Shown here: positions 1 through 47,877 of the stretch, in pieces | How positions within the stretch are numbered: the stretch's first letter is position 1 | Layout of the letters: the number at the start of each line of letters is the position of its first letter | Assembly: GCA_000990945.1 (NCBI GenBank) | Contig: LBQR01000025.1 | Location: 1 to 47,877 of the forward strand | DNA length: 47,877 nt | Direction of reading: 5' to 3' | Source: Candidatus Moranbacteria bacterium GW2011_GWF2_35_54 | Lineage (GTDB): Bacteria; Patescibacteriota; Minisyncoccia; Moranbacterales; UBA9337 | Made by a program: the position numbers and the translations under genes | Notes under the pieces: generated by a model | Database searches by the model: none | What the model saw: the letters and a program-made list of their open reading frames with translations, nothing else | What the model was told of the DNA's origin: nothing

Positions 1-804
1 AATAATTTTTGAAACTTCCGTATAATTTGTATTGCCTTGAAAATAAAAATCAGCGATTTTTAAAAGATTTCTAATTTGATAAACATACATAGAAAGGATA
101 TAAAAAGGATCACTTCCTTGAGCTAATTGCTGATGCAATAATTCCAGGGCCTTTTGCTTATTGCCCGAAGCAATAAATTCTATGGTTTGAAAAATATTAG
201 CCTCTACGTTTGAGCTTAGAAATTTAGCGACCTGATCACTCAAATCCTCATTAAAATCATCTTTACCAATAAAATTAACAATTTTTGATATCTCTCCATC
301 AATCGCGAAAAGATCTCCATTTTTACTGCTAACTAAACTATCAATAATTTTTGAATCAACTTTGGCACCAAGAGATAAAAATCTTTTTTCTATCCAATTT
401 CTCAGCTGAACATTGCTTAACTTACTAAATTCTTCACTTTTTGAATTTCTAATCAACCATTTGAATATTTTATCATTTTTTTTTGGTTTTTCGTTTTCTA
501 AAAAAATAATAATATTTTCGGGAGAATTTGCATTATCAAGATTATCTGTAAAAAAATTTACAAAATCTTCTCTTAAACCAGCATTTTCTTGGGATAATAA
601 ATTTTTGGCAATTATTAAATAATTTTGCGAAAATAAGCCTCTTGATTTCATGGCTATTTTAAATTCGTTGTAAAAATTACCTTCGCCAAAATCAAAAACA
701 CTCGAAGTTGCATTCGAGGTGTTTTTTTTAAAGAATTCTTCTTTAAGTTGCTTTAATTTTTCATTCAGGCGAAATTTATCTTCGCCATAAAGAAATACAA
801 TCAT
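1..804 (-). CDS. holA: DNA polymerase III delta subunit (HolA); C-terminal end runs off the left edge
   Basis: Not in the ORF track because it is open to the window edge. Hand translation of the minus strand from the ATG at 804 gives MIVFLYGEDKFRLNEKLKQLKEEFFKK...NIFQTIEFIASGNKQKALELLHQQLAQGSDPFYILSMYVYQIRNLL, a typical HolA N-terminus and helical region. An in-frame ATG at 840 is an alternative start. Confidence 0.7.
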   Translation of the reverse strand, partial: MIVFLYGEDKFRLNEKLKQLKEEFFKKNTSNATSSVFDFGEGNFYNEFKIAMKSRGLFSQNYLIIAKNLLSQENAGLREDFVNFFTDNLDNANSPENIIIFLENEKPKKNDKIFKWLIRNSKSEEFSKLSNVQLRNWIEKRFLSLGAKVDSKIIDSLVSSKNGDLFAIDGEISKIVNFIGKDDFNEDLSDQVAKFLSSNVEANIFQTIEFIASGNKQKALELLHQQLAQGSDPFYILSMYVYQIRNLLKIADFYFQGNTNYTEVSKII

Positions 805-821
805 TTTATTTGATAAATAAA

Positions 822-1957
822 TTAACTGGCGGGAGTCCATCTCAAGACTTGTCCTGGCTCAAGAATCTCCACCCAAATTTGACCAGGGATAAACATTATT
901 TCTTTGCCACTCTCGTCATAGAAAAATAATTTACTTTCTAATTTTACTCTTTGCCATTCATATAATAATAAGCTTCCCCGCTTCCACTCTCATCGTACCA
1001 CGGATCTCCGATTTGTACGTTATTGTATCTTCCGCTAATGCTTTCTGCTCCGGTATTTTTTACTTCCTCAACACCTTCCCAGGGACTTTTTAATCCCTTA
1101 CCTGTATAATCTTGAGTGTTGGTGATTTGTTCTGATTTAGCAAACATTACTACGATGTTTTTTGGCGCCAATCTTTCTTTGTTGTTTCTATCTATATCAG
1201 CCACATCGTTCCAGGTTCGCAAAAACGTATTTGTTTCTCTGTCATAAGTATAATTTACGTCATATGGACTAGCAAAGGCTACTCTCAGTTCCCCGCCATT
1301 TCCTCTATTTTCAAGGCTAGCTTCTTTTTGATGAGGATAACCGGCAAACTTAGTCTCCGCTCTACCACCAACCGCATTCATGGCTGCTAGCGCTTTTTCA
1401 CCTTTGATATGTCCGGAATCTTCCATTCGCATAGTCGCATCGTTTTGCCAATCCCATCTTTCGCAATAGTTAGTTGTCATGCAATCAATGCGATCAATGA
1501 CATTTTTGTTTAACAAATCAAGAGCGAAGTGTGATCCTCCCCAATGAATAAAGAAAGCATCTATGGCACCAGCTAGAGCGATATGATCATGACGAGCGCT
1601 TCTCATCGCGCCAATCTCTTTTGGAATAGCACATGAATATACTCCCAATAATCTAGTTACCGAAGAAGTATAGGCTGGCAATTCAAAAACCATATCCGCC
1701 TCCGAAAATCCTGCCGCTGGCCTAGCTTGAAGATCAGAAGGTTGCATCACCGCAATCGGTCGGCGATTCCAATTTTCACAAGCCAATCCGGAAATAGGAT
1801 TAATATTTCCTTCATTTAAAGGTTCTTGATTTTCTTCAGTTTTTTTTTCCGATACTTTATTTTTACGAACTGCATCTCTTAGTGTTGTAAAATAAACCAC
1901 TACACCAACTACGATTAAAATTGTGCTGGCAATAATCATTTTTTGCTTTTTGTTCAT
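822..1957 (-). CDS. DUF3048-family secreted protein (YerB-like); 3' end frameshifted in this assembly
   Basis: ORF 944..1957 has an N-terminal TM segment, then RPIAVMQPSDLQARPAAGFSEADMVFELP...MRSARHDH, which is DUF3048-like. Past the stop at 944 another frame reads RVKLESKLFFYDESGKEIMFIPGQIWVEILEPGQV to a stop at 822. The two frames join if the T3 run at 950-952 were one base longer. Confidence 0.65.
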
Positions 1958-1997
1958 TTATTTATTGTTAAAATTATTTAAATATTTTCTATTATTA

Positions 1998-2135
1998 GGA
2001 CTCACACATTTGAACTACTGCAACTGTAGTTTCTGAAAAATATTATTTTTTCGAACTGCCGTGCGAAGCGAAAGGCGAGAAAAAATGATATTTTTTAGAA
2101 ACGCATGCAATAAAAGAGTAGCCAAACACGTAGGT
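1998..2135. repeat. Long palindromic intergenic element, copy 1
   Basis: CACATTTGAACTACTGCAA...GTTTCTGAAAAATATTATTTTTTCG...CGAGAAAAAATGATATTTTTTAGAAAC... has an approximately 25-bp internal stem. Homologous to 33962-34130. Confidence 0.75.
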
Positions 2136-2185
2136 ATTATATTTTTCCTATTCAAGCGCTCTCCATTCGTGTCGCCTTGCTTAAA

Positions 2186-3187
2186 TTATTTTTGACATTT
2201 TTTACAAATAAAAACACTCCGCTGACCCATTTGAATCCTTTCTACTATATTATCACATTTTTTATTTTTTGCGAGAGCTTGCCTAGATAGACATTTTTCT
2301 CCCTCTCTATTATAGACTTTTAAAACTTTTTGAAAACTTCCCGGTTTCCCCATCGTATCACGATAATCGCTATCAGATGTGCCTCGCATTTTTATTGCTT
2401 TTTTAAGAGTCTCTACAATTTGTTTGTATATTAAGACTATTTCAGTATTTACTAATTCTCCGACTTTTCTCTCTGGATTTACTCCAGCTTCAAAAAGAAT
2501 TTCACTGCGATAAATATTGCCTATTCCTGCAATCAGATATTGGTCCATTAATAATATTCCGATTTTGCTTTTTTGCTTTTTGCTTAAAATTTCTTGAAAC
2601 TTTTTCAAAGTAAATTTTTTATCCATCGCGTCGATGCCCAATTTTTTTATCTCAGGCAACTCCCCAATCTTATCTGTATCCACCAAGACAATTTTCCCAA
2701 ATTTTCTCAAATCCGAAAACTCCATCAGTAATATATCTTTTTCTTTCTTTAGCGTCCACCTGTGTCTGATATACTGATTAACCCGATCCTCAAAATAATC
2801 CTTCTCCTTCCCCGTTCCATTCCCGTCCCTCTCTCCTGTACTCGGGAGAGAGTTGGGGTGAGGGTGAATTTTTGATTTTGAATTTATTTGGAAATTGGAA
2901 ATTGGAAATTGGAAATTCTTTTGATTCCTTTGAGACTTCAAAAGCAAATGTCCTGTCATCTTCAAATGCACATACATCGTTTTTCCTCCGCTCAAATCAA
3001 TAAAAATATTTTTTCCAAGTCTTCGCACTCTCAAAATCCTTCTTCCGCCAATACCAGCTTGAAATTTTTTTAAACTAATTCCCTTAATTCCTTTTTCCCA
3101 TTCACTCCAAAAATCGACTACCTGGTAGCCGACTATTTTTTTATTTAAATCCCTGATAATTGTCTCAACCTCAGGTAATTCCGGCAT
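2186..3187 (-). CDS. mutM: Formamidopyrimidine-DNA glycosylase (Fpg/MutM) with an internal repeat-derived insertion
   Basis: N-terminal MPELPEVETI catalytic motif, H2TH region (IAGIGNIYRSEILF) and a C-terminal Cys4 finger (C-x11-C...C-x2-C, versus the usual CxxC...CxxC). About 45 extra residues (QFPISNFQINSKSKIHPHPNSLPSTGERDGNGTG) are encoded by repeats at 2806-2917. Confidence 0.9.
   Translation of the reverse strand: MPELPEVETIIRDLNKKIVGYQVVDFWSEWEKGIKGISLKKFQAGIGGRRILRVRRLGKNIFIDLSGGKTMYVHLKMTGHLLLKSQRNQKNFQFPISNFQINSKSKIHPHPNSLPSTGERDGNGTGKEKDYFEDRVNQYIRHRWTLKKEKDILLMEFSDLRKFGKIVLVDTDKIGELPEIKKLGIDAMDKKFTLKKFQEILSKKQKSKIGILLMDQYLIAGIGNIYRSEILFEAGVNPERKVGELVNTEIVLIYKQIVETLKKAIKMRGTSDSDYRDTMGKPGSFQKVLKVYNREGEKCLSRQALAKNKKCDNIVERIQMGQRSVFICKKCQK
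2806..2917. repeat. GC hairpin (CTCTCTCC/GGAGAGAG) plus GGAAATT x4 tandem repeat, inside mutM
   Basis: Hairpin stem at 2829-2836 / 2845-2852. Tandem GGAAATT at 2890-2917. The same TTGGAAATT word recurs intergenically at 3311-3352. Confidence 0.85.
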
Positions 3188-3366
3188 ATATTTTCGCCCG
3201 CTAATAAATTAATTCTTTTTTTCTTATTCTAATAGAAAATATGCCGTTGGTCTAGCTCAAAAATCCACCAGCCATCTGCAATCAGTCATAATATTATTCT
3301 AACATTAAATCATTGGAAATTTATTGGAAATTGAGCATTGAGCATTGGAAATTACTTAAAATTTTA

Positions 3367-3915
3367 CTAAATTTTAAGTACACAACTTTCCACTGAGGCG
3401 AATTTTCTTTTACCATCAATGAGGGTGCTTTCGAAAACTTCTACGCTTTCAATCGGAAGTAGCACGGTGAAACCTTCACCTATTTCAGGAGTTGGATCTA
3501 GTTTTTGCCAACCATATTGCTGAATCCTGCCTAATGTAATAGTGGGTCGAAAAACTTTTTTGGGCTGAGTAAAAATTCCAAGAGATTTTTCAATCTCTTC
3601 ACAAAGTTTTTTTAATTTTTCGTTTTCCTTACCGCTAAAAACAATCATCTTTGCCCCTTTGCCAGCTACTGGACTAAGTTCAATCTTGTCCATATCAATA
3701 TCAAAAAGATCCACTCCTTCGGTTACTTTTCGCACCTTATCGCAAATATCAAAAACGACATCGTCACTCACATGTCCCAAATTAATCAGATTTAAGTGCA
3801 AATTCTCTTCTCTGCTCCATCTGATGGGCAGGTCTTTCCATTTCTCCACCTTTTGCATCAATCTTTTTTTGACAGCCTCTGATAATTCAATTCCAATAAA
3901 AATTTTTCTTTGCAT
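3367..3915 (-). CDS. 2H phosphoesterase family protein (LigT/ThpR-like), catalytic motifs degenerate
   Basis: 182 aa with the LigT layout. Motif 1 is NLHLNLINLG (HxN instead of HxT). Motif 2 is FRPTITLGR (Thr where the second catalytic His is expected). Confidence 0.6.
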   Translation of the reverse strand: MQRKIFIGIELSEAVKKRLMQKVEKWKDLPIRWSREENLHLNLINLGHVSDDVVFDICDKVRKVTEGVDLFDIDMDKIELSPVAGKGAKMIVFSGKENEKLKKLCEEIEKSLGIFTQPKKVFRPTITLGRIQQYGWQKLDPTPEIGEGFTVLLPIESVEVFESTLIDGKRKFASVESCVLKI

Positions 3916-3989
3916 AAATGTCTTTACTTGCTAGTTAATTCTAATATTTTAAGCTTAAGCTATAATTAAATTTTTTACAAATAAGCGCT

Positions 3990-4060
3990 AGGTTTTAGTT
4001 TATAGTTTATAGTTTGTAGGTTTTAGTTTATAGTTTGTAGGTTTTAGATTATAGATTTTA
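3990..4060. repeat. Degenerate tandem repeat (about 21-nt unit GGTTTTAGTTTATAGTTTGTA)
   Basis: Three units read directly from the sequence. The word GTTTGTAG is the reverse complement of CTACAAAC, which is repeated inside priA (5043-5075). Confidence 0.8.
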
Positions 4061-4090
4061 ATTGCAAAAAGTAGCGGATAAGCATAGTTT

Positions 4091-4138
4091 AAAAAATTAA
4101 AAAAATTACGTGCCTAGGCATATTTCTGCCGAGGCACG
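4091..4138 (-). terminator. Rho-independent terminator of the small Cys-rich ORF
   Basis: Stem CGTGCCT/AGGCACG (4109-4115 / 4132-4138) with inner GGCA/TGCC. Followed on the minus strand by a T-rich run (4091-4108). Confidence 0.6.
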
Positions 4139-4158
4139 AGAATGAAAGAATTTAATCC

Positions 4159-4362
4159 TCAATTTTTTTGGGTTCGAGAGCAGCCCTCGCAATTAGCAGT
4201 GCTTCCAGGCTTACAGTCCTTTAGAAGATATATTCCTGGACAATTTAAGTACTCTCGCGCTGCATCTGTCTCCTGATCTTTGGGCTTACTGATAAGATGA
4301 AGTTGCCATAGACAAATGCCAGTAGTTCCTAGTTTTTTTCCCTCTTCAATTGTTGTAGACAT
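4159..4362 (-). CDS. Small Cys-rich hypothetical protein (67 aa)
   Basis: Strong SD (GGGAGGG, 4367-4373) 4 nt before the ATG. Terminator hairpin directly downstream. Visibly GC-richer than its neighbours. No family recognised. Confidence 0.5.
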   Translation of the reverse strand: MSTTIEEGKKLGTTGICLWQLHLISKPKDQETDAAREYLNCPGIYLLKDCKPGSTANCEGCSRTQKN

Positions 4363-4522
4363 GTCTCCCTCCCTTATTTTGCGATCTGATTTTTCAGATC
4401 TTTTTTTGTTTTCACGAAGAACTTCTTTAAACTGACTATATTATATACCTATCTACAACCAAAAACAACTACAATCTCAAAGGCGCAACCTTAAAAGACC
4501 CCAAGGTTGAGCCTTAGTATTG

Positions 4523-4594
4523 CCACATTGTTACATTGCTAAATTGTTTTAATGTTAGGATGTTAATATGCTAATATGCTAAAATGTTAATATG
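4523..4594 (+). repeat. Nine tandem 8-nt units (consensus YTAAWATG) ending in the priA start codon
   Basis: CCACATTG TTACATTG CTAAATTG TTTTAATG TTAGGATG TTAATATG CTAATATG CTAAAATG TTAATATG. The last ATG is position 4592. Confidence 0.85.
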
Positions 4595-6715
4595 ACCAAA
4601 TATATTATCAGCATCGTGCCCTTAACCAGAATTCCGCTTTATCGGGATCAATCTTTTTATTATCTTTATAAAGATAAAATTGCCCCCGGCTCATTGGTTA
4701 AAATTCCTCTTGGCAAAAGAACTATTGACGGCATAGTTTTGGAAAGCAAATCAGATTTCCCCAGAATGGGTAATATTCAACTCAAAAAAGTTATTTCTAT
4801 TACGGAAGAAAAGTTTTTGACTCTCAAGCAGATACAACTCGCTCAATTTATCTCCGATTATTACTTTGTCTCATTAGGAGTTGCGATAAAAATGTTTGTC
4901 CCGCAAATTGCAAAAACAAGAAACAAGAAGCATGAAACACAAAACATGGAGCATGGAACATGGAACATGGAACATGGAACAACAAACAAAATAAAGTTAA
5001 CTCCGGAACAAAAATCCGCCATATTAGAAATTACAAAAACTTCTACAAACTACAAGCTACAAACTACAAGCTACCTACTATTTGGTCCCGCCTCTTCTGG
5101 CAAAACCCAAGTCTATTTCGAATCTATCAAAGAAATTTTAAAAAATAAAAAAAATGCTCAAGCCCTAATTCTCTTGCCTGAACTCACCATTACCGCCCAA
5201 GAAATCCAGCGCTATGGAGAATTTTTTGGCGAGGATAAAATTGCCGTACTTCATAGCAAGTTATCCAAGGGTCAATATTATAAAAATTGGCAAGCTATCA
5301 AAAATGGCACCGCGCAAATAATTATTGGCGCTCGCCATGCCGTCAGTGCTCCTTTTAAAAATCTAAAAATTATAATTGTTGACGAAGAGCAAGATATTTC
5401 TTTCAAACAATGGGAAATGAATCCGCATTATGATGCCCGTACCGTGGCCGAAGAATTAGCCCGTCTTTATAAAACCAAACTAGTTCTTGGCTCGGCCACT
5501 CCCCGCGTCGAAACATATTTTAGAAGTAGTTCAGGGTTCGCAATCAACAGTTCACAGAATAGATATAAATTATTGACACTGCCTCCACTGCGAACTGTTG
5601 ACCAAAAACTAAGAGCTAATTTAAATATGTCTTTACCGCGAACCGTTGACCGCGAACTAAGAACCACTATAGATATTATTGACTTAAGAAAAGAACATTG
5701 GAAAAATTGGAAAAAAGTAAAAATCGTTTCTCCCATATCTGAGAAACTGGAAAGTGAAATTAGATGGACTCTTCAAAATAAATTCCAAACTATTCTCTTT
5801 ATTAATCGCCAAGGAATGAGTACTTTTTCCGCTTGCACCACTTGTAAGACTGTTTTGACTTGTCCTGATTGTGAGCGGGCTTTGACTTATAGGAAAAGAG
5901 GCAACTATGAATGTTTGCACTGCAAATTTGAAACCGGAGATTTCCCGATGTGTCCAAATTGCCAAGGAATGACTTTTAGAAATGTGGGACTGGGCACCGA
6001 AAAAATAGAAAAAGAAATTGAAAAACTTTTTCCATCTGCCAAGATTGCTCGGGTAGATTCCAATAGTATGAAAAAATCAGTAAAATCTCAAGAAAATATT
6101 TGGGCTGATTTTTCGAGTAAAAAAATTGATATTTTAATCGGCACTCAGATGATTGCCAAAGCTTGGGATTTGCCCAACATTGGACTGGTAGGAATTATCG
6201 ATGCTGATAGTTTATTTGCTTTTCCCGATTTCCATACCAATGAAAATGCTTTTTCACTCATCACCCAAGCTGTTGGTAGAACTGGAAGAACCGGTGCCAG
6301 ATACGCCGGCAAAGCCATTATCCAAACTTATCACCCGGAAAATCAAGTAATCCGCTGGGCCAGTGAAAAAAATTACGCCCAACTTTATGAATATGAAATT
6401 AAAGAAAGAAAATCCCTTTCTTATCCCCCGTTTTCACAAATTATTAAGTTAACTTATAAAGATTTTTATTTAAATTCTGTAGAAAAAGAGTCAGAGAGAA
6501 TTTACCAGAAACTAAAAGAAGCTAATAATGAAAATAATAACCTTCAAATCTATCCTCCGTGCGCACCTTATGTCCCCAAGATTAGAAAAAGGTACGCCAT
6601 GCAAATTATTTTAAAAATAAAAAACGAAGGAAAGCTTTCCTCGTTACTTGAAGCAGAACTAAAATCTTTGCCCAACGGCTGGCAAATCGATGTTGATCCG
6701 ATAAGCCTTATTTAA
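4592..6715 (+). CDS. priA: Primosomal protein N' (PriA replication-restart helicase)
   Basis: Walker A GPASSGKT, DEEQD box, Cys-rich zinc region CTTCKTVLTCPDCERALTY...CLHCKF...CPNC, and a C-terminal helicase lobe (GTQMIAKAWD, GRTGR). Contains in-frame tandem-repeat insertions. Confidence 0.9.
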   Translation: MTKYIISIVPLTRIPLYRDQSFYYLYKDKIAPGSLVKIPLGKRTIDGIVLESKSDFPRMGNIQLKKVISITEEKFLTLKQIQLAQFISDYYFVSLGVAIKMFVPQIAKTRNKKHETQNMEHGTWNMEHGTTNKIKLTPEQKSAILEITKTSTNYKLQTTSYLLFGPASSGKTQVYFESIKEILKNKKNAQALILLPELTITAQEIQRYGEFFGEDKIAVLHSKLSKGQYYKNWQAIKNGTAQIIIGARHAVSAPFKNLKIIIVDEEQDISFKQWEMNPHYDARTVAEELARLYKTKLVLGSATPRVETYFRSSSGFAINSSQNRYKLLTLPPLRTVDQKLRANLNMSLPRTVDRELRTTIDIIDLRKEHWKNWKKVKIVSPISEKLESEIRWTLQNKFQTILFINRQGMSTFSACTTCKTVLTCPDCERALTYRKRGNYECLHCKFETGDFPMCPNCQGMTFRNVGLGTEKIEKEIEKLFPSAKIARVDSNSMKKSVKSQENIWADFSSKKIDILIGTQMIAKAWDLPNIGLVGIIDADSLFAFPDFHTNENAFSLITQAVGRTGRTGARYAGKAIIQTYHPENQVIRWASEKNYAQLYEYEIKERKSLSYPPFSQIIKLTYKDFYLNSVEKESERIYQKLKEANNENNNLQIYPPCAPYVPKIRKRYAMQIILKIKNEGKLSSLLEAELKSLPNGWQIDVDPISLI
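4945..4979 (+). repeat. CATGGAR x5 tandem heptamer inside priA
   Basis: Encodes MEHGTWNMEHGT. Read directly from the sequence. Confidence 0.85.
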
Positions 6716-7082
6716 ATTGTTCTAGATGTTGTAAATGTTTTAAATGTTATAATTGCTTGTCATTGCGAATAAAATTTGTACTCAAAATTTACGTGACAAT
6801 CTCCTTAAAGTATTGGAAAAACTATCATTATTGTCAGTTTTACTTTTAAAATAAAATATCTTGTATGTCATTTCGACTAAATAAATTTTTGTACTCGGAA
6901 ATTTATGCATGGAAAAATCTAACAAATATTTAAAAAATACCGTTCTAATTCATTTCGCATTTTACTTCCACGCTTTGAAATGTAGAATTAAAATGCAGAA
7001 AGTAATTTTGTAATAAAATTTAAGAACAATCTTCTGAATTAAAATTTTTTATAAAAAATAATCCTGTTAAATTCATACATAT

Positions 7083-7144
7083 GCGGAAAATAACAGCATT
7101 TAAAAAATTAAAAATCCCACCGGCAAACGCGTGCTAGCGGGATT
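7083..7144. repeat. Direct repeat copy 1 (decayed hairpin/terminator module)
   Basis: GCGGAAAATAACAGCATTTAAAAAATTAAAAATCCCACCGGCAAACGCGTGCTAGCGGGATT is near-identical to 8164-8225. Weaker similarity extends upstream (about 6989 vs 8104). Confidence 0.8.
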
Positions 7145-7168
7145 ATTTTATAAGAAAAACATAAGACG

Positions 7169-7924
7169 TCAACGACCTTCCGCGTTAATGATAAGTGCTA
7201 TCTCATCAACTATTTGCAACACTCCCTGATTTGCAGAAGGCTCACTAGCAAGAAGGATTTCTCTATTTCTCTCTATCTGAGATTGAAAAGGAGAAATATC
7301 CACCCGATTATCGAGAATCCTCAAAGCCAGATCATTTTCAACTACTCTGGCACATACTCGGAAAGGACTACATAGCAAAGTCGCCAACTCTAAAAATTCC
7401 ATTTTCGCGCAATCTACGCCCAGCAGATTAGTGATTCTCGAAAAAGCTGCTGTCTCGCAATAATCAAGTCTCTTTAGCGATACCTTTCCTTTTCCTGATA
7501 AAATATCATCTGCTTCTAGTTCAAAAATCACCAAAGCTCTTTCCATGTTTTCTTTAACCATAATCTCTCGGGCGTCTTTGAGCATATCTCGAAATTTAGC
7601 ATCAAGAAAAACATCGCCTTTGAAAACAAGTGTCCAGGCTTCCTCCAATAGCCCTCCCTCCTTAACAAGATTATTGAAACTATCAAACAACTTTCTGCTT
7701 AATAGTTTTAATTGAGCGATGTTATCTTTCCTTTTTGTTATTTCCTCAAAATAATTAAACAGAGCAAAAACCAGTGTAAGAACAACACTAATTACTACAG
7801 CAGGAATAAGAATTTCTTTAATTATTATACCCAAAGATTCTCCAATTTTTACAAAAGAAACTATGGCAACTGCTACTACCAACGCTACCGCTCCAACTAA
7901 GATTTTAGAAATGTTCTTTTTCAT
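7169..7924 (-). CDS. Hypothetical membrane-anchored protein (251 aa)
   Basis: I prefer the start MKKNISKILVGAVALVV at 7924 because GGAG lies 6 nt upstream; the ORF-track start at 8029 has no SD. Two N-terminal TM segments. Flanked by about 62-bp direct repeats. Confidence 0.55.
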   Translation of the reverse strand: MKKNISKILVGAVALVVAVAIVSFVKIGESLGIIIKEILIPAVVISVVLTLVFALFNYFEEITKRKDNIAQLKLLSRKLFDSFNNLVKEGGLLEEAWTLVFKGDVFLDAKFRDMLKDAREIMVKENMERALVIFELEADDILSGKGKVSLKRLDYCETAAFSRITNLLGVDCAKMEFLELATLLCSPFRVCARVVENDLALRILDNRVDISPFQSQIERNREILLASEPSANQGVLQIVDEIALIINAEGR

Positions 7925-8163
7925 GACATTCTCCTTTTTTGCAGAAAAATTTATTTTCTGTTTTTTTAAACTGCTTTCCATTCTGATATGCACACTAATT
8001 CTATTGTAATCCTTATAACATAAATCCAATCAAAGCGTCAAACAAAAAACTTTTCCAATCAATCCGAATTAATCATTTACTACCGTACACTAGAGTACGG
8101 TAGTAAAATGCAAAAAGTGATTTTATAAAAAACAATACAACAATGCTGTTATTTTCCGCATAC

Positions 8164-8225
8164 GCGGAAAATAACAGGATTTAAAAAATTAAAAATCCCG
8201 CTAGCAAACGCGTGCTAGCGGGATT
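8164..8225. repeat. Direct repeat copy 2 (intact bidirectional terminator hairpin TCCCGCTAGCA/TGCTAGCGGGA)
   Basis: Matches 7083-7144. Contains an 11-bp perfect stem (8196-8206 / 8213-8223) flanked by A and T runs. Preceded by a 14-bp hairpin CTGTTATTTTCCGC/GCGGAAAATAACAG. Confidence 0.8.
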
Positions 8226-8582
8226 TATTTTTGAGAGAATTGTCGACGCAAGTTAAGATCATTTCTCTGACCTTGTTGGTTTTTAAAATCATCATCCGTA
8301 TACTAGAAAAATATTTTCTGTAATATTTTCTTATCAAGGGATATGCTGGTCCCTATCAACAGAAGCTTCCTTTAAAAACTCAACCTCTCCAACACTTGCA
8401 TGCATCTTTGTGATGTTTCGGCATGATGCACAATGCCTATCTCCGCCAAACGGAGAACATTATCATCATATAATCATAGCATCCTCCTTGCGGTTAATTT
8501 TTCACTTTCTCCACCACGGAAAAAGTTTCAGATCAATTAATCGGCATCACCTCCTTCGACATTAAATTCATTTATTTTTCTA

Positions 8583-8848
8583 TTATCCCTCTTCTTCTTG
8601 AATGCCGTATTTTTCTACCGCATCGTCAAATCCTTTTTTAAATATATCTTGAACCAATTTGGTCATCAGTTCCTCCATCTGACCACCAAGATATTTACCA
8701 CTCGCCGACAGCGAGTCCTCAATGAGTTTCCCAATCGGCTCGAGTGAATCTTCTAGCGGATAATAGGCGATAGTTTTTCCAGATTATCCGTGTTGATGAA
8801 CCGCACACGCGAAGTCTCATATGCTTTAATTACTGTTAAATAATGCAT
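8583..8848 (-). pseudogene. Small hypothetical gene (about 88 aa if repaired), frameshifted at an A5 run
   Basis: GAGGAG SD 7 nt before the ATG at 8848. Reads MHYLTVIKAYETSRVRFINTDNLEK then stops. Another frame continues TIAYYPLEDSLEPIGKLIEDSLSASGKYLGGQMEELMTKLVQDIFKKGFDDAVEKYGIQEEEG to the stop at 8583. One extra A in GAAAAAC would join them. Confidence 0.35.
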
Positions 8849-8993
8849 TTGTCATCTCCTCTTTTGTCAAAAAACTTTATAATTTAGCCCCGATATGCTA
8901 TTGTTAAGCGTATGGAAGCCCTTTATCGTAAACTTGTCTGCCTATATCGACAGCATTAACTACGATTTTAAATAATAGCATAAAATAACCAAA

Positions 8994-10136
8994 ATGTCAA
9001 TAGATATAACCCCAAAAAAGATTCTTTTTGTTTCCCGCCCCATCACTCCCCCTTGGGACGAAGCTAGCAAAAACTTCGCCTATAATCTGGCTAAAGAGAT
9101 AGCTCATAGTTCGGATTCGCCAGAAATTCATCTGATGACCACTCATACTCAACTGAATTTGCCTGAGAATATCAAACAAGAAGAAATTTATAAGTACAGT
9201 GAGAAAGATTTTAAATTTTCCGACAAATTACGCTCTTTATTTTTTCAATTTTTATTTAAAAATTCTTTTGATATCAAACATTATTTTTTTACTCCTACCA
9301 AAAGTAATTCTTTCCTCATAAAAAACATTCTCAAAGGCAAAAGTAAAACTATCCAAACTGTGGCCACCTTACGCGAAGATTTATTTAGTGACGGCGAAAT
9401 AAAAAAGATGATGTTTGGCGACATCATTACCACTTACTCGGATTATGCGAAAAATAAACTAGAAAGTTTAGGATTTACAAATGTTTATAAAATCTATCCC
9501 GGCATTGATCTGCATGATTATTATCCGCGAGAAAAAAGTTCTGCAGAATTAAAAAAGGCGGGCTTTACCACAGATAACTTTATTATTAATTTTTCCGGCG
9601 AATACATCCGCCTGGGCGCGATGGACACCGTTATTGATAGCTTTATTGAAATCAGCAAGCAAATCCCTGAAGCCAGACTTTCACTAGCTGTGCGCGTAAA
9701 AAATGATAAAGATGCCCAGAAAAAAGAAGAGGTGATTACTAAACTTGAAAAAGAAAATATCTTAAATAAAGTTTCTTTTCATGATAGTGGAAGTTATAAA
9801 ATGAGTGACATCTATAATTTATCTGACATCAGTATCTTTCCAGCGGGCAATATGAAGGGTAAGTTTGATATTCCTCTAGTAGTTGTCGAAGCTATGGCTT
9901 GCGCTAAGCCAATTATAATTTCTGACTTGCCAATTTTAAAAGAATTTTCCAGTGATAATAATTCTGTTTCCGTAGAAAAAGATTCTGTTCCGGCCTTAAC
10001 CCAATCCATTGTCGATTTATACAACAACAAAGAAAAAAGGCTTACTCTAGCAAAGAATGCCCTGGAATTTTCCCACAAAAGCTTCAACATCCATGTCGCT
10101 GCTCAGAAATATCAAGAGCTTTATGATAAGTTGTAA
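8994..10136 (+). CDS. Glycosyltransferase family 4 (GT-B, group 1)
   Basis: 380 aa. C-terminal GT1 signature region PLVVVEAMACAKPIIISD and typical GT4 length and layout. Confidence 0.8.
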   Translation: MSIDITPKKILFVSRPITPPWDEASKNFAYNLAKEIAHSSDSPEIHLMTTHTQLNLPENIKQEEIYKYSEKDFKFSDKLRSLFFQFLFKNSFDIKHYFFTPTKSNSFLIKNILKGKSKTIQTVATLREDLFSDGEIKKMMFGDIITTYSDYAKNKLESLGFTNVYKIYPGIDLHDYYPREKSSAELKKAGFTTDNFIINFSGEYIRLGAMDTVIDSFIEISKQIPEARLSLAVRVKNDKDAQKKEEVITKLEKENILNKVSFHDSGSYKMSDIYNLSDISIFPAGNMKGKFDIPLVVVEAMACAKPIIISDLPILKEFSSDNNSVSVEKDSVPALTQSIVDLYNNKEKRLTLAKNALEFSHKSFNIHVAAQKYQELYDKL

Positions 10137-10167
10137 AACCACAAAAAATTATTTTCTTCTTGCAAAT

Positions 10168-10229
10168 ACGTAGCAGTACTGCGTCTTTTGTTTTTTCTAG
10201 ACGCCCCACCGGGGCGTCTCTACGTTTTT
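10168..10229 (+). terminator. Tandem terminator hairpins after the GT4 gene
   Basis: GCAGT/ACTGC stem followed by CTTTTGTTTTTT (10168-10196). Then AGACGCCCC-ACC-GGGGCGTCT (10199-10219) followed by T5. Confidence 0.65.
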
Positions 10230-10289
10230 AATGATAAATTTAAAGAGACGGCATCCGCATTCGCGAACACCGCCTCTGTTTTTCATTTC

Positions 10290-10613
10290 TCACACCTCCT
10301 TATCGTTGAGAAGTACCGTTAATCCCTTTTCAACATAGAAAAAAGTTAGCTTGTTTTTTCCGACAAAAATATTTCTTTCCTCACGATGCTGATCAAATTT
10401 TATATTCTCAGAAAATATCTCTCTATTGCCTTGGAGATTCCGAATATATACCACACAGGTCCGTCCCTGTATCCCCTTGAAATGAACGCTCAGGGTCTTC
10501 GTTGAATCCAAGTCGATAAATCTCATTTCGCCCGCAGATATTTCCTTGGCAAAAGAACTGGAATTGATAATCAAAACAAAAAGAACTACTAATATAGAAA
10601 CAAACCTTTTCAT
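10290..10613 (-). CDS. Small secreted hypothetical protein (107 aa, signal peptide)
   Basis: MKRFVSILVVLFVLIINSSSFA signal-like N-terminus. GAGGAG SD 6 nt upstream. Hairpin AGAGACGG/CCGCCTCT downstream (10244-10277). Confidence 0.55.
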   Translation of the reverse strand: MKRFVSILVVLFVLIINSSSFAKEISAGEMRFIDLDSTKTLSVHFKGIQGRTCVVYIRNLQGNREIFSENIKFDQHREERNIFVGKNKLTFFYVEKGLTVLLNDKEV

Positions 10614-10737
10614 AATTTTCTCCTCAAGGATTTTTGAAAAAAGAAAAAATGTTTATGTCTCGTTGGTTTTTTGACCATAATATGTTACCATAAATTAGTA
10701 AAAAACCAATGATTCAATATACAATAAAACTAAAATT

Positions 10738-12237
10738 ATGTCAACTAATATTACTAAAAAATCCCAGCATTTACAAGAATTTAAAACCGAAAAAATGTCC
10801 GTTCCGGCTCTATTTTTCATGAGCGAGGACCTGCTTCCCGAAGAACAAACCTTTGCTCAGGCAGAAGATATCGCTTCCAACAGCGATACTTTTTTCCACC
10901 ATACCATAGCCATGCCCGATGTCTGCTCGAAACCAGGCAGAAAAAATGCTTCTGGCACCACTATTGTTTCCGAGAAATATATTTTACCTCAAGTTAATGA
11001 TTCTGACCCAAACTGCGGAATGCGCTTACTTAAAACCAGTTTTAATGAAGAAAATCTTTCCACCCAAGATATAGATAAATTATTTCAAGAGTTGGTAAAA
11101 GTTGTTCCCACCAAAAAATTTGTCGGCACCACTGTCCCATTTGATACTGTGGTGGATATTTGCCGAGGAGGAACTTCCGCCATCATTAAACATTTGGGCA
11201 TTACTACCAAAAATGAACTGACAAATACTCAATGTGGCGGTAATTTTTTTGGGCGTGAAATGACGCGCCAAGATATTTTTGATGTCATTCCCAAACTTTA
11301 TCTCCATTTTGCCAAATATAGACTGGGCATTATCGGAGCGGCTGGCAATCATTTCCTTGATTTAATGAAAGTAACTAACATTGTCGACATTGAAGCGGCC
11401 CAAAAACTTGGTGTCCAAAAAGGACAGTATCTTTTTATGATTCATACCGGATCTGGAATACTGGGCCAATATACGATGTACACTCACACGGCCAAAAAAA
11501 GAGAACACTTATCGCAAGCGCTGATGGTGACTCTAGGAAAACTGACTTTTAATTCAAAAAAGAAAGACGTTTACAAAAAAATGCAAACCGCTATTGAAAA
11601 GCACATGCTTAAAGATGATTCTCTTTTAAAATATGATGGAGATGGTCCAGATGGAGAACTTTATATGAACGCTCGTGCAGCCGCTTCTAATTTTGGAACT
11701 GCTAACCGTGCTGTCATCACGCACAATATTTCCGAGGCCATTAAAAAATTATTCGGCCGCGATCCAGAAATGGATTTAATTTATGATCTGCCTCATATTT
11801 CTATTACCCGAGAAGAACACTTTGGCAAAAATGTTTTCGTTCATCGCAGTAATACTTCTCGCGCATATGGCCCATCCAAAATGTCGCACCATCCTGTTTA
11901 TAAAGAAACTGGCGAGCCGGCCTTTATTCCCTCTTCTATGGCTACGGATGCTTATATTTGTGTCGGCACCGATAGGAATGCTGAAAGTTTTTATTCCGCC
12001 CCTCATGGTACTGGCAAAGGAAAAAATTCTAATGAAGAAGCAATATCAAACAAAGAAGAATTGTTTTCTAAAATGAATAGTAAAGGAATTAAACTCTATA
12101 ACGCCCAGTCTTCCATTGTGATTAATCAAGACAGCGCTCGTTATAAAAATATTGACCGCGTTATCGAAGGCGTCGAAGCCAACGGTGTCGCGCATGTAGT
12201 GGCGAAGATGCAACCAGTGGCAGTCCTAATGTATTAA
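10738..12237 (+). CDS. rtcB: RtcB-family RNA ligase
   Basis: RtcB metal and GTP motifs in order: DPNCGMR, GNHFLDL, HTGSGILG, APHGTGKG. 499 aa. Confidence 0.85.
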   Translation: MSTNITKKSQHLQEFKTEKMSVPALFFMSEDLLPEEQTFAQAEDIASNSDTFFHHTIAMPDVCSKPGRKNASGTTIVSEKYILPQVNDSDPNCGMRLLKTSFNEENLSTQDIDKLFQELVKVVPTKKFVGTTVPFDTVVDICRGGTSAIIKHLGITTKNELTNTQCGGNFFGREMTRQDIFDVIPKLYLHFAKYRLGIIGAAGNHFLDLMKVTNIVDIEAAQKLGVQKGQYLFMIHTGSGILGQYTMYTHTAKKREHLSQALMVTLGKLTFNSKKKDVYKKMQTAIEKHMLKDDSLLKYDGDGPDGELYMNARAAASNFGTANRAVITHNISEAIKKLFGRDPEMDLIYDLPHISITREEHFGKNVFVHRSNTSRAYGPSKMSHHPVYKETGEPAFIPSSMATDAYICVGTDRNAESFYSAPHGTGKGKNSNEEAISNKEELFSKMNSKGIKLYNAQSSIVINQDSARYKNIDRVIEGVEANGVAHVVAKMQPVAVLMY

Positions 12238-12270
12238 TTCTACAAAATACTAAATTAGCGAAATACGAAA

Positions 12271-12657
12271 ATGAAAACGAAGAAAGATTTAATATATGCC
12301 GAAGAATGCTATCAGCTAATGGGTCTTGCGTTTAAAGTTTTTAGGGAATTAGGGTTTGGGCATAAAGAAAGTTTCTATCAAAAATCCCTAGCAAATGAAT
12401 TTGAAAGTAATAATATTAACTTTACACAGCAGCTACGATGCAAAGTTAAATACAAAGACGAAGAAGTAGGTTTGTATATCTTAGATTTTTTAGTATTTAA
12501 TAAGATTGTTATTGAATTAAAGCAGAAAAGTTTTATCTCATCAAAGGATATTGATCAACTCTACAGATATCTAAGAGCGACAAATTTAAAACTAGGTTTA
12601 ATAATTACTTTCACAAAAGACGGAGCGAGGTGCAAAAGAGTTGTAAATATTGGGTAA
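12271..12657 (+). CDS. GxxExxY family protein (PD-(D/E)XK-like)
   Basis: 128 aa. GFGHKESFYQKSLANEF...LDFLVFNKIVIELK matches the GxxExxY family pattern. Confidence 0.75.
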   Translation: MKTKKDLIYAEECYQLMGLAFKVFRELGFGHKESFYQKSLANEFESNNINFTQQLRCKVKYKDEEVGLYILDFLVFNKIVIELKQKSFISSKDIDQLYRYLRATNLKLGLIITFTKDGARCKRVVNIG

Positions 12658-12706
12658 TTGTTTTAATATATATTTCGTAGTTCGCTAATTTCGTATTTCG
12701 TAAAAC

Positions 12707-13354
12707 ATGAAGATAATAACTATTTCCGGCCTCGACGGCTCTGGAAAGTCGACACAAATTGAAATATTGAAAAACGAATTGGAACGCAATGGTTCCAAGG
12801 TTTTTTATTTTCATGCCATTGAATTTAGCTTGGCTGCTAAAATTAACAATTTTAAAAATAAATATTGTTTGATTTGCAGGCTTCTGGGAAAATGCAAAGT
12901 TAAAAAAACAGATTCCCGCCTGCACAGGAATGACAACGGGAAAAGTGTAACTAAAGCAAATTTCTTACAGATATTTTTGCGTAAAATATTTTTGCGTCTT
13001 GATTTGATACGTTTTAAAAAACTTATTCAGAGATTAGAAAAAGGAGGATTTGATTACATATTATCAGACCGCTATTTTTATGACACAGTGATTAATATCG
13101 AATATCTCAGTGGAAACAAAAAAGATGCGATAAATCGTGCCTCTGCAAAAATTTTGAAACCGCACCTATCTATTTATCTCCAAACTGACCCCGAGTTAAT
13201 TATGAGTCGCGACCGCGTGCCCGACCAAGGTCTGCAATATTTGATAGATAAAAAAAATATATACGATAAGTTTTCAAGTATTTTTGAAATGAAAATTGTA
13301 AATGGAAATGGAAATGTGAATGATATACATCAAGAAATTAAGATTTTATTATAA
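12707..13354 (+). CDS. P-loop nucleotide kinase, thymidylate-kinase-like, with two hairpin-repeat insertions
   Basis: MKIITISGLDGSGKSTQ P-loop and an SDRYFYDT (DRY-like) motif. Internal segments DSRLHRNDNG (12911-12942) and DAINRAS (13121-13146) are encoded by recognisable hairpin repeat units. Confidence 0.55.
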   Translation: MKIITISGLDGSGKSTQIEILKNELERNGSKVFYFHAIEFSLAAKINNFKNKYCLICRLLGKCKVKKTDSRLHRNDNGKSVTKANFLQIFLRKIFLRLDLIRFKKLIQRLEKGGFDYILSDRYFYDTVINIEYLSGNKKDAINRASAKILKPHLSIYLQTDPELIMSRDRVPDQGLQYLIDKKNIYDKFSSIFEMKIVNGNGNVNDIHQEIKILL

Positions 13355-13388
13355 TTATTTAGACTATTAATAAAAGATGCTCTACATT

Positions 13389-13549
13389 GTCATTCCAGAA
13401 GATAGATTTTCTAAGCGAGTTTGCGAGCTTTTAGAAAATCATCTATGTGGAATCTCAGTATTAAAAAACGAGATCCCACATAAGTAAATTTCTAAAAGCT
13501 CTTCGCCAGCTGGCGAAGAGCTAAGAAATTTTACTTTCTGGGATGACAG
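13389..13549. repeat. Cloverleaf-like nested palindromic element (outer stem plus three hairpins)
   Basis: Outer 13-bp stem TGTCATTCCAGAA/TTCTGGGATGACA (13389-13401 / 13537-13549). Inner hairpins at 13402-13444, 13446-13482 and 13487-13533 (AGCTCTTCGCC-AGCT-GGCGAAGAGCT). Confidence 0.8.
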
Positions 13550-13596
13550 AGGAAACATAAATAAAAAACTGCAACTTTTAATTTTTAACTAAAATT

Positions 13597-15078
13597 ATGT
13601 CTGCTATCGCCAAATCCGCCCTTTGGGTCACTGTTTCGGAAATTATTTTTAATCTTTCCGGTTTTATTATCCATTCCATTTTGGGTCGTGTTTTGGGACC
13701 GGCTGATTATGGGCGCTATGGAATAATTATTACTCTGACTACGATGGTTATTGTGCTTATTAGTAACGGAATTCCTACCGCCATGGCCAAATACATCAGC
13801 GAAATATTTGAAACTAATCCTCGTCTGATTTTTAAAATCAAAAAACAGGCTATCATTATTCAAACGATTTTGATTGCTTTCATCACTGCTATTTTTTATC
13901 TTTGCGCTCCACTCATTTCTCTTTCTCTCGGAGACTCAACTCTTACTCCATTATTCAGAGTTTCTTCTCTTATTATTCCAGCTTTTGCGGCCGCTTCTTT
14001 TTATTTCTCCTACTACACAGGACTTCACCAATTTAATACTCAAGCTACACTAAAGACGGTGCGCTCATTTTTACGAATTATTTTTGTGGTTGGACTAGCT
14101 GTTATTTTTGGTTTATATGGATCAATTTCGGGCTATATCATCGCTCCCTTCATCGTTTTTGTGATTGCTTTTTTAATCGATAAATTTATAATTGATAAAA
14201 AGATTAAAGAAAAAATTTCTCAACTACCCGAAGATAAAAATCTGCCCGTCGATTTTCCTTGGAAAAAATTAGTCAATTACGGCTGGCAAATTGTGGTTTT
14301 CTTTTTGGCCTACGAACTGCTTATCAGTATTGATTTATATTTAGTCAAAGGAATTTTACATGACGATGCGCTAACTGGAGTTTACAATGCCTCTCTTACA
14401 GTCGGCCGCATTCCTTATTATATTTTTTATGCTATGACAGTTTTTCTCTTGCCGATGGTGTCGCGAAAAAGTGCCGGCAATAATTTAACCAATGCCAAGG
14501 AAATCATAGACAATGCTTTGCGAATCATGCTAATTTTTTTAACTCCGATGGTGATTTTGCTTTCCGTTTACGCGCCTCAAACGCTAGAACTTCTTTATGG
14601 AGAAAAATATTTAACCGGCGCCCTTCCAATGTCAGTTTTAGTTTGGGGAGTGGGATTTCTAACTATTTTCTATGTGCTAAGTTTTGCGGCTAATGGTGGC
14701 GGAAAAACTCTAATGGCTATGTGGATTTCATTTTTTGGCTTAGCGCTAAATATTATTTTAAACTATATTTTAATAATAAAAATGGGTATTCTAGGCTCAG
14801 CTATTGCCACCTCCATCGCGTCCTTTATTGTTATGCTCGCGATGCTTTACTATATCCGAAAACACTTCGGAGCTTCTTTTGATTTTAAGGAAATATTAAA
14901 AGTTCTTATGGCTGGCATAATTTTATATGCGCTAGCTCTCTTTATCCCTGCTGGAAAATACAGCTTTATCCTTTGGGGATTAGGCTTATTTTCACTTTAC
15001 TTGGGGCTATTATATGCCTTAAAAGGAATAGTATCCGCAGATCTGAAAATTTTTACCAAAATTCTAAGGAAAAAATAA
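13597..15078 (+). CDS. Polysaccharide / lipid-linked oligosaccharide flippase (MOP superfamily, Wzx/MurJ-like)
   Basis: 493 aa and highly hydrophobic with many TM segments. The N-terminus SALWVTVSEIIFNLSGFI...LGPADYGRYG is typical of Wzx-type flippases. Confidence 0.7.
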   Translation: MSAIAKSALWVTVSEIIFNLSGFIIHSILGRVLGPADYGRYGIIITLTTMVIVLISNGIPTAMAKYISEIFETNPRLIFKIKKQAIIIQTILIAFITAIFYLCAPLISLSLGDSTLTPLFRVSSLIIPAFAAASFYFSYYTGLHQFNTQATLKTVRSFLRIIFVVGLAVIFGLYGSISGYIIAPFIVFVIAFLIDKFIIDKKIKEKISQLPEDKNLPVDFPWKKLVNYGWQIVVFFLAYELLISIDLYLVKGILHDDALTGVYNASLTVGRIPYYIFYAMTVFLLPMVSRKSAGNNLTNAKEIIDNALRIMLIFLTPMVILLSVYAPQTLELLYGEKYLTGALPMSVLVWGVGFLTIFYVLSFAANGGGKTLMAMWISFFGLALNIILNYILIIKMGILGSAIATSIASFIVMLAMLYYIRKHFGASFDFKEILKVLMAGIILYALALFIPAGKYSFILWGLGLFSLYLGLLYALKGIVSADLKIFTKILRKK

Positions 15079-15117
15079 ATCATTTAATCTCTTATTTACT
15101 AATTTTGTTAAGCTGTG

Positions 15118-15306
15118 TAAAAACTCCTCACTAAGCTGGCAGTATTTTATCTGAAACTTTCTCCACAAAATGGAGAGAGCTTGCCCCGCCTCGGCGGGGG
15201 TTATTTTATTCACTACACTAAATTATTTAGCGCGCCGCACAAAATATTTTTGCGGAGAGTGTTTTTGAAATAAAATACTTTTTACCAGCTTAATGAGGAC
15301 TTTTCT
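15118..15306. repeat. MITE-like element with about 45-bp imperfect terminal inverted repeats
   Basis: Left arm AAACTCCTCACTAAGCTGGCAGTATTTTATCTGAAAC (15121-15157) is the reverse complement of GTTTTTGAAATAAAATACTTTTTACCAGCTTAATGAGGACTTTT (15261-15304). Interior has GC hairpins (GCCCCGCC-TC-GGCGGGG). No ORF. Confidence 0.6.
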
Positions 15307-15344
15307 TAAATTTAATTGGAACTTTATTCTAAAAATCTCCTTTC

Positions 15345-15394
15345 TAAAAAAGAAACTTTATAGAATGGGCAAGCGTTTAAACACACGCTTGCCC
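15345..15394 (-). terminator. Terminator of orphan gene A
   Basis: 10-bp perfect stem GGGCAAGCGT/ACGCTTGCCC (15367-15376 / 15385-15394), then a T-rich tract on the minus strand. Confidence 0.65.
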
Positions 15395-15402
15395 AGTTGA
15401 AC

Positions 15403-15996
15403 TTATAGATAGGTACACATAGAAGCACCTGGCCCCTCGGCGTCTCCGAGAAGATCTTCAAGTCGCAACTCTCTTACGGCATCGAAGATGGTCCTTTCGG
15501 CAATTTCGCCATTGGACCAAATGGCGCGATTTTCATCGCCGTCTATCCAGCCAGCAATAAATGCCGGCTGTTTCATTTTTTCCAGCATCGCTTGGAAGCG
15601 TTGCCGGTTATCCTCTTCGGACACTCCGCTGAAATATTTCTCCAGTGAAAGTCCATTGATTGTATTCTCTGTTCGGGCTTTTTCGTAGCCCGAGAGAGAA
15701 GTGAAAGTAAATACGTTACCGCCCGAGGTAACGTATCGGATAAACGGCGTTACTCCTTCCCCCTTACGCTCCCCGCAAATTTGAGACCACCCCAGGTGGA
15801 GCAGTCCAAACTCCACACTCTCGTAAGCAGACTTTTTCACAAGAACGCTTTCCTTTCTCCACCATCCAGTGGAGTTTTTTGCCGCCTGAGTGAAATGGGC
15901 GGCAGCACGAATTTGGAGTCCCTGTGGCCTCCGCGCACTCCATCTGATTTTTACCTCTTGTTCTGGCCACTGGTCACCCATAATTTTTTCAAACAT
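15403..15996 (-). CDS. Orphan hypothetical protein A (197 aa), GC-rich
   Basis: I prefer the start MFEKIMGDQWPEQ at 15996, with GAGGAGG (16001-16007) 4 nt upstream. The ORF-track start at 16086 would run through the conserved non-coding leader. No family recognised. Confidence 0.6.
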   Translation of the reverse strand: MFEKIMGDQWPEQEVKIRWSARRPQGLQIRAAAHFTQAAKNSTGWWRKESVLVKKSAYESVEFGLLHLGWSQICGERKGEGVTPFIRYVTSGGNVFTFTSLSGYEKARTENTINGLSLEKYFSGVSEEDNRQRFQAMLEKMKQPAFIAGWIDGDENRAIWSNGEIAERTIFDAVRELRLEDLLGDAEGPGASMCTYL

Positions 15997-16039
15997 AACT
16001 CCTCCTCTCTGCCTCATGGACAGAAAAGTAAATTTTTTA

Positions 16040-16103
16040 CTCCACCAAAGACGAAATGTCTGCGTGGAGCGTTTATTTTGAATCACCCATGCAAGACAAT
16101 AAT
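16040..16103 (-). promoter_or_regulatory. Conserved structured 5' leader, copy A
   Basis: 47-nt block shared with 16774-16820 and 17219-17265, plus hairpin CTCCACGCAGAC/GTCTTTGGTGGAG (16040-16069) between the block and the SD. Confidence 0.5.
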
Positions 16104-16258
16104 ATATTTATTGTTTTGCAAAGAGTGATCCAAACAGAGAAACTATGAAATTTTTATCAAAGAACTTTTAACCCCGTCGAATTTATCCCATTGTATAACT
16201 GGGATGACTGGAGAACTACTATGAAACTTCGATTTCAAAAATCAAAATTTCAATAATA

Positions 16259-16296
16259 GTGGCGGAACTAATCTGAACTTTGATGAGTTCTGCCAC
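16259..16296 (-). terminator. Terminator of orphan gene B
   Basis: GTGGCAGAACT/AGTTCCGCCAC 11-bp stem with one mismatch. The loop contains AAAGTTC. Confidence 0.6.
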
Positions 16297-16314
16297 AGTG
16301 AACAAATGGATTTA

Positions 16315-16725
16315 TTAAAAGTTCTTAGTGATCTCGAATTTTGGAAAATTAGAAATCACTAAGGAAAAAAGGGCGGTGTTCTCTGCTGCCATGCAGCAGA
16401 CATTGTCGCTCTCTCGCCATGTTTTTTTTCCAACCAAAGATAACTCATCTCTGGTTGTTACCACTCTCGTATCCCAGTAACCCTGGGTTATGGGATGTCT
16501 GTCTGAACAGACGTGACTAGTAGACTTTCCGTCTAACAGAAAGCCCACCTCTATTACCAGACCGTTTCGCAAAACAGCTTTTTTGGACTCACAGTCAAAA
16601 CTGACCGGAGTCAACTTGTTTCTGGTGTTTTGCCATGATCCAGGATCGAACCATGACTCCTCGTAAAGCTCAATCTCTTTAGATTGAGTATTAATATTTG
16701 CAACAACTCCATAACCTGACGACAT
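16315..16725 (-). CDS. Orphan hypothetical protein B (136 aa), GC-rich
   Basis: GGGAGG (16731-16736) 5 nt before the ATG. No family recognised. Several Cys and Trp residues. Confidence 0.6.
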   Translation of the reverse strand: MSSGYGVVANINTQSKEIELYEESWFDPGSWQNTRNKLTPVSFDCESKKAVLRNGLVIEVGFLLDGKSTSHVCSDRHPITQGYWDTRVVTTRDELSLVGKKTWRESDNVCCMAAENTALFSLVISNFPKFEITKNF

Positions 16726-16753
16726 AATACCCTCCCATTTATTTTGATTTCTT

Positions 16754-16820
16754 GCTCCATCACAAATGATATATCTATGTGGAGCGTTTGATTTGAATCA
16801 CTCCCGTAAAACAACGATAC
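16754..16820 (-). promoter_or_regulatory. Conserved structured 5' leader, copy B
   Basis: Block 16774-16820 plus hairpin GCTCCA(T)CA/TGTGGAGC (16754-16785). Confidence 0.5.
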
Positions 16821-16918
16821 ATTTATTAATTCAAAAAATAAGAAATTACAAAATTTTTATCAAAGAACTTTTACCACTATGAAACTTCAATTTTAAAAAT
16901 CAAAATTTCAATAATAGT

Positions 16919-16951
16919 GGCGAGATTCATTAGAACTTTATAAATCTCGCC
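16919..16951 (-). terminator. Terminator of orphan gene C
   Basis: GGCGAGATT/AATCTCGCC 9-bp stem. The loop contains AAAGTTC. Confidence 0.6.
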
Positions 16952-16959
16952 GGGTGAAC

Positions 16960-17175
16960 TTATCTCCGCCTTAACTTCTCAATGTAAGCAAAGATGATAG
17001 TTATCGGTCCAAACATCGAACCGATTATTCCTCTGAAAAACATAGAAGAAAAAAATGCGATGGCATTGGAATATTCCAATGCGCCACTATTTATTTTTGC
17101 TACCATGTCATACATGGCAGCAGAAATTCCCATAACTGCCCAAATAGCAGCCAGAACGACCAAAAAATCTTGCAT
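16960..17175 (-). CDS. Orphan small membrane protein C (71 aa, two TM segments)
   Basis: I prefer the start MQDFLVVLAAIWAV at 17175, with GGAGG (17181-17185) 5 nt upstream. Hydrophobic throughout. Confidence 0.5.
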   Translation of the reverse strand: MQDFLVVLAAIWAVMGISAAMYDMVAKINSGALEYSNAIAFFSSMFFRGIIGSMFGPITIIFAYIEKLRRR

Positions 17176-17201
17176 GGCAACCTCCATCTTTAGAATGTTT
17201 A

Positions 17202-17265
17202 CTTCACACAAACAAAATTGTCTGCGTGAAGCGTTTATTTTGAATTGCCCATGTGAAACGATAAT
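17202..17265 (-). promoter_or_regulatory. Conserved structured 5' leader, copy C
   Basis: Block 17219-17265 plus 12-bp hairpin CTTCACGCAGAC/GTTTGTGTGAAG (17202-17231). Confidence 0.5.
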
Positions 17266-17578
17266 TTTTTGTTGAAATTACTCATCTCGCATAAAGGCAA
17301 TCCAAAATATTTGGAGAAACTATGAAATTTTTATCAAAGAACTTTGATATCCCTCCGCCTTGCTCAAGATAACATCTCTCTGTTGTCTTAATATCCTGAA
17401 TCAAGTTCAGGATGACAAGAAATTTTATCAAAGAGATTTTTGCATCCGAATAGGTGTTCAGTCTATTAGGTGCAACTGATCTCTTTCCGAAAAAAGGATT
17501 TAAACCCCCTCTCAGTCTCCCCCTTGATTACAAGAGGGAGAGGTTATTTTAATCAGGTGATTGTGATAGTAAAACATC

Positions 17579-17746
17579 TTACTCAATACTTAGAAGTGAT
17601 TCCGAAAGGATATATCGTTCATATATCGACTTTCCCTGTCGCATCCAATCTGATTGAACGATTTTAGACATATAATTCAGATTCCTATCTTCTAGCTTTA
17701 CTCTCTCCATGCGACCAATGCTATAGTTCGCAAAAGTAAACTCCAT
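17579..17746 (-). CDS. Possible small ORF (55 aa)
   Basis: Hand-translated as MEFTFANYSIGRMERVKLEDRNLNYMSKIVQSDWMRQGKSIYERYILSESLLSIE. Below the ORF-track size cutoff. No clear SD. A perfect 14-bp palindrome lies about 50 nt upstream. Confidence 0.2.
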   Translation of the reverse strand: MEFTFANYSIGRMERVKLEDRNLNYMSKIVQSDWMRQGKSIYERYILSESLLSIE

Positions 17747-17794
17747 GAATCTGTTTTACAAAGTCTTAGTTTTAAATGTTCTAGCTAAGATTTT

Positions 17795-17808
17795 ATTGTC
17801 TAGACAAT
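17795..17808. promoter_or_regulatory. Perfect 14-bp palindrome ATTGTCTAGACAAT (candidate operator)
   Basis: Read directly from the sequence. Lies in the divergent region between the small minus-strand ORF and the TrmB-like gene. Confidence 0.3.
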
Positions 17809-17947
17809 ATTTATCTTAACAACATAGTATAGCATGTCTTGATAGATTTGTCAATAGTTTAGTAACAACTTAAGCTTAATCTAGTATATTTTTATATATT
17901 TTAAGCATTTTTTCCTTATTTTATAACTTATTTTTGTCATATTTTTA

Positions 17948-17976
17948 TTGACAAATTGATAATATTTTGCTATAAT
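17948..17976 (+). promoter_or_regulatory. Consensus sigma70-type promoter of the TrmB-like gene
   Basis: TTGACA (17948-17953), a 17-nt spacer, then TATAAT (17971-17976), about 120 nt upstream of the ATG at 18099. Confidence 0.65.
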
Positions 17977-18000
17977 AGATTTAAATAAAACATAAATTAT

Positions 18001-18078
18001 GCCTTTGCCCCTCCACCTCTTTGACCGCGTGTCGCTTTAGCTTTAGCGGTGGCGCAAGGGGAGGTTGGAAGGGGGGTG
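18001..18078. repeat. GC-rich hairpin repeat inside the TrmB-like 5' UTR
   Basis: CCCCTCCACCTC...GACCGCGTGTCGCTTTAG/CTTTAGCGGTGGCGC...GGGGAGGTTGGAAGGGG is an imperfect long palindrome. Related to the CCCTC/GAGGG hairpin family at 2806, 17505, 23098 and 43303. Confidence 0.6.
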
Positions 18079-18098
18079 AATAAAAACACAATTTACAT

Positions 18099-18863
18099 AT
18101 GGAAAATATTATACTAAAACAACTCGGCTTAAATAAAAATCAGATACTAATTTATGAATATCTGCTTGCAAATGGCGCGCAAAAAGCTAGTATTATAGCC
18201 AAAAACACCCCCCTGCAAAGAGGGGTGGTTTATAAAACCCTGGACGATCTAATTGAAATGGGGATTATAGAAAAAAATGAAGAAGAAAACGCTATTGCTC
18301 ATTTTACCCCTCTTCATCCCAGTACGCTCAAAAGCCTAGCCGAAAGTAAAATTCGAACGGCTCAAAACACTTTTAATCATTTGGAAAGCGAAATTGGCTC
18401 TTTGGTATCAATGTATAATTTAGCTAACAACAAGCCTGGCATTGAATTTTATGAAGGGATTGATGGAATTAAAAAAGTTTTGGAAGACACGCTAAAAAGC
18501 AAGACGGAAATTTGCTTATTCCTTAATAGAGATGCTTTGCAAAAAGAAGAGATGTTTCATGAAATAAATGAAAAGTATAAAGTTAGAAGAGAAAGGGCCG
18601 GAGTCAAGAAAAAAATCATTCGTGCTGGAGCTAAATCACTAGGTGACGAAGAGCAAAAAAAGGAATACCAAGAGATTACCGAGATCCGTTATTTTGAAAA
18701 AAATATCTCACCTTTCAAGTCGTCCATTCAGATTTATGACAATAAGATATCCTATCAAATTATTGAAAATGGCCAGGTCGTTTCTATTATTATAGAAGAT
18801 CGCAATATTTATGAAATGAACAAGGCTTGGTTTGAGTATATGTGGGAAAATAGTGAGAGATAG
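18099..18863 (+). CDS. TrmB-family transcriptional regulator
   Basis: N-terminal winged-helix LGLNKNQILIYEYLLANGAQKASIIAKNTPLQRGVVYKTLDDLIEMGII plus a C-terminal TrmB-like domain. 254 aa. Confidence 0.7.
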   Translation: MENIILKQLGLNKNQILIYEYLLANGAQKASIIAKNTPLQRGVVYKTLDDLIEMGIIEKNEEENAIAHFTPLHPSTLKSLAESKIRTAQNTFNHLESEIGSLVSMYNLANNKPGIEFYEGIDGIKKVLEDTLKSKTEICLFLNRDALQKEEMFHEINEKYKVRRERAGVKKKIIRAGAKSLGDEEQKKEYQEITEIRYFEKNISPFKSSIQIYDNKISYQIIENGQVVSIIIEDRNIYEMNKAWFEYMWENSER

Positions 18864-18864
18864 T

Positions 18865-21129
18865 TCAAGCTGCTTTTTGGAGTTGATTTTTAGCTGGCAA
18901 TAACATATCTAGATACTCTACGCCATCATTTTCTTTGTGTGTTCCAATAATTAAAAATCCTTTCTTTTGATAATTACTGTTAGCCGGATTATCCTTTCTG
19001 GTTTTGATCTTAATATCATACTCTCTAGAAACTTTCTCTAAGGTAGATCCAATGAAATAATCACCTACAGACAAGCCTTGTACATCTTTACTAACATTCA
19101 AAGATCCTCCATAAACTTCTCGCTTCGATATCGGAGCAAAGCGACAAAAGGCGATTATTTCGTTTTTATACTTCATCACATAAACAGTCTGGCCTTCCAA
19201 GTCATCAATTTCTGCCTCAAAGTCCTTTAATACTCTTTCATAGGCCACTGGGTTTTCGGCGAAGATGTCTTTATAATTATCGCTAAAAATTTTAGTTAGT
19301 TTATCTTTTTCTTCTTGAGTCAGGTTGTTTCTCTTTGTTATGGTTTTTTCTTCTATTTTAAGGTCCTTGATAATCTCAAAAACAATCTCCATGCCATCAT
19401 CTTTAGCTGATTTCAAAGTGGCGGTAAAAATCTCCACTTCGCCTCTGATACTATCTAATTTTGTATAAATTTTTTCTAAATCCAGATCTTCATCCGCGCA
19501 AAGACTTAACAAGACTTTTCCTCGTCGCAAAAGATGCTCAGCAATTTTTTGCGCTTTGTCTTTGTCATTTATATTGAATTGCTCTGCTAAATATTCTCCT
19601 GATTTTTGAGCATAATCGACTAATTCGGCGTATTTAGTGAAAATAGCGTCAGCTGTAGATTGATCAAATTTTTCTCCGATTTTAAGAATTTTTTCGCCCA
19701 TCTCTTGTCCATATTCAAGGGAAAGAAAAGCCCTAAGTCCGTTAAGCTTATAATTTTTAGCAAATTGCATGAATCGTTGGTCTTTTTCCATCACGCCTGA
19801 ATCATATTCCATTTCTGCGATCTGTAGTTGTTCTCTCCAGCTTAAATTGTGGATGCCTACGCCTGCTTCGGCAGACAGTTTTTTAGTTACTTGATGGACA
19901 TAGTCGTAGCGGGCCAAACCGGAAAGCCTTTCGGCATATTTTTGAGGACCTTCTCCTTTTTTTTGAGGGATGATTGCGCTGGCAGAATATTTCTCTAAGC
20001 GCTGAGAAATTTCTTTTTTTCCAATTGAGGTGCGCGCGGAAAGATCGGCATTGGAGAATTGTTTATCCTCATTTTTACTCGTAACAACTTTCTTTTTCGC
20101 TTCTTTTTCTTCATTGCTCAAGAGGTCGAAAGTATAGACAAGCTCTTCCCGGCCGTTATGCATTTTGACGATTCCAGCCGATTTATTATCCAGAATGACG
20201 ACTTTGATATTTTGGATAGGGATCTTTTCTTCGCCGTCTATGAAATAGTTCCGGCCGATATAGTATCGGACAGAATCTATCATGACAGAAAATGGCTTTT
20301 CAGGATTGGAAGAAACGAATTCCTTTCGGCTTATTTCTCCCCCAATGTCGTTAGTAATAGTTTCAAAATCGGTGAGTTTTATGAGTCCGCTTTCTAGCAA
20401 ATTAGGGCAATGCATTATCAGTGTCCTTGTTATGCTGTTATTGTCCTTGGTGCTTAAGTATCCCAATTCTCTTAATTTTGTGGCGGTAATTTTTTTAAAA
20501 ACATTCATTGTTTTATCAAAAATCATAAGCTCTCCATTTTCATTCCGATGTCCTCGCAACTTTCTGAATATTTCAGTGGCTAAGAAAAGTTCTTTTCCTC
20601 CAATAATATCTCCATTCTTAGCTTCTGTGTCAATCTTTTCCCAGGGGACTTGAGAATACAATTCCCAAGGATCAAGAGCATAATTCTTCTCTTTTATTTT
20701 GTTTTCATCAAAAGCATCTTTTGCGCTTGCAGGGATATTGAAAAGTGGAATTTCATGAGCCCCTCTTCCTTCTTGCAAGGCTTTTTCGTATTCATCCTTG
20801 GGAATAATTTCCATGCCTTGCAATAATTCGAAAGCTACTCCAGGAGAAAATTTAGCATGATCCAATCCTATTCTTTTATTTACATTTCTTTTCCATAAAG
20901 CTGGATTTTTTAGGGCTTCAATATCTGCGACAGTGTGTCCATTTATTGTTTCAAAAACACTTTCGCTTTCTAAAATCCGAAGAACCTTCTCTTGAGGAGA
21001 AAGGATTTTTTTAGTTTCTTTAGAGGTTTCGGTTTTATTTGCAGTTTCCTGGATAGAGGCTTTATGAGGAGAGGTATTAATTTCAAAAGCAGAATCATTT
21101 CCAAATTCTTTCATAAAAAATAATCTCAA
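18865..21129 (-). CDS. Large hypothetical protein (about 750 aa) with a C-terminal GNAT-like acetyltransferase domain
   Basis: Uninterrupted 754-aa ORF. The last 110 aa or so (YVMKYKNEIIAFCRF...VQGLSVGDYFIGSTLEKV...NYQKKGFLIIG) look like a GNAT fold with a Q-x-x-G-x-G/A-like motif. No family recognised for the N-terminal 600 aa. The start may be the ATG at 21114. Confidence 0.65.
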   Translation of the reverse strand: MRLFFMKEFGNDSAFEINTSPHKASIQETANKTETSKETKKILSPQEKVLRILESESVFETINGHTVADIEALKNPALWKRNVNKRIGLDHAKFSPGVAFELLQGMEIIPKDEYEKALQEGRGAHEIPLFNIPASAKDAFDENKIKEKNYALDPWELYSQVPWEKIDTEAKNGDIIGGKELFLATEIFRKLRGHRNENGELMIFDKTMNVFKKITATKLRELGYLSTKDNNSITRTLIMHCPNLLESGLIKLTDFETITNDIGGEISRKEFVSSNPEKPFSVMIDSVRYYIGRNYFIDGEEKIPIQNIKVVILDNKSAGIVKMHNGREELVYTFDLLSNEEKEAKKKVVTSKNEDKQFSNADLSARTSIGKKEISQRLEKYSASAIIPQKKGEGPQKYAERLSGLARYDYVHQVTKKLSAEAGVGIHNLSWREQLQIAEMEYDSGVMEKDQRFMQFAKNYKLNGLRAFLSLEYGQEMGEKILKIGEKFDQSTADAIFTKYAELVDYAQKSGEYLAEQFNINDKDKAQKIAEHLLRRGKVLLSLCADEDLDLEKIYTKLDSIRGEVEIFTATLKSAKDDGMEIVFEIIKDLKIEEKTITKRNNLTQEEKDKLTKIFSDNYKDIFAENPVAYERVLKDFEAEIDDLEGQTVYVMKYKNEIIAFCRFAPISKREVYGGSLNVSKDVQGLSVGDYFIGSTLEKVSREYDIKIKTRKDNPANSNYQKKGFLIIGTHKENDGVEYLDMLLPAKNQLQKAA

Positions 21130-21321
21130 AATTATGTTTTAATTATACATCACCTCGGTCCAAACCCCAAAATTTAATTCCCTTTATTTTTTCCTGTTTT
21201 TTCGCTATACTAAGAATCATAAAGCATTTTAGCACGTTAGCATATTAACACTTTAACAATAAGGCATTTGAGGTCATCCGTAGCTAATCATTTAAAAAAT
21301 TTACTTCAAACTCTCGGTACA

Positions 21322-21435
21322 TGTCATCTCGAGTGGAGCGATAGCAGAACCGAGAGATCTAAGTCAATAAATTTAATTGAGATTTCTCCACTTCTAAATT
21401 TTCGAGTACAAAAATTTATCCGGTCGAAATGACAC
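21322..21435. repeat. Nested palindromic element (TGTCAT.TCGA outer stem family)
   Basis: Outer stem TGTCATCTCGA/TCGAAATGACA. Inner GTGGAG...CTCCAC hairpin and an AAATTTTC-GAGTAC-AAAAATTT hairpin. Confidence 0.65.
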
Positions 21436-21506
21436 TCTGTATTGTTCTATTCTCAAAATCATAAATTATCACATTTCTAAATTCCCCTAAAATTAAATTA
21501 CACTTT

Positions 21507-23801
21507 ATGACTTTATTTAGAAAAACTGAATATAAAACACTTTCAATAATCTCAATTATTTTAGCTTTAAATTCTTATTTTTTCATCGAACGCAAATCCA
21601 CTAACGCTTTTCCTCTAATTTTTGATAATATTAAAATTCATTATTTAATTTATATCATTTGTATCAGCGGGATTATTTGGATTATTTGGAAGTTTTTAAA
21701 AAATGAAAGTATAGCACAATTAATCAAAAAATTTCTTCTGATATCTATTCCCACTGAAATTGTTTTTATTTGGGGACTTTATATAATTCACGATGAAACC
21801 AAAGCGCATTTTTTGTTTTATTTTATTACCGGGCTTTATTTGGTGATTTGGGCTTTATTTTTCATTGAAACCAAAAACAATTTCGCCCTTAGAGAAAAAA
21901 CTAAACCCCTAAAGTGGCTTAGAAATCAAGGCGCATCAATTCTTTTGCTATTATTTTTATCTCTTTCTATATTTGGTTATTTTGGCACCAAAGATATCGC
22001 TAATTATGCTGGGGTAGATGAACCTCTCTGGACACTCGACAGAATTCCCTATTTTTGGAAAAATGTGGGCGAAATGGACTGGAAAAACACCTCCATTAGT
22101 GATAAGCCCGGAATTACCGTGGTTATTCTTTCTGGATTAGGATTGCTAGACCATCCTGTGAGTTATCATTACGATGACAAAAAAGAACTTGGCAGTTTTG
22201 TCGCCCAAAAAGATATTTTTACCATAAACAAAGATTTCCGCTTGCCATTAGTTTTGTTTTGCCTACTTTCCTTAATACTATTTTATATTTTTATCCAAGA
22301 ATTGCTGGGCAAAAAAGTGGCTCTCCTATCCACAATTCTTATCAGCACCTCGCCAATGTTAATCGGTATGAGCCGAATTATTAACCCCGATGCAATTCTT
22401 TGGGTTTTTGCCCCTCTGACAATTTTAGCCTACTTAATTTTCCTTAAAAAAGAAACTCGTTTTTGGCTCTATACATCTGGGATTTTATTAGGACTCTCTA
22501 TTTTAACTAAATACGTCGCCAACATCCTCTATATTTTCTTTTTCGGCTTAATCTTTTTGGAATACTTATTTAAAGACCATCAAGAAAATCTTTCTCAATA
22601 TTTAAAAAAATCTTTTATTCAATTTTTCTCCGTTATTTTAATTTCGCTGGTTACTTTTTTCCTCTTGTTTCCGGAAACTTGGATAAATCTAGAAAAATTG
22701 TTTACAGGAACTATCTTAAGTCAAGCTTTTATCACGATTGCTCCGATTTTTATTGCTTTAGCCCTATTTTTAACATTTGATACTTTTGTGTTAAAAAATA
22801 AAATTACTGGACCTATTTTAAATTTTTTCTTTAAGAATAAGCGCTACTTGATACTTATTTTATCTGGATTGTTTTTATTGTTTATCATTTTTACTTTTCT
22901 AAATACTTATTTAAAAATGCAATGGGTTGATTTTGAAGCAATTCTAAGCTCTCCTAAAACTTCTTATCGCCTTAATTCATTTCTGGCTATTTTTAGTGCC
23001 AATTTTTATCCTCTCATTTTTGCCTCTCTGCCAATTGTTATTTTTGGATTATTTGCTACCTTATTTGCTATTTTTAATAATGTAAGACTTACACGTTTCA
23101 CCCTCTCCCCCTCTCTGAGGGGGAGAACTAAAGAGGGGGTGAGGGAAAAATATCAACCAAAAGCCATCAAAATAATTTTTTATTTCATTAGCTTTATATT
23201 ATTATATTATTTTGCAACCACCTTTAATGAAGTGGCTTCTACCATTCGTTACCAAGTAATTCTTTATCCGCTCCTTTTGATAATTTCTGCCCTTGGAATT
23301 TACAACCTTATTGGAATTATAAAATACAAATACAGTTTTGAAATAATTTCACTTACTTTATTGATCATAGGAAGCATTACTCTTTTTAATATTAAATCTC
23401 ATTATCTCGGCTACGCCTCTTTTTTATTACCCAAAGATTACATTGTTGATGTTAAAGATATGGGCGACGGCTCCTATGAAGCTGCTCAATATTTAAATTC
23501 TTTACCTGAAGCCAAAAATTTATTTGTTTGGACTGATAAAAACGGGGTTTGCTCTTTTTTTGTTGGTAAGTGCGATTCTTTTTATGATTCGTTATCTTTT
23601 AAAAATAGTCCTGCTATAGATTATTTCGTCATATCTTCCGGCAGAAAAAGTAAAATTTTAAATGTAACCCAAAATAAAAGTTCTCTTCCGTATGATTTTG
23701 AAAAAATATATAATTCCAAAGAAACTGAATTTTCTCTTTTCATTGGTAATCGGCAAGGCAACTATGTTAAAATATTAGAAGCGGAAGATTTTAAGAAATA
23801 A
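21507..23801 (+). CDS. Membrane glycosyltransferase, GT-C fold (ArnT/PMT_2-like), paralog 1
   Basis: 764 aa and polytopic. Loop-1 motif GVDEPLWTLDRIPYFW...ISDKPGITVVILSG is shared with paralog 2. Carries an in-frame hairpin insertion LTRFTLSPSLRGRTKEGVRE (23098-23148). Confidence 0.7.
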   Translation: MTLFRKTEYKTLSIISIILALNSYFFIERKSTNAFPLIFDNIKIHYLIYIICISGIIWIIWKFLKNESIAQLIKKFLLISIPTEIVFIWGLYIIHDETKAHFLFYFITGLYLVIWALFFIETKNNFALREKTKPLKWLRNQGASILLLLFLSLSIFGYFGTKDIANYAGVDEPLWTLDRIPYFWKNVGEMDWKNTSISDKPGITVVILSGLGLLDHPVSYHYDDKKELGSFVAQKDIFTINKDFRLPLVLFCLLSLILFYIFIQELLGKKVALLSTILISTSPMLIGMSRIINPDAILWVFAPLTILAYLIFLKKETRFWLYTSGILLGLSILTKYVANILYIFFFGLIFLEYLFKDHQENLSQYLKKSFIQFFSVILISLVTFFLLFPETWINLEKLFTGTILSQAFITIAPIFIALALFLTFDTFVLKNKITGPILNFFFKNKRYLILILSGLFLLFIIFTFLNTYLKMQWVDFEAILSSPKTSYRLNSFLAIFSANFYPLIFASLPIVIFGLFATLFAIFNNVRLTRFTLSPSLRGRTKEGVREKYQPKAIKIIFYFISFILLYYFATTFNEVASTIRYQVILYPLLLIISALGIYNLIGIIKYKYSFEIISLTLLIIGSITLFNIKSHYLGYASFLLPKDYIVDVKDMGDGSYEAAQYLNSLPEAKNLFVWTDKNGVCSFFVGKCDSFYDSLSFKNSPAIDYFVISSGRKSKILNVTQNKSSLPYDFEKIYNSKETEFSLFIGNRQGNYVKILEAEDFKK
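23098..23148. repeat. CCCTC/GAGGG hairpin repeat inside GT-C paralog 1
   Basis: TCTCCCCCT-CTCTG-AGGGGGAGA stem (23104-23126) with outer CACCCTC...GGGGGTGAGGG. The paralog at 23875..25764 lacks this segment. Confidence 0.8.
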
Positions 23802-23874
23802 TATATCCTATCCCCACTCGAGGAAATCCCTTAGGCTCTAAGAGCCCTATAGGGCTCTTAGAGCCTAAAAACAT

Positions 23875-25764
23875 ATGCTGAAAAAACAAGAACGAATTGT
23901 GACTCTTTTAATTTTATTTATTTCCGTAATATCTTTTTTTTCTTTTGGTTTTTATCATTTGGGGAAATTTGAAACCACTGACGAACACCTTTGGAAATAT
24001 GACCGCATCCCGCAATATTGGAAAGCCCTCAAGGAAAAAAATTGGGAAGAAACTTACATCAACGATAAACCAGGGGTGACTGTCGCACTTATCTCTGGCG
24101 CAGGCCTGTTAGTCGAGCCCGATCCAAAAGCAAATCAATATCTGCCAGCTAAAAATGCAACCGAGGGAAAATTATTTGAACATTATAATTATCAACAATC
24201 AGAAATAACCAATTTCAGATTCAGATTGCCAATTTTAATATTTTCCAGTCTCTCTTTATTGGCTTTTTTCTACCTTATCCTTAAAGCATTTGATTCCCAT
24301 CGCGTTGCTCTTCTGTCTACAATCTTAATCGCTACTAATCCAATTCTTTTGGGTATTTCCCAGATCATAAACCCCGACAGCTTTTTTTGGATTTTTGGCG
24401 GACTTTCTGTGGCAGCTTATTTGGCCTATCTCAATACTCAAAAAAGAAAATTTTTAATACTCTGCGGATTAATTACCGGCTTTGCGCTTCTCTCTAAATA
24501 TACCGCCTTTATGCTTTTTTTCTTTTTTATCTTGAGTGCTCTGGGAAAAATAATTTTTCAAAAAGAAGATTTAGCCTTAAAAACAAATTGGCAAACACTG
24601 GCTAGATATTTTTTGGGTATAGGTTTTATTTTTGTTATTTCAAATATTATTTTTTCCATTTTTTTACCCGCTACTTTCGTAAAGCCCGAGTATCTATTCA
24701 AGGGAATATCCCAATTTCTAAATTTAAAAATTATTTTGGTTGGGATAGGTTTATTTTTAGGATTTTTTGCTTTAATCACTTGGAAAAAAAATATAATTGG
24801 ACAAATAACCCAGCAACTCTCTAAACAAAAAAAATATCTGGTTCTTCTTCCTCTTGCCTTACTTTCTGTCTTAATCCTGATTTCTCTGCTTAATGTTTGG
24901 ACGGGTCAAATAATTTCGCCAGTAAACGAATTGCGCGATTTAGCTTATATAAATGAGCCCAAGGAGTTTAATTTTAAACCTCTAATGGACAAAAAAAACG
25001 GCTCTATCCTTAATAATCCTCAATTATATTTAATGGAAGCCTATCCTTTTATTTTTTCCATCTCTCCGTTTTTAATAGTTTTAATATTTTTTTCTACTAT
25101 CCTAGTTTTGAAGGGAAAAATTTCTCAGAAAAGTTACACGGTTTTATTTTCACTTTCAATCTTTATTTTGTTTTATTTTTTCTCCACCCTTTTGGCTAAA
25201 ATAGTAACCAATGCTAGATATTCTATTATTCTTTATCCACTAATCGCTATTATGGGTGGGATTATCATTCGTGAATCCCTTAATCTTTTTAAGTTGAAAA
25301 CTTTTAAGCATTTTATTATCACCGTTGCAGTTATTTTTATTTTGAGTATTATATCCCTTTGGCAAAATAAACCTTTTTATTTCAGTTATACCAGTTTTCT
25401 CTTACCACAAGAATATACTATCCATGATTCTTGGGGTCATGGGGCTTATGAAACCGCTCAATACCTAAACTTTCTTCCTCAAGCAAATGATTTAGTTATT
25501 TGGTCCAATAGCGACACGGTTTGCAGATTTTTTAAGGGCAATTGTTTAAAAAATCGAAAAATAGATCTGTCAGTTATCCAGCCTGATTATTTTGTTATAT
25601 CCAAAAGAGGAGCGTTAAAAGATAAGAACCATTTCGTCTTAGAAAATAACCCCAACCCGCAAAAAGACGCTCAATCTTATTTCGAAAATCTAGAAACTAA
25701 TTATGTCTGGCAGATAATTATCAACAATCGCTCCGATAATTATATAAAAGTTATAAAATTTTAG
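23875..25764 (+). CDS. Membrane glycosyltransferase, GT-C fold (ArnT/PMT_2-like), paralog 2
   Basis: 629 aa. TDEHLWKYDRIPQYW...INDKPGVTVALISG and later blocks (LLSTILIATNPILLGISQIINPD) align with paralog 1. Confidence 0.7.
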   Translation: MLKKQERIVTLLILFISVISFFSFGFYHLGKFETTDEHLWKYDRIPQYWKALKEKNWEETYINDKPGVTVALISGAGLLVEPDPKANQYLPAKNATEGKLFEHYNYQQSEITNFRFRLPILIFSSLSLLAFFYLILKAFDSHRVALLSTILIATNPILLGISQIINPDSFFWIFGGLSVAAYLAYLNTQKRKFLILCGLITGFALLSKYTAFMLFFFFILSALGKIIFQKEDLALKTNWQTLARYFLGIGFIFVISNIIFSIFLPATFVKPEYLFKGISQFLNLKIILVGIGLFLGFFALITWKKNIIGQITQQLSKQKKYLVLLPLALLSVLILISLLNVWTGQIISPVNELRDLAYINEPKEFNFKPLMDKKNGSILNNPQLYLMEAYPFIFSISPFLIVLIFFSTILVLKGKISQKSYTVLFSLSIFILFYFFSTLLAKIVTNARYSIILYPLIAIMGGIIIRESLNLFKLKTFKHFIITVAVIFILSIISLWQNKPFYFSYTSFLLPQEYTIHDSWGHGAYETAQYLNFLPQANDLVIWSNSDTVCRFFKGNCLKNRKIDLSVIQPDYFVISKRGALKDKNHFVLENNPNPQKDAQSYFENLETNYVWQIIINNRSDNYIKVIKF

Positions 25765-25816
25765 GAACTACTCACTTAAGTGTAATCTCTCACTTACCCC
25801 TAGGGCAAAAGTGGGT

Positions 25817-25922
25817 CTGTCTTTGCGAGGATAATTTGTACTCAAATTATCCGTGGCAATCCAGGAATGTATTAGATTTAGCCACGCAATTTGAGAGTAC
25901 TCAAATTACTCGCAGAGAACAA
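25817..25922. repeat. Cloverleaf-like nested palindromic element
   Basis: Outer stem TCTTTGCGAG/CTCGCAGAGA. Three inner hairpins: GATAATTTG-TACT-CAAATTATC, CGTGGC...GCCACG and AATTTGA-GAGTAC-TCAAATT. Confidence 0.75.
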
Positions 25923-26003
25923 GAAGGAACAAAGATATGAGTGAGTGGTTAGTAAGGAATTACGTTCAATCTACTATAAATATTAAATTCAATAATTAAA
26001 AAT

Positions 26004-27584
26004 ATGAACCGTTTAAAAAATATTTTCGACGATAAATTCGTCAAAATCGATCTTAATACTTGTAATAATTATAGTTATTGGAGCTTTTTTAAGACTCTAC
26101 GATTTTAATGATCTTTTGCGCTTTAATAATGATCAGGTCCGAGATGCTCAAATCATCGACGCCATGCACTCTGGCGAAAATTTCCCGCTTTTTGGACCTA
26201 AAGCGGGAGGGACTAAATTTAATCTGGGTGGAGCTTTTTATTATTTAGAATATCTATCCGGCGCTATTTTCGGATTTTCTCCAGCAGGAATTGCTTTTTT
26301 TATCCCCCTTCTATCAATAGCTTCAATTTATTTATTTTATTTATTATTTAAAAAAATATTTTCTATCAATATCACTCTAGGCTTAACATTTTTGTATGCT
26401 ATTTCTTTTTATGCCATTAAATATTCTCATTTTGCTTGGAATCTTAGCTTTTTTGCTTCTTTTGAGCAGGATAGTTAGCCAATCCAATCAAGACGCGATA
26501 AATCGCGCCTCTACATATCTTGATTTTATTTTTCTGGGAATAATTATTGGCATTAGCGCCCAACTACATACCACTCTTTTAATTTTAATGCCCCTTATGA
26601 CCCTTTTAACTATTTTGTACGCTTATTTTAAAAAAATAAATATTAGCTTAAAAAATATTTTCTTGCTTATCTTTTTTTTCATCCTGATAAACATCCCTTT
26701 CGTTTATGGAAATTTTTTAGACCATGGCGAAAATCTTAGGGAATTTTTAGCCGGCACTAGCACCAAAACTGGCGCTAGTCTATCAATTGTTAAAAACACG
26801 GCTGCAGATATTAAATTTTTCTTGCAAGGAAGTAGTTATTATCTAACGGGGATTGAGCCTCAAAAAAATTGGAGTAACGTCATAAAACTAATCAAATCTC
26901 ACAATTTAATTTTCCTTAATTATATTTTTTGGAGGAATTTACCTTCTCTTTTCTAAGAAAACACAAGCTAACCGCCGGACTATTGCCAATGATACAATTT
27001 TAATCTTAAGCACCTTCACCCTGCTAGCTTTTTTATTTTTTCTTCTTATCGGCAATGAATTAAATTTAAGATTTTTTATTATCCTTTCTTTTTTGCCCTA
27101 TTTATTTCTAGGGGCAATTAGTCAATACCTCTCTGAAAAAATAAATTCTCTTCAGATAAAGGCAATTCTTTTCCTTTCAGTGCTAGCTATCTTAATTTTT
27201 TCAAATTTAAATATGTTTACCAAAACTTATAACTTAAATAATTACCGCGCGCCCCAAAGCGCCTATGGCGGGATTAGCTTAGGAGAACTGAATGAATTGT
27301 GCCTAAAGATGGATAACGCGCTAAAATCAAAGCCTGGCGCTTCACAGACAGCCTTTATCGATTCATTTGAGTTTAAAAGATCGCTAACATACGTTTGCGC
27401 AAAAACGAACCTTGCATTGGAAGAATTCTCCAGCGGAGAACTCATTGGCGCTCAATTATTTTTCGTAATCGTAGAAAATGAAAACATAGAAAAAAATATT
27501 CAAAAATACACCAATAGTTTTAAACTTGAAAATTCTCAAAAAATAAAACGCTTTACGCTTTTAACTTTTAAATCTATTCAATAA
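26004..27584 (+). pseudogene. Third GT-C (ArnT/PMT_2-like) paralog broken by at least three frameshifts
   Basis: MNRLKNIFDDKFVK, then shifted SILILVIIIVIGAFLRLYDFNDLLRFNNDQ... (ORF 26116..26478), then 26396..26956, then FGGIYLLFSKK...27584. Two junctions are at homopolymers (A4 about 26045, T6 about 26925), so sequencing error is not excluded. Confidence 0.55.
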
Positions 27585-27699
27585 ATTTCCATAATTCGCA
27601 TATTCTCCCGCCGGAAACGCTCGTAGCAACTACGGACGAGTATTTGATTCACCCGCCACGTGATAAAAAATTTATTTTTTGTTTTACGTGGTAATTTGT

Positions 27700-28224
27700 A
27701 GGGAACAAAAAACATCCTTCAAAGAAAGATGTTTTTTTACCCACTCAAGTGCCAGCTAACTTAACTTTTAAATTAACAAACACCTGACAAGGTTATGGAA
27801 ACCAGGCGCTGAACGCCGAATATATAAATAAAGTGGCTTGAGCGCCTGGTGTTTGACATGTACCAACATGTAAACCGGAAATCCCCTAGCCCGGGTGACA
27901 GGCAATCAGTGATTATGGGAATGCATGTATTTTGTGTACATACTTGTTATCCTCTACTTTTCTCTGGGACGAACCCTTTTTTAAAGAACTTTATTTTTCT
28001 TTTTATTTTTATTTTTAGAAAAATTTTATTAGTCCCACTCAATTAACGATTTTATCCCAAACTTAGTGGGACTAATAATTTTATTTTTTTGTTTTTATTT
28101 TTATTTTTTTTGAAGTATGTTTAGAATAGTAGAAGAAAACTTGAGCTGTTTTAGGAAAAACCGCTAAAATTTTCTTCTACCAGATAACTTTTTTATTCAT
28201 TTGTCAATGTGCTTATATCACTAC
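27700..28224 (-). ncRNA. Candidate structured non-coding transcript (extent uncertain, 150-520 nt)
   Basis: Lies downstream of the orphan promoter. Contains an 11-bp hairpin GTAGAAGAAAA/TTTTCTTCTAC (28129-28180), a 12-bp hairpin (28028-28076), a 10-bp stem ACCAGGCGCT/AGCGCCTGGT (27802-27850), and a terminator-like AACATC...GATGTT plus T6 (27703-27745). No known RNA family recognised. Confidence 0.3.
28028..28090. terminator. Strong hairpin with a T-run (12-bp stem ATTAGTCCCACT/AGTGGGACTAAT)
   Basis: Stem at 28028-28039 / 28065-28076, followed by AATTTTATTTTTTT on the plus strand. No annotated gene ends here. Confidence 0.5.
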
Positions 28225-28230
28225 AATACA

Positions 28231-28259
28231 ATTATAACAAAAAAATGGCCCGTCGTCAA
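28231..28259 (-). promoter_or_regulatory. Near-consensus orphan promoter firing leftward (TTGACG-17-TATAAT)
   Basis: On the minus strand, TTGACG (28259-28254), an exactly 17-nt spacer, then TATAAT (28236-28231). No ORF of 60 aa or more follows on that strand. Confidence 0.5.
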
Positions 28260-28412
28260 TTTTCACTCTCCAAAACCCTTATTTCAAGCCTCGTATCCCC
28301 CTAAATGAATTTTTATAAAAAATATTCTCAAAAATAAACAAATTTTAAATTAAAATTATGATATTTTTTAAACAATTTATACACAACTTATCCACAGGTT
28401 GTTAAAAATGCC

Positions 28413-29582
28413 TTAATTTTCCGAAGAAAAAATATCAGTTTTGCTCTCTGCTTCCTTAGATAATTTGTCGATAATCAATCTTCCACTCTCCTTATTGGTA
28501 GCAACCATGAGATAATCACCCACCACAGCGTAATCTAATGATAAATCTAGACTTTTATTCAAATTGACATATCGAATGATATTGCCATTATAGTTGCTCT
28601 CGCCAAACTTACTAGCTGAGATATTTTCGGGCTTAGCATATGTAAACAATGCTTCTATATTTTTAACTAGGGTTCTTTCGTTTTTAACTAAGTTTGTTTT
28701 TAATAAATCTTTATTTTTTGTACCCACAACAACGCTAACTCTTTTTATGTCTTTATTTTTGTATAGAAATAAAGAAAAATTATCTGGGGATAGGTTATTT
28801 ACAACATTAGGACTCAAATATATTTTAAAATTATCAATAAAATTCTTAAATAAAATCGGCTTATTATTCTTATCTACTACTAAAAACTCCAGTTGATTGC
28901 CACTATATTTTTCCATTTCTATAAATTTTCTTTCAATTATAGATTTAATTCCAAGTTGGTCAAATTCTTCATCATTCACAACCATAAAATTAACTTTATC
29001 GGAAAATCCACTTTTATCATCCGCTAAGTCCTTTATGGCATTAGTAGAATTATTCTCTGGATTAGCACTGCTCTTCTTGTTTGAATCCGCAGTTATCCCT
29101 GATTTAGAGATATCATTATCTTTTTCATCTCTCATAAACCAAATGTAATATCCGCCCGCACCAAGCAATAAAATTATTACAAAAATTATCCCATAAATAA
29201 AGGTACTACTTTTTTCATTAAGTGTTTCAAAACTCGCCATATCCGCATTTTTAACACTTGGGGGAGCTTCCGTCTCTGCAGTAGGTATATGCGGATAACT
29301 ATTTAAATTTTTTGGCATAGTGCCCGATCTCGCCCCTATATTATCTGCTTCTTTGGATAAGCCGTCACTTGCTTTATTTTCTAAATTATTTTCTACGTTG
29401 ATAGCAACAGTCTTACTCAGAAATGGGCTACCTTCTTTGTTATAATCCTCTGCTATTCCATCACTGCTCTCTTCTATGGCATTATCATTTTCACCCAAAA
29501 GATCTTTTTTCATGGTGTGGAATTTCACTGATTCTAAATATTCATTTTCAGATTTTGTTTTGTTATTATTTTTATTGAACAT
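28413..29582 (-). CDS. Hypothetical single-pass membrane protein (389 aa)
   Basis: Low-complexity N-terminal region, one TM segment (FIYGIIFVIILLLGAGGYYIWF) and a C-terminal globular part. No family recognised. Confidence 0.6.
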   Translation of the reverse strand: MFNKNNNKTKSENEYLESVKFHTMKKDLLGENDNAIEESSDGIAEDYNKEGSPFLSKTVAINVENNLENKASDGLSKEADNIGARSGTMPKNLNSYPHIPTAETEAPPSVKNADMASFETLNEKSSTFIYGIIFVIILLLGAGGYYIWFMRDEKDNDISKSGITADSNKKSSANPENNSTNAIKDLADDKSGFSDKVNFMVVNDEEFDQLGIKSIIERKFIEMEKYSGNQLEFLVVDKNNKPILFKNFIDNFKIYLSPNVVNNLSPDNFSLFLYKNKDIKRVSVVVGTKNKDLLKTNLVKNERTLVKNIEALFTYAKPENISASKFGESNYNGNIIRYVNLNKSLDLSLDYAVVGDYLMVATNKESGRLIIDKLSKEAESKTDIFSSEN

Positions 29583-29703
29583 ATTTAAGAAGTAATTTTT
29601 TATATACTTATATTATAACATTTTTCACTTATTGCCAAATAAAAAACATAGAACATTAAAACAATCGAGCATTAAAACACTAGAACTCAATTTATTAGCC
29701 CAA

Positions 29704-29735
29704 TAAAAAGCGATTCACTTGCGAATCGCTTTTTA
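29704..29735 (-). terminator. Terminator downstream of pnp
   Basis: GCGATTC-ACTTGC-GAATCGC stem flanked by A5 and T5 runs. Confidence 0.65.
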
Positions 29736-29752
29736 AAAAATAATTTTAAGTT

Positions 29753-31821
29753 TTATTTCTTTGCATCTTTCATGGAGAGATTTATCCTGCCCATTTTATC
29801 AATTTCTTTAACTTTTACCATCACCATATCTCCTACTTTAACCACATCATCAACTTTATTGACACGTTGCTCTGATAGCTCTGAAATATGAATTAATCCA
29901 TCTTGACCTGGTAACAATTGAGCAAAAGCTCCAAAATCCATTATTTTAACTACTTTAGCATTAAAAATTTCTCCAGCCTTTACTTCTCGGGTAAGATTTT
30001 CCACCCATTCCCTAGCTTTATCGGCAGAAACTTGATCTGGAGAAGTGATGAAAACTAGTCCGCTGTCTTCTATGTCAATTTGCACTCCAGTTTCGTCAAT
30101 AATTTCATTGATAACTTTTCCACCGGGTCCGATTACTGAACGAATTTTATCTGGGTTGATTTGAAGGGTAATAATTCTCGGTGCGTAAGGAGACATTTCT
30201 TTTCTCGGTTCAGCTATTACCTTGAGCATTTCTCCCATTATAAACATCCGACTTTCTTTAGATTGAGTCAAAACATTTTTTAACATTTCAATTGTTACAC
30301 CATCTACTTTTACATCCATTTGTAACGCAGTTATGCCCTTTTCTGTTCCAGCTGCTTTAAAATCCATATCCCCGTAATGATCTTCCATTCCTTGAATATC
30401 ACTTAGAACTTTAAATTCATTATCATTTTTGCCCACAATTATTCCCATCGCAATTCCACTCACCGGTCTTTTTATCGGTACCCCAGCATCCATAAGAGAT
30501 AATGTTGAGATTCAAGCACTTCGGAAACCAAAAGCATCGTATAGGGAAATTCTTCTTTAGATGGAAGAACGGGAATTAAAGCTTTTTCAGCTAGCGCCCC
30601 ATGTCCAATTTCTCTTCGGCCCGGTCCGCGCATAAACCTAACTTCTCCCACAGAAAAAGGAGGGAAATTATAATGATGAATATATCTCTTTTTCATATCC
30701 ACCTCCATAGTATCAATTATTTGTTCGTCTCCTGGAGATCCTAAGGTTGTCACAGTCAAAGCTTGAGTTTCACCCCTAGTAAAAAGTCCAGTCCCATGAG
30801 TTCTTGGTAAAATCCCTGTTTGAATAGTAATTTTTCTAACTTCTTTAAGACCTCTACCGTCGGGGCGTTTATCGCTCTCGATAATATTTTTATGCACCAT
30901 TTCATCGCAAACTTCATCCAATATAAGATTGGCAATATCTTTTCTTTTATCAAAATCTTCGGGATGATTTTCTTTAATATATTCTAACACTTCATCTTTT
31001 ATTTCGCCCACGGCTTTTTCCATTTCCTTCTTTTCTTTTATGTACAGAGCTTGCTCAAGTTTTTCAGTTGCAAAAAGATCTTTAATCTTCTTTTCAAACT
31101 CGGCATCTCCCTGAAGAAGAGCTGGCTCGGATTTTTCTTTGCCCGACTCTTTTTGAATATCTTTTATAAATTTAGCTATTTTAGACAAAGCGTTTTGTCC
31201 GAATTCAAAAGCTTCTAGAATGTCTTCTTCTGGAATTTCCTTAGCGGCCGCCTCTATCATATTGGTCTTATCTTCAGTTCCAGCAATTACCAAATTTAAA
31301 TCCCCATCCTTAAGATCCCCATTAATTGGATTGAGCACTAACTCACCATTAATCTTTCCTACCTTGACTGCTCCAATTGGACCATTCCAAGGAACATTGG
31401 AAATAGAAAGCGCTGCTGAAGCTGCAATAATAGAAACTATATCCGGATCATTTTCCCCATCAATAGAGAGAACTGTTATTATAACTTGCACCTCATTTCT
31501 CATTCGACCATTAAATAAAGGCCTGATTGATCTATCAATCATTCTTCCTGTCAAAACAGCATCGTCAGAAGGACGTCCTTCTCTTTTAATAAATCGGGAT
31601 CCCTTTATTTTTCCCGCAGCATAATAGCGCTCTTCATAATCCACCATCAAAGGGAAATATCCCATATTGCTAGCTGCACCAGTTTTCATAACCGCTGTAG
31701 CCAGAACTACTGTGTCTCCATAGCTAACTTTTACAGCTCCGCTAGCTTGTTTAGCTAAAACTCCGGTTTCTATGCGAAGTTCTCGACCTCCAATTTGGAG
31801 AGTCCATTTTTTCTCTTCCAT
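29753..31821 (-). CDS. pnp: Polyribonucleotide nucleotidyltransferase (PNPase), split into two ORFs by a short deletion/frameshift
   Basis: 30472..31821 encodes RNase PH domain 1 and most of domain 2. 29753..30493 encodes [17 protein letters not shown]..., KH and S1 domains. At the junction the motif NGSSSMA.VCG expected between VLES and [10 protein letters not shown] is absent and the frame shifts. Confidence 0.9.
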
Positions 31822-32197
31822 ATTTTATTTATGATTTTGAAAGAATCTTGAAACAAGGAATTTAAAATAATTTTAAACTTACACGATTAAATTCATATTC
31901 GAGTTATTAGAACGTAATTGGAGTATTAGAGTCGCTATTGAAAATATAAATGCGACTCGAATAATTCGAATAAGCACACAAATAACGCTAATGGATAAAA
32001 TGCGTAGATTATGTAAAATTATTACAAATTTCAGGTTTCAAGTGTAAGTTTCTTCCAAAATCAAATTTATTAATTACTAATTAACTTCTTGTACTATAGT
32101 TCAAATTTGTACATTTGTCAAAAAATAAAAACACATTTTTTAGGTGCGCTCTTATACAAAAAAAATATTCAATTTAATCATCTTTTCCTGTATTAAG

Positions 32198-32271
32198 CGG
32201 GAGCGACCGGACTCGAACCGGCGACCTATTGCGTGACAGGCAATCGCTCTAACCAGCTGAGCTACGCCCCC
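32198..32271 (-). tRNA. tRNA-Asp (GTC)
   Basis: Hand-folded: acceptor GGGGGCG/CGCTCCC, D arm GCTC..GAGC, anticodon arm ATTGC-CTGTCAC-GCAAT, T arm GCCGG-TTCGAGT-CCGGT. CCA not encoded. Confidence 0.85.
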
Positions 32272-32355
32272 GTTTCATGTATCATACAACATGAAGCATA
32301 CAGCAAATTAAAAAGATTTGTTCTATGTTTCATGCTACATGTTTATATATTTTTG

Positions 32356-32429
32356 TACCAGGAGAGAGATTCGAACTCTCGACCTCAGGCTTATGAGTCC
32401 TGCGCTCTAACCAACTGAGCTATCCTGGC
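32356..32429 (-). tRNA. tRNA with CAT anticodon (elongator Met or lysidine-modified Ile2)
   Basis: GCCAGGATAGCTCAGTTGGTTAGAGCGCAGGACTCATAAGCCTGAGGTCGAGAGTTCGAATCTCTCTCCTGGTA. Cloverleaf folds, T loop TTCGAAT, anticodon loop CTCATAA. Confidence 0.8.
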
Positions 32430-32528
32430 ATTTTAGCATTTAGTATAAAGTATTTTGAATTTAGTATTCAAAAAAACTTGATACAAAATACAAAATACTT
32501 AATACCAGATACTCCTGCTCATTACTTG

Positions 32529-32602
32529 TTGCGGGGGCCGGATTCGAACCGGCGACCTCCTGGTTATGAGCCAGACGAGCTGCCAGACTGCTCTACCCCG
32601 CG
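32529..32602 (-). tRNA. Initiator tRNA-fMet (CAT)
   Basis: CGCGGGGTAGAGCAGTCTGGCAGCTCGTCTGGCTCATAACCAGGAGGTCGCCGGTTCGAATCCGGCCCCCGCAA. Has the C1-A72 mismatch and is close in sequence to the E. coli initiator tRNA as I recall it. Confidence 0.85.
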
Positions 32603-32715
32603 GTGTAAAATTCGCTTTATTTTAAAACACTTATCAAATAATATTACACTTTACTCTCGTTGTCAATAAAACGTAAACAAAACAGTCTTGTCAAAACAGT
32701 CTTAAATAAATCCAG

Positions 32716-33936
32716 CTATTTAATGTTGTCCATTAAGCCGTACATTGGTTGTAACATCGCGATAGCAAAAAAACCCACGGCAATTCCCATAAACAACATC
32801 AAAACCGGCTCGACTATGGAAGAAATATTTTTCGTCACTTGGTTTACCTCGTCTTCGTAAAATTCAGCCATTTTAATCAAAATCGCTTCTGTCTCTCCGG
32901 TTTGTTCTCCTACCTCAATCATTTGCTTGACCAAAACAGGAAATATTTTCTCATTTTCACCGATAACCTTGCTTAAATCTATTCCTTTTTGAAGTTGCTT
33001 TATGCTATCTCTCAATGCCTTTTTATAATAATAATTAGAAAGAGTATTGGCAACTATTTTTAGAGCATCTAAAGATGTTACTCCGCTTTTCAACAAGGAA
33101 CTATAAATTCTAGAAAACCTAGCACAATTTGTTTTTATAACTATATTATTAATAGCGGGTAATTTTAAAGAAATAAAACTTATAGCTTTCTTTCCCGCTT
33201 TGGTCTTCATAGCCAATCTCAAGAAAATAACAAAGACAATCATTGCTATTAAAACAATAACACTATGCTCCTTGAACAAATCACTCATGGCTATTATGAA
33301 TTGCGTGCTTTTGGGAAGTTCCACATCCATATCCTTGAAAACTCCAGTCATCTGGGGAAGCACATAGGTGAGCATCAAAATAGCCACTCCTGTCATTGCA
33401 ACCATAATAACAGCTGGATACATGAGCGCTCCTCGTACTTTACTTAAAAGGGCGTGTTCTTTTTCTAACTGAACTGACACTATGGTCAAGGTTTCATCCA
33501 AATTACCGCCAGTTTCTCCAATTTTTACCATATTCACAAAAAGTTCGCTAAAAACACTGGGATATTTTGCCATTCCATCTGAAAGATTTTTTCCTGCTTT
33601 GATATCCTCATAAATAGCTAATAAAATCTGACTGAATTTTTTATTTTTTGTTTGATCAGCCAAATTCCTTATCGACTTTGAAACCGTCAAGCCCGAGCTT
33701 ATCATCACACTCAAATTTCTAGCAAACATCATTTTGTCCTTAAGGGCAATTTTTGTAAATCTATCCATAAAAGCTACCCTTACTTTTCCATCATCATCTT
33801 CCATTTCCCTGACCGAAGTAACCAAAAAACCATCCGCTTTTAATTGCTGAGCTATTCCTTGTTCATCTTTAGCGACTAATTCTCCGGTTCTTACTTCACC
33901 GTCATAATTCTTGGCTACATAAAGAAATTTTGGCAT
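32716..33936 (-). CDS. pilC: Type IV pilus assembly platform protein PilC (GspF family)
   Basis: 406 aa. MPKFLYVAKNYDGEVRTGEL N-terminus, two T2SSF repeats and three TM segments. Confidence 0.85.
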   Translation of the reverse strand: MPKFLYVAKNYDGEVRTGELVAKDEQGIAQQLKADGFLVTSVREMEDDDGKVRVAFMDRFTKIALKDKMMFARNLSVMISSGLTVSKSIRNLADQTKNKKFSQILLAIYEDIKAGKNLSDGMAKYPSVFSELFVNMVKIGETGGNLDETLTIVSVQLEKEHALLSKVRGALMYPAVIMVAMTGVAILMLTYVLPQMTGVFKDMDVELPKSTQFIIAMSDLFKEHSVIVLIAMIVFVIFLRLAMKTKAGKKAISFISLKLPAINNIVIKTNCARFSRIYSSLLKSGVTSLDALKIVANTLSNYYYKKALRDSIKQLQKGIDLSKVIGENEKIFPVLVKQMIEVGEQTGETEAILIKMAEFYEDEVNQVTKNISSIVEPVLMLFMGIAVGFFAIAMLQPMYGLMDNIK

Positions 33937-33961
33937 ACTTTTTTATTTGTTTTTATTTTTA

Positions 33962-34130
33962 TGACTTACACATTTGAGCTACTGCAATCTTAGTTTATGA
34001 AAAATATTATTTTTTTGAACTGCCCGCTTCGCCATAGCTTTAGCGAGGCGAGCCGTGCTACTGCGAAAGGCGAGAAAAAATGATATTTTTCAGAAACGTA
34101 TTAAACAAAAATAATATTCAAATACGTAAA
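33962..34130. repeat. Long palindromic intergenic element, copy 2 (with an extra nested GC hairpin)
   Basis: Same sequence frame as 1998-2135, plus an inserted CGCTTCGCCATAGCTTTAGCGAGGCGAGCC segment. Both copies sit just upstream of a minus-strand gene start. Confidence 0.75.
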
Positions 34131-34192
34131 TTCTAATTTTTAAGAAATATGAATTTCTTTTATTATAGCATCTTTTAAGAAAAATAAAAAAA

Positions 34193-34767
34193 TTACTGGA
34201 TAACTCTATCCACTATTCCATATTTTTTAGCTTCAATGGCACTCATAAAATAATCTCTCTCCGTATCTTCTTCTATTTTATCAAATTTTTGCCCAGTATG
34301 TTTGGCTAAAATTTCGCTTAATCTTTTTTTGGTTTTAAGGATCTGCTTAGCGTGGATATCAATATCAGTAGCTTGTCCGCGCGCGCCTCCCATCACCTGA
34401 TGAATCATTACCTCTCCGTTGGGCAAAATCATTCTTTTTCCTTTCGCTCCGGCAGCTAAAAGCAAAGAGGCGGCCGAAGCAGCTAATCCCACACAAATAG
34501 TCTGTACATCCGGTTTGACATATTGCATCGTATCATAAATAGCCAAAGCAGAAGTTACCACTCCACCAGGAGAATTTATATAAATTTTAATATCCTCTTT
34601 TGAATTCTGAGATTCCAAAAATAATAGTTGGGCAATCACAGCGTTAGCCATATTATCCAAATTATTCTATCTTTTAGCAGCCTAGAATAAATATCATAAG
34701 CTCTTTCGCCATAATTCGTTTTTTCAATTACGGTCGGAATTAAAAATTGATTTGAAGTTTTACTCAT
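34193..34767 (-). CDS. clpP: ATP-dependent Clp protease proteolytic subunit ClpP, interrupted by a short deletion/frameshift
   Basis: N-terminal piece (ATG at 34767): [39 protein letters not shown] 34193..34660 continues [15 protein letters not shown]...INSPGG...MIHQ. Only 2 nt lie between the codons for RII and DNMAN, where ClpPs I recall have about 7 residues (e.g. MLGSAID). Confidence 0.85.
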
Positions 34768-34798
34768 AATATTTTATCTCTTAGCAAGTTGAAAAAAT

Positions 34799-36062
34799 CT
34801 ACATTTTTTCCAACATCTTGAAAGCCTCTTCATTTTTTAGTATACCATTAGTATAATCGAATAATCTTTTCATATCAATTTTATCTTTAGCAAGTTTTAT
34901 TCATGGCTTCCTCAATTTCTTCGGAAGAAATTTTAATTTCTTTTTCCTTTATTATTTTTTCTAAAGCCAAAGCGGCTTTAATTCTTTTTTGGGCCTGTGG
35001 GATCCAATCCTTTTCCAAATCATCTATAGTTTTTCCCAATTGCCCCACATAATCAGCTAGGCTCATCCCCATTTGTTGGATCTGAGATTCCAATTCATGT
35101 AACATCTTGTGAACTTCTTCGTGGACCAATATTTCAGGAAGCTCATCTGATAACTCTACCTTATTTATCAAAATTTCCATCATTTCACCCCTTCTTTTCT
35201 CTTGTCTTCTGAACTCTTGTTCTTTTTTTATGCCCTCCTCGATATTCTTTTTTAATTCTTCCAAATCTTTGAAATTACCCAATGATTTAGCAAACTCATC
35301 GTTAATCACAGGAACTTCTCTTTCTTGAACTAATTTTATGACAACCTTGAACTGAGCCAGTCCCCCTGCCAAATTTTTTTCATGATATTCTTTGGGGAAT
35401 TTTAGTTCGAAATTTTTCTCCTCACCTTCTTTCATCCCCAAAAGATGATCTTCGAATCCTGGAATAAAAACTTCACTGCCTAAAATCAAATTATGATCTT
35501 TGGCTAAACCGCCTTCAATTAAAATTCCATCCTTTCGCACTTCAAAATCAATAATAATTGAATCTTCTTTTTTAGCTTCTCGTCTAACAGTAACTAATTT
35601 AGCTCTGCTTTTGGCAATTTTCTCAAGTTCCTTCAAGATATCTTCAAGAGCGATCTCTGTTTTTTCATTAGCAAAAGCTTTGTTTAGCTTACTTACTTCG
35701 TCTTTGTATTTTTTTAATTCCACCTCGGGCATCACAGAAGCAACCACCACAAATTCCAAATCAACCTGTTCTTCCAATTTAATTATATCTATTTCTGGAG
35801 ATCCGATAGTGTCCAAATTTAATTCTTTCACTTTCTGAGGATAATTCTTTTTGATTGCTTCTTCAGCTGCGGTATTCAGAATGACCTCTTTTCCAACTTT
35901 TTGCTCTACAATTTTCTTAGGAGCTTTACCTGGGCGGAACCCTTCAATTTTTATTTCTTTGGAAATTTTTTGGACAGCATCGTCTAAAAAAACTTTCCAG
36001 TTATCCCAAGCAATAACCAATTTAAATTCCACTTTTGATTTTGGCAATTTTTTAATTTCCAT
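34799..36062 (-). CDS. tig: Trigger factor, last 32 aa or so in another frame (homopolymer indel)
   Basis: MEIKKLPKSKVEFKL start at 36062 (the track start at 36113 overlaps nusA). PPIase and C-terminal domains present. After ...EEIEEAMNK the frame stops at 34887. The shifted frame reads LAKDKIDMKRLFDYTNGILKNEEAFKMLEKM to 34799. The junction is the T4 run at 34895-34898. Confidence 0.85.
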
Positions 36063-36090
36063 ACAAACATTCTCTTTATTAATAAACAAC

Positions 36091-37344
36091 TTATTTCGCT
36101 TCTTCGGTTGCAATTTCTTCCTCTTTTACTTCATCTTTAGCAACAACATCATCTTTTTTAGTTCTTTTTTCAGCACCCTCTTCGCCAACCACATCAATTT
36201 TCCAACCTGTTAGCTTGGCTGCCAATCTAACATTTTGTCCTTTTTGTCCAATAGCTAAAGACAATTGATCACTTGGTACCATAGTGATAGCCTCTTTTGC
36301 TTCCTCGTCTTTAATTTTTACTCCCAAAACTTTGGCCGGACTAAGCGCCGCTGTTATAAATTTCTCTATATTTTCATTCCATTCAATAATATCAATTTTT
36401 TCTCCTCCTAGTTCATCAATGATGGCTTGCACTCTAGTTCCTTTTTGCCCTACACAAGAGCCGATTGGATCAATCCCCTCCTCCTTAGCAACAACTGCTA
36501 TTTTAGTTCTAGAGCCAGCTTCTCTGGCGATAGCTTTTACTTCGACTGTTCCTGAAAATATTTCCGGAACTTCCAATTCAAATAATTTCCTAACCATCTC
36601 AGGATGAGTTCTGCTTAAAATTATACCAGGACCTCTATTGTCAGCTTCTATTTTACCCAGATAAACTTTAAGTCTTTGTCCTATTTTATAATTTTCTCCT
36701 CTTACTTGCTCAGAAGGGAATAATACCCCCGTTGCTTTTCCAAGATCGATAAAAATATTTTGTCCTTCTATTCTTTGTACTACTCCGTTTAAAATTTCCC
36801 CTTCTTTTTCTTTGTATTCTTCATACATCGCATCTTTCTCAGCTTCTCTAATTCTTTGAATAATAACTTGTTTAGCTGTTTGAGCCGCTACTCTACCATA
36901 ACTTTCTTGAGTTTCTAATTCTGTCTCAATTACATCTCCGACTTTTATATCCTTCTTAATCTTTAAGGCTTCTTCTAATTTAATATCCCTTTCTGGATTA
37001 AATCTAGCCATCTTTTCTTCTTCGCTCTCTTTTTTATCTTTAACCACAACTTTTTTAACGCCTTCTTCCTCATCTTCCTCGAACTCAACAAATTCCCGAA
37101 CGCTTTCATCAACTACTTCTTTTATTAAGAAAAATTTAACCCCACCATCAACACCGCCTATTTCAGCCCGAATATTTTGGCTCTTTTTGCCATAATCTTT
37201 TTTGTAAGCTGCGGCCAAGGCGGCCTCCACTGTTTGCATCACCTTATCTTTATTTATACCTTTCTCATCACAAATTTGAGAAATGGCGCTGTTAAATTCA
37301 TTTGAATTTATACCAGCTCTTTGCTCTTCTTGTTTTTTTGCCAT
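36091..37344 (-). CDS. nusA: Transcription termination/antitermination factor NusA
   Basis: NusA N-terminal domain, S1 domain (GEILNGVVQRIEGQNIFIDLG) and two KH domains (GSRTKIAV..., GQKGQNVRLAAKLTGWKIDV). Confidence 0.9.
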   Translation of the reverse strand: MAKKQEEQRAGINSNEFNSAISQICDEKGINKDKVMQTVEAALAAAYKKDYGKKSQNIRAEIGGVDGGVKFFLIKEVVDESVREFVEFEEDEEEGVKKVVVKDKKESEEEKMARFNPERDIKLEEALKIKKDIKVGDVIETELETQESYGRVAAQTAKQVIIQRIREAEKDAMYEEYKEKEGEILNGVVQRIEGQNIFIDLGKATGVLFPSEQVRGENYKIGQRLKVYLGKIEADNRGPGIILSRTHPEMVRKLFELEVPEIFSGTVEVKAIAREAGSRTKIAVVAKEEGIDPIGSCVGQKGTRVQAIIDELGGEKIDIIEWNENIEKFITAALSPAKVLGVKIKDEEAKEAITMVPSDQLSLAIGQKGQNVRLAAKLTGWKIDVVGEEGAEKRTKKDDVVAKDEVKEEEIATEEAK

Positions 37345-37661
37345 ATTATTTGGTAATTAGTTGATTGGTAGCTAGCGACAACTAGGTCTATGCTCAGAAA
37401 CCAAAAAACTATAAATTATTACTTTATTATACTCTTTATATTATTTATAAAAAAAGATCCGCTAACCAGCGAATCCGCACCTCCTTCAACTTCACCCCTA
37501 TCCTAGCAGATTTAAATGAATTTGTCAAAAGATTTTTTTTGTAATCCTCCTTCCTTGATCCCTCATTTCAATCCCTCAACATAACATTTGACAGACCGCT
37601 TTTTCTCTGCTATTTTTGTTTACTAACCTTTAATAGCATTTTCTAGGATTTATTTACATTT

Positions 37662-38801
37662 ATGGCTCTCAAAATTAACGACCAAATTAAAGAAACAATT
37701 TTATCTGCCAAAAAGATACTGATTTTACTGCCTCAAAATCCCAACAATGACGCTATTGGATCTGGCCTAGCTTTTTATTTATTTTTGAAAGAAAAAAGTG
37801 TCGACTCAGACATCGCCACAAGTGATCCATTGGGAAATATTAAAAAATTAAATTTTTTGCCTCAACCGCAAGACATCCGCGACAGCGTTTTGGGTGCTCG
37901 AGATTTTATTTTATCCTTCAATACCAAATACAATAAAATAACCAGCATAAAAACCGAAGAGCTAGCCGAGGAAACGAGAATACACATTACCCCTGAAAAT
38001 GGCACTATTGATCCCAGGGATTTTTCTTTTATCCCAGCCGAATTTAAATACAATTTATTGATTTGCCTTAACTCTCCAGACAAAGAATCTTTTGGAAAAA
38101 TATTTGAAGAAAATCCTGATATTTTTTATGAAGTTCCCATTATTAATATTGATAACCACAGTACTAATGATAATTTTGGCCAGATAAATTTAATTGATAT
38201 AAAAGCTTCTTCGGTATCGGAAATTCTCTTTGATCTTTTCCACGAAATTGATCCTTCCTTAATAAAAAATGACATAGCTAAATGTATTTTAACAGGAATC
38301 ATTAGTGCCACTAAAAGTTTCCAAAACACCAAGACTACTCCTCATGCCCTCAAGATATCTTCCGATTTAATGGTTTCTGGCGCCAATCAACAAGAAATAA
38401 TTAGACACTTATTCAAAACTCAACCCTTTAACATACTCAAGCTTTGGGGAAGAATTATGTCTAAGCTAAAATGGGACGAGGAGTTGAAACTTTCCTGGTC
38501 AGTTGTTTCGATAGAAGATTTTGTGCAAAGCCGGACGGAGCCCTCCGATATTTCATTTATCCTAGATAAAATCCAAGCCAATTATGAGGCTGGAGAAATT
38601 TTTCTAATTCTTTATGCAGTCTCCAGCGAACGGGTTAAGGGAGTTTTGAAATTTTCTAATCCAGAAAAAATGCCCGTCATTCCTCCGTTTGAAAACGGCT
38701 TATTGATAGGAGATACGTTAGAATTCGACTTAGATTCTAAAAGTATTTCTGACGCGGAAACATACTGCTTGGAAAAATTAAAACAACTTTTGATAAAATA
38801 A
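37662..38801 (+). CDS. DHH/DHHA1-family phosphoesterase-like protein (NrnA-like), motifs degenerate
   Basis: NrnA-like length and layout. Motif I reads PNNDAIGS (expected PDxD...GS). Motif III reads IDNHS (expected DHH). No GGGH motif seen. Confidence 0.6.
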   Translation: MALKINDQIKETILSAKKILILLPQNPNNDAIGSGLAFYLFLKEKSVDSDIATSDPLGNIKKLNFLPQPQDIRDSVLGARDFILSFNTKYNKITSIKTEELAEETRIHITPENGTIDPRDFSFIPAEFKYNLLICLNSPDKESFGKIFEENPDIFYEVPIINIDNHSTNDNFGQINLIDIKASSVSEILFDLFHEIDPSLIKNDIAKCILTGIISATKSFQNTKTTPHALKISSDLMVSGANQQEIIRHLFKTQPFNILKLWGRIMSKLKWDEELKLSWSVVSIEDFVQSRTEPSDISFILDKIQANYEAGEIFLILYAVSSERVKGVLKFSNPEKMPVIPPFENGLLIGDTLEFDLDSKSISDAETYCLEKLKQLLIK

Positions 38802-38893
38802 AAAAACAACACCCAAAATATTTCTTAAAACCAACCTCAAAATTGGTTTTTGTGATATAATACAGATGCACCCTAAAATAAAAAAATAAAAAT

Positions 38894-41800
38894 ATGATTA
38901 CTATAGTTACCGATAAGCAAAACAAAGAACAGGATACAAAAAAAGTTGACCTTATAAATAAAAAAATTTCCACGTTCAACCGTGAAGAAGAAGAGCAAAT
39001 AGCCGCTTCTTTAGCCAAAGATCTAAACTTATTATATGTTGACTTAAATATTTTTCCTTTAGACATAGAAGTTTTGAGGAATATATCTCAAGAGGATTCC
39101 ATTAATTTTAAAATTGGAGTAATTAAAAAAATTGGGAAAAAAAGCCAAATAGTAGTTTCTGATCCAACCAATGAAGCCACTTTAAACTATTTGAAATCAC
39201 TCAAGGAAGAGAAAGGATGGGAAATAATTGTTTGCGTAGTATCTCAATCATCCATGGATAGCCTTTGGAAAAAATATAGAGAAAACATCTTGATAGAAAA
39301 TCTTGATTTTTTCCTTATTTCACTTTCAGGGAAAGACCTGGATGAATTTGAGGAAAAATTTAAGGAATTGTTATCTCTGAAAGAACGAATGTCCGAAATG
39401 AATACCAGTGAAATATTATCTACAATATTTTCTGGGGCAATCAAAATGGGCGCCAGTGATATTCATTTTGAACCCCAAAAAACAAGCGTCCGGATGCGCT
39501 ACAGAATTGATGGAGTATTGCAAACCATAGGAGAATTTTTCTTACCCTCTTATAAGTCCATGCTTTCCAGAATAAAAATGATTGGAAAAATGAAACTAAA
39601 TTTAAAAGATATCTCTCAGGATGGACATTTTTCAATTGATATTACAGCCACCGAAGGAAATGAACGAGTTGATATTCGTGCAAGCATTATACCAGGGAAA
39701 TATGGAGAAAGTGTTGTGCTCAGGCTTCTTAACCAATCATCTATTAATGTAGACATAGAAAATTTAGGTTTAAAGGGTCTGTCTAGCGAACAAGTAGCTC
39801 TCCAATTATCCAAACCCAATGGAATGATTTTAATAACTGGACCAACTGGTAGTGGAAAAACCACTACACTGTATTCCTTTTTGCGAAAGTTAAATACCCC
39901 TAATATAAAGATTATAACCATAGAAGATCCTATTGAATACGAAATAAAAGGAATTTCGCAAACACAAGTTCAAAATGACAGAGGTTTTACTTTTAGTGAT
40001 GGATTGCGCGCCATAGTAAGACAGGATCCTGATATCATTCTGGTGGGAGAAATACGAGATAGTGAAACAGCTGAGATTTCTGTCAATGCCGCTCTCACTG
40101 GACATTTGGTTTTCTCCACTATCCACACCAACAATGCCCCCGCTTCGGTTTCTCGATTATTAGAATTGGGCGTACGTCCTTCTTTAATTGCTTCTTCTGT
40201 AAATATTTTCATGGCACAACGTTTAGTGAGGCAACTATGTCCTAAATGTAAAGAAAAATACAAACCTGCCCTCGAGACAATCGATACGATTAAAAAATTA
40301 ATTTCTATCATATCACCAAAATCCAAGATAGAAATTCCCAAAAATATAGAATTTTTGTACAAACCCAAAGGTTGCCCTTACTGTAATAATCTTGGTTACA
40401 AGGGCAGGATAGGAATATTTGAAACTCTTACCATCAACGACAAAATGGAAAAATTAATTATTGAAATGGCCAGTGAAAGCGATCTAACTAAAGCAGCTCT
40501 TGAAGATGGAATGGTAACAATGACTCAAGACGGGATAATAAAAGTTCTTGAGGGAATAACCTCTATGGATGAAGTTTGGAGAGTTACTGGGCAAACAGCT
40601 TTCTTGCAAGACATCTATGAAGATTTGATGAATCAATCCCTATCTAGAAGCATCTTAATATCCGAAAAAAACCTAACCGAAGCCAGCATTTACGTAAAAG
40701 ACTTAACTAAATTCAATGACTGCATTAAGAAAACAAACTCTAATAATTTAATCGAAATAATAATTGCCTCCGCGCTTCTTTTGTCTACGGGAGATATTCA
40801 TATCGAACCGGAAACCAGCTCTATAAAAATAAGATTTAGAATTGACGGCATCTTGCAAGACATCGCTTCTATTCCGCTCAACGAATATCCTAATTTATTA
40901 GGAAAAATAAAACTACTTTCCGGATTAAAAACCGGCATTCGATCTGGAGTAGAGGACAGCCGCTTTAAAATATCTCTTGCTAAAAAATATGAAAACATCA
41001 CCGATACCGAGATTGATGTTCGTGTCTCTATTATCTTGGGAGGCTACGGAGAAACAGTTGTAATGCGTCTTTTGAATAAGTCCGCTACCGCATTGGAAAT
41101 AGATAAATTAGGAATTCGAAAAGAAAACTTAGATAAATTATTAGATCAAATTAAGCGGCCCTATGGAATCATACTAAATACCGGCCCTACCGGAAGTGGA
41201 AAATCAACTACATTATATAGCTTGCTAAAAGTTTTAAACAATCCTGAGGTTAAGATAATTACCGTTGAAGATCCAATAGAATATCAATTACCTGGTATTT
41301 TGCAAACTCAAGTTAATGAAATTGATGGCTATACTTTTTCCACCGCCCTACGAGCTCTTTTGCGTCAAAATCCTAATATTATAATGATTGGAGAAATTCG
41401 CGATAACGAAACAGCCAAAACAGCTATTCAAGCCTCTTTAACTGGACATCTCATTCTCTCCACGATACACACCAACGATGCTGCTTCTTCCGTGCATAGA
41501 TTGATCAATATGAATGTTGATTCAGACGAATTAGCTACCTCAGTCAATGCTTTCATGGCTCAACGTTATTCCTGAAAATACAAAAAATGAAATAGAAAAA
41601 ACTATTGCTTCAATTTCCCCTCAAGCAAAAGTAGTTATTTCTAAGATAGATAAAATATACCAACCAAAAGGTTGCGAAAAATGCAACTATCTCGGCTACA
41701 AGGGCCGATCCACTATCAGCGAGGTTCTTGTAATTGACAAAGAAATCGAGAAATTAATTTCTTTAAATGCTCTCTCTTCAGAAGTAAAAAGTAAAGCCAT

Positions 41801-41906
41801 AGAAAATGGCATGCTCACAATGTATCAAGATGGAGTACTGAAAGTTCTTGAAGGAGAAACAACCCTCGAAGAAGTAAATCGCGTAGCCAAAGACGAAGAA
41901 GATTAA
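38894..41906 (+). CDS. pilB: Type IV pilus/T2SS ATPase PilB (GspE family) with two complete ATPase modules fused in tandem; frameshift near the 3' end
   Basis: T2SSE_N-like N-terminal domain. Module 1: GPTGSGKTT, IITIEDPIEY, ILVGEIRD, TGHLVFSTIHTN, CPKC...CPYC. Module 2: GPTGSGKST, IITVEDPIEY, IMIGEIRD, TGHLILSTIHTN, then FMAQR followed by a frame break at about 41566-41575, then IPENTKNE...GCEKCNYLGYKGR (ORF 41547..41906). Confidence 0.85.
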
Positions 41907-41911
41907 AAAAC

Positions 41912-41942
41912 AAAAAAGTCCAGACAAGTCTGGACTTTTTTA
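41912..41942 (+). terminator. Terminator after pilB
   Basis: AGTCCAGAC-AA-GTCTGGACT perfect 9-bp stem (41917-41936) followed by T6. Confidence 0.8.
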
Positions 41943-42303
41943 GTTGCGCTTATTGATCTGCAGACAGTCCCAAAAAATAAATTTTCCAGGTAGAGAACGG
42001 TGTCGAGGTATGACGCAGCCGAAACCACCTCACCCATATCTGGACGAAAGCTCCCAAATTGAACAATAAAAACAACTTTATTCTTCAATCTTCTTTTTGC
42101 CATTTCTCATGACTTTTAATACTAGCATATCTTTATTTTTCTGTCAAGAGGTGATATAATGAGCATAAGTCACGAATCGACTCGAATCCAACTCAAATAA
42201 TCTCGAATGAAAAGATAAACTTATTAATCACACAATGACATTGATTATATTTATTCGTGCTTATTAGCGAAATAATTAGCGTAGCTTCGTGATTTATATC
42301 ATT

Positions 42304-43290
42304 ATGGTTATTACTAACTCAAAAGAACAGGAAGAAGACAAAAAAATAGATTCCACTTTAAGACCCCAAAGTTTTAACGAATATATCGGGCAAGAGAGGA
42401 TTAAAAAAAATCTGCATATTTTGCTTAGTGCGGCTAAAAAAAGAAATGAGCCCGTAGAGCATATTTTACTTTATGGACCTGCCGGCCTCGGGAAAACCAC
42501 TCTGTCTAATATTATCGCCAAAGAAATGAATGTGGGCATAAAAATAACTTCTGGTCCGGCCATTGAAAGAGTGGGCGATTTGGGATCAATCCTAACTAAT
42601 CTGAATGATGGGGATGTCTTATTTATTGATGAGATTCATCGCCTCAATAAATTGGTAGAAGAAATTCTCTACCCCGCCATGGAGGATTACAAGTTAGATA
42701 TCATTGTCGGCAAAGGTCCATCCGCTCGAACTCTTCAATTAGATTTGCCTCACTTTACTCTAATTGGTGCAACCACCCGCCTAGGATCAATTTCCAATCC
42801 TTTGCGCGATAGATTTGGCGCTATCCACAAATTAAATTTTTATGAAACTGGGGAAATTCAATCTATCATTAAGCGTTCTAGCAAAATTTTAAATATTTCC
42901 GTCAATGAAGAAGGCTGTAAAAATATTTCCGCCTGTAGCCGCCAAACACCCCGAGTGGCTAATCGCATATTAAAAAGAGTCCGCGATTTTGCACAAATGG
43001 AAAATACAGATATAATAGATAAAGAAATATCCCAACAAGCTTTAAGAATGATTGATATTGATGAGCTGGGACTTGAACCGGCAGATCGAGATATTATCCG
43101 AATAATCATAGAAAATTTCAAAGGCGGACCGGTGGGAATCCAAACCATTGCAGCCGCTACCCATGAAGAGGTGCAAACCATCGAAGATGTCTACGAGCCT
43201 TTTTTGATTCAGTGTGGATTATTGGCCCGCACTCCCCGAGGAAGAATTGTTACGGAAAAAGGCTACCTGCATCTGGGTTATGCTTATTAA
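42304..43290 (+). CDS. ruvB: Holliday junction branch-migration helicase RuvB
   Basis: [19 protein letters not shown], Walker [10 protein letters not shown], Walker B LFIDEIHR, sensor TTRLG..PLRDRFG. I prefer the ATG at 42304 over the GTG at 42289. Confidence 0.9.
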
Positions 43291-43302
43291 AATAATTGCT
43301 CG

Positions 43303-43356
43303 TTCCCCTCTCCTCCTCTCTGAGGGGGAGATGTCCGATAGGACAGAGGGGGTGGA
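43303..43356. repeat. CCCTC/GAGGG hairpin repeat (intergenic copy)
   Basis: CCCCTCTCCTCCTCTCTGAGGGGGAGATGTCCGATAGGACAGAGGGGGTGG shares the core CTCTCTGAGGGGGAGA with 23098-23148. Confidence 0.7.
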
Positions 43357-43403
43357 AAATTAATTTGAATAGTCTTATTTAAAATAAATAAAAATAAAAA
43401 AAT

Positions 43404-43649
43404 ATGAACCTTGCATTTATCGCTTTTTACTTAATATTTTTACTGGGTTGTTTCGTAGCGAGCATTTTTATAATTTATCACATTACTCGCTATTCAATTA
43501 ATAAAAAATCATCCACCATTATGCTGATTCTGTTTGTTTCCGTTTTGGTGATTTTATTTTTAATAAATTTTTCAATCTTTATAAACATAGATATCATTAA
43601 CGCTTTTAATTTTGTTTCAACTTTTAATCTCGATTCTTCATCTTTTTAA
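43404..43649 (+). CDS. Small hydrophobic hypothetical protein (81 aa)
   Basis: Two predicted TM segments. No SD and no family recognised. Confidence 0.35.
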   Translation: MNLAFIAFYLIFLLGCFVASIFIIYHITRYSINKKSSTIMLILFVSVLVILFLINFSIFINIDIINAFNFVSTFNLDSSSF

Positions 43650-43659
43650 AAATAAAATT

Positions 43660-44232
43660 ATGCAAAAATTTGAAAAGTTTCATTTTCACGGCCAACACAA
43701 TGGGGAAATAATTATTACCATAATTCGTCGCCATTGGTTTAATATCTTAGAACAGTATTTTATACTAATCGGGGTTTTGTTTTTAATGCTAGCTTCCTTG
43801 CAATTTTTGCCCATGTATTTTGCAGACAATGCTGACTTACCTATTTTCTTTTTTATTGAAAGTTTCATAATGATTCTCCTTTGGATTTATGCTTTTATTA
43901 TTTGGATAGATTTTTATTTTGATGTCTGGATTATTACCAACGAACGCATTGTTAACATCGAACAAAAAGCTCTTTTTATCAGAACAATCAGCGAACTTAA
44001 ATTTGATAAAATACAAGACACCTCCGTTAATATCGTAGGTCTTATCCCGACTATTTTAAACTTTGGTGATGTACATGTTCAGACGGCTGGCAATACCGAA
44101 AGATTTCTTTTTCACAAAGTTCCCGACCCGCAAAAAATTAAAGGCCTTATAATGAATATGCAAAGCATGACCATGCGCAAAGATGAAGCCGAGGCTATCC
44201 ATCGCATTTCCCCACTCTTACGCGGCCAATAA
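43660..44232 (+). CDS. Membrane protein with bacterial PH (bPH_2/YdbT-like) domain
   Basis: I prefer the start MQKFEKFHFHGQH at 43660. Two TM segments, then ITNERIVNIEQKALFIRTISELKFDKIQD, which is bPH-like. Confidence 0.5.
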   Translation: MQKFEKFHFHGQHNGEIIITIIRRHWFNILEQYFILIGVLFLMLASLQFLPMYFADNADLPIFFFIESFIMILLWIYAFIIWIDFYFDVWIITNERIVNIEQKALFIRTISELKFDKIQDTSVNIVGLIPTILNFGDVHVQTAGNTERFLFHKVPDPQKIKGLIMNMQSMTMRKDEAEAIHRISPLLRGQ

Positions 44233-44240
44233 AAAAAAAT

Positions 44241-44274
44241 AAAAACACCCTCTTAAAAATTGGGGTGTTTTTTG
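44241..44274. terminator. Bidirectional terminator between convergent genes
   Basis: AACACCC-TCTTAAAAATTG-GGGTGTT stem flanked by A-run and T-run. Confidence 0.65.
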
Positions 44275-44285
44275 TCCTTTATAGT

Positions 44286-46824
44286 TTAGAAGCTTACTGA
44301 GACACTGTCTGAGGCGCTTGTCTCATTGCCATTGTCGTCTTTAAGTTTGGCTTCTATCTTTATACTAGAATTGTTTTTATTGGCTGGTACTTCGTAGGTG
44401 AGATTAAATGAACTGCTACTGCTAGAATTAATTTCATCTCCCTCGGCATAAACTTTAATATTATCTATTCCAAAGGGTGCATCCGCACTCACAGAAATTT
44501 TTATTTTATTGCCATCTTTGCTGGTACTTAAGCTAATTTTGGGAGCATACTTGTCAAAGTCATCTTTATCACAATCTCCCTCGACATCTTCGTCAGAAAT
44601 ATATTTCTTTTCTTTATTCTTCTTATACCAAGCTTTTACTCCTTCTTCCCAACGAGCAAATTGCGAATCATTTTCTGGTTTATCCGGATACTCACCCTGA
44701 GGATTATCTTTGTCCACATACCATAAAATATTGTGCGCTTCTGTAATAGTTTTAGTTTTCTTTTCATTATCCGGACAATATTTATTGGCCTTGCACCATT
44801 TATCATCTTTGCCAGGAATTTCACAGACTTCTACTTTTTTCTCCGTATCCAATTTTCCTGTTAAAATATCTTTTTTGATATCTTTCATCACCTCTTCTTC
44901 ATTATACTTTGGAAATTCTTCTTTGCTATAATTTCCCAATACTTGATCCAAGAAACTTCTCCAAATTGGGGCAGCTACATTAACTCCATCTGCTCCTTCT
45001 TTCATTGGCGCATTATTATTATTACCCGCCCAAACACCCACTGCAATTGTCGGGGTGTAGCCCATTGTCCAACCATCCCGAAATTCATTGGTGGTTCCGG
45101 TTTTTGCTGCCACATTTCGATCCTCAAATTTCAAAGGATTATTTTCTCCAAAAACAGGAGCTCGATATTTATTATTAGAAATTACCGAATCCAACATTGC
45201 CACATATTCTTCTTTAACCACTCTATCGCCCTTGCTATCTTTAAATTCCTCAATAATTTTCCCGTCTTTATCTTCAATTCTCAAAATAGCTGTTTTATTT
45301 TGCTTAATTCCGTTATTTGCCAATGTCGCATATGCGCTAACATGATCTAAAAGTTGCACTTCTCCTCCACCTAAAACTAAAGATAAGCCGTAACGCTCCG
45401 GATCATTAAGTCCGTTTATTCCTAAATTCTTTGCCATACTAATACTATCTTTAACTCCAGCTAAATAAAGGGTTTTTACAGCCGGAACGTTGAGTGACAT
45501 CCCCAAGGCTTCCTTTAATTTTAATGGACCACGAAAGTTTCCGTCATAATTTTGAGGGATATAATTATCTTCACTGCCTTTATTGAAATCTGTCTCAACA
45601 TCATAGACAATTGTATCGGGAAAATATCCTTTGGTAAAAGCAGTTAAATAAACATAAGGTTTAAAGGAAGAACCAGGCTGGCGATCTCTAATTGCCACAT
45701 TAACATTCGGCTCGAAAAGACAATTTTTACCAGGGATACAGTTTTCCGGATAGCTTTCTCCAAAATAATCCTTAGAGCCAACCATTGCTAAAATTTGACC
45801 GGTCTTAGGATCCATAGCCACCAGAGCAGCATTTTCTGCTTTCCATGTTCTCCCGTTCTTCTCCACTCCGTCTTTCACAGCTTTTTCAGCAATCTGTTGT
45901 TTTTCCCAATCAAGTGTAGTATAAATCTTCATTCCTCCCTCTTCCATTTCTTGGGCTCCATATTTATTATCCAAGTATTCTTTAATATACATTATAAAAT
46001 GAGGGGCTTTAATATTTTCTCTTTTGACGACAATTTTACCCAAAACATCTGTTTCTTTATATTTTTGTGCATCTTCTTTAGATATATATCCTAAATTAGC
46101 CATCTTGTCTAAAACAGCTTCTTGATTAATTTTTAATCTATCTGTATGAGAGCCAAAAGGGGAAAAGAAAGAAGTTGCTCGAGGTAAAACAGCTACAATA
46201 GCAGCCTCATCATAGGTCAAATCTTTAGCATTTTTCCCAAAAAAAGTTTGAGCCGCCGATTCTATTCCATAAGCATTGGAACCGTAAGGGATTTCATTGA
46301 GATACATTCTTAGAATTTCGTCTTTGGAAAATTTTTGTTCTATTTCTAAAGATAAAATTACTTCTTTTATTTTTCGAGTAAAGGTTTTTTCTGAAGTTAA
46401 AATAGAATTCTTTACAAACTGCTGAGTAATTGTGGATCCTCCCTGAGCCGCACCTCTGTTTAAAACATCTTTCAATACTGCGCGAGCGATTGAAGAAAAT
46501 TTAATACCATAATGAGAATAGAAATCTTGATCTTCGGAAGCTATAGTCGCCCAACGCACACTTTGAGGCATTTCTTCAAATGAAATAAGGGTTCTTTTTT
46601 CTTCGCCATGAATTTCATACAAAATCTGTTGGCCTAGTGGACTCAGCCACCACTCTTTTATTAACTTTATTTGGATCAGGCAAATCCTTAGCAAAATAGA
46701 CAAAAACACCCACAGCTCCAATAACTGCAGTTATAAATCCAAAAAAGATCAACATTAATAAGGCTTTCCACCAAATTATCTTTCCCTCTTTATTTTTAAT
46801 TTTTCTAGCTACAAAAACTTTCAT
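44286..46824 (-). CDS. Class A penicillin-binding protein (PBP1A: transglycosylase plus transpeptidase), N-terminal TM piece in another frame
   Basis: ORF 46615..46824 gives the TM anchor ...KDLPDPNKVNKRVVAEST. ORF 44286..46721 continues GQQILYEIHGEEKR, ASEDQDFYSHYGI (GT51), SSFKP and KTGTT (transpeptidase). About 5-6 residues (the usual xIYDRxG) are missing at the junction around 46620-46650. Confidence 0.9.
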
Positions 46825-46914
46825 GTTGTAAAAATTTATATTTTTATATTACCGTTCTATTTTATCAAACTTTTGACCCATCGCGCAATGCTTTTAGATC
46901 TAAATATTAAATTC

Positions 46915-47819
46915 CTAATTTTTATAGTTATCATCTGATATTTTTAGTAAATTTTCCAATATTTTTTCGGCAACATTTATGCCAGTAGCGGCTTCAAATC
47001 CCTTAAACTGAGCTGAGGTGTTTATCTCTATTGCCAAATAACCGTTATCACTTTTAATAAAATCAATTCCTGCGTAGAAAATTTCCCCTTCTTTCATTAT
47101 CTTTGTAGCCATTTCTCTTACCTCATCATTTGCCTCTACAACTTCTGCCTTACCACCCAAAGAGATATTGGCCTTAAAATCTCCATTTTGGGCTGTTCGC
47201 TTAATTATTCCTAATATTTTTCCTCCCAAGCACAAGGCTCTATAATCAGAGCCTGCAGATTCTTTTATGAATTCTTGTAATAAATAAGAACTTCTTTTAA
47301 GAGGAACTATATTTTTTGCGCCAATTGATTTATTGATAAAAGCTACCACATCTTGAGAAGAATTTACGATAGCAACATTTTTACCCATAGAGCCTCGACA
47401 ACTTTTTATAACACACGGAAAGCCACCTATATATTTCTCGGCCAATAAACTAATTTTCCCTTCATCAAAACTATTTATCAGGACTGTTTTGGGAGTAGGA
47501 ATACTAATATTGCTAAAAAAAACACTCGCGCAATACTTATCAGAAAGATCTATTGCTTGCGCGCTAGGCCAAATTATTATCTGCTCTTTAAACCTTTTAT
47601 GCAAGCAGCCTGCCAAATAATGGTTAATAGTTGGATTGGCTACAAACCAAACAATATCGCCCCTATGTTGTGGAAAATTCCTTGATCTGTTAAGGATAAA
47701 CTATAAGAATTGACTATATAAACATCTAAGTCTTTTTTTACTGCTTCTTCTTTAAATCGCACTAAGCGTTTGCTCTCCGAATGCACATTGAAAATAATCA
47801 TCTTTCTTTTTCTAATCAT
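46915..47819 (-). CDS. ATP-grasp ligase (RimK-like), frameshifted near the 5' end
   Basis: C-terminal ATP-grasp fold (GFPCVIKSCRGSMGKNV...DYRALCLGGK...AGIDFI...AIEINT). N-terminal piece MIRKRKMIIFNVHSESKRLVRFKEEAVKKDLDVYIV is in another frame. The junction is near the C4 run at 47660-47663. Confidence 0.6.
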
Positions 47820-47877
47820 ACTATTTGTTGATACTTACTCTAAAAAATTATGAATTAATCATCATGTATAAAACGTT

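Follow-up and report, generated by a model that had tools for sequence, protein, structure and literature searches.

Two probable expression modes in a Moranbacteria genome: a core without Shine-Dalgarno motifs and accessory single-gene units led by them

Described systems with reduced use of Shine-Dalgarno pairing

The closest analogue of the genome studied here is provided by the Bacteroidia, whose ribosomes are blind to the Shine-Dalgarno (SD) sequence. In Flavobacterium johnsoniae, a member of this class, the anti-SD is retained but sequestered, and adenines upstream of the start codon select the start (PMC7797042, PMC9976891, PMC13000453, PMC13000457). Sequestration involves bS21, bS18 and bS6, and rpsU, which is SD-led, is translated at an increased rate by F. 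johnsoniae ribosomes without bS21 (PMC9976891, PMC13000453). For the Parcubacteria, the matching passages of Tsurumaki et al. 2022 describe an anti-SD that is missing in about half of the 16S genes and a bS21 that is often absent (PMC9297842), losses from which a reduced use of SD in the CPR radiation follows. Those same passages make no mention of a split between an SD-less core and an SD-led accessory set within one genome (PMC9297842). Furthermore, we found no published description of an SD-led accessory class in CPR bacteria.

The organism analysed here is a tiny groundwater bacterium. It belongs to the CPR (Patescibacteria), whereas F. johnsoniae is a member of the Bacteroidota. Two kinds of mobile or inserted genes are also of relevance for comparison. 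Phage 'morons' and genomic islets are additional transcription units that lie between conserved genes and, having a promoter and a terminator of their own, are autonomous. Integron cassettes, on the other hand, are promoterless, and those of the Vibrio superintegron carry VCR repeats.

SD-led genes in the window and across the genome

The window, i.e. the whole analysed stretch of 47,877 nucleotides, contains seven minus-strand ORFs (designated 4362, 7924, 8848, 10613, 15996, 16725 and 17175 after their start positions), for which the first-pass annotation had reported a canonical SD before the ATG. This was confirmed for all seven, with a spacing of 4–8 nt and a predicted anti-SD duplex energy of -8.7 to -12.0 kcal/mol; the motifs are GGGAGGG (4362 and 16725), AAGGAG (7924), GAGGAG (8848 and 10613), GAGGAGGAG (15996) and GGAGGT (17175). 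Since energies of -8 kcal/mol or lower occur at a genome background rate of only 2–3%, seven strong motifs out of seven lie far beyond chance. A simple custom ORF caller, blind to ribosome-site information, recovered six of the seven (8848 being the one missed), and among the 40 window genes that it called these six were the only ones at -8.7 kcal/mol or lower, the rest being at -5.9 or higher and most of them above 0. The private terminators ascribed to these genes were likewise found, as the 70 nt following the stop codons of the six called units fold with -16.5 to -27.6 kcal/mol, compared with mostly -3 to -10 for native genes, and a terminator-like site was scored in five of the six. Other parts of the earlier description hold more narrowly. 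The seven had been called visibly GC-richer, which is strongly true of 15996 (49.5% GC, 99th percentile), 16725 (92nd) and 4362 (90th), whereas the others lie at the 56th–74th percentile. Every small orphan carries an SD inside positions 4159–17211, but elsewhere in the same window the Pfam-less ORFs at 26116, 27213 and 47640 have none. The common minus-strand orientation applies to these seven but not to the genome as a whole, and is a local coincidence.

In the genome (1.22 Mb), 388 unambiguous native starts show 52–63% A at positions -6 to -2, 66% T at -1 and 3–9% G, in agreement with the statement that housekeeping genes are SD-less with AT-rich upstream sequence; the mean anti-SD duplex energy is -0.38 kcal/mol at true starts versus -2.12 at internal start codons. 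The share of genes with an SD at the first candidate start climbs with gene GC from the background level of 3% below 36% GC to 26% above 42% GC. In control windows shifted 15 or 30 nt upstream it stays flat at 0–3% across the GC bins, and one scrambled anti-SD control also climbs, to 11%, in the top GC bin. In 87 genes the first candidate start was preceded by a strong SD, against about 26 expected, i.e. an excess of about 60. A custom classifier assigned 125 genes to the SD-led class, scattered across most contigs and both strands (63 on plus, 62 on minus); the gene starts came from the custom simple caller, and in a sample of 30 'SD genes' at least two proved to be false starts inside native genes (peptidase U32 and M16).

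The separate gene population that had been proposed is supported by several properties. Genes of the SD-led class are richer in GC than native ones (0.395 versus 0.354, p = 8.5e-20) and have a lower native codon score. A terminator-like site follows 45% of them versus 12.6% of native genes (p = 3e-13), with a downstream folding energy of -16.9 versus -8.3 kcal/mol. Their upstream gap is longer (199 versus 119 nt) and their leaders are more structured (-10.1 versus -7.4 kcal/mol), and they belong to operons more rarely. The Pfam-less share is 57% versus 30%, an enrichment of borderline significance (p = 0.045–0.086), and the mean presence in eight genomes of the genus is 2.5 versus 5.3 (p = 0.018). 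SD-led genes with a Pfam match include those for an OMP decarboxylase, an AIR-carboxylase-like protein, a radical SAM protein and a D12 methyltransferase. The two classes nevertheless overlap, because the conserved core-like genes HU and Pif1 are SD-led and many Pfam-less genes, SD-less orphans among them, have native starts.

The gene for 16S rRNA is absent from the assembly of the studied genome, and the anti-SD was therefore read in relatives. It is intact (GGAUCACCUCCUUUCU) at the 16S 3' end of two members of the same genus (G007 and G002), one of the same family (G010) and one of the same order (G028). SD pairing should thus be available to the ribosome, and the distinct translation regime suggested earlier is supported as a possibility. 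In this respect the Moranbacteria relatives examined differ from the half of the Parcubacteria reported, in the passages referred to above, to lack the anti-SD (PMC9297842). The Pfam model of bS21 had no match in the studied genome, and in four members of the genus it gave sub-threshold matches of about 20 bits.

As in the Bacteroidia, native starts are nearly devoid of SD and lie in an A-rich, G-depleted (Kozak-like) context, the 16S rRNA (here of relatives) has a canonical anti-SD, and a minority of genes has a strong SD. In F. johnsoniae, however, a strong SD is found in essentially rpsU alone, where it serves autoregulation, in contrast to about 5–10% of the genes here, which are accessory, terminator-capped and GC-shifted. 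With about 60 diverse accessory genes in excess, strong SD motifs are here not limited to rpsU or to a handful of autoregulated genes. A leaderless-dominated genome (GeneMarkS-2 group C type), with a Pribnow box at a fixed distance of 6–8 nt, was also considered and rejected: among 449 native genes whose upstream gap measures 80 nt or more, a TATAAT-like hexamer ends at -7 in 6% and elsewhere in 2–3%, which is a weak peak and not a leaderless-type -10 box at fixed distance.

Resident units and the three-unit array

The 4362 unit contains a gene for a 67-aa Cys-rich orphan protein (4159–4362, minus strand), with its SD at about 4367–4373, a leader hairpin at 4383–4400 and TATAAT at about 4440–4445. 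Its intrinsic terminator (4098–4137, minus strand, score 12) consists of GTGCCTCGGCA...TGCCTAGGCAC followed by a T-run, and the downstream 70 nt fold with -19.8 kcal/mol. No homologue of the protein was found among 150 genomes of the order; the corresponding slot in the sister genome G003 holds a diverged 60-aa Cys-rich ORF with an AAGGAG motif, in which promoter, leader hairpin and terminator are kept. The gene at 7169–7924 (minus strand, SD at 7931–7936) encodes a 251-aa protein with a hydrophobic N-terminal stretch and has a leader hairpin, CAGAAAA...TTTTCTG, immediately 5' of the SD. Its homologues are 41% (G004) and 45% (G003) identical, with leader hairpin and SD kept in the former and the SD in the latter. 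The 31-aa ORF at 8753–8848 (minus strand, SD at 8856–8861), with a peptide 86% identical in G003, is the first ORF of a minus-strand region resembling a transcription unit (about 8146–9000), with a consensus promoter and two terminator hairpins. Because the ORF caller passed over this ORF, its coding status is uncertain. The gene at 10290–10613 (minus strand) lies between the GT4 and rtcB genes and codes for a 107-aa protein with a hydrophobic, signal-peptide-like N-terminus; its SD is at 10620–10625, its terminator hairpin at 10244–10277, and its GC is native (36.4%, 56th percentile). Six members of the genus have syntenic homologues, as do two genomes of another family (G026 and G051). All eight homologues with a readable upstream region have kept an SD-like motif at 25–66% protein identity, which points to selection and not to a relic.

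The array at 15403–17345 is located on the minus strand, with a TrmB-family gene on one side and a Polysacc_synt/MurJ-type flippase gene on the other, and a frame of leader and terminator is common to its three units. The leader copies are supported by alignment, folds and the covariance model R1. Copy 1 (17176–17345, minus strand, 75.5 bits, 80% identical to G003:C79) precedes cargo gene 1 (16960–17175, minus strand) for a 71-aa hydrophobic protein, with GGAGG at 17181–17185 and a terminator hairpin, GGCGAGATT...AATCTCGCC, 3' of the stop codon. Copy 2 (16726–16873, minus strand, 71.9 bits) precedes cargo gene 2 (16315–16725, minus strand, 136 aa, 42.3% GC, SD at 16730–16736). Copy 3 (15997–16170, minus strand, 106 bits) includes, besides block A (AAAGTTCTTTGATAAAAATTTCATAGTTTCT) and block B (GATTCAAAATAAACGCT), two hairpins, namely P1 and another, the 3' arm of which runs into the beginning of the SD; this copy precedes cargo gene 3 (15403–15996, minus strand, 197 aa), with the SD at 15999–16007 and a terminator hairpin at about 15367–15393.

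The cargo within this frame differs between strains. At position 1, G003 (together with the near-identical contig L051) and L059 have an unrelated gene of about 240 aa in place of the 17175 cargo, and a 15996 homologue with 79% identity occupies the same frame in another strain. In a search of 5.8 billion proteins, the 16725 protein matched only itself and 15996 only two clusters; the 15996 family is rare, with seven representatives at E <= 1e-10. A further array is present in G005. The arrangement of the array recurs in a 207-kb assembly obtained independently from the same species, which rules out an assembly chimera. In the minimum-energy folds, the purines of the SD are paired, in part or in full, with a U/C-rich stretch in five of seven array leaders, the other two being without an SD-covering hairpin, and covariation among the seven sequences supports the leader structure weakly. 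Rfam 15 gave no gathering-level match in the window, and between 15100 and 18100 at E <= 1 only chance-level miRNA and sRNA models.

Like morons and islets, the SD-led units are single genes with private signals that sit between conserved genes, vary in presence and frequently have an atypical composition. They differ in being chromosomal, in a non-phage context and without phage homologues; several of them are long-term residents in fixed slots, and their distinguishing mark is the initiation mode relative to the host genome. With integron and VCR arrays the array shares co-oriented, small, unrelated and mostly orphan genes, a conserved imperfect-hairpin repeat between them and strain-variable cargo. 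In contrast to integron cassettes, each of its units has its own promoter-like block, leader and SD, and the scale differs from that of integron arrays, with one to three units per genome in four of the 201 genomes surveyed with model R1. The genes inspected in its neighbourhood included no integrase, and the stop codon is followed by repeats that start with GTTCAC or GTTCAA and not with the attC-end GTTRRRY (RYYYAAC...GTTRRRY); on these points an integron cassette array was rejected.

Competing explanations and the proposed division of expression

The SD-led genes might all have been acquired horizontally in recent times from donors that use SD and are richer in GC (for example a host, a phage or another phylum), their SD, terminator and composition being unameliorated relics without a role of their own. 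Such an origin, which we consider unlikely, would agree with the steep rise of SD with gene GC and GC3, the lower native codon score, the lower conservation in the genus and the typical accessory metabolism represented by the Pfam-matched SD-led genes. It would also agree with the composition of 15996, whose few distant relatives have a high content of Ala, Arg, Gly and Pro (one of them, L065, having about 58% GC as estimated by eye). It is contradicted by 10613, with its native GC, its synteny in the genus and a second family and its SD conserved in every readable homologue, and by the leader hairpin and SD that persist in the 4362 and 7924 slots while the proteins diverge. The SD of the array sits in an AT-rich leader common to unrelated cargo and hence did not come with the cargo. 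Furthermore, no match was found in 50,697 phage records and no donor lineage was identified. Foreign origin from a host or phage, as envisaged earlier, is thus unsupported in general, and the presence of the orphans in sister genomes is divided, with 10613 and the 4362 and 7924 slots conserved and the array cargo strain-variable. Genes 15996, 16725 and 4362 combine a GC at the 90th–99th percentile with absence from the 150 genomes of the order, and 10613 shows neither property. By composition, import is suggested for the three array genes only, and most of all for 15996; the 15996 cargo, of clearly atypical composition, was probably imported.

It is very improbable that the pattern arose by chance or ascertainment, with small ORFs accepted only if an SD was present and G-rich motifs commoner near GC-rich ORFs. 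Orphan ORFs without SD are indeed hardly recognisable by eye, SD-less Pfam-less ORFs exist elsewhere in the window, and one scrambled control rises in the highest GC bin. The blind caller nevertheless found six of the seven, homologues in other genomes confirm the gene status of four of the seven, and SD predicts terminators, a feature unused in the classification. This last association, together with the confinement of the enrichment to the proper spacing (26% versus 0–2% in windows shifted 15 or 30 nt upstream), largely refutes an artefact. By analogy with the Bacteroidia, SD could also be the mark of a conditionally translated regulon on ribosomes that are normally SD-blind, triggered when bS21 is missing or when SD-covering leader hairpins open. 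The retention of the anti-SD although core genes avoid SD would suit such a regulon, as would the precedent of rpsU in F. johnsoniae (PMC9976891, PMC13000453), the paired SD purines in five array leaders and the bS21-like matches, which stay sub-threshold in four members of the genus and are absent in the studied genome. A missing or divergent bS21, however, would sooner leave the anti-SD permanently free, HU, expected to be constitutive, is among the SD-led genes, and two array leaders have no covering hairpin and covariation is weak; we give a regulon of this kind little credence.

We therefore favour, as the probable explanation, two expression modes in one Moranbacteria (CPR) genome, namely an SD-less core and SD-led accessory single-gene units. 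Core genes, about 90–95% of the total, would start translation without SD pairing, in a G-depleted context with A at -6 to -2 and U at -1. A minority of about one gene in 10–20 (about 60 as the excess over background, or 125 by the classifier) would form self-contained units, in each of which the 5' leader is longer and more structured, a strong SD stands at the canonical distance and an intrinsic terminator is private to the gene. Judging from the sequences, SD pairing is presumably used in translation and may recruit ribosomes to leaders that SD-independent initiation could not serve on account of their structure or G+C content, so that leader structure would be the reason why pairing is needed. 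The SD-led units would represent the accessory, fast-evolving part of the genome, in which 10613, 7924 and 4362 appear to be old residents of fixed slots with their SD under selection, and in which the array cargo may be swapped between strains by recombination inside the conserved frame of leader and terminator.

A wider version is offered only tentatively. Moranbacteria, and perhaps many Patescibacteria, might possess a dual initiation code, with an SD-independent core led by A/U-rich sequence and a controllable accessory pool in 'expression frames' made up of a promoter-like block, an SD-masking structured leader, an SD and a terminator; these frames would act as homology arms for strain-to-strain cargo swaps in naturally competent cells. 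If so, this would amount to an analogue of integron cassettes that needs no recombinase.

Gene finders, like annotation pipelines, presuppose a single initiation model for each genome, and in a genome with two models accessory genes or core starts would be mis-called. The conservation of the anti-SD where SD is hardly used may find an explanation here, as a defined gene class could still depend on it. A new gene-exchange mechanism may be represented by the array with its strain-specific cargo, and a new regulatory RNA by its leader. If the flexible portion of CPR genomes is set apart cleanly by its initiation mode, that mode would serve as a sequence-only marker for uncultured organisms, pointing to the genes likeliest to mediate interaction with hosts or phages.

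Shine-Dalgarno signals in the window and across the genome

The first-pass annotation had singled out seven small ORFs on the minus strand, named here by their start coordinates (4362, 7924, 8848, 10613, 15996, 16725 and 17175), as bearing a Shine-Dalgarno (SD) motif amid SD-less housekeeping genes, and this observation is confirmed. All seven are present, each with a purine-rich motif 4–8 nt upstream of the ATG (7/7), and their duplexes with the anti-SD tail, i.e. the 3' end of 16S rRNA, have energies (dG) of -8.7 to -12.0 kcal/mol. An ORF caller based on dicodon statistics, which makes no use of ribosome-site information, picked six of them and left out only the 31-aa ORF 8848. A dG <= -8.7 is found in 6 of the 40 genes of the window, exclusively the six called ORFs, all others being at >= -5.9 and mostly positive. 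For these six units the 70 nt past the stop have folding energies of -16.5 to -27.6 kcal/mol, whereas native genes (the SD-less core) mostly have -3 to -10, and terminator-like hairpins are seen in the sequence downstream of the flagged units. The description of the seven as GC-richer clearly holds only for 15996 (49.5% GC), 16725 and 4362, which rank at the 99th, 92nd and 90th percentiles of all genes; the other four are at the 56th–74th. Reading TGA, TAG or TAA as sense codons hardly lengthened the long ORFs, so alternative codes were rejected and code 11 was retained.

The window is contig C25 in an assembly that comprises 1.22 Mb in 76 contigs at 35% GC. Upstream of 388 unambiguous native starts (first ATG, no alternative start within 15 codons), A makes up 52–63% of positions -6 to -2, T 66% of position -1, and G only 3–9%. 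Mean anti-SD pairing at these starts (-0.38 kcal/mol) is weaker than at internal start codons (-2.12 kcal/mol). The native genes are therefore without SD use, and what had been noted for the housekeeping genes of the window is borne out genome-wide. The relation between SD and gene GC was determined by scoring only the first candidate start of each called gene, as a guard against start-choice bias, and by comparing the proper window (-18 to -3) with windows 15 or 30 nt further upstream and with scrambled anti-SDs. A properly spaced SD (dG <= -8) precedes about 3% of genes below 36% GC, 6% of those at 36–39%, 14% at 39–42% and 26% above 42%. Since the shifted windows stay at 0–3% in every GC bin, the 3% in low-GC genes represents background. 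The SD excess amounts to ~60 genes (87 observed vs about 26 expected), and SD frequency thus rises with gene GC across the genome.

A classifier fed with coding score, native start context and SD placed 125 of the 1,246 genes in an SD class. Compared with native genes, these have higher GC (0.395 vs 0.354, p = 8.5e-20) and GC3 (0.354 vs 0.311, p = 1.6e-10), a shorter mean length (198 vs 266 aa, p = 0.0023) and a lower native codon score per codon (0.24 vs 0.30, p = 1.6e-7). When the SD class is restricted to the 93 genes with dG <= -9, a terminator-like site follows the stop in 45% vs 12.6% of native genes (p = 3e-13), so that the private terminators ascribed to the flagged units are a property of the class as a whole. 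In the same subset the 70 nt downstream fold at -16.9 vs -8.3 kcal/mol (p = 1.6e-13) and the 70 nt upstream at -10.1 vs -7.4 kcal/mol (p = 2.7e-5), the upstream intergenic gap is 199 vs 119 nt (p = 0.0003), and 10% vs 20% of genes are in operon position. Enrichment in signal-peptide or membrane proteins was not found in the SD class, the share being 26% in SD-led and native genes alike. SD-led genes are spread over most contigs and over both strands (63+/62-); a genome-wide strand bias is therefore rejected, and the shared minus-strand orientation, true of the seven, is a local coincidence. Many lie in small clusters, such as C6 28867–34104 (six in 5 kb), C33 762–9559 (five, with a radical SAM gene within the cluster) and C58 3754–10276, with others on C28 and C19; these clusters may be accessory islets.

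On the ribosome side, the 16S gene is absent from this assembly and was read from relatives instead. Its 3' end is GGAUCACCUCCUUUCU in four of them (two congeners, a third relative in the family and a fourth in the order), and the anti-SD is therefore intact in the lineage. Tsurumaki et al. (PMC9297842) report that roughly half of the 16S genes of Parcubacteria lack the anti-SD and that bS21 is often absent. The bS21 Pfam model gave no match in this genome; in four genus members it reached ~20 bits, below threshold. Leaderless initiation of the core genes was considered and not adopted: a TATAAT-like hexamer ending at -7 occurs in 6% of native first genes vs 2–3% at other positions, and because this -10 peak is weak, the native mode is read as leadered and A-rich, Bacteroidia-like, rather than mainly leaderless.

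Slots between native genes

Homologues were sought with the seven proteins, concatenated, in 150 genomes of the order. Those of 10613 occur in six genus members, at the syntenic position flanked by GT4 and rtcB, and in two members of a second family. Protein identity falls to 25–39%, yet an SD-like motif stands at the right spacing in each of the eight homologues whose upstream sequence could be read, and the GC of the gene is native. 10613 is an old resident whose SD appears to be under selection. Homologues of 7924 (41–45% identity) were found in the genus member G004 and in the sister genome G003 (UBA9337); in G004 its leader hairpin (CAGAAAA...TTTTCTG) is kept and the SD reads AAAGGAGAG, and AAGGAGG is kept in G003. 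The 4362 protein has no detectable homologue in the 150 genomes of the order. The flanks of its gene are 95–96% identical in the sister genome, where the promoter and leader hairpin, the SD (here AAGGAG) and the terminator are retained around a different, Cys-rich ORF of 60 aa that has a C-terminal CEGC motif in common with the 4362 protein. The locus is a fixed slot for a very fast-evolving small protein.

ORF 8848 is 86% conserved in the sister genome; its status as a gene is uncertain because it has only 31 aa and lies among dense mini-ORFs. The surrounding region, 8146–9000 (-), extends over 850 nt without a long ORF and aligns to the sister genome at ~80% nucleotide identity. It has a consensus promoter (TTGACA-17-TATTAT, 9000–8972), two strong terminator hairpins (8193–8226 and 8146–8177) and several SD-plus-ATG mini-ORFs, among them two of 31 aa (at 8848 and 8678) and others of 3–4 codons preceded by AAGGAGGTG and AAGGAGGATGCT. 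The region may be an operon of small proteins, or it may give a non-coding RNA. Elsewhere in the window, a dispersed repeat of about 160 nt at 13387–13548 is present many times over, both here (C29, C24) and among genus members, at 72–99% identity, and another at 6848–6950 has further copies on C24, on C29 and in the sister genome. The pilB region was split by the gene caller into ORFs of 893 aa (38894–41575) and 119 aa (41547–41906) with a 29-nt overlap.

The three-unit array at 15403–17345

The genes 17175, 16725 and 15996 are the cargo of three successive leader-plus-cargo units on the minus strand. Upstream of each lies a non-coding frame of roughly 150–170 nt containing block A (AAAGTTCTTTGATAAAAATTTCATAGTTTCT), block B (GATTCAAAATAAACGCT), a hairpin, P1, and the SD; downstream of each, GTTCAC or GTTCAA precedes a hairpin, followed at the first two genes by a block starting with CCACTATTATTGAAATTTTGATTTTT. 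No further copy of the frame was found in this genome. In the sister genome and in a near-identical contig of a Clostridiales-labelled MAG, the first frame holds an unrelated gene of ~240 aa and the second a 22-codon ORF only, and in a Logan contig from another strain the cargo consists of 241-aa, 126-aa and 195-aa proteins, the last being 79% identical to 15996. A covariance model of the leader, run on 201 genomes of the order, detected copies in only four (this one, G003, G005 and G037), and the locus in G005, another genus member, is a further small array with the terminator type of the window array. There, on contig C33 at about 13,160–14,370, 72-aa and 125-aa SD-led genes have a block B leader, and their terminators (GGGCAAGCG...CGCTTGCCCATTCTATAAAGTTT) are near-identical to the one past the 15996 gene. 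A search for block A in 185,579 species genomes yielded, beyond chance AT-rich matches, true relatives only in UBA9337 and in the Clostridiales-labelled contig. The latter (MGOW01000050.1, 9.3 kb, 'Clostridiales bacterium GWE2_32_10'; L051 / L050) carries the leader and its ~240-aa cargo nearly base for base as in UBA9337, and is probably a mis-binned Moranbacteria contig.

Rfam gave nothing credible for the array leaders. P1 is paired in 92% of cells vs 35–51% when the partner columns are slid, and two pairs show compensatory changes; the shuffle control, with seven sequences, was not significant. In the minimum-energy fold of 5/7 leaders, the SD purines are wholly or partly paired to a U/C-rich stretch in a second hairpin, a predicted structure that hints at translational control. 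The 15996 protein falls in just two clusters among 5.8 billion proteins, and a full HMMER scan revealed that its family is rare: seven representatives reach E <= 1e-10, with conserved motifs and an Ala-, Arg-, Gly- and Pro-rich composition. One member (L065) has ~58% GC as estimated by eye and is preceded by an AT-rich leader that includes a hairpin and GGAGG. The 16725 protein is known from this species only. The short motif AAAGTTC / AAGTTCTT is shared by the 4362 leader (4421–4433), array block A (16137–16168, 16851–16873 and 17314–17345) and the loops of the hairpins that follow the cargo genes of the array; a regulator or a recombination protein might bind there.

Origin and meaning of the SD-led genes

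What the SD-led genes encode was sampled with 30 randomly chosen ones, all from outside the window, and 20 length-matched native genes. Pfam matches were obtained for 13/30 and 14/20, respectively (Fisher p = 0.086). The matched SD-led genes include HU, a Pif1 helicase, AIR-carboxylase-like and HbpS-like proteins, a D12 methyltransferase, a radical SAM protein, a type IV pilin, a PKD-domain protein, DUF4419, a T4SS pilin and an OMP decarboxylase; 2 of the 13 are false internal starts in native peptidase genes (U32, M16), without which p = 0.045. Fifteen genes per class were then compared for presence in eight other genus genomes, the two false starts being dropped from the SD class. The 13 genuine SD-led genes were present in a mean of 2.5 genomes (median 2) and the 15 native genes in 5.3 (median 7; Mann-Whitney p = 0.018). 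The SD-led set is therefore enriched in accessory, variably present genes, with overlap between the classes: HU and Pif1 are both SD-led and conserved, and many Pfam-less genes, three of them inside the window, have native starts.

The proposal of a separate, possibly foreign gene population is partly supported. A distinct SD-led class exists genome-wide, and it does not stem from mis-binning or a chimeric assembly, which is rejected by its spread over most contigs and by an identical locus in an independent 207-kb contig (GCA_000990515.1). Searches of Pfam and PHROGs with the seven proteins returned no significant family, and as tblastn of all seven against 50,697 phage records found no match, a phage origin of these genes is rejected. 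Nor can their SDs be read purely as foreign relics. This reading fails for 10613, 7924 and 4362, where the SD is kept in homologues or in the slot of the sister genome, and for the array, because its SD is part of an AT-rich leader common to unrelated cargo. A foreign origin of the cargo genes themselves is plausible. The best-supported reading is a two-tier genome, with an SD-independent core and accessory units that are SD-led, self-contained and of mixed age. SD-independent initiation would require a leader that is A/U-rich and free of structure. Units whose leaders carry regulatory or stabilising hairpins, or whose starts are G+C-rich, would be barred from this route and would rely on the anti-SD that is still available.

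The functionally nearest system is that of the Bacteroidia, which likewise combine SD-poor starts with a retained anti-SD; their ribosomes are SD-blind and a strong SD is found on rpsU alone, for autoregulation (PMC7797042, PMC9976891, PMC13000453), whereas the SD-led set described here is large and accessory. Phage morons are comparable to the SD-led units, and integron cassettes to the array, but the features that define these two systems are absent here. Full-text literature on Shine-Dalgarno sequences in the candidate phyla radiation (CPR) or Patescibacteria yielded no paper describing a split into SD-less core and SD-led accessory genes. The findings bear mainly on annotation practice, on what keeps the anti-SD in place, and on the array as a frame with exchangeable cargo.

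Follow-up and report, generated by a model that had tools for sequence, protein, structure and literature searches.

Three orphan genes on the chromosome of a groundwater bacterium of the Moranbacteria type (CPR), A (15403-15996), B (16315-16725) and C (16960-17175), are arranged in tandem on the minus strand, and all three share a common frame, namely a promoter-like box, a folded RNA leader and a Shine-Dalgarno site, which related genomes keep while carrying other genes in the same slots. We propose, with a probability of roughly 0.55, that this locus is a lineage-specific variable island of tandem, individually packaged and co-regulated expression units, in which the frames are shared and the cargo is exchangeable. 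In each unit, common 5' and 3' frames would enclose an accessory ORF that is unrelated to the others and has a Shine-Dalgarno site of its own, and the shared frames would place a changing gene set under one transcriptional and post-transcriptional control. The stretch analysed, hereafter the window, comprises 47,877 nucleotides (48 kb), and the features of the locus are listed in Table 1.

Table 1. Features of the array and its upstream region, in descending order of position in the window.
Feature	Position	Strand	Description
TrmB-family winged-helix regulator	18099-18863	+	PF01978, E = 2.9e-11; divergently transcribed
Predicted promoter of TrmB-like gene	17948-17976	+	divergent from the promoter at 17826-17854
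Predicted sigma-70 promoter	17826-17854	-	TTGACA-N17-TATACT, near-consensus, points into the locus
Structured RNA candidate	17425-17825	-	about 400 nt, conserved, between promoter and first cassette
Box of unit C	17314-17347	-	AAAGTTCTTTGATAAAAATTTCATAGTTTCTCC; promoter/operator-like; 3' end UUUCUCC, an anti-Shine-Dalgarno sequence
Leader of unit C	17196-17309	-	P1 long hairpin (type GGATTGCC/GGCAATTC), linker AAUAAACG, hairpin P2 (CUUCAC/GUGAAG)
Cargo C	16960-17185	-	Shine-Dalgarno GGAGG (17181-17185) and 71-aa ORF
3' module after C	16873-16959	-	GTTCAC right at the stop codon; stem-loop 16919-16951; 45-nt inverted-repeat block 16876-16920
Box of unit B	16841-16872	-	from repeat search and motif count
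Leader of unit B	16749-16855	-	shortened P1, then P2; most diverged copy
Cargo B	16315-16736	-	Shine-Dalgarno GGGAGGG (16730-16736) and 136-aa soluble orphan ORF
3' module after B	16215-16308	-	GTTCAC; stem-loop 16259-16296; 45-nt block 16218-16262
Box of unit A	16137-16168	-	about 45-nt spacer (16169-16214), specific to copy A, parts the box from the 3' module of B
Leader of unit A	16034-16137	-	second-type P1 (GGATCAC/GTGATTC), then P2 (CUCCAC/GUGGAG)
Cargo A	15403-16005	-	Shine-Dalgarno GGAGG (16001-16005) and 197-aa ORF, 49.5% GC
Array end	15367-15402	-	GTTCAA right at the stop codon of A, then a different stem-loop, GGGCAAGCG..CGCTTGCCC

Repeated frames and a covarying leader RNA

The repeated blocks, the two inter-cassette hairpins and the GGAGG-type Shine-Dalgarno sites before each ATG that the initial annotation had described were all recovered. 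A repeat search returned a 32-nt family (16137-16168, 16840-16871 and 17314-17345; 88-100% identity), an 81-nt family (16032-16112, 16747-16827 and 17194-17274; 73-75% identity), which includes the 47-nt block noted earlier together with its flanks, and a 67-nt pair (16215-16281 and 16873-16939; 87% identity) made up of the 45-nt block and the hairpin. The spacers between the cassettes measure 230-320 nt, and the position of the module relative to stop and start codons was the same in 8/8 units. The box has a consensus of about 33 nt, GTTCTTTGA..TTTCATAG..TTTCTCC; its identical 21-nt core, AAAGTTCTTTGATAAAAATTT, occurs exactly three times as against 0.07 expected by chance, and ATTCAAAWYAAACGCTYCAC three times as against 0.04. 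The box had been called promoter-like, and its conservation stands, but the consensus scan returned a single weak sigma-70 match across the three boxes. It would most likely serve as promoter plus operator.

Downstream of C and of B, but not of A, come GTTCAC, a stem-loop whose loop is AAAGUUCW, and the 45-nt block. The loop after C is AAAGTTCT, which contains AAAGUUCU, and the block at 16876-16920 reads ..TATTATTGAAATTTT..TTTCATAGT; the loop after B is AAAGTTCA (AAAGUUCA). When five 3' modules were compared by alignment, the hairpin stems varied, and the loop and base were conserved. At the end of the array, the stem-loop lacks the AAAGUUCW loop, and no box follows. The inter-cassette hairpins had been taken for strong terminators; the hairpins themselves are present, but a consensus scan for terminators did not call them because their loops are too long and their T-tails are broken. 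The 3' frame, with GTTCA at the stop codon, the AAAGUUCW stem-loop and the 45-nt block, would most likely act as a terminator or as an RNA-stability element with a recognition loop.

The leader has a length of 105-115 nt and contains two hairpins, P1 and P2; leader A has a third hairpin, P3 (about 16001-16028), which overlaps the Shine-Dalgarno site. Folding z-scores and covariance model scores were -8.4 and 130 bits for leader C, -7.5 and 107 bits for leader A, and -3.1 and 66.5 bits for leader B, where the model match starts inside the B box (16841-16872). The sense strand of the leader was 9-30 kcal/mol more stable than the antisense strand in 8/8 units from three lineages, and this gap reflects many G-U pairs and argues for RNA rather than DNA structure. 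In the curated alignment A5, 95.5% of cells were paired, as against 31-53% after sliding the partners, and six pairs had changed on both sides (compensatory); the basis is 7-8 related leader copies from three lineages, and the structure was tested on the sequences from which it came. The covariation counts are small because only these three lineages carry the module. P1 occurs in two fully compensated variants, UUGCC/GGCAA and UCAC/GUGA. These observations show that the leader has RNA-level structure with covariation and strand asymmetry.

The minimum-free-energy folds of 7/8 units contain a further helix, P0, between the 3' end of the box and the Shine-Dalgarno site, and unit Y of the L015 relative, whose leader is otherwise unrelated, has a perfect 10-bp P0 helix (UUUCUCCUAU/AUAGGAGAAA). 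The support that these folds lend to P0 is only modest because any UUUCUCC upstream of GGAGG receives a predicted pairing. In the proposed mechanism, P1 and P2, in some units together with P3, would form within a 5' UTR of roughly 120-165 nt, and UUUCUCC at the 5' end of this UTR would pair with the Shine-Dalgarno site, so that translation would be closed by default and one common signal would open the translation of all units.

A more specific version of this regulatory step would make the leader a ligand-sensing riboswitch or RNA thermometer, with the array as its regulon. The conserved multi-helix architecture with the Shine-Dalgarno site in the closing helix, the covariation and the conserved A-rich joining regions (AAUAAACG) are consistent with such a role. 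However, no relevant Rfam 15 family matched the leader (E<=10 in the window region, E<=1 in relatives), few unpaired nucleotides are conserved that could form a binding pocket, P1 has two internally different versions, the cargo genes have no common pathway, and the element is restricted to one narrow clade. We thus regard a sensor of this kind as doubtful.

Cargo genes and their turnover between relatives

As had been stated from the sequence, the three proteins showed no similarity to one another (blastp E>1) or to families in whichever of Pfam, NCBIfam, PHROG, PADLOC and PDB each was compared with. The accompanying suggestion of immunity or effector genes found no support, since no homology to T6SS or other immunity genes was detected via the same libraries, which varied per protein. 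Both AlphaFold models of the cargo failed (pLDDT 33 and 40). Cargo C looks like a small membrane protein with two helices, and its cluster at 90% identity has three members, all without a name. No homologue of B other than itself was present among 5.8 billion proteins, and A belongs to a small uncharacterised family. A (dN/dS = 0.10 against its orthologue in L015) and X, a 241-aa cargo of that relative (dN/dS = 0.27), are real genes under purifying selection.

All three genes had been described as GC-rich. Against host genes with 31-40% GC (GC3 28-35%) and a window average of 34.6%, this description holds for A (49.5%, GC3 49.5%) and partly for B (42.3%, moderate) and hardly for C (38.4%, marginal); clear GC enrichment is limited to A and B. 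At least A seems to be a horizontal acquisition, and B is probably another.

The comparison with relatives bore out the view that the expression module is constant and the cargo varies. The window carries C-B-A and the L015 lineage carries X-Y-A'; in this diverged relative (L105+L015), both flanks and the modules are kept, X and Y (126 aa) occupy the slots of C and B, and A is the only cargo in common with the window (79% amino-acid identity). The third lineage, ACD_7C (L099-L102, L037, L045 and L094), has an X homologue, X'', and then an IS-disrupted unit. Similarity to the relatives is lost at 17198 and regained at 16958, is regained after B at 16308, and returns in the right flank, for L015, at 15261; it breaks about 20 nt before each ATG and returns at the stop codon. 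These observations show cargo turnover between relatives with sharp boundaries. Cargo divergence is also decoupled from flank divergence, with A and A' 79% identical where TrmB is 59% identical, and X and X'' 57% identical where TrmB is 81% identical, and the locus keeps its chromosomal position by TrmB even where the TrmB proteins of the lineages share only 58-62% identity.

Within the same population, 14 contigs from several samples all carried the C, B and A genes; contigs spanning the whole region were ca. 99% identical (one 32-nt indel), shorter fragments were 100% identical where they covered it, and the array was invariant. The idea of a strain-variable island was thus not upheld, and the cargo differs among related lineages at the species level.

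The part of the leader beside the Shine-Dalgarno site is genome-specific, and the P1 of gene A is of type 2 in the window and of type 1 in L015. These patterns would be consistent with concerted evolution of the frames and with reassortment of leaders and cargo. Frames in direct orientation may be kept alike by gene conversion, and their homology would let cargo be replaced or shuffled between units and related genomes by homologous recombination, with no need for a dedicated integrase. Exchange by a site-specific mechanism that uses the conserved GTTCA/AAAGTTC motifs would be indistinguishable here from homologous recombination.

CPR bacteria have tiny genomes with few recognisable mobile elements, and to our knowledge almost none of their gene regulation has been characterised. 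The locus would be a compact way for a CPR genome to keep a small, changing accessory gene set; if the proposal is correct, it provides a new cis-regulatory RNA architecture in Patescibacteria, a concrete case of non-coding 'expression frames' that evolve in concert, and cassette turnover that needs no integron integrase. Its reach is limited to a narrow clade, and the roles are read from sequence and predicted folds.

Competing origins and related systems

Among the other accounts of the locus, a decayed integrated mobile element (CPR prophage or plasmid), whose moron-like units would share a frame as the standard expression signal of the element, is unlikely, although the cargo composition is foreign and homologues of the A family elsewhere have HicAB, an IS3 transposase and ParA as neighbours. 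These homologues are always GC-rich within AT-rich DNA and have long structured upstream regions, two of which start with the box-like GTTCTTTGA or GTTCTTTTA, a shared 9-10-mer that is weak evidence. A Pfam scan of the ORFs in the 48-kb window found no integrase, recombinase, phage, plasmid or transposase genes, and the surrounding genes have housekeeping roles (PriA, RtcB, Tmk, flippase, PMT, PNPase and NusA). The fixed position by TrmB across diverged lineages also argues against a mobile element, as does the finding that tblastn searches of phage records with A and X, and of plasmid records with A, returned nothing. Phage morons are independent transcription units recognised by a promoter and a terminator of their own and by a GC content that departs from the surrounding genes (Cumby, Davidson & Maxwell 2012; PMC3594210). 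The GC values of A and B, and marginally that of C, resemble this pattern, and the box, leader and 3' stem-loop would be consistent with the moron layout, with canonical signals unsupported by the consensus scan. Unlike morons, the units lie outside a prophage, have no PHROG matches, possess one common frame and stand in tandem at a conserved chromosomal site.

Local tandem duplication, in which one ancestral gene gave rise to three copies, promoter and leader included, whose coding parts diverged beyond recognition, would be the simplest way to copy the non-coding frames, which are clearly paralogous. This origin is nevertheless quite improbable. The lengths of the cargo proteins vary (71, 136, 197, 241 and 126 aa), as do their type, membrane or soluble, and their GC (37-50%); A has a distant family of its own and resembles none of B, C, X and Y. 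Non-coding DNA of 73-100% identity beside dissimilar coding DNA is the reverse of the divergence expected after duplication, and the same slots hold different genes in relatives, which also speaks against invariant syntenic paralogs, the outcome that the initial annotation had named as one of two that would undo its claim.

A degenerate integron or a CALIN, with the repeats as attC-type sites and the cassettes moved by a tyrosine recombinase encoded elsewhere, is highly unlikely. The array resembles sedentary chromosomal integrons in its tandem, unrelated and mostly orphan ORFs of varying composition between conserved, structured and imperfectly palindromic repeats, in hairpins whose stems vary while loop and base are conserved, in sharp cargo boundaries beside a GTTCA motif and in a cassette content that differs among relatives. 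An adjacent integrase is dispensable, CALINs without a nearby one being common (PMC4889954). Integrons are recognised by an adjacent intI, which a CALIN may lack, and by at least two hairpin-forming attC sites with R'' and R' 50-150 nt apart. In addition to the lack of an integrase in the window, precomputed Pfam matches for genes in the 10-kb flanks of the relatives included neither a Phage_integrase nor an rve domain, and a regex search of both strands of four inter-cassette and boundary regions found no pair of R'' (RYYYAAC) and R' (GTTRRRY). The 230-320-nt spacers each hold a promoter-like box and a G-U-rich 5' UTR structure specific to the mRNA strand, and the frame reaches to about 20 nt before each ATG, unlike attC. 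Integron cassettes rarely contain promoters and depend on a common Pc promoter for their expression (Cury et al. 2016; PMC4889954), whereas each unit of the array appears to be self-expressed, as judged from its layout.

Another point of comparison is rAID-1 of Bacteroidales, whose defining features are a 5' XerD-family tyrosine recombinase and T6SS immunity-gene homology (Ross et al., bioRxiv 10.1101/471110). Both have at least two co-directional genes, skewed GC and repetitive intergenic sequences. However, the head gene of the array encodes a TrmB-family regulator on the opposite strand, recombinase and immunity-gene homology are absent, the GC skew is opposite, the array cargo being GC-richer than the host, and a structured 5' UTR is not described for rAID-1.

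The notion that the frames are a dispersed miniature repeat (MITE, Correia, BOX or REP type) located by chance, with no functional link to the genes, can practically be dismissed, for although such elements likewise combine inverted repeats and stable hairpins in separable blocks and can carry promoters (PMC3575422), searches with exact and degenerate motifs and a covariance model found no further module copy in the 48-kb window or extra flanks (best non-array match 23 bits, as against 66-130 bits for array copies), exact matches among GTDB species-representative genomes and a metagenome collection fell at this locus only, in related Moranbacteria, and the placement relative to stop and start codons is constant. 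A generic dispersed repeat was the other outcome named in advance as fatal to the initial claim, and within the sequence covered it did not materialise.

Among the closest known systems are putative mobile promoters (PMPs), in which promoter and 5' regions are reused before genes that are not homologous (Matus-Garcia, Nijveen & van Passel 2012; PMC3575422), for which rewiring and post-transcriptional roles have been proposed (PMC3575422). As in PMPs, very similar upstream non-coding DNA precedes unrelated coding sequences in one genome without a known mobile element, and, as for most PMP families, without an Rfam match. The array differs in reusing a whole frame (box, structured 5' UTR to about 20 nt before the ATG and 3' module), in having all copies in one tandem locus and in exchanging cargo between related genomes. 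The PMP definition asks for 80% identity or more across 50 nt or more within the upstream region from -150 to -50 of genes with non-paralogous coding sequences; the upstream repeats of the array have 88-100% identity over 32 nt and 73-75% over 81 nt, and the 67-nt pair (87%) lies further upstream, these being values for the repeats themselves rather than for the PMP window.

The region upstream of the array

The locus is headed by two divergent predicted promoters, at 17826-17854 on the minus strand and 17948-17976 on the plus strand, with 11/12 and 12/12 consensus matches, respectively, which together form an inverted repeat; the former is kept in relatives L032, L104, L105 and L103. The claim that the genome otherwise lacks such signals is contradicted by these two near-perfect sigma-70 promoters. 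The TrmB-like gene adjoins the locus in all relatives examined, and its product is a candidate regulator of the locus.

Between the minus-strand promoter and the first cassette lies a second, larger conserved structured RNA candidate, flagged here beside the TrmB-family regulator, in which 23 of the 97 predicted pairs show compensatory changes when four lineages are aligned; a search of Rfam families gave no match. The frame of a 55-aa ORF within it (17579-17746) is not conserved in relatives.

A bolder and decidedly tentative reading, which we consider improbable, treats the frames as adaptors of an integrase-independent platform for gene capture and exchange in CPR bacteria, a functional analogue of the integron. 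Whatever ORF came to lie between the leader and the 3' stem-loop (GTTCA/AAAGUUCW) would thereby become expressible, co-regulated and exchangeable, and the 400-nt RNA and the TrmB-like protein may exert control in trans. The RNA might, for example, touch the GUUCA motifs through the UGAAC of one of its conserved hairpin loops, or it might undo the anti-Shine-Dalgarno pairing.

The degenerate fourth box copy reported earlier is present at 17420-17440, but it is actually the 3' strand of the closing hairpin (17430-17486) of the 400-nt RNA candidate. In the lineage of the window, a terminator-like hairpin with a T-run is located at about 17491-17545.

Organisation of the array and its 3' frame

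The array region (15345-17445) contains three ORFs, A, B and C, read on the minus strand. We consider it, with a probability of roughly 0.55, to be a small lineage-specific island of individually framed, commonly regulated accessory genes. In the hypothesised arrangement, the 5' frame shared by the units would provide a promoter/operator-like box of ca. 33 nt and a structured leader in which the Shine-Dalgarno site is sequestered, and the shared 3' frame would provide a stem-loop. Recombination would homogenise the repeated frames, which would in turn serve as homology for cargo replacement.

Features of the array and other elements discussed in the text (window coordinates)
Feature	Position	Strand	Remarks
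Gene C	16960-17175	-	71 aa; good Shine-Dalgarno site
Gene B	16315-16725	-	136 aa; good Shine-Dalgarno site
Gene A	15403-15996	-	197 aa; good Shine-Dalgarno site
81-nt repeat family	16032-16112 / 16747-16827 / 17194-17274		
67-nt repeat pair	16215-16281 / 16873-16939		87% identity
32-nt repeat family	16137-16168 / 16840-16871 / 17314-17345		
Upstream RNA candidate	17425-17825	-	ca. 400 nt
Promoter into upstream RNA/array	17826-17854	-	11/12 consensus
Promoter of TrmB-like gene	17948-17976	+	12/12 consensus
TrmB-family regulator gene	18099-18863		divergently transcribed
Hairpin-rich segment upstream of flippase gene	13428-13527	+	
PNPase, first ORF	30472-31821	-	RNase_PH x2 and PNPase domains
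PNPase, second ORF	29753-30493	-	RNase_PH_C, KH and S1 domains
Three-tRNA cluster	32197-32602	-	Asp-GTC, Met-CAT, Met-CAT

The repeat families located in the window agreed with the initial annotation, which had described repeated non-coding DNA around three genes whose proteins lack mutual similarity; the latter point also held. Across the 48-kb window, the 21-mer AAAGTTCTTTGATAAAAATTT and the degenerate 20-mer ATTCAAAWYAAACGCTYCAC occurred in three copies each (0.07 and 0.04 expected, respectively), all of them in the array. The GC richness ascribed to the three genes was less uniform than had been thought (A, 49.5%; B, 42.3%; C, 38.4%), neighbouring genes having 31-40% and the window 34.6%. 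A 19-nt inverted repeat around the whole array (15331-15349 and 17423-17441) was rejected as terminal inverted repeats because it was not kept in L015, a contig of a diverged lineage, and was one of eight similar pairs at chance level.

Five 3' modules aligned well. In this alignment, the stop codon is followed within 0-17 nt by (G/A)TTCA(C/A) and then by a stem-loop, of which the base (GGCG..CGCC) and the loop ((A/T)AGTTC(A/T)) are conserved and the distal stem is variable; thereafter come ..ATTGAAATTTT..TTTCATAGT(A/G)G, a spacer of 0-45 nt and the next box. The hairpins and their conserved loop, which had been annotated as terminators, were found, but a consensus scan did not call them intrinsic terminators since their loops are long and their T-tails interrupted, so that they are only putatively terminators. 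The conserved loop on a variable stem suggests that it may be recognised by a protein or an RNA. Unit A ends differently, with GTTCAA and another hairpin that no box follows. The inter-cassette pattern ATTGAAATTTT..TTTCATAGT was discarded as a search probe because it was too unspecific, giving 13 chance viral matches.

Box and predicted leader structure

The leaders of the three units gave folding z-scores of -7.5, -3.1 and -8.4 against shuffled controls. In all eight units from three lineages, the sense-strand leader was 9-30 kcal/mol more stable than its reverse complement owing to the many G-U pairs in its helices. On a curated alignment of seven leaders, a structure with outer P1, inner P1 and P2 helices was obtained in which 95.5% of cells pair, as compared to 31-53% in a control with the 3' partners slid, and both-side changes were seen in six pairs. 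P1 occurs in two fully compensated versions (GGAUUGCC/GGCAAUUC and GGAUCAC/GUGAUUC), and P2 has one position with A-U, G-C or G-U and a second with U-A, C-G or U-G. These pair counts are supportive but fall short of conclusive, because the structure was derived from the same related sequences.

A further helix, P0, in which the UUUCUCC at the end of the box is paired to the Shine-Dalgarno region, so that the leader as a whole is closed, was present in seven of the eight minimum-free-energy folds. The leader of unit Y, in the array of L015, is unrelated in sequence, yet the box is there, and the predicted fold includes a perfect P0 of 10 bp as well as two internal hairpins. In unit A, the predicted fold sequesters the Shine-Dalgarno site in a local hairpin, P3, instead of P0. 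From this predicted pairing, we infer that the leader would hold translation closed by default until some signal opens it.

Rfam searches of the window and its relatives, at gathering and permissive thresholds, returned only tRNAs and chance matches of microRNA type. A conserved 4-codon mini-ORF (MRDx) in type-1 P1 was judged coincidental because it is missing from type-2 P1 and its variable codon follows the stem covariation. When R1, a covariance model built on P1-P2, was applied, its best match outside the array was the hairpin-rich segment upstream of the flippase gene (23 bits, rough E = 0.006), which contains TTTTACTTTCTGGGATGACAGAGG, resembling the P3 segment of unit A; this likeness to the leader is probably due to chance.

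Cargo genes in related lineages

The 79%-identical protein P0002 is the only other 90%-identity cluster found for A among 5.8 billion proteins, and B has none in the same set. P0002, hereafter A', is encoded on L015, a contig that joins up with L105 of the same sample. The TrmB-family regulator of this lineage is 59% identical to that of the window, and the promoter, the upstream RNA region and the right flank are the same, while the array carries X (241 aa), Y (126 aa) and A'. A third lineage (ACD_7C/AMFJ01002601, MGOW01000050 and the Moraniibacteriota UBA9337 contig DOKP01000047), with a TrmB ca. 61% identical to that of the window and 81% to that of the L015 lineage, carries X'' (about 56-57% identical to X), after which come another box and leader, an ORF of 20 codons and IS-like sequence. 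Since the short ORF is followed by IS-like sequence (first ca. 200-290 nt of L100-L102, reverse strand) at which four independent assemblies break, the second-slot cargo of this lineage appears to have been disrupted by an insertion sequence.

In BLAST maps, the similarity shared by the lineages extends over the flank, the box and both P1 and P2, ends ca. 20 nt before the ATG and returns at the stop codon or at most 7 nt from it. The divergence of the cargo is decoupled from that of the flank: A and A' are 79% identical where the TrmB proteins of the same lineages are 59% identical, and X and X'' are 57% identical where TrmB is 81% identical. Leader and cargo also appear to reassort, as the P1 that precedes gene A is of type 2 in the window and of type 1 in L015. 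Together with the observation that the part of the leader adjoining the Shine-Dalgarno site finds its closest match in units of the same genome, this switch indicates probable concerted evolution and recombination between units. Strain variability, which the initial annotation had offered as one hypothesis, was not seen in the sampled population, where all 14 contigs carry the same three genes.

The dN/dS values of 0.10 for A and 0.27 for X point to purifying selection, and by this measure both are real genes. No matches were found for A, B and C in Pfam, NCBIfam, PHROGs and PADLOC, for X, Y and two orphans of the related locus L103 in NCBIfam and PHROGs, or for the A-family profile, X and B in a PDB sequence search. 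The AlphaFold2 models were unusable (mean pLDDT of 33 for A with a 2-sequence alignment and 40 for B with a single sequence), and tblastn searches of phage and plasmid records with A and of phage records with X returned nothing.

Six distant A relatives, P0124-P0129 (E = 4e-33 to 2e-11), emerged when 1.84 billion representative proteins were scanned in full with HMMER; all are on short contigs and have no similarity in Pfam or PDB. On every contig examined (L106, L107/L108, L109 and L110), the distant homologue is a gene of 54-62% GC inside DNA of 33-48%. Hairpin-rich non-coding DNA of ca. 280-650 nt lies upstream, except in L109, where only ca. 80 nt are on the contig. In L110, HicAB and an IS3 transposase flank the gene, and in L109 a ParA-like gene follows it. 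These sequence contexts place A in a probable accessory pool of genes that move horizontally. L108 and L110 have mutually homologous upstream regions, in which GTTCTTTGAAT (L108) and GTTCTTTTAAA (L110) precede GGTAGA(G/A)GAAA; the two motifs recall the box of the window, a likeness of only 9-10 nt. This hints that A may travel together with a long leader.

Locus specificity, chromosomal setting and the upstream RNA candidate

Integrons/CALINs, rAID-1 clusters and phage morons each resemble the array in part, but the array lacks what defines them; no inter-cassette region contains an integron R''/R' core-site pair. The array is a variation on promoter/UTR reuse, morons and integron-like arrays, and not a new category. 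A generic dispersed repeat, named at the outset as an alternative, was contradicted by the R1 scores and by exact box scans, the latter recovering, apart from single chance matches, only this locus in related Moranbacteria. R1 scored 66-130 bits on the array copies, and its scores did not exceed 23 bits in the rest of the window or in 13 other loci. The box scans covered GTDB species-representative genomes, the JGI metagenome collection and IMG/VR, and the window's own genome was not among the returns. Nearly all of the 60 genome matches were single chance matches, the real ones being the same locus in L032/L037 and L045 only; one of nine metagenome matches was real (L094), and two viral scans with box patterns gave chance matches only. 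These scores and scans, along with distant TrmB-linked loci that lack the frame, argue that the frame element is locus- and clade-specific. One 371-kb viral contig (L084, IMGVR_UViG_2706795115_000001) has at least 10 copies of a 39-nt motif, ATTGAAAYTTTNAG....AACATA...TTCATAKT, over 10 kb, which has the look of a promoter or intergenic signal repeated in a very large virus and has no relation to the array.

Exact-protein look-ups found the locus on contigs of the groundwater assemblies GCA_000990515.1 and GCA_000990885.1 and of several ENA, JGI and Logan assemblies; full-length contigs were ca. 99% identical to the region and shorter fragments identical. Candidatus Moranbacteria or Moraniibacteriota is the label given to related contigs and to TrmB homologues. 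The window is a stretch of ordinary chromosome and encodes PriA, Fpg, RtcB, thymidylate kinase, a Wzx-like flippase, PMT glycosyltransferases, PNPase, NusA, trigger factor, ClpP, RuvB, a PBP and type IV pilus genes, and no integrase, transposase or phage gene was found in its 48 kb. The array lies between the flippase gene and the TrmB-family regulator gene.

A consensus scan found near-perfect sigma-70 sites at the regulator's promoter and at a promoter pointing into the array. Both are alike (TATTGACAAAT..GCTATAMT) and together form a 32-nt imperfect inverted repeat, an arrangement kept in relatives including L103, which has no module and carries its two orphan genes directly behind the promoter. 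The window has four copies of TTGATARWWWTTT, three of them in boxes and the fourth in the spacer of the TrmB promoter; as conservation of this fourth copy does not extend to the ACD_7C lineage, a role as TrmB operator is only a lead.

The upstream RNA candidate lies directly downstream of the near-perfect promoter and upstream of the array. It could be aligned across four lineages (window, L032/L101, L105+L015 and L104), and RNAalifold predicted 97 pairs, 23 of them with compensatory changes; the predicted elements include a hairpin whose GAACG loop is conserved and the long-range helix GAUUGGAUG/CAUCACAAUC. It matched no Rfam family, and the frame of a 55-aa ORF called within it is not conserved. 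The window lacks 32 nt (TATAATTAAGCGAAACACTTCCAAGAAAAGAC) between 17566 and 17565 on the minus strand that are present in all other same-strain assemblies spanning the region, and this deletion takes out the universally conserved AACACTTCCA and one strand of a predicted hairpin. This adjacent, uncharacterised structured RNA candidate, the CPR context and the unusually complete 'expression frame' are the main interest of the locus.

L104, with a 65%-identical TrmB, retains the upstream RNA, which is followed by ca. 450 nt of AT-rich DNA, the box-like GTTCTTTGAAACTAAACTAAGTAATTTCC (ca. 665-695, minus strand), the only such motif there, and a ribonucleotide-reductase-like gene (1-438, minus strand). 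Genes of housekeeping type can thus also be preceded by the box motif.

Elsewhere in the window, the PNPase gene (29753-31821) is apparently split into two ORFs overlapping by ca. 22 nt, which could be due to a frameshift or a sequencing error, or the gene could be genuinely split. Three tRNA genes form a cluster on the same strand.

Follow-up and report, generated by a model that had tools for sequence, protein, structure and literature searches.

In the IS10/Tn10 transposase read-through mRNA and in the hok-type toxin mRNAs, an upstream segment of the transcript folds back on the Shine-Dalgarno (SD) sequence and the start codon. The PeSL (promoter-early stem-loop) cassettes of T4-type phages place repeated stem-loop modules between small orphan genes, where they are thought to aid shuffling. 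The early region of phage T7 and the lambda N leader contain sites processed by RNase III, and cleavage of the lambda N leader frees an occluded start. The attC sites of gene cassettes consist of inverted core sites (RYYYAAC ... GTTRRRY) around an imperfect palindrome of ~57-141 nt. To our knowledge, hardly any cis-regulatory RNAs are on record for the candidate phyla radiation (CPR).

The stretch of DNA analyzed here (47,877 nucleotides, hereafter the window) comes from an uncultured groundwater bacterium of the CPR. Three unrelated, foreign-looking genes in the window carry a common leader inside a variable gene-cassette array. A sequence-only reading had proposed three conserved leader hairpins (H1) with an embedded anti-SD as a candidate new cis-regulatory RNA. 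The explanation that we favor with moderate confidence is a modular 5' leader of ~165-200 nt that would mask the start site and is reused before unrelated cassette genes, H1 being one of its stems.

The cassette array and its junctions

The genes and hairpins of the array lie on the minus strand, which is the gene-sense strand of the window. The array sits 3' of a conserved structured RNA of ~400 nt preceded by a consensus promoter (TTGACA-N17-TATACT), and a divergently encoded gene for a TrmB-family regulator adjoins it. The orphan genes of raised GC content are separated by junction modules of 230-320 nt, each of which comprises a GTTCAC box, a hairpin with a variable stem, a D7 hairpin, a D8 box and the leader. 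In the sense direction, the array includes the following features:

17425..17854, minus strand: promoter (17854-17826) and conserved structured RNA at the array head
16960..17175, minus strand: cassette gene C, 71 aa, hydrophobic, orphan, GC 38%
16919..16959, minus strand: GTTCAC box (16959-16954) and post-ORF hairpin, 3' of gene C
16874..16917, minus strand: D7 hairpin (repeat family D7), junction C to B
16315..16725, minus strand: cassette gene B, 136 aa, orphan, GC 42%
16261..16303, minus strand: GTTCAC box and post-ORF hairpin, 3' of gene B
16216..16259, minus strand: D7 hairpin (repeat family D7), junction B to A
15403..15996, minus strand: cassette gene A, 197 aa, GC 49.5%
15367..15402, minus strand: GTTCAA box and hairpin, 3' of the last cassette (gene A)

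The post-ORF hairpins have the stem GGCGAGATT/AATCTCGCC with loop AAAGTTCTA after gene C, and the stem GGCAGAACT/AGTTCCGCC with loop AAAGTTCAG after gene B, while the hairpin trailing gene A has the stem GGGCAAGCG/CGCTTGCCC followed by ATTCTATAAAGTTTCTTTTTT. No match for the cassette proteins was obtained in Pfam, PADLOC or PHROGs. The gene A protein has only 10 matches with E <= 0.001 among 1.84 billion cluster representatives, and its AlphaFold2 model (pLDDT 39) is unusable; no homologues of the gene B protein were found in the protein search.

Related loci were collected by protein and pattern searches. Gene A has two homologues in the protein search for relatives, one of which pointed to the key locus L029, and homologues of the TrmB-family protein led to loci L094-L105, among which the modules are kept only in L098-L101 (the species of L056), L102 (the sample of L029) and L103. 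The exact 20-nt pattern of the conserved block matched 18 loci in the genome-contig collection and 4 in viral contigs, all of them single chance matches; this pattern was too strict because the relatives have a 2-nt deletion within it. In the viral contigs, a degenerate block pattern gave 42 matches, all by chance, the D8 pattern gave 0 and the structured-RNA pattern none. The D8 pattern matched 62 loci in metagenome contigs, with L056 and L069 as the only real relatives.

Between related genomes the flanks of the array are constant and its gene content is variable. The leader and junction modules precede different genes in L029, L056/L101 and L103, and the cassette ORFs are co-oriented: 71, 136 and 197 aa in the window, 241, 126 and 195 aa in L029, 239 aa plus a 20-codon stub in L056/L101, and 138 and 276 aa in L103.

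Such an organization could suggest that the repeats are cassette recombination sites, whose hairpins and GTTC boxes would act as folded single-stranded DNA in an attC-like manner, the match to the start site being a by-product of the cassette boundaries. The co-oriented orphan ORFs, with GC3 up to 60% against 32-35% for native genes, are embedded between AT-rich conserved repeats; relatives with syntenic flanks differ in gene content; the common sequence stops exactly at the ATG and restarts at GTTCAC past the stop codon; and the stem of the post-ORF hairpin is fully variable but compensated around a conserved loop. Moreover, it is common for attC sites to occur in integrase-free clusters (PMC4889954). 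We nevertheless regard this reading as unlikely. No tyrosine or serine recombinase domain was detected in the scanned ORFs of the 47.9-kb window, or in the L023 context; the window scan covered the long ORFs other than two of ~120 aa (26116-26478 and 41547-41906) and the shorter or overlapping ones. A regular-expression search of both strands at 15300-17500 gave one of each core site per strand, at or below the background of 2.5 sites per 2.2 kb, and no RYYYAAC...GTTRRRY pair within 45-150 nt, and on these grounds a canonical attC was rejected. The GTTC boxes are direct rather than inverted repeats, and the repeat unit is composed of several separate hairpins over 230-320 nt, not one palindrome of 57-141 nt. 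The exchange of genes would need no dedicated sites if the junctions, being long and conserved, recombined by homology.

A second alternative, possible but in our opinion rather doubtful as a full account, is that the junctions are modules of RNA processing or stability, in which one long transcript from the strong upstream promoter would be cut at the junction hairpins into separate stable mRNAs and masking would be secondary or relieved by cleavage, as at the lambda N and T7 sites. The hairpins concerned (post-ORF hairpin, D7, P0 and SL1) would be targets of a double-strand RNase or an endonuclease, and stems that protect the ends. It fits the position of the consensus promoter upstream of the array (the promoter scan found no convincing one inside the array and no convincing sigma-70 promoter 5' of D8), the folding of all junctions as rows of sense-strand hairpins, the stable hairpin located 5' of each D8, and the AAAGUUC motif, which is found where D8 begins as well as in the loop of the hairpin. 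The post-ORF hairpins might equally terminate transcription. A scan of the region returned no terminator-like site on the minus strand. Processing also leaves the exact fit of D8 to the start regions unexplained unless it is joined with start-site masking, and the two are not mutually exclusive.

Tentatively, the locus may represent a hitherto undescribed, integrase-less cassette platform of Moranbacteria-like CPR bacteria. The ORFs would be inserted from ATG to stop between the masking leader and a trailer of GTTCAC box, hairpin and D7, the three conserved GTTC boxes per junction would serve as exchange or cut sites, and the platform would include the structured RNA upstream and the adjoining TrmB-family gene.

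Predicted fold of the leader

The predicted order of elements on the sense strand is D8 (its 3' half forming an anti-SD/anti-AUG), a long hairpin SL1 (stems P1 and P2), H1, a further hairpin H2 that some copies do not have, the SD and the AUG. D8 is a 32-nt box whose 3' half (...UUUCAUAGUUUCUCC) would be the 5' strand of P0, a long-range helix with the SD, the spacer and the AUG that encloses SL1, H1 and H2. The three copies of the window are composed as follows:

17313..17345, minus strand: D8 of copy C, including the predicted P0 5' strand
17236..17309, minus strand: SL1 long hairpin of copy C
17201..17232, minus strand: H1 of copy C (arms 17231..17202), -19.6 kcal/mol, z -6.6
17168..17185, minus strand: predicted P0 3' strand of copy C, SD to ATG (17175-17173)
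16839..16871, minus strand: D8 of copy B, anti-RBS part degenerate (UUUUGUAAUUUCUUA)
16792..16835, minus strand: SL1 remnant of copy B, P1 only (9 pairs), P2 lost
16754..16785, minus strand: H1 of copy B, -15.3 kcal/mol, z -5.4
16718..16734, minus strand: predicted P0 3' strand of copy B, SD to ATG (16725-16723)
16136..16168, minus strand: D8 of copy A (AAAGTTCTTTGATAAAAATTTCATAGTTTCTCT), repeat family D8
16152-16136, minus strand: predicted P0 5' strand of copy A (anti-SD/anti-AUG), last 17 nt of D8
16077..16134, minus strand: SL1 long hairpin of copy A (stems P1 and P2), its 3' half being most of the 47-nt block
16039..16070, minus strand: H1 of copy A (arms 16069..16040), -14.8 kcal/mol, z -3.7
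16004..16028, minus strand: H2 of copy A, just 5' of the SD (none in copies B and C)
15989..16005, minus strand: predicted P0 3' strand of copy A, SD GGAGG, spacer, ATG (15996-15994) and 5 further nt

The three H1 hairpins and the repeats are present where the sequence-only reading had placed them, all on the minus strand; it had given copies A and C as minus-strand and copy B as plus-strand. The window contains 3 occurrences of the block pattern where 0.04 would be expected, and a repeat search recovered the copies as an 81-nt family, D1, with 73-75% identity. The arms of H1 are CTCCACGCAGAC/GTCTTTGGTGGAG in copy A and CTTCACGCAGAC/GTTTGTGTGAAG in copy C, where the C-to-T change in one arm is indeed matched by a G-to-A change in its partner. 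The 47-nt block that had been described as a unit dissolves into the SL1 3' strand, a linker and the H1 5' arm, and the upstream GGAGTG of copy B, proposed as an alternative partner of that arm, belongs to the decayed SL1 stem of this copy, where it forms the 3' strand.

Together with four copies from three related metagenomic genomes, seven H1 hairpins were available for comparison. Their free energies when folded in isolation run from -14.6 to -19.6 kcal/mol, and the z-scores relative to dinucleotide shuffles from -3.1 to -6.6. The four additional copies retain H1 through G-U intermediates and double changes, in line with the proposal that pairing is conserved rather than sequence. Across the seven copies, 91.8% of the alignment cells are paired (39-48% when the 3' partners are slid) and changes on both sides are seen at 4 pairs (0-1 slid), while 8 of 500 shuffles match the covariation score. 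For H1 alone, with seven copies in a hand-made alignment, the covariation is suggestive, not decisive. The sequence directly 3' of H1 is UAAAAAAUUU, AAGAAAUC or UAAACAUUCU; as had been pointed out, no U-run follows any of the hairpins, so an intrinsic terminator or attenuator is ruled out.

Minimum free energy folds by RNAfold place P0 around SL1, H1 and H2 in winA, winC (without H2), L029_1, L029_3, L056_1 and L101_2, and P0 is also predicted in L029_2 with a different interior; in folds of whole junctions it appears in 4 of 6. The complete leaders are predicted at -59.9 kcal/mol (z -7.0) for winC and -58.3 kcal/mol (z -6.7) for winA. RNAalifold on a plain MAFFT alignment of six leaders recovered P0, P1/P2 and the outer part of H1. 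In a structural alignment of the seven leaders, 88.1% of 437 cells are paired, compared with 42-50% for slid 3' partners, and 17 pairs show changes on both sides, compared with 1-5 when slid and with none of 500 shuffles reaching 17; as the leaders were aligned by hand with the fold as a guide, these pair counts are inflated, and the set consists of only seven D1-type leaders from four closely related, non-independent genomes. Double compensatory changes occur in P1, P2, H1 and H2, the last (helix 4 of the alignment) having 100% of its cells paired and both-side changes at 3 pairs. With 76 G-U cells as opposed to 15 A-C cells, pairing amounts to 88% for the sense strand and drops to 74% for the antisense strand. 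What these data show is the complementarity of the sequences, the fold as a prediction, and compensatory change whose G-U bias favors the sense strand. The earlier claims of a sense-strand nucleic-acid structure held by compensatory change, and of an element that has a conserved box upstream of it and the SD of the respective gene downstream, are supported.

These observations also bear on a DNA-level promoter or operator, in which the block and D8 would be bound by RNA polymerase or by a regulator such as the TrmB-family protein, and the hairpins would be incidental palindromes. The 3' half of SL1 and D8 are far more conserved than their partners, some copies have hexamers resembling TTGGAT-N17-TATAAT in the stretch from D8 to the block (TATAAT in L029_3), and D8 itself contains TTGATA and a small palindrome, CAAAG-TT-CTTTG. 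However, a scan for a sigma-70 promoter conserved within the repeat found no match inside the leaders of copies A and C and only a 9/12 match in copy B (TTGATA-N17-TATTTT). The -10-like hexamers mostly lack the key A at position 2, and those picked by eye are not kept across leader types. Pairing persists through G-U, which would be A-C on the opposite strand, and is accompanied by the double compensatory changes, so that we consider a DNA site quite unlikely. G-U/G-T wobble suits single-stranded DNA of the sense strand equally well as RNA, and by our interpretation the element would act as RNA.

The description of the element as new agrees with the Rfam searches, in which no family was matched: at the gathering threshold the whole window gave three tRNAs only, and at E-values up to 10 the region 15000-18100 gave only spurious hits, the best being the plant MIR1523 (28 bits, where the gathering score is 96), produced by SL1 of copy C. 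Two small ORFs were rejected as general features of the leader. A putative leader peptide starting at the AUG in CACAUGGGC (MGNSK-stop or MGDSK-stop) is present in three copies; copy B has no such AUG, and the copies of L029 and L056 are put out of frame by a 2-nt deletion. The mini-ORF AUG CGA GAU NNN UAA is confined to C-type leaders.

Predicted pairing of D8 with the start site

In partition-function folds, the SD pairs with D8 at probabilities of 0.58-1.0 and the AUG at 0.70-1.0 in the same six of seven leaders. The exception is copy B, where the probability falls to 0.2 at the SD and to 0.06 at the AUG; in copy A, P0 is missing from the centroid and displaced in the fold of the full junction. 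The helix is thus weakly predicted in two of the three window copies (A and B). Among its 17 pairs, 3 have changed on both sides and 7 on one side, with 80.7% of cells paired (n=7-10); its 5' strand hardly varies, so that GGAG and AUG, which are universal, account for much of the complementarity.

Duplex energies address whether any start region would pair equally well. The 17-mer of D8 reaches -3.8 +/- 1.8 kcal/mol (best -7.6) on 29 native start regions, some of which may be mis-called gene starts, and -7.2 to -22.2 kcal/mol on the 10 cassette start regions preceded by D8. With the consensus 17-mer, 9 of the 10 cassette regions outdo all native genes, and the D8 variants of L029_1 and L029_3 outperform the consensus on the start regions that they precede (-22.2 vs -16.3 kcal/mol and -18.7 vs -11.8 kcal/mol, respectively). 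The predicted energies thereby show D8 to be specific for cassette over native ribosome-binding sites. The final helix of the structured RNA upstream of the array terminates in the D8-like UCUCUUUGAUAA; pairing of D8 in trans with this RNA was rejected, as shuffled D8 did equally well as the best duplex (-17.5 kcal/mol).

The embedded anti-SD proposed at the outset does exist, but it sits in D8 and not in H1: the CUCC of the H1 5' arm pairs with the SD at a probability of 0.00 in all seven leaders, with or without upstream D8. The SD had been placed 17-33 nt past H1, which holds for copies B and C (17 nt); in copy A the ATG of the gene is at 15996, hence the SD GGAGG is at 16005-16001, 34-38 nt 3' of H1 and just outside that range. 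In the original model, the arm would be a switchable anti-SD and H1 and the arm:SD helix would exclude each other, toggling translation. CUCC or CUUC does complement GGAG, from 17 nt (B, C) to ~35 nt (A) 5' of the SD. Yet in addition to the null pairing probability, isolated H1 is highly stable, the arm has drifted to CUUC in four of seven copies (with G-U or A-U partners), which weakens pairing with GGAGG, and D8 offers a better anti-SD specific to the cassette start regions. We judge a switch of this kind very unlikely, and it is about an even call that H1 is one stem within a larger folded mRNA leader masking the ribosome-binding site.

Under start-site masking, the 3' half of D8 would reach across ~130-170 nt and form P0 by pairing from the SD through the spacer and AUG into the first 3-6 coding nt, and the three inner hairpins would draw the two strands of P0 near each other, with H1 as a scaffold stem rather than a switch. 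The leaders fall into the start-site-sequestering class in that a cis segment is complementary to, and predicted to pair with, the SD and start codon. Since P0 would mask both, the default of a D8-containing transcript would be a closed translation-initiation region. We infer that D8 is present in the transcript, that P0 reduces translation and that some factor opens it: processing of the junction hairpins, a protein, temperature, or an internal start omitting D8. P0 could not form in a transcript starting inside the leader.

Comparison with known systems

If the fold works as predicted, it represents a structured leader without a known family in the CPR, in which one portable module, closed by default, serves the translation of unrelated, horizontally acquired genes. 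The locus as a whole, with its structured RNA and an array of foreign orphan genes but no integrase, may show how bacteria with tiny genomes acquire and tame foreign genes, and the array bears on the open question of the origin of gene cassettes.

The predicted distant pairing of an upstream segment with the SD and start codon of the same RNA, which would close the transcripts carrying this segment, resembles the fold-back of IS10/Tn10 and hok mRNAs. In contrast to these, the module is repeated before several unrelated cassette genes, encloses two or three conserved hairpins and lies outside any transposase, antisense RNA or toxin context, and no sequence similarity was found. As in ROSE and fourU thermometers and riboswitch platforms, a U- and C-rich strand with G-U wobbles would pair with GGAGG and AUG; however, the pairing is long-range here and a local hairpin there, and there is no evident aptamer or ligand and no Rfam match up to E 10.

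With integron and CALIN arrays (PMC4889954), the locus shares co-oriented, mostly orphan ORFs of foreign composition, conserved hairpin-forming repeats between them, a strong upstream promoter, and gene content that is variable among relatives. It differs from integrons in having no integrase among the scanned ORFs of the window, and from both kinds of array in having no inverted core sites by regular expression and a multi-hairpin unit of 230-320 nt that takes in the ribosome-binding site as far as the ATG. The predicted long imperfect stems between cistrons recall the RNase III hairpins of the T7 early region and lambda N, although organism and sequences are unrelated. The PeSL cassettes of T4-type phages likewise carry repeated stem-loop modules between small orphan genes, whereas the present modules lie on a bacterial chromosome, have other sequences and constitute a predicted leader rather than a demonstrated promoter.

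The array and its genes

The same DNA is found in GCA_000990515.1 (contig LBQA01000003.1); it is chromosomal DNA of an uncultured groundwater bacterium, with the repeat region on the minus strand. Three small genes of this region form an array:

17175-16960, minus strand: gene C, 71 aa, repeat upstream
16725-16315, minus strand: gene B, 136 aa, repeat upstream
15996-15403, minus strand: gene A, 197 aa, repeat upstream

None of the three has a match in Pfam, PADLOC or PHROGs. A search of 5.8 billion proteins found no homologue of gene B beyond its own species, and gene A had 10 matches at E <= 0.001 among 1.84 billion cluster representatives. Most of the cassette genes, i.e. the genes between the junctions described below, are compositionally foreign: their GC3 is 39-60% vs 32-35% in native genes, and their ORFs reach 56% GC, in a genome of 34.6% GC and between junctions of 29-35% GC. 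The raised GC content suggests horizontally acquired genes placed within a native framework. Relatives of the neighbouring TrmB-family protein carry the source label Candidatus Moranbacteria or Parcubacteria, and the remaining genes of the window are housekeeping genes (PriA, RtcB, glycosyltransferases, PNPase, NusA, trigger factor, ClpP, type IV pilus, RuvB, and penicillin-binding protein).

PNPase appears as two overlapping ORFs (29753-30493 and 30472-31821, minus strand), with the RNase PH and PNPase domains in one and KH and S1 in the other. A frameshift or a sequencing error could explain this, or the split may be real. Other repeat families were also observed in the window. Two intergenic regions 32 kb apart (1977-2115 and 33941-34110) have 84-nt and 48-nt repeats in common (families D3 and D13), which are 83-90% identical. 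An 81-nt repeat with 88% identity (family D4), including a G+C-rich hairpin (CCCGCTAGCA...TGCTAGCGGG), flanks the ORF 7169-8029 at 7078-7158 and 8159-8239, and a short tandem array of 7-nt, TAGTTTA-like units lies at 3989-4065 (family D5).

The leader fold

The sequence-only reading had described a leader hairpin, here H1, in each copy of a 47-nt repeat block. All three hairpins were recovered with the sequences it gave (16069-16040, 16785-16754, and 17231-17202 for copies A, B, and C), and as it had stated, none is followed by a U-run. Folded alone, they reach -14.8, -15.3, and -19.6 kcal/mol (z of -3.7, -5.4, and -6.6), and the block pattern occurs three times in the window vs 0.04 expected. 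Exact scans for relatives with this pattern returned chance matches only, because the relatives have a 2-nt deletion within the block. Related loci were reached through a gene A homologue with 79% identity (L029), by scanning with the better-conserved upstream box (L056 and L069), and through TrmB homologues (L101 and L103). Four leaders of the same type were thereby added (L029_1, L029_3, L056_1, and L101_2), and some of the genes behind them have no relation to A, B, and C. H1 is retained in all four, at -14.6 to -17.3 kcal/mol; with copy A as the reference, position 3 is C-G, U-A or U-G, and position 5 is A-U, G-C, G-U or, once, A-C. Over the seven copies, H1 comprises 14 pairs, with 91.8% of cells paired vs 39-48% when the partners are slid, and both-side changes at 4 pairs vs 0-1 when slid; its covariation score was equalled in 8 of 500 shuffles.

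The seven leaders were folded from the upstream box through 12 nt beyond the ATG. Six have a common architecture, in which an outer helix, P0, encloses the long hairpin SL1 (stems P1 and P2), H1 and, in five copies, H2, a third hairpin directly before the Shine-Dalgarno sequence (SD). The block, previously taken as a unit, dissolves in these folds into the SL1 3' strand, a linker, and the H1 5' arm. Two types of SL1 5' strand occur, one reading UUUGGAUCAC... (copy A, L101_2) and the other UUUGGAUUGCC... (copy C, L029, L056), and both are paired despite the differing sequence.

Whole-leader folding against shuffles gave z of -7.0 for copy C and -6.7 for copy A of the window. On an ordinary MAFFT alignment, RNAalifold recovered P0, P1/P2, and the outer part of H1, with 6 compensated pairs. 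A structural alignment, made by hand and N-padded to survive MAFFT, has 67 pairs with 88.1% of 437 cells paired vs 42-50% when slid, and both-side changes at 17 pairs vs 1-5 when slid, matched by none of 500 shuffles; since the alignment was built to match the fold and its seven sequences come from four related genomes, these counts support the fold rather than prove it. There are 76 G-U cells to 15 A-C cells, so that the fold is 88% paired on the gene-sense strand vs 74% on the other, and this bias argues against a double-stranded-DNA palindrome.

A four-codon mini-ORF (AUG CGA GAU NNN UAA) was observed in the SL1 5' strand of the C-type leaders, at 17293-17279 (minus strand) in the window and at the same place in L029_1, L029_3, and L056_1; its fourth codon is GAG, GUG, AUA or ACG, and the A-type leaders are without it.

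The D8 box and helix P0

P0 takes its 5' strand from the 3' half of D8 (AAAGTTCTTTGATAAAAATTTCATAGTTTCTCC), a 32-nt box upstream of the leader, of which two window copies are identical and the third is 88% identical. In the predicted helix, CAU of D8 pairs with the AUG, CUCC with GGAG, and the intervening bases with the spacer. The thermodynamic ensembles of six of the seven leaders gave p of 0.58-1.0 for SD-D8 and 0.70-1.0 for AUG-D8 pairing, while copy B gave 0.2 and 0.06; P0 is weak in copy A, decayed in copy B, and strong in copy C and the relatives. It is also formed in L029_2 and L103_2, where the sequence inside the leader has no relation to the block. What is general to these leaders is therefore P0; the block and H1 make up one of several possible interiors.

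Binding of the D8 17-mer to 29 native start regions of the window averages -3.8 +/- 1.8 kcal/mol (best -7.6), and the ten cassette start regions behind a D8 box bind their own D8 at -7.2 to -22.2 kcal/mol. With the consensus 17-mer, nine of these ten beat all native genes, and two D8 variants are a closer match to the start region behind them than the consensus is. The D8 match is more than a trivial consequence of GGAG and AUG. The anti-SD had been sought in the H1 arm, where pairing with the SD has p of 0.00 in every leader, with D8 removed or present. The sequence-only reading had the right kind of element, namely a leader with a conserved RNA structure on the sense strand and an anti-SD. 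Its anatomy was mistaken: the anti-SD lies in D8, H1 is a scaffold stem of the predicted fold, and the block forms no unit.

The analysis shows the complementarity itself, the fold as predicted, compensatory changes biased towards the sense strand, and a specific match of D8 to the start sites of cassette genes. If D8 is transcribed, P0 would close the start site, and something would presumably open it. No good promoter was found within the junctions. P0 may act on every transcript, with processing, a protein or temperature to open it. Alternatively, it may act only on read-through RNA from upstream, for which the fold-back inhibition of IS10 is a model. A third reading takes the stems chiefly as processing and stability elements.

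Upstream RNA, junctions, and related arrays

A consensus promoter upstream of the array (17854-17826, minus strand) is followed by ~400 nt called as a 55-aa ORF (17579-17746) by gene callers; this stretch is probably non-coding, as it has in-frame stop codons in L069. Across seven genomes, it shows a conserved predicted structure with compensatory change at 24 of its 76 pairs, and it has no Rfam match:

window 17425-17854, minus strand: consensus promoter and the structured RNA after it
L029 1-350; L056 12240-12640: structured RNA
L103 1815-2250, L069 600-1040, L094 1145-1545, L096 995-1365, minus strand: structured RNA

The structured RNA always adjoins the divergent TrmB-family gene, upstream of foreign-looking genes, and may serve the array as a long regulatory leader or be an RNA of its own. 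The last helix of this RNA has the D8-like UCUCUUUGAUAA at its end, and no special complementarity to D8 was found. Two divergent sigma-70 promoters (17934-17976, plus strand, and 17854-17826, minus strand; 12/12 and 11/12 matches, both with an extended -10 TG) are placed to serve the TrmB-family gene and the structured RNA. The TrmB promoter is overlapped by a palindrome, TTGTCA-N10-TGACAA, which may be an auto-operator.

From stop codon to next ATG, the junctions have the same order of parts: a GTTCAC or GTTCAA box, a hairpin, the conserved D7 hairpin, the D8 box, and the leader. The first box heads every junction (as TTCAC in L029 junction 2-to-3). The hairpin behind it has a stem of 9-13 bp, wholly different among copies yet paired, and a loop with AAGTTC (TAGTTC in L029 junction 1-to-2); behind the last gene of the window array, the motif is absent. 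D7 has 19 pairs, 4 of them compensated, and whole-junction folds reproduce this row of hairpins. The sequence common to the junctions stops at the ATG and restarts at the GTTCA box past the stop codon; the genes in between vary by genome, and both flanks are syntenic.

In the B-to-A junction, a 45-nt insertion between D7 and D8 (16171-16215, minus strand), present in no other junction, contains a separate small hairpin (ATCCCA...TGGGAT). In the L056/L101 species, the second cassette (L101 188-130, minus strand) has a full leader and an ORF of only 20 codons (MKKVYTFFDELEREKNVEVY*), and resembles a cassette slot that has decayed or been emptied.

The motif matches no family described so far and was found in a narrow clade only, in four sequence-divergent genomes. 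The array resembles an integron cassette array or an attC cluster that lacks an integrase (PMC4889954). Two defining features are missing, however: no recombinase domain was found in the ORFs scanned, and the junctions have no RYYYAAC...GTTRRRY pair. The class of mechanism proposed is well known; what is unusual is one putative masking leader reused on foreign cassette genes in an integrase-less array.

Follow-up and report, generated by a model that had tools for sequence, protein, structure and literature searches.

Layout of the pilB locus

The window, i.e. the whole 47,877-nt stretch of DNA analysed here, is a contig from groundwater Moranbacteria (CPR). It contains an 893-aa ORF at 38894..41575 (+), which is overlapped by a 119-aa ORF in a different frame of the same strand (41547..41906 (+)). 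Encoded here is a single N-terminal PilB domain, after which come two complete GspE/PilB ATPase modules; the final 112 residues of module 2 are found in the other frame (41568–41906). The main part of the gene, codons 1–891 of 1016 (38894..41566 (+)), lies upstream of a contig-specific deletion, comprises two T2SSE stretches and is, the deletion aside, the same as on the JGI contig L001 and in GenBank KKP68909.1.

Assignment to the GspE/PilB secretion ATPases follows from matches above the curated cut-off to PF00437 and TIGR02538. Two stretches of the 893-aa product are recognised by Pfam T2SSE (PF00437, 680 bits), and the 119-aa ORF matches profile positions 292–370, corresponding to the C-terminal end of the domain. 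Likewise, NCBIfam TIGR02538 (PilB, 883 bits) and TIGR02533 (GspE, 890 bits) each match in two stretches, and PilB, PilF and GspE rank highest in the PDB and fold comparisons. Residues 34–565 align end to end with full-length PilB (5zfr, 6olj and 5tsg, E about 1e-105), and the N-terminal domain together with module 1 thus constitutes a complete, ordinary PilB.

A single N1 domain (T2SSE_N/MshEN-like, aa ~30–130, 38981..39283 (+)) was located by alignment to residues 64–161 of PilB 5zfr. The corresponding Pfam family, PF05157, is recorded for many orthologues, with one N1 per chain and not per module; when the window protein was scanned with Pfam, PF05157 fell short of E ≤ 0.01. The N1 domain is followed by the N1–N2 linker of module 1 (aa 131–175, 39284..39418 (+)), predicted to be flexible (AF2 pLDDT 35–52), and by module 1 proper (39419..40591 (+)). 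The latter is composed of an N2 domain (aa 176–290) and a C-terminal ATPase domain (aa 291–566), as delimited by phmmer domain limits, invariant motif residues and PDB matches, and features Walker A at 39839–39862, the Walker B core at 40046–40060, the His box at 40097–40132 and the CxxC...CxxC segment at 40238–40384 (all +). The two modules are joined by a linker (aa 567–622, 40592..40759 (+)) whose first part is conserved and predicted to be helical: residues G566, L571, Y575, L578, M579 and R585 are invariant, and AF2 models the start of the linker as a helix with pLDDT 63–84, to be compared with the 35–52 of the N1–N2 linker, which is homologous to its second half.

Module 2 starts with an N2 domain (aa 623–738) and continues with the ATPase domain as far as aa 891 (40760..41566 (+)), the limits being derived from the module comparison, the invariant motifs and phmmer. 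Walker A is found at 41183–41206, the Walker B core at 41390–41404 and the His box at 41441–41476 (all +). The rest of the ATPase domain, equivalent to aa 905–1016 of the intact protein and including a CxxC at 41673–41684, is encoded at 41568..41906 (+), out of frame through the deletion. When module 1 (aa 141–570) is compared with module 2 of an intact orthologue (aa 571–1016) the identity amounts to 47% over 430 aa (E = 1e-137), and the repeated unit is made up of linker, N2 domain and ATPase domain. At this level of identity the modules are divergent copies rather than a duplicate created by assembly, as the first-pass annotation of the window had already stated; its description of the motifs was accurate, and its reading of the gene as two complete GspE/PilB modules in one chain is borne out by the paired Pfam T2SSE matches and by the uninterrupted orthologues described below. 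A fusion of PilB with PilT, combining extension and retraction, was considered and rejected: module 2 alone scored 290–302 bits against PilB, PilF and GspE structures and 118 bits against PilT, and is thus of PilB/GspE type by score, with the cysteines retained.

The frame break is private to the deposited contig

The window reads FMAQR-YS-stop, with the deletion producing the stop codon at 41573–41575, and resumes with IPENTKNE one frame on, precisely where the first-pass annotation had placed the break. The corresponding segment of the best relative (P0001, 1016 aa) is FMAQR-LVRKLCSCKEKID-IPENTKNE. The sequence absent at 41566..41567 (+) is TTAGTAAGAAAACTTTGTAGCTGCAAAGAAAAAATCGA, 38 nt that encode LVRKLCSCKEKID with the C-x-C pair, and restoring it at 41566/41567 yields a 1016-aa protein which is an exact match to KKP68909.1, a 'Type IV-A pilus assembly ATPase PilB [Candidatus Moranbacteria bacterium]' found on 12 other contigs. 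The apparent lack of the first CxxC pair in module 2, remarked upon in the first-pass annotation, is consequently an artefact of the 38 nt missing from the contig, and intact copies carry C897, C899, C940 and C943. The related doubt as to whether the 3′ 360 nt are translated as part of the fusion is likewise removed by the private nature of the deletion and the identity of the repaired protein.

The deletion in pilB is one of several. L001, the contig that carries P0001, is syntenic with and nearly identical to window positions 28973–47877, and the comparison revealed seven deletions of 17–38 nt exclusive to the window and no insertions. Mapping of the alignment coordinates onto the L001 gene table, performed by ourselves, places at least six of the seven within genes (pnp, clpP, tig, pilB, a penicillin-binding protein gene and a RimK-like gene); all six are frame-shifting, none having a length divisible by 3. 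Over its first 21 kb, the window shows 0 mismatches to GenBank LBQA01000003.1 (L083) and four further window-only deletions, three of which were checked, one being a 31–32-nt gap taken from HSP breaks. In total, 11 short deletions of 17–38 nt were found, all of them losses in the window, with near-identical assemblies lacking them.

A truncated 893-aa PilB accompanied by a separate 119-aa piece, a pseudogene or programmed frameshifting would each make the break a biological feature. The deposited 47,877-nt contig does encode the 893-aa product, and an ATG at 41547 starts the 119-aa ORF. However, the 893-aa form (P0286) is confined to this single NCBI contig, the truncations seen elsewhere in assemblies from this population are different ones (850 aa, plus an incomplete 968-aa form), and the intact 1016-aa protein recurs. 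Eleven deletions with almost no substitutions, most of the mapped ones breaking genes that include housekeeping functions, are unlike an outcome of selection. A biological break is therefore very improbable, and the deletion pattern combined with the exact match of the repaired protein led us to reject both programmed frameshifting at 41566 and a split gene there. The frame break is, with little room for doubt, an error in the sequence or assembly of the deposited contig, plausibly caused by collapsed scaffold gaps, and the truncated 893-aa database entry is an artefact.

The fusion is real and widespread

Searches of relatives for PilB proteins of about 1000 aa together returned at least 180 clusters (90% identity) of tandem PilB, about 1005–1020 aa in length and encoded by an uninterrupted ORF. 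The named sources are Candidatus Moranbacteria/Moraniibacteriota, the Parcubacteria group and the Patescibacteria group, the data originate from NCBI, JGI, ENA and Logan, and contigs bearing the tandem gene reach 0.6 and 1.27 Mb. All of the top 120 relatives are 1005–1067 aa long and have two Walker B cores each, with the exception of P0005 (1460 aa), which has three of each motif and is a three-module singleton. The strict Walker A pattern occurs twice in 118 of the 120, P0005 and P0048, where the second Walker A deviates, being the exceptions. A second search with P0005 as query contributed about 65 of the two-module clusters and no further three-module protein, leaving the latter form on one contig only; no weight is therefore placed on the fact that two and three are both divisors of six.

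An exhaustive HMMER search with module 1 as query against 1.84 billion 50%-identity representatives ranked about 15 tandem representatives first (978–1047 aa, two stretches each), followed by single-module PilBs. For the closest of the latter (P0136, 565 aa), the alignment of modules gives identities of 57% with module 1 and 46% with module 2. In a Walker A/Asp box scan of genome contigs L002 was the sole tandem gene among the matches listed, and none of the loci from other phyla among these matches had two Walker A motifs in one ORF.

The first-pass annotation had named two adjacent pilB genes or a chimeric assembly as the case against the fusion. Two neighbouring pilB paralogues, joined by chimeric assembly or by a missed stop codon, are difficult to reconcile with an ORF that is uninterrupted in this many clusters from four data sources and on Mb-scale contigs, with the invariant residues of the linker, or with the junction DNA, which is contiguous between the modules and identical in independent assemblies, L001 among them. 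We found no support for such a reading, and its probability is close to nil. The covalent fusion is real and conserved, which we regard as practically certain.

Conservation of the two modules

Residue conservation was assessed from an alignment of the top 120 relatives. The Walker A, Asp box, Walker B and His box motifs are invariant in each module, reading GPTGSGKT, EDPIE, GEIRD and TGH..H.N in module 1 and GPTGSGKS, EDPIE, GEIRD and TGH..H.N in module 2. The N2-domain arginines R262/R277 (module 1) and R710/R725 (module 2), which we take to be arginine fingers, are invariant as well. The same applies to the tetracysteine zinc site of the C-terminal domain, a mark of the PilB/GspE subgroup as opposed to PilT: C449, C452, C494 and C497 of module 1 and the four cysteines of intact module 2 are invariant, the site in the latter taking the form CxC...CxxC, with a C-x-C replacing the C-x-x-C. 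The mean pairwise identity of the N2 and ATPase domains is 0.69 and 0.76 for module 1 and 0.70 and 0.72 for module 2. In this alignment the two modules are equally conserved, and purifying selection almost certainly acts on both.

Departures from the single-module state are distributed unevenly between them. The comparison covered positions conserved to at least 85% among 47 single-module relatives, with residues listed sequence by sequence for ten of these positions. Module 1 departs at three positions only, of which R245H is the clearest, the majority change being less pronounced at I330 and S396. For module 2 the number of departures is eleven, three of which are conservative I/V/F exchanges; the remaining eight are S188G, the loss of R226, Q242, G244S, P267L, G370A, D378N and G507T. 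Module 2 is also found on longer tree branches. These comparisons indicate that module 1 is near-canonical and module 2 diverged.

In view of the divergence, module 2 might alternatively be a pseudo-ATPase with a role in regulation or scaffolding, binding nucleotide while module 1 alone powers extension. The longer branches and the loss of the highly conserved R226, Q242, G244, P267, G370, D378 and G507, set against a nearly canonical module 1, speak in its favour. Still, the Walker A lysine, the Asp box, the Walker B glutamate, the His-box histidines, the N2 arginines and all four cysteines are invariant in module 2, and the module is as conserved as module 1. We consider a pseudo-ATPase role unlikely.

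Gene neighbourhood and origin of the tandem gene

Within the window, pilB is preceded by a DHH-family gene (37662..38801 (+)), whose position upstream of pilB is conserved across this group of bacteria, and followed by ruvB (42289..43290 (+)), the conserved downstream neighbour. Apart from pilB, the window yielded a single type IV pilus gene, pilC, encoding the T2SSF platform protein (32716..33936 (−); Pfam T2SSF E = 2e-56, with T2SSF_N and T2SSF in L001), 5 kb upstream and separated from pilB by housekeeping genes. No pilin, pilM/N/O or pilT gene was found beside the tandem pilB within the window, and a pilin-motif scan of the window gave no match.

The gene order (TsaE)-DHH-pilB-ruvB is common to the tandem genes P0001, P0005, P0121 and P0124, on contigs L001, L082, L090 and L092, and is partly retained for P0125 and P0129 (L089 and L091). 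The same neighbourhood surrounds the closest single-module genes, P0136 (L093) and P0138 (L094). The common TsaE-DHH-pilB-ruvB slot implies that the tandem gene represents an in-place intragenic duplication of the ordinary pilB and not an extra paralogue.

A neighbour-joining tree of the modules groups the second modules of the main family together with a weak bootstrap value of 35%; these copies do share the derived states of R226 loss and G370 to A. Of the two origins put forward in the first-pass annotation, an ancient duplication and a fusion of paralogues, duplication is favoured by the shared pilB slot. In P0125, P0129 and P0135 the protein's own two modules are sisters with 96–100% bootstrap, which would reflect either independent duplications or homogenisation by gene conversion. 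Furthermore, one tandem version has PilC-like domains fused in front. The C-terminal tails of the single-module proteins P0138, P0160, P0167, P0169 and P0170 were examined as potential remnants of a second module and rejected, as no similarity emerged and the tails are either of low complexity or reminiscent of coiled coils.

Relation to known secretion ATPases

The closest structurally characterised system is the type IVa pilus extension ATPase PilB (Geobacter 5TSG, 5TSH, 6OLJ and 5ZFR; Myxococcus 3JC8), which resembles the tandem protein in N1–N2–ATPase order, motifs and tetracysteine site, with E values of about 1e-105 for module 1 and 1e-85 for module 2 and a target-normalised TM-score of 0.9. 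Known PilB has one N2 plus ATPase module per chain and forms a homohexamer, whereas here two modules are linked and share one N1. In agreement with the premise of the first-pass annotation that known relatives are single-module, every solved relative in the PDB has a single module; no PDB chain covering both modules was found, and Foldseek TMq values against the model were ≤0.36.

Enlargement and covalent linkage have precedents within the family. Thermus thermophilus PilF (5IT5, 5OIU and 6F8L; about 300 bits) is likewise a PilB-type motor enlarged by internal duplication. In PilF, however, the GSPII/N1 domains at the N-terminus are multiplied and the ATPase module remains single, whereas in the tandem PilB the duplication concerns the ATPase module. 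Engineered GspE-Hcp1 fusions (4KSR and 4KSS), built on an ATPase of this family, similarly employ covalent linkage to impose a ring stoichiometry; unlike the tandem PilB they are artificial, with an unrelated ring protein as partner and one ATPase per chain.

A proposed six-module ring

The locus is best explained as the organism's ordinary pilB, encoding the type IV pilus extension ATPase, in which an ancestor of Moranbacteria and related Parcubacteria probably duplicated the linker, N2 domain and ATPase domain. The native product is one 1016-aa chain with the order N1, module 1, 56-aa linker, module 2. PilB-family motors operate as rings of six modules. By analogy, three tandem chains may assemble into one six-module PilB-like ring, a pseudo-hexamer, an arrangement towards which we lean slightly. 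Such a ring would drive PilC and the polymerisation of pilin in the manner of an ordinary PilB hexamer, and would carry three N1 domains rather than six. Two chemically distinct N2/ATPase-domain interfaces would alternate around it, and modules 1 and 2 could thereby specialise; the first-pass annotation had suggested that such a trimer of dimers might hard-wire alternating open and closed states. Taken as a whole, observed and conjectural parts together, this is the best explanation and in our judgement a fairly probable one. Counting against it are the weak bootstrap support for one origin of all module 2 copies and the lack of pilin, pilM/N/O and pilT genes next to pilB in the window.

The labels of the PDB matches speak against this geometry: PilB entries are C2 'ccocco', and the C3 'ocococ' pattern expected of a trimer of dimers is found for PilT4 only. 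The alternating two-state ring of the PilT4 C3 'ocococ' hexamers (6OJY and 6OLK) resembles the proposed trimer of dimers; PilT4 is, however, a retraction ATPase, and module 2 of Moranbacteria is PilB/GspE-type (302 vs 118 bits).

Tandem ATPases of the KaiC, NSF/p97 and EccC type are built as stacked rings, and six tandem chains could in principle form a similar double ring, with a ring of module 1 atop a ring of module 2 and one of the two touching PilC. Both modules are complete and equally conserved, the linker of ~56 aa is long enough for either geometry, and the AF2 monomer (mean pLDDT 77, pTM 0.48), in which the domains are well folded and the relative module placement is not reliable, does not fix the stoichiometry. 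Conversely, the PilB, GspE, PilT and VirB11 members in the PDB match lists include no stacked tandem, and module 2 keeps its N2 domain with both conserved arginines. In the PilB/GspE family the N2 arginines act within one ring. In combination, these considerations give the stacked arrangement a low probability.

Beyond the six-module pseudo-hexamer, linked PilB modules may be recurrent in nature, and the main-family modules may divide labour in a trimer of heterodimer-like chains with built-in alternating sites and three N1 platform contacts. We advance this broader proposal tentatively and with more doubt than confidence. With respect to recurrence, the forms concerned span the main Moranbacteria/Parcubacteria family, at least 2–3 sister-module lineages, the PilC-fused version and the three-module singleton.

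Implications

The sequences have been public for years: EKE22010.1 and KKP68909.1 in GenBank belong to the cluster, as do several more recent records, with names that include 'PilB', 'GspE/PulE family protein' and 'hypothetical protein'. The designation 'GspE/PulE family protein' conceals the tandem architecture in databases. No description of a tandem PilB/GspE ATPase was found in the full-text literature outside paywalled papers, and a survey of CPR pili (PMC6744442) does not mention one.

The tandem PilB appears, from its sequence, to be a natural covalently ordered PilB motor. How ATP hydrolysis is coordinated among the six PilB/GspE subunits is still argued from symmetric homohexamer structures, and position-specific mutation in homohexamers requires engineered covalent constructs. 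A natural chain with two non-identical modules would permit Walker A/B mutations to be placed specifically in module 1 or module 2, and would fix the subunit order for cryo-EM. Having half as many N1 domains, in turn, would bear on the count of platform or PilM contacts needed by the motor. For CPR biology, the tandem gene represents a pilus motor that has been remodelled despite otherwise strongly reduced genomes.

Module number and arrangement in related PilB proteins

The two-module layout of the window's pilB gene (38894-41906, forward strand) is extended in P0005, a 1460-aa three-module PilB encoded at 8001-12383 of locus L082 (JGI 3300022698, Ga0248662_100121), where the gene occupies the same DHH-pilB position. 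All three modules are complete, and since modules 2 and 3 are 59% identical, the protein is not a simple assembly repeat. A dedicated search returned no second three-module protein, leaving P0005 a singleton. In two further tandem PilBs, P0129 (L089, 3226-6213) and P0125 (L091, 8001-10985), modules 1 and 2 share 74% and 55% identity, respectively, and are sister to one another in the tree. This suggests either that each gene was duplicated recently and independently, or that the modules have undergone gene conversion.

A different fusion is observed in P0135, a 1047-aa ORF (L087, 6001-9144; GCA_964384625.1, CAYLNH010000035.1), in which two PilC-like T2SSF stretches are followed by two T2SSE modules in one chain, each T2SSE module being the closest relative of the other. 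The gene is flanked by genes for a sulfatase, an ECF sigma factor and CBM9, neighbours that do not look like CPR genes. This platform-domain/tandem-motor fusion is present in two independent assemblies, L087 and L088 (Logan SRR7048224).

Among single-module relatives, P0156 (553 aa, on a 3451-nt Logan contig) has its own N1 domain, carries the module-2-like states K226, A370 and N378, and falls in the module 2 group of the tree. The gene may be related to the donor of the duplication, or may have been reduced secondarily. Long C-terminal tails of 140-250 aa, unrelated to the ATPase, were observed in P0138, P0160, P0167, P0169 and P0170; that of P0138 is rich in lysine and glutamate, and the other four contain a repeated motif resembling LEQEQ..NP.IG(I/V).

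Short deletions in the window contig

Comparison with near-identical public contigs (L001, L083-L086) revealed 11 deletions of 17-38 nt each in the window (at ~945, ~1847, ~8772, ~17567, 30508/9, 34659, 34892, 41566/7, ~42062, 46635 and 47667); insertions are absent and substitutions nearly so. Mapped onto the L001 gene table, the deletions split or truncate pnp (broken into ORFs at 29753-30493 and 30472-31821), clpP, tig, pilB, a penicillin-binding protein gene and a RimK-like gene. All gene calls on this contig need to be treated with caution.

Gene neighbourhood

Three RimK/ATP-grasp genes and a 7TM transglutaminase-like gene are clustered downstream of pilB (window 46915-47877; L001 18111-23051), and this pairing is also present beside ruvC in L090 and L094. 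The order (TsaE)-DHH-pilB-(small ORFs)-ruvB is kept at L001, L082 and L089-L094 (in part at L089 and L091); beyond ruvB there is often a bPH_2 gene, along with ruvC, 7TM-transglutaminase and ATP-grasp genes. This gene order is shared by Patescibacteria with PilB proteins that are no more than 40-50% identical.
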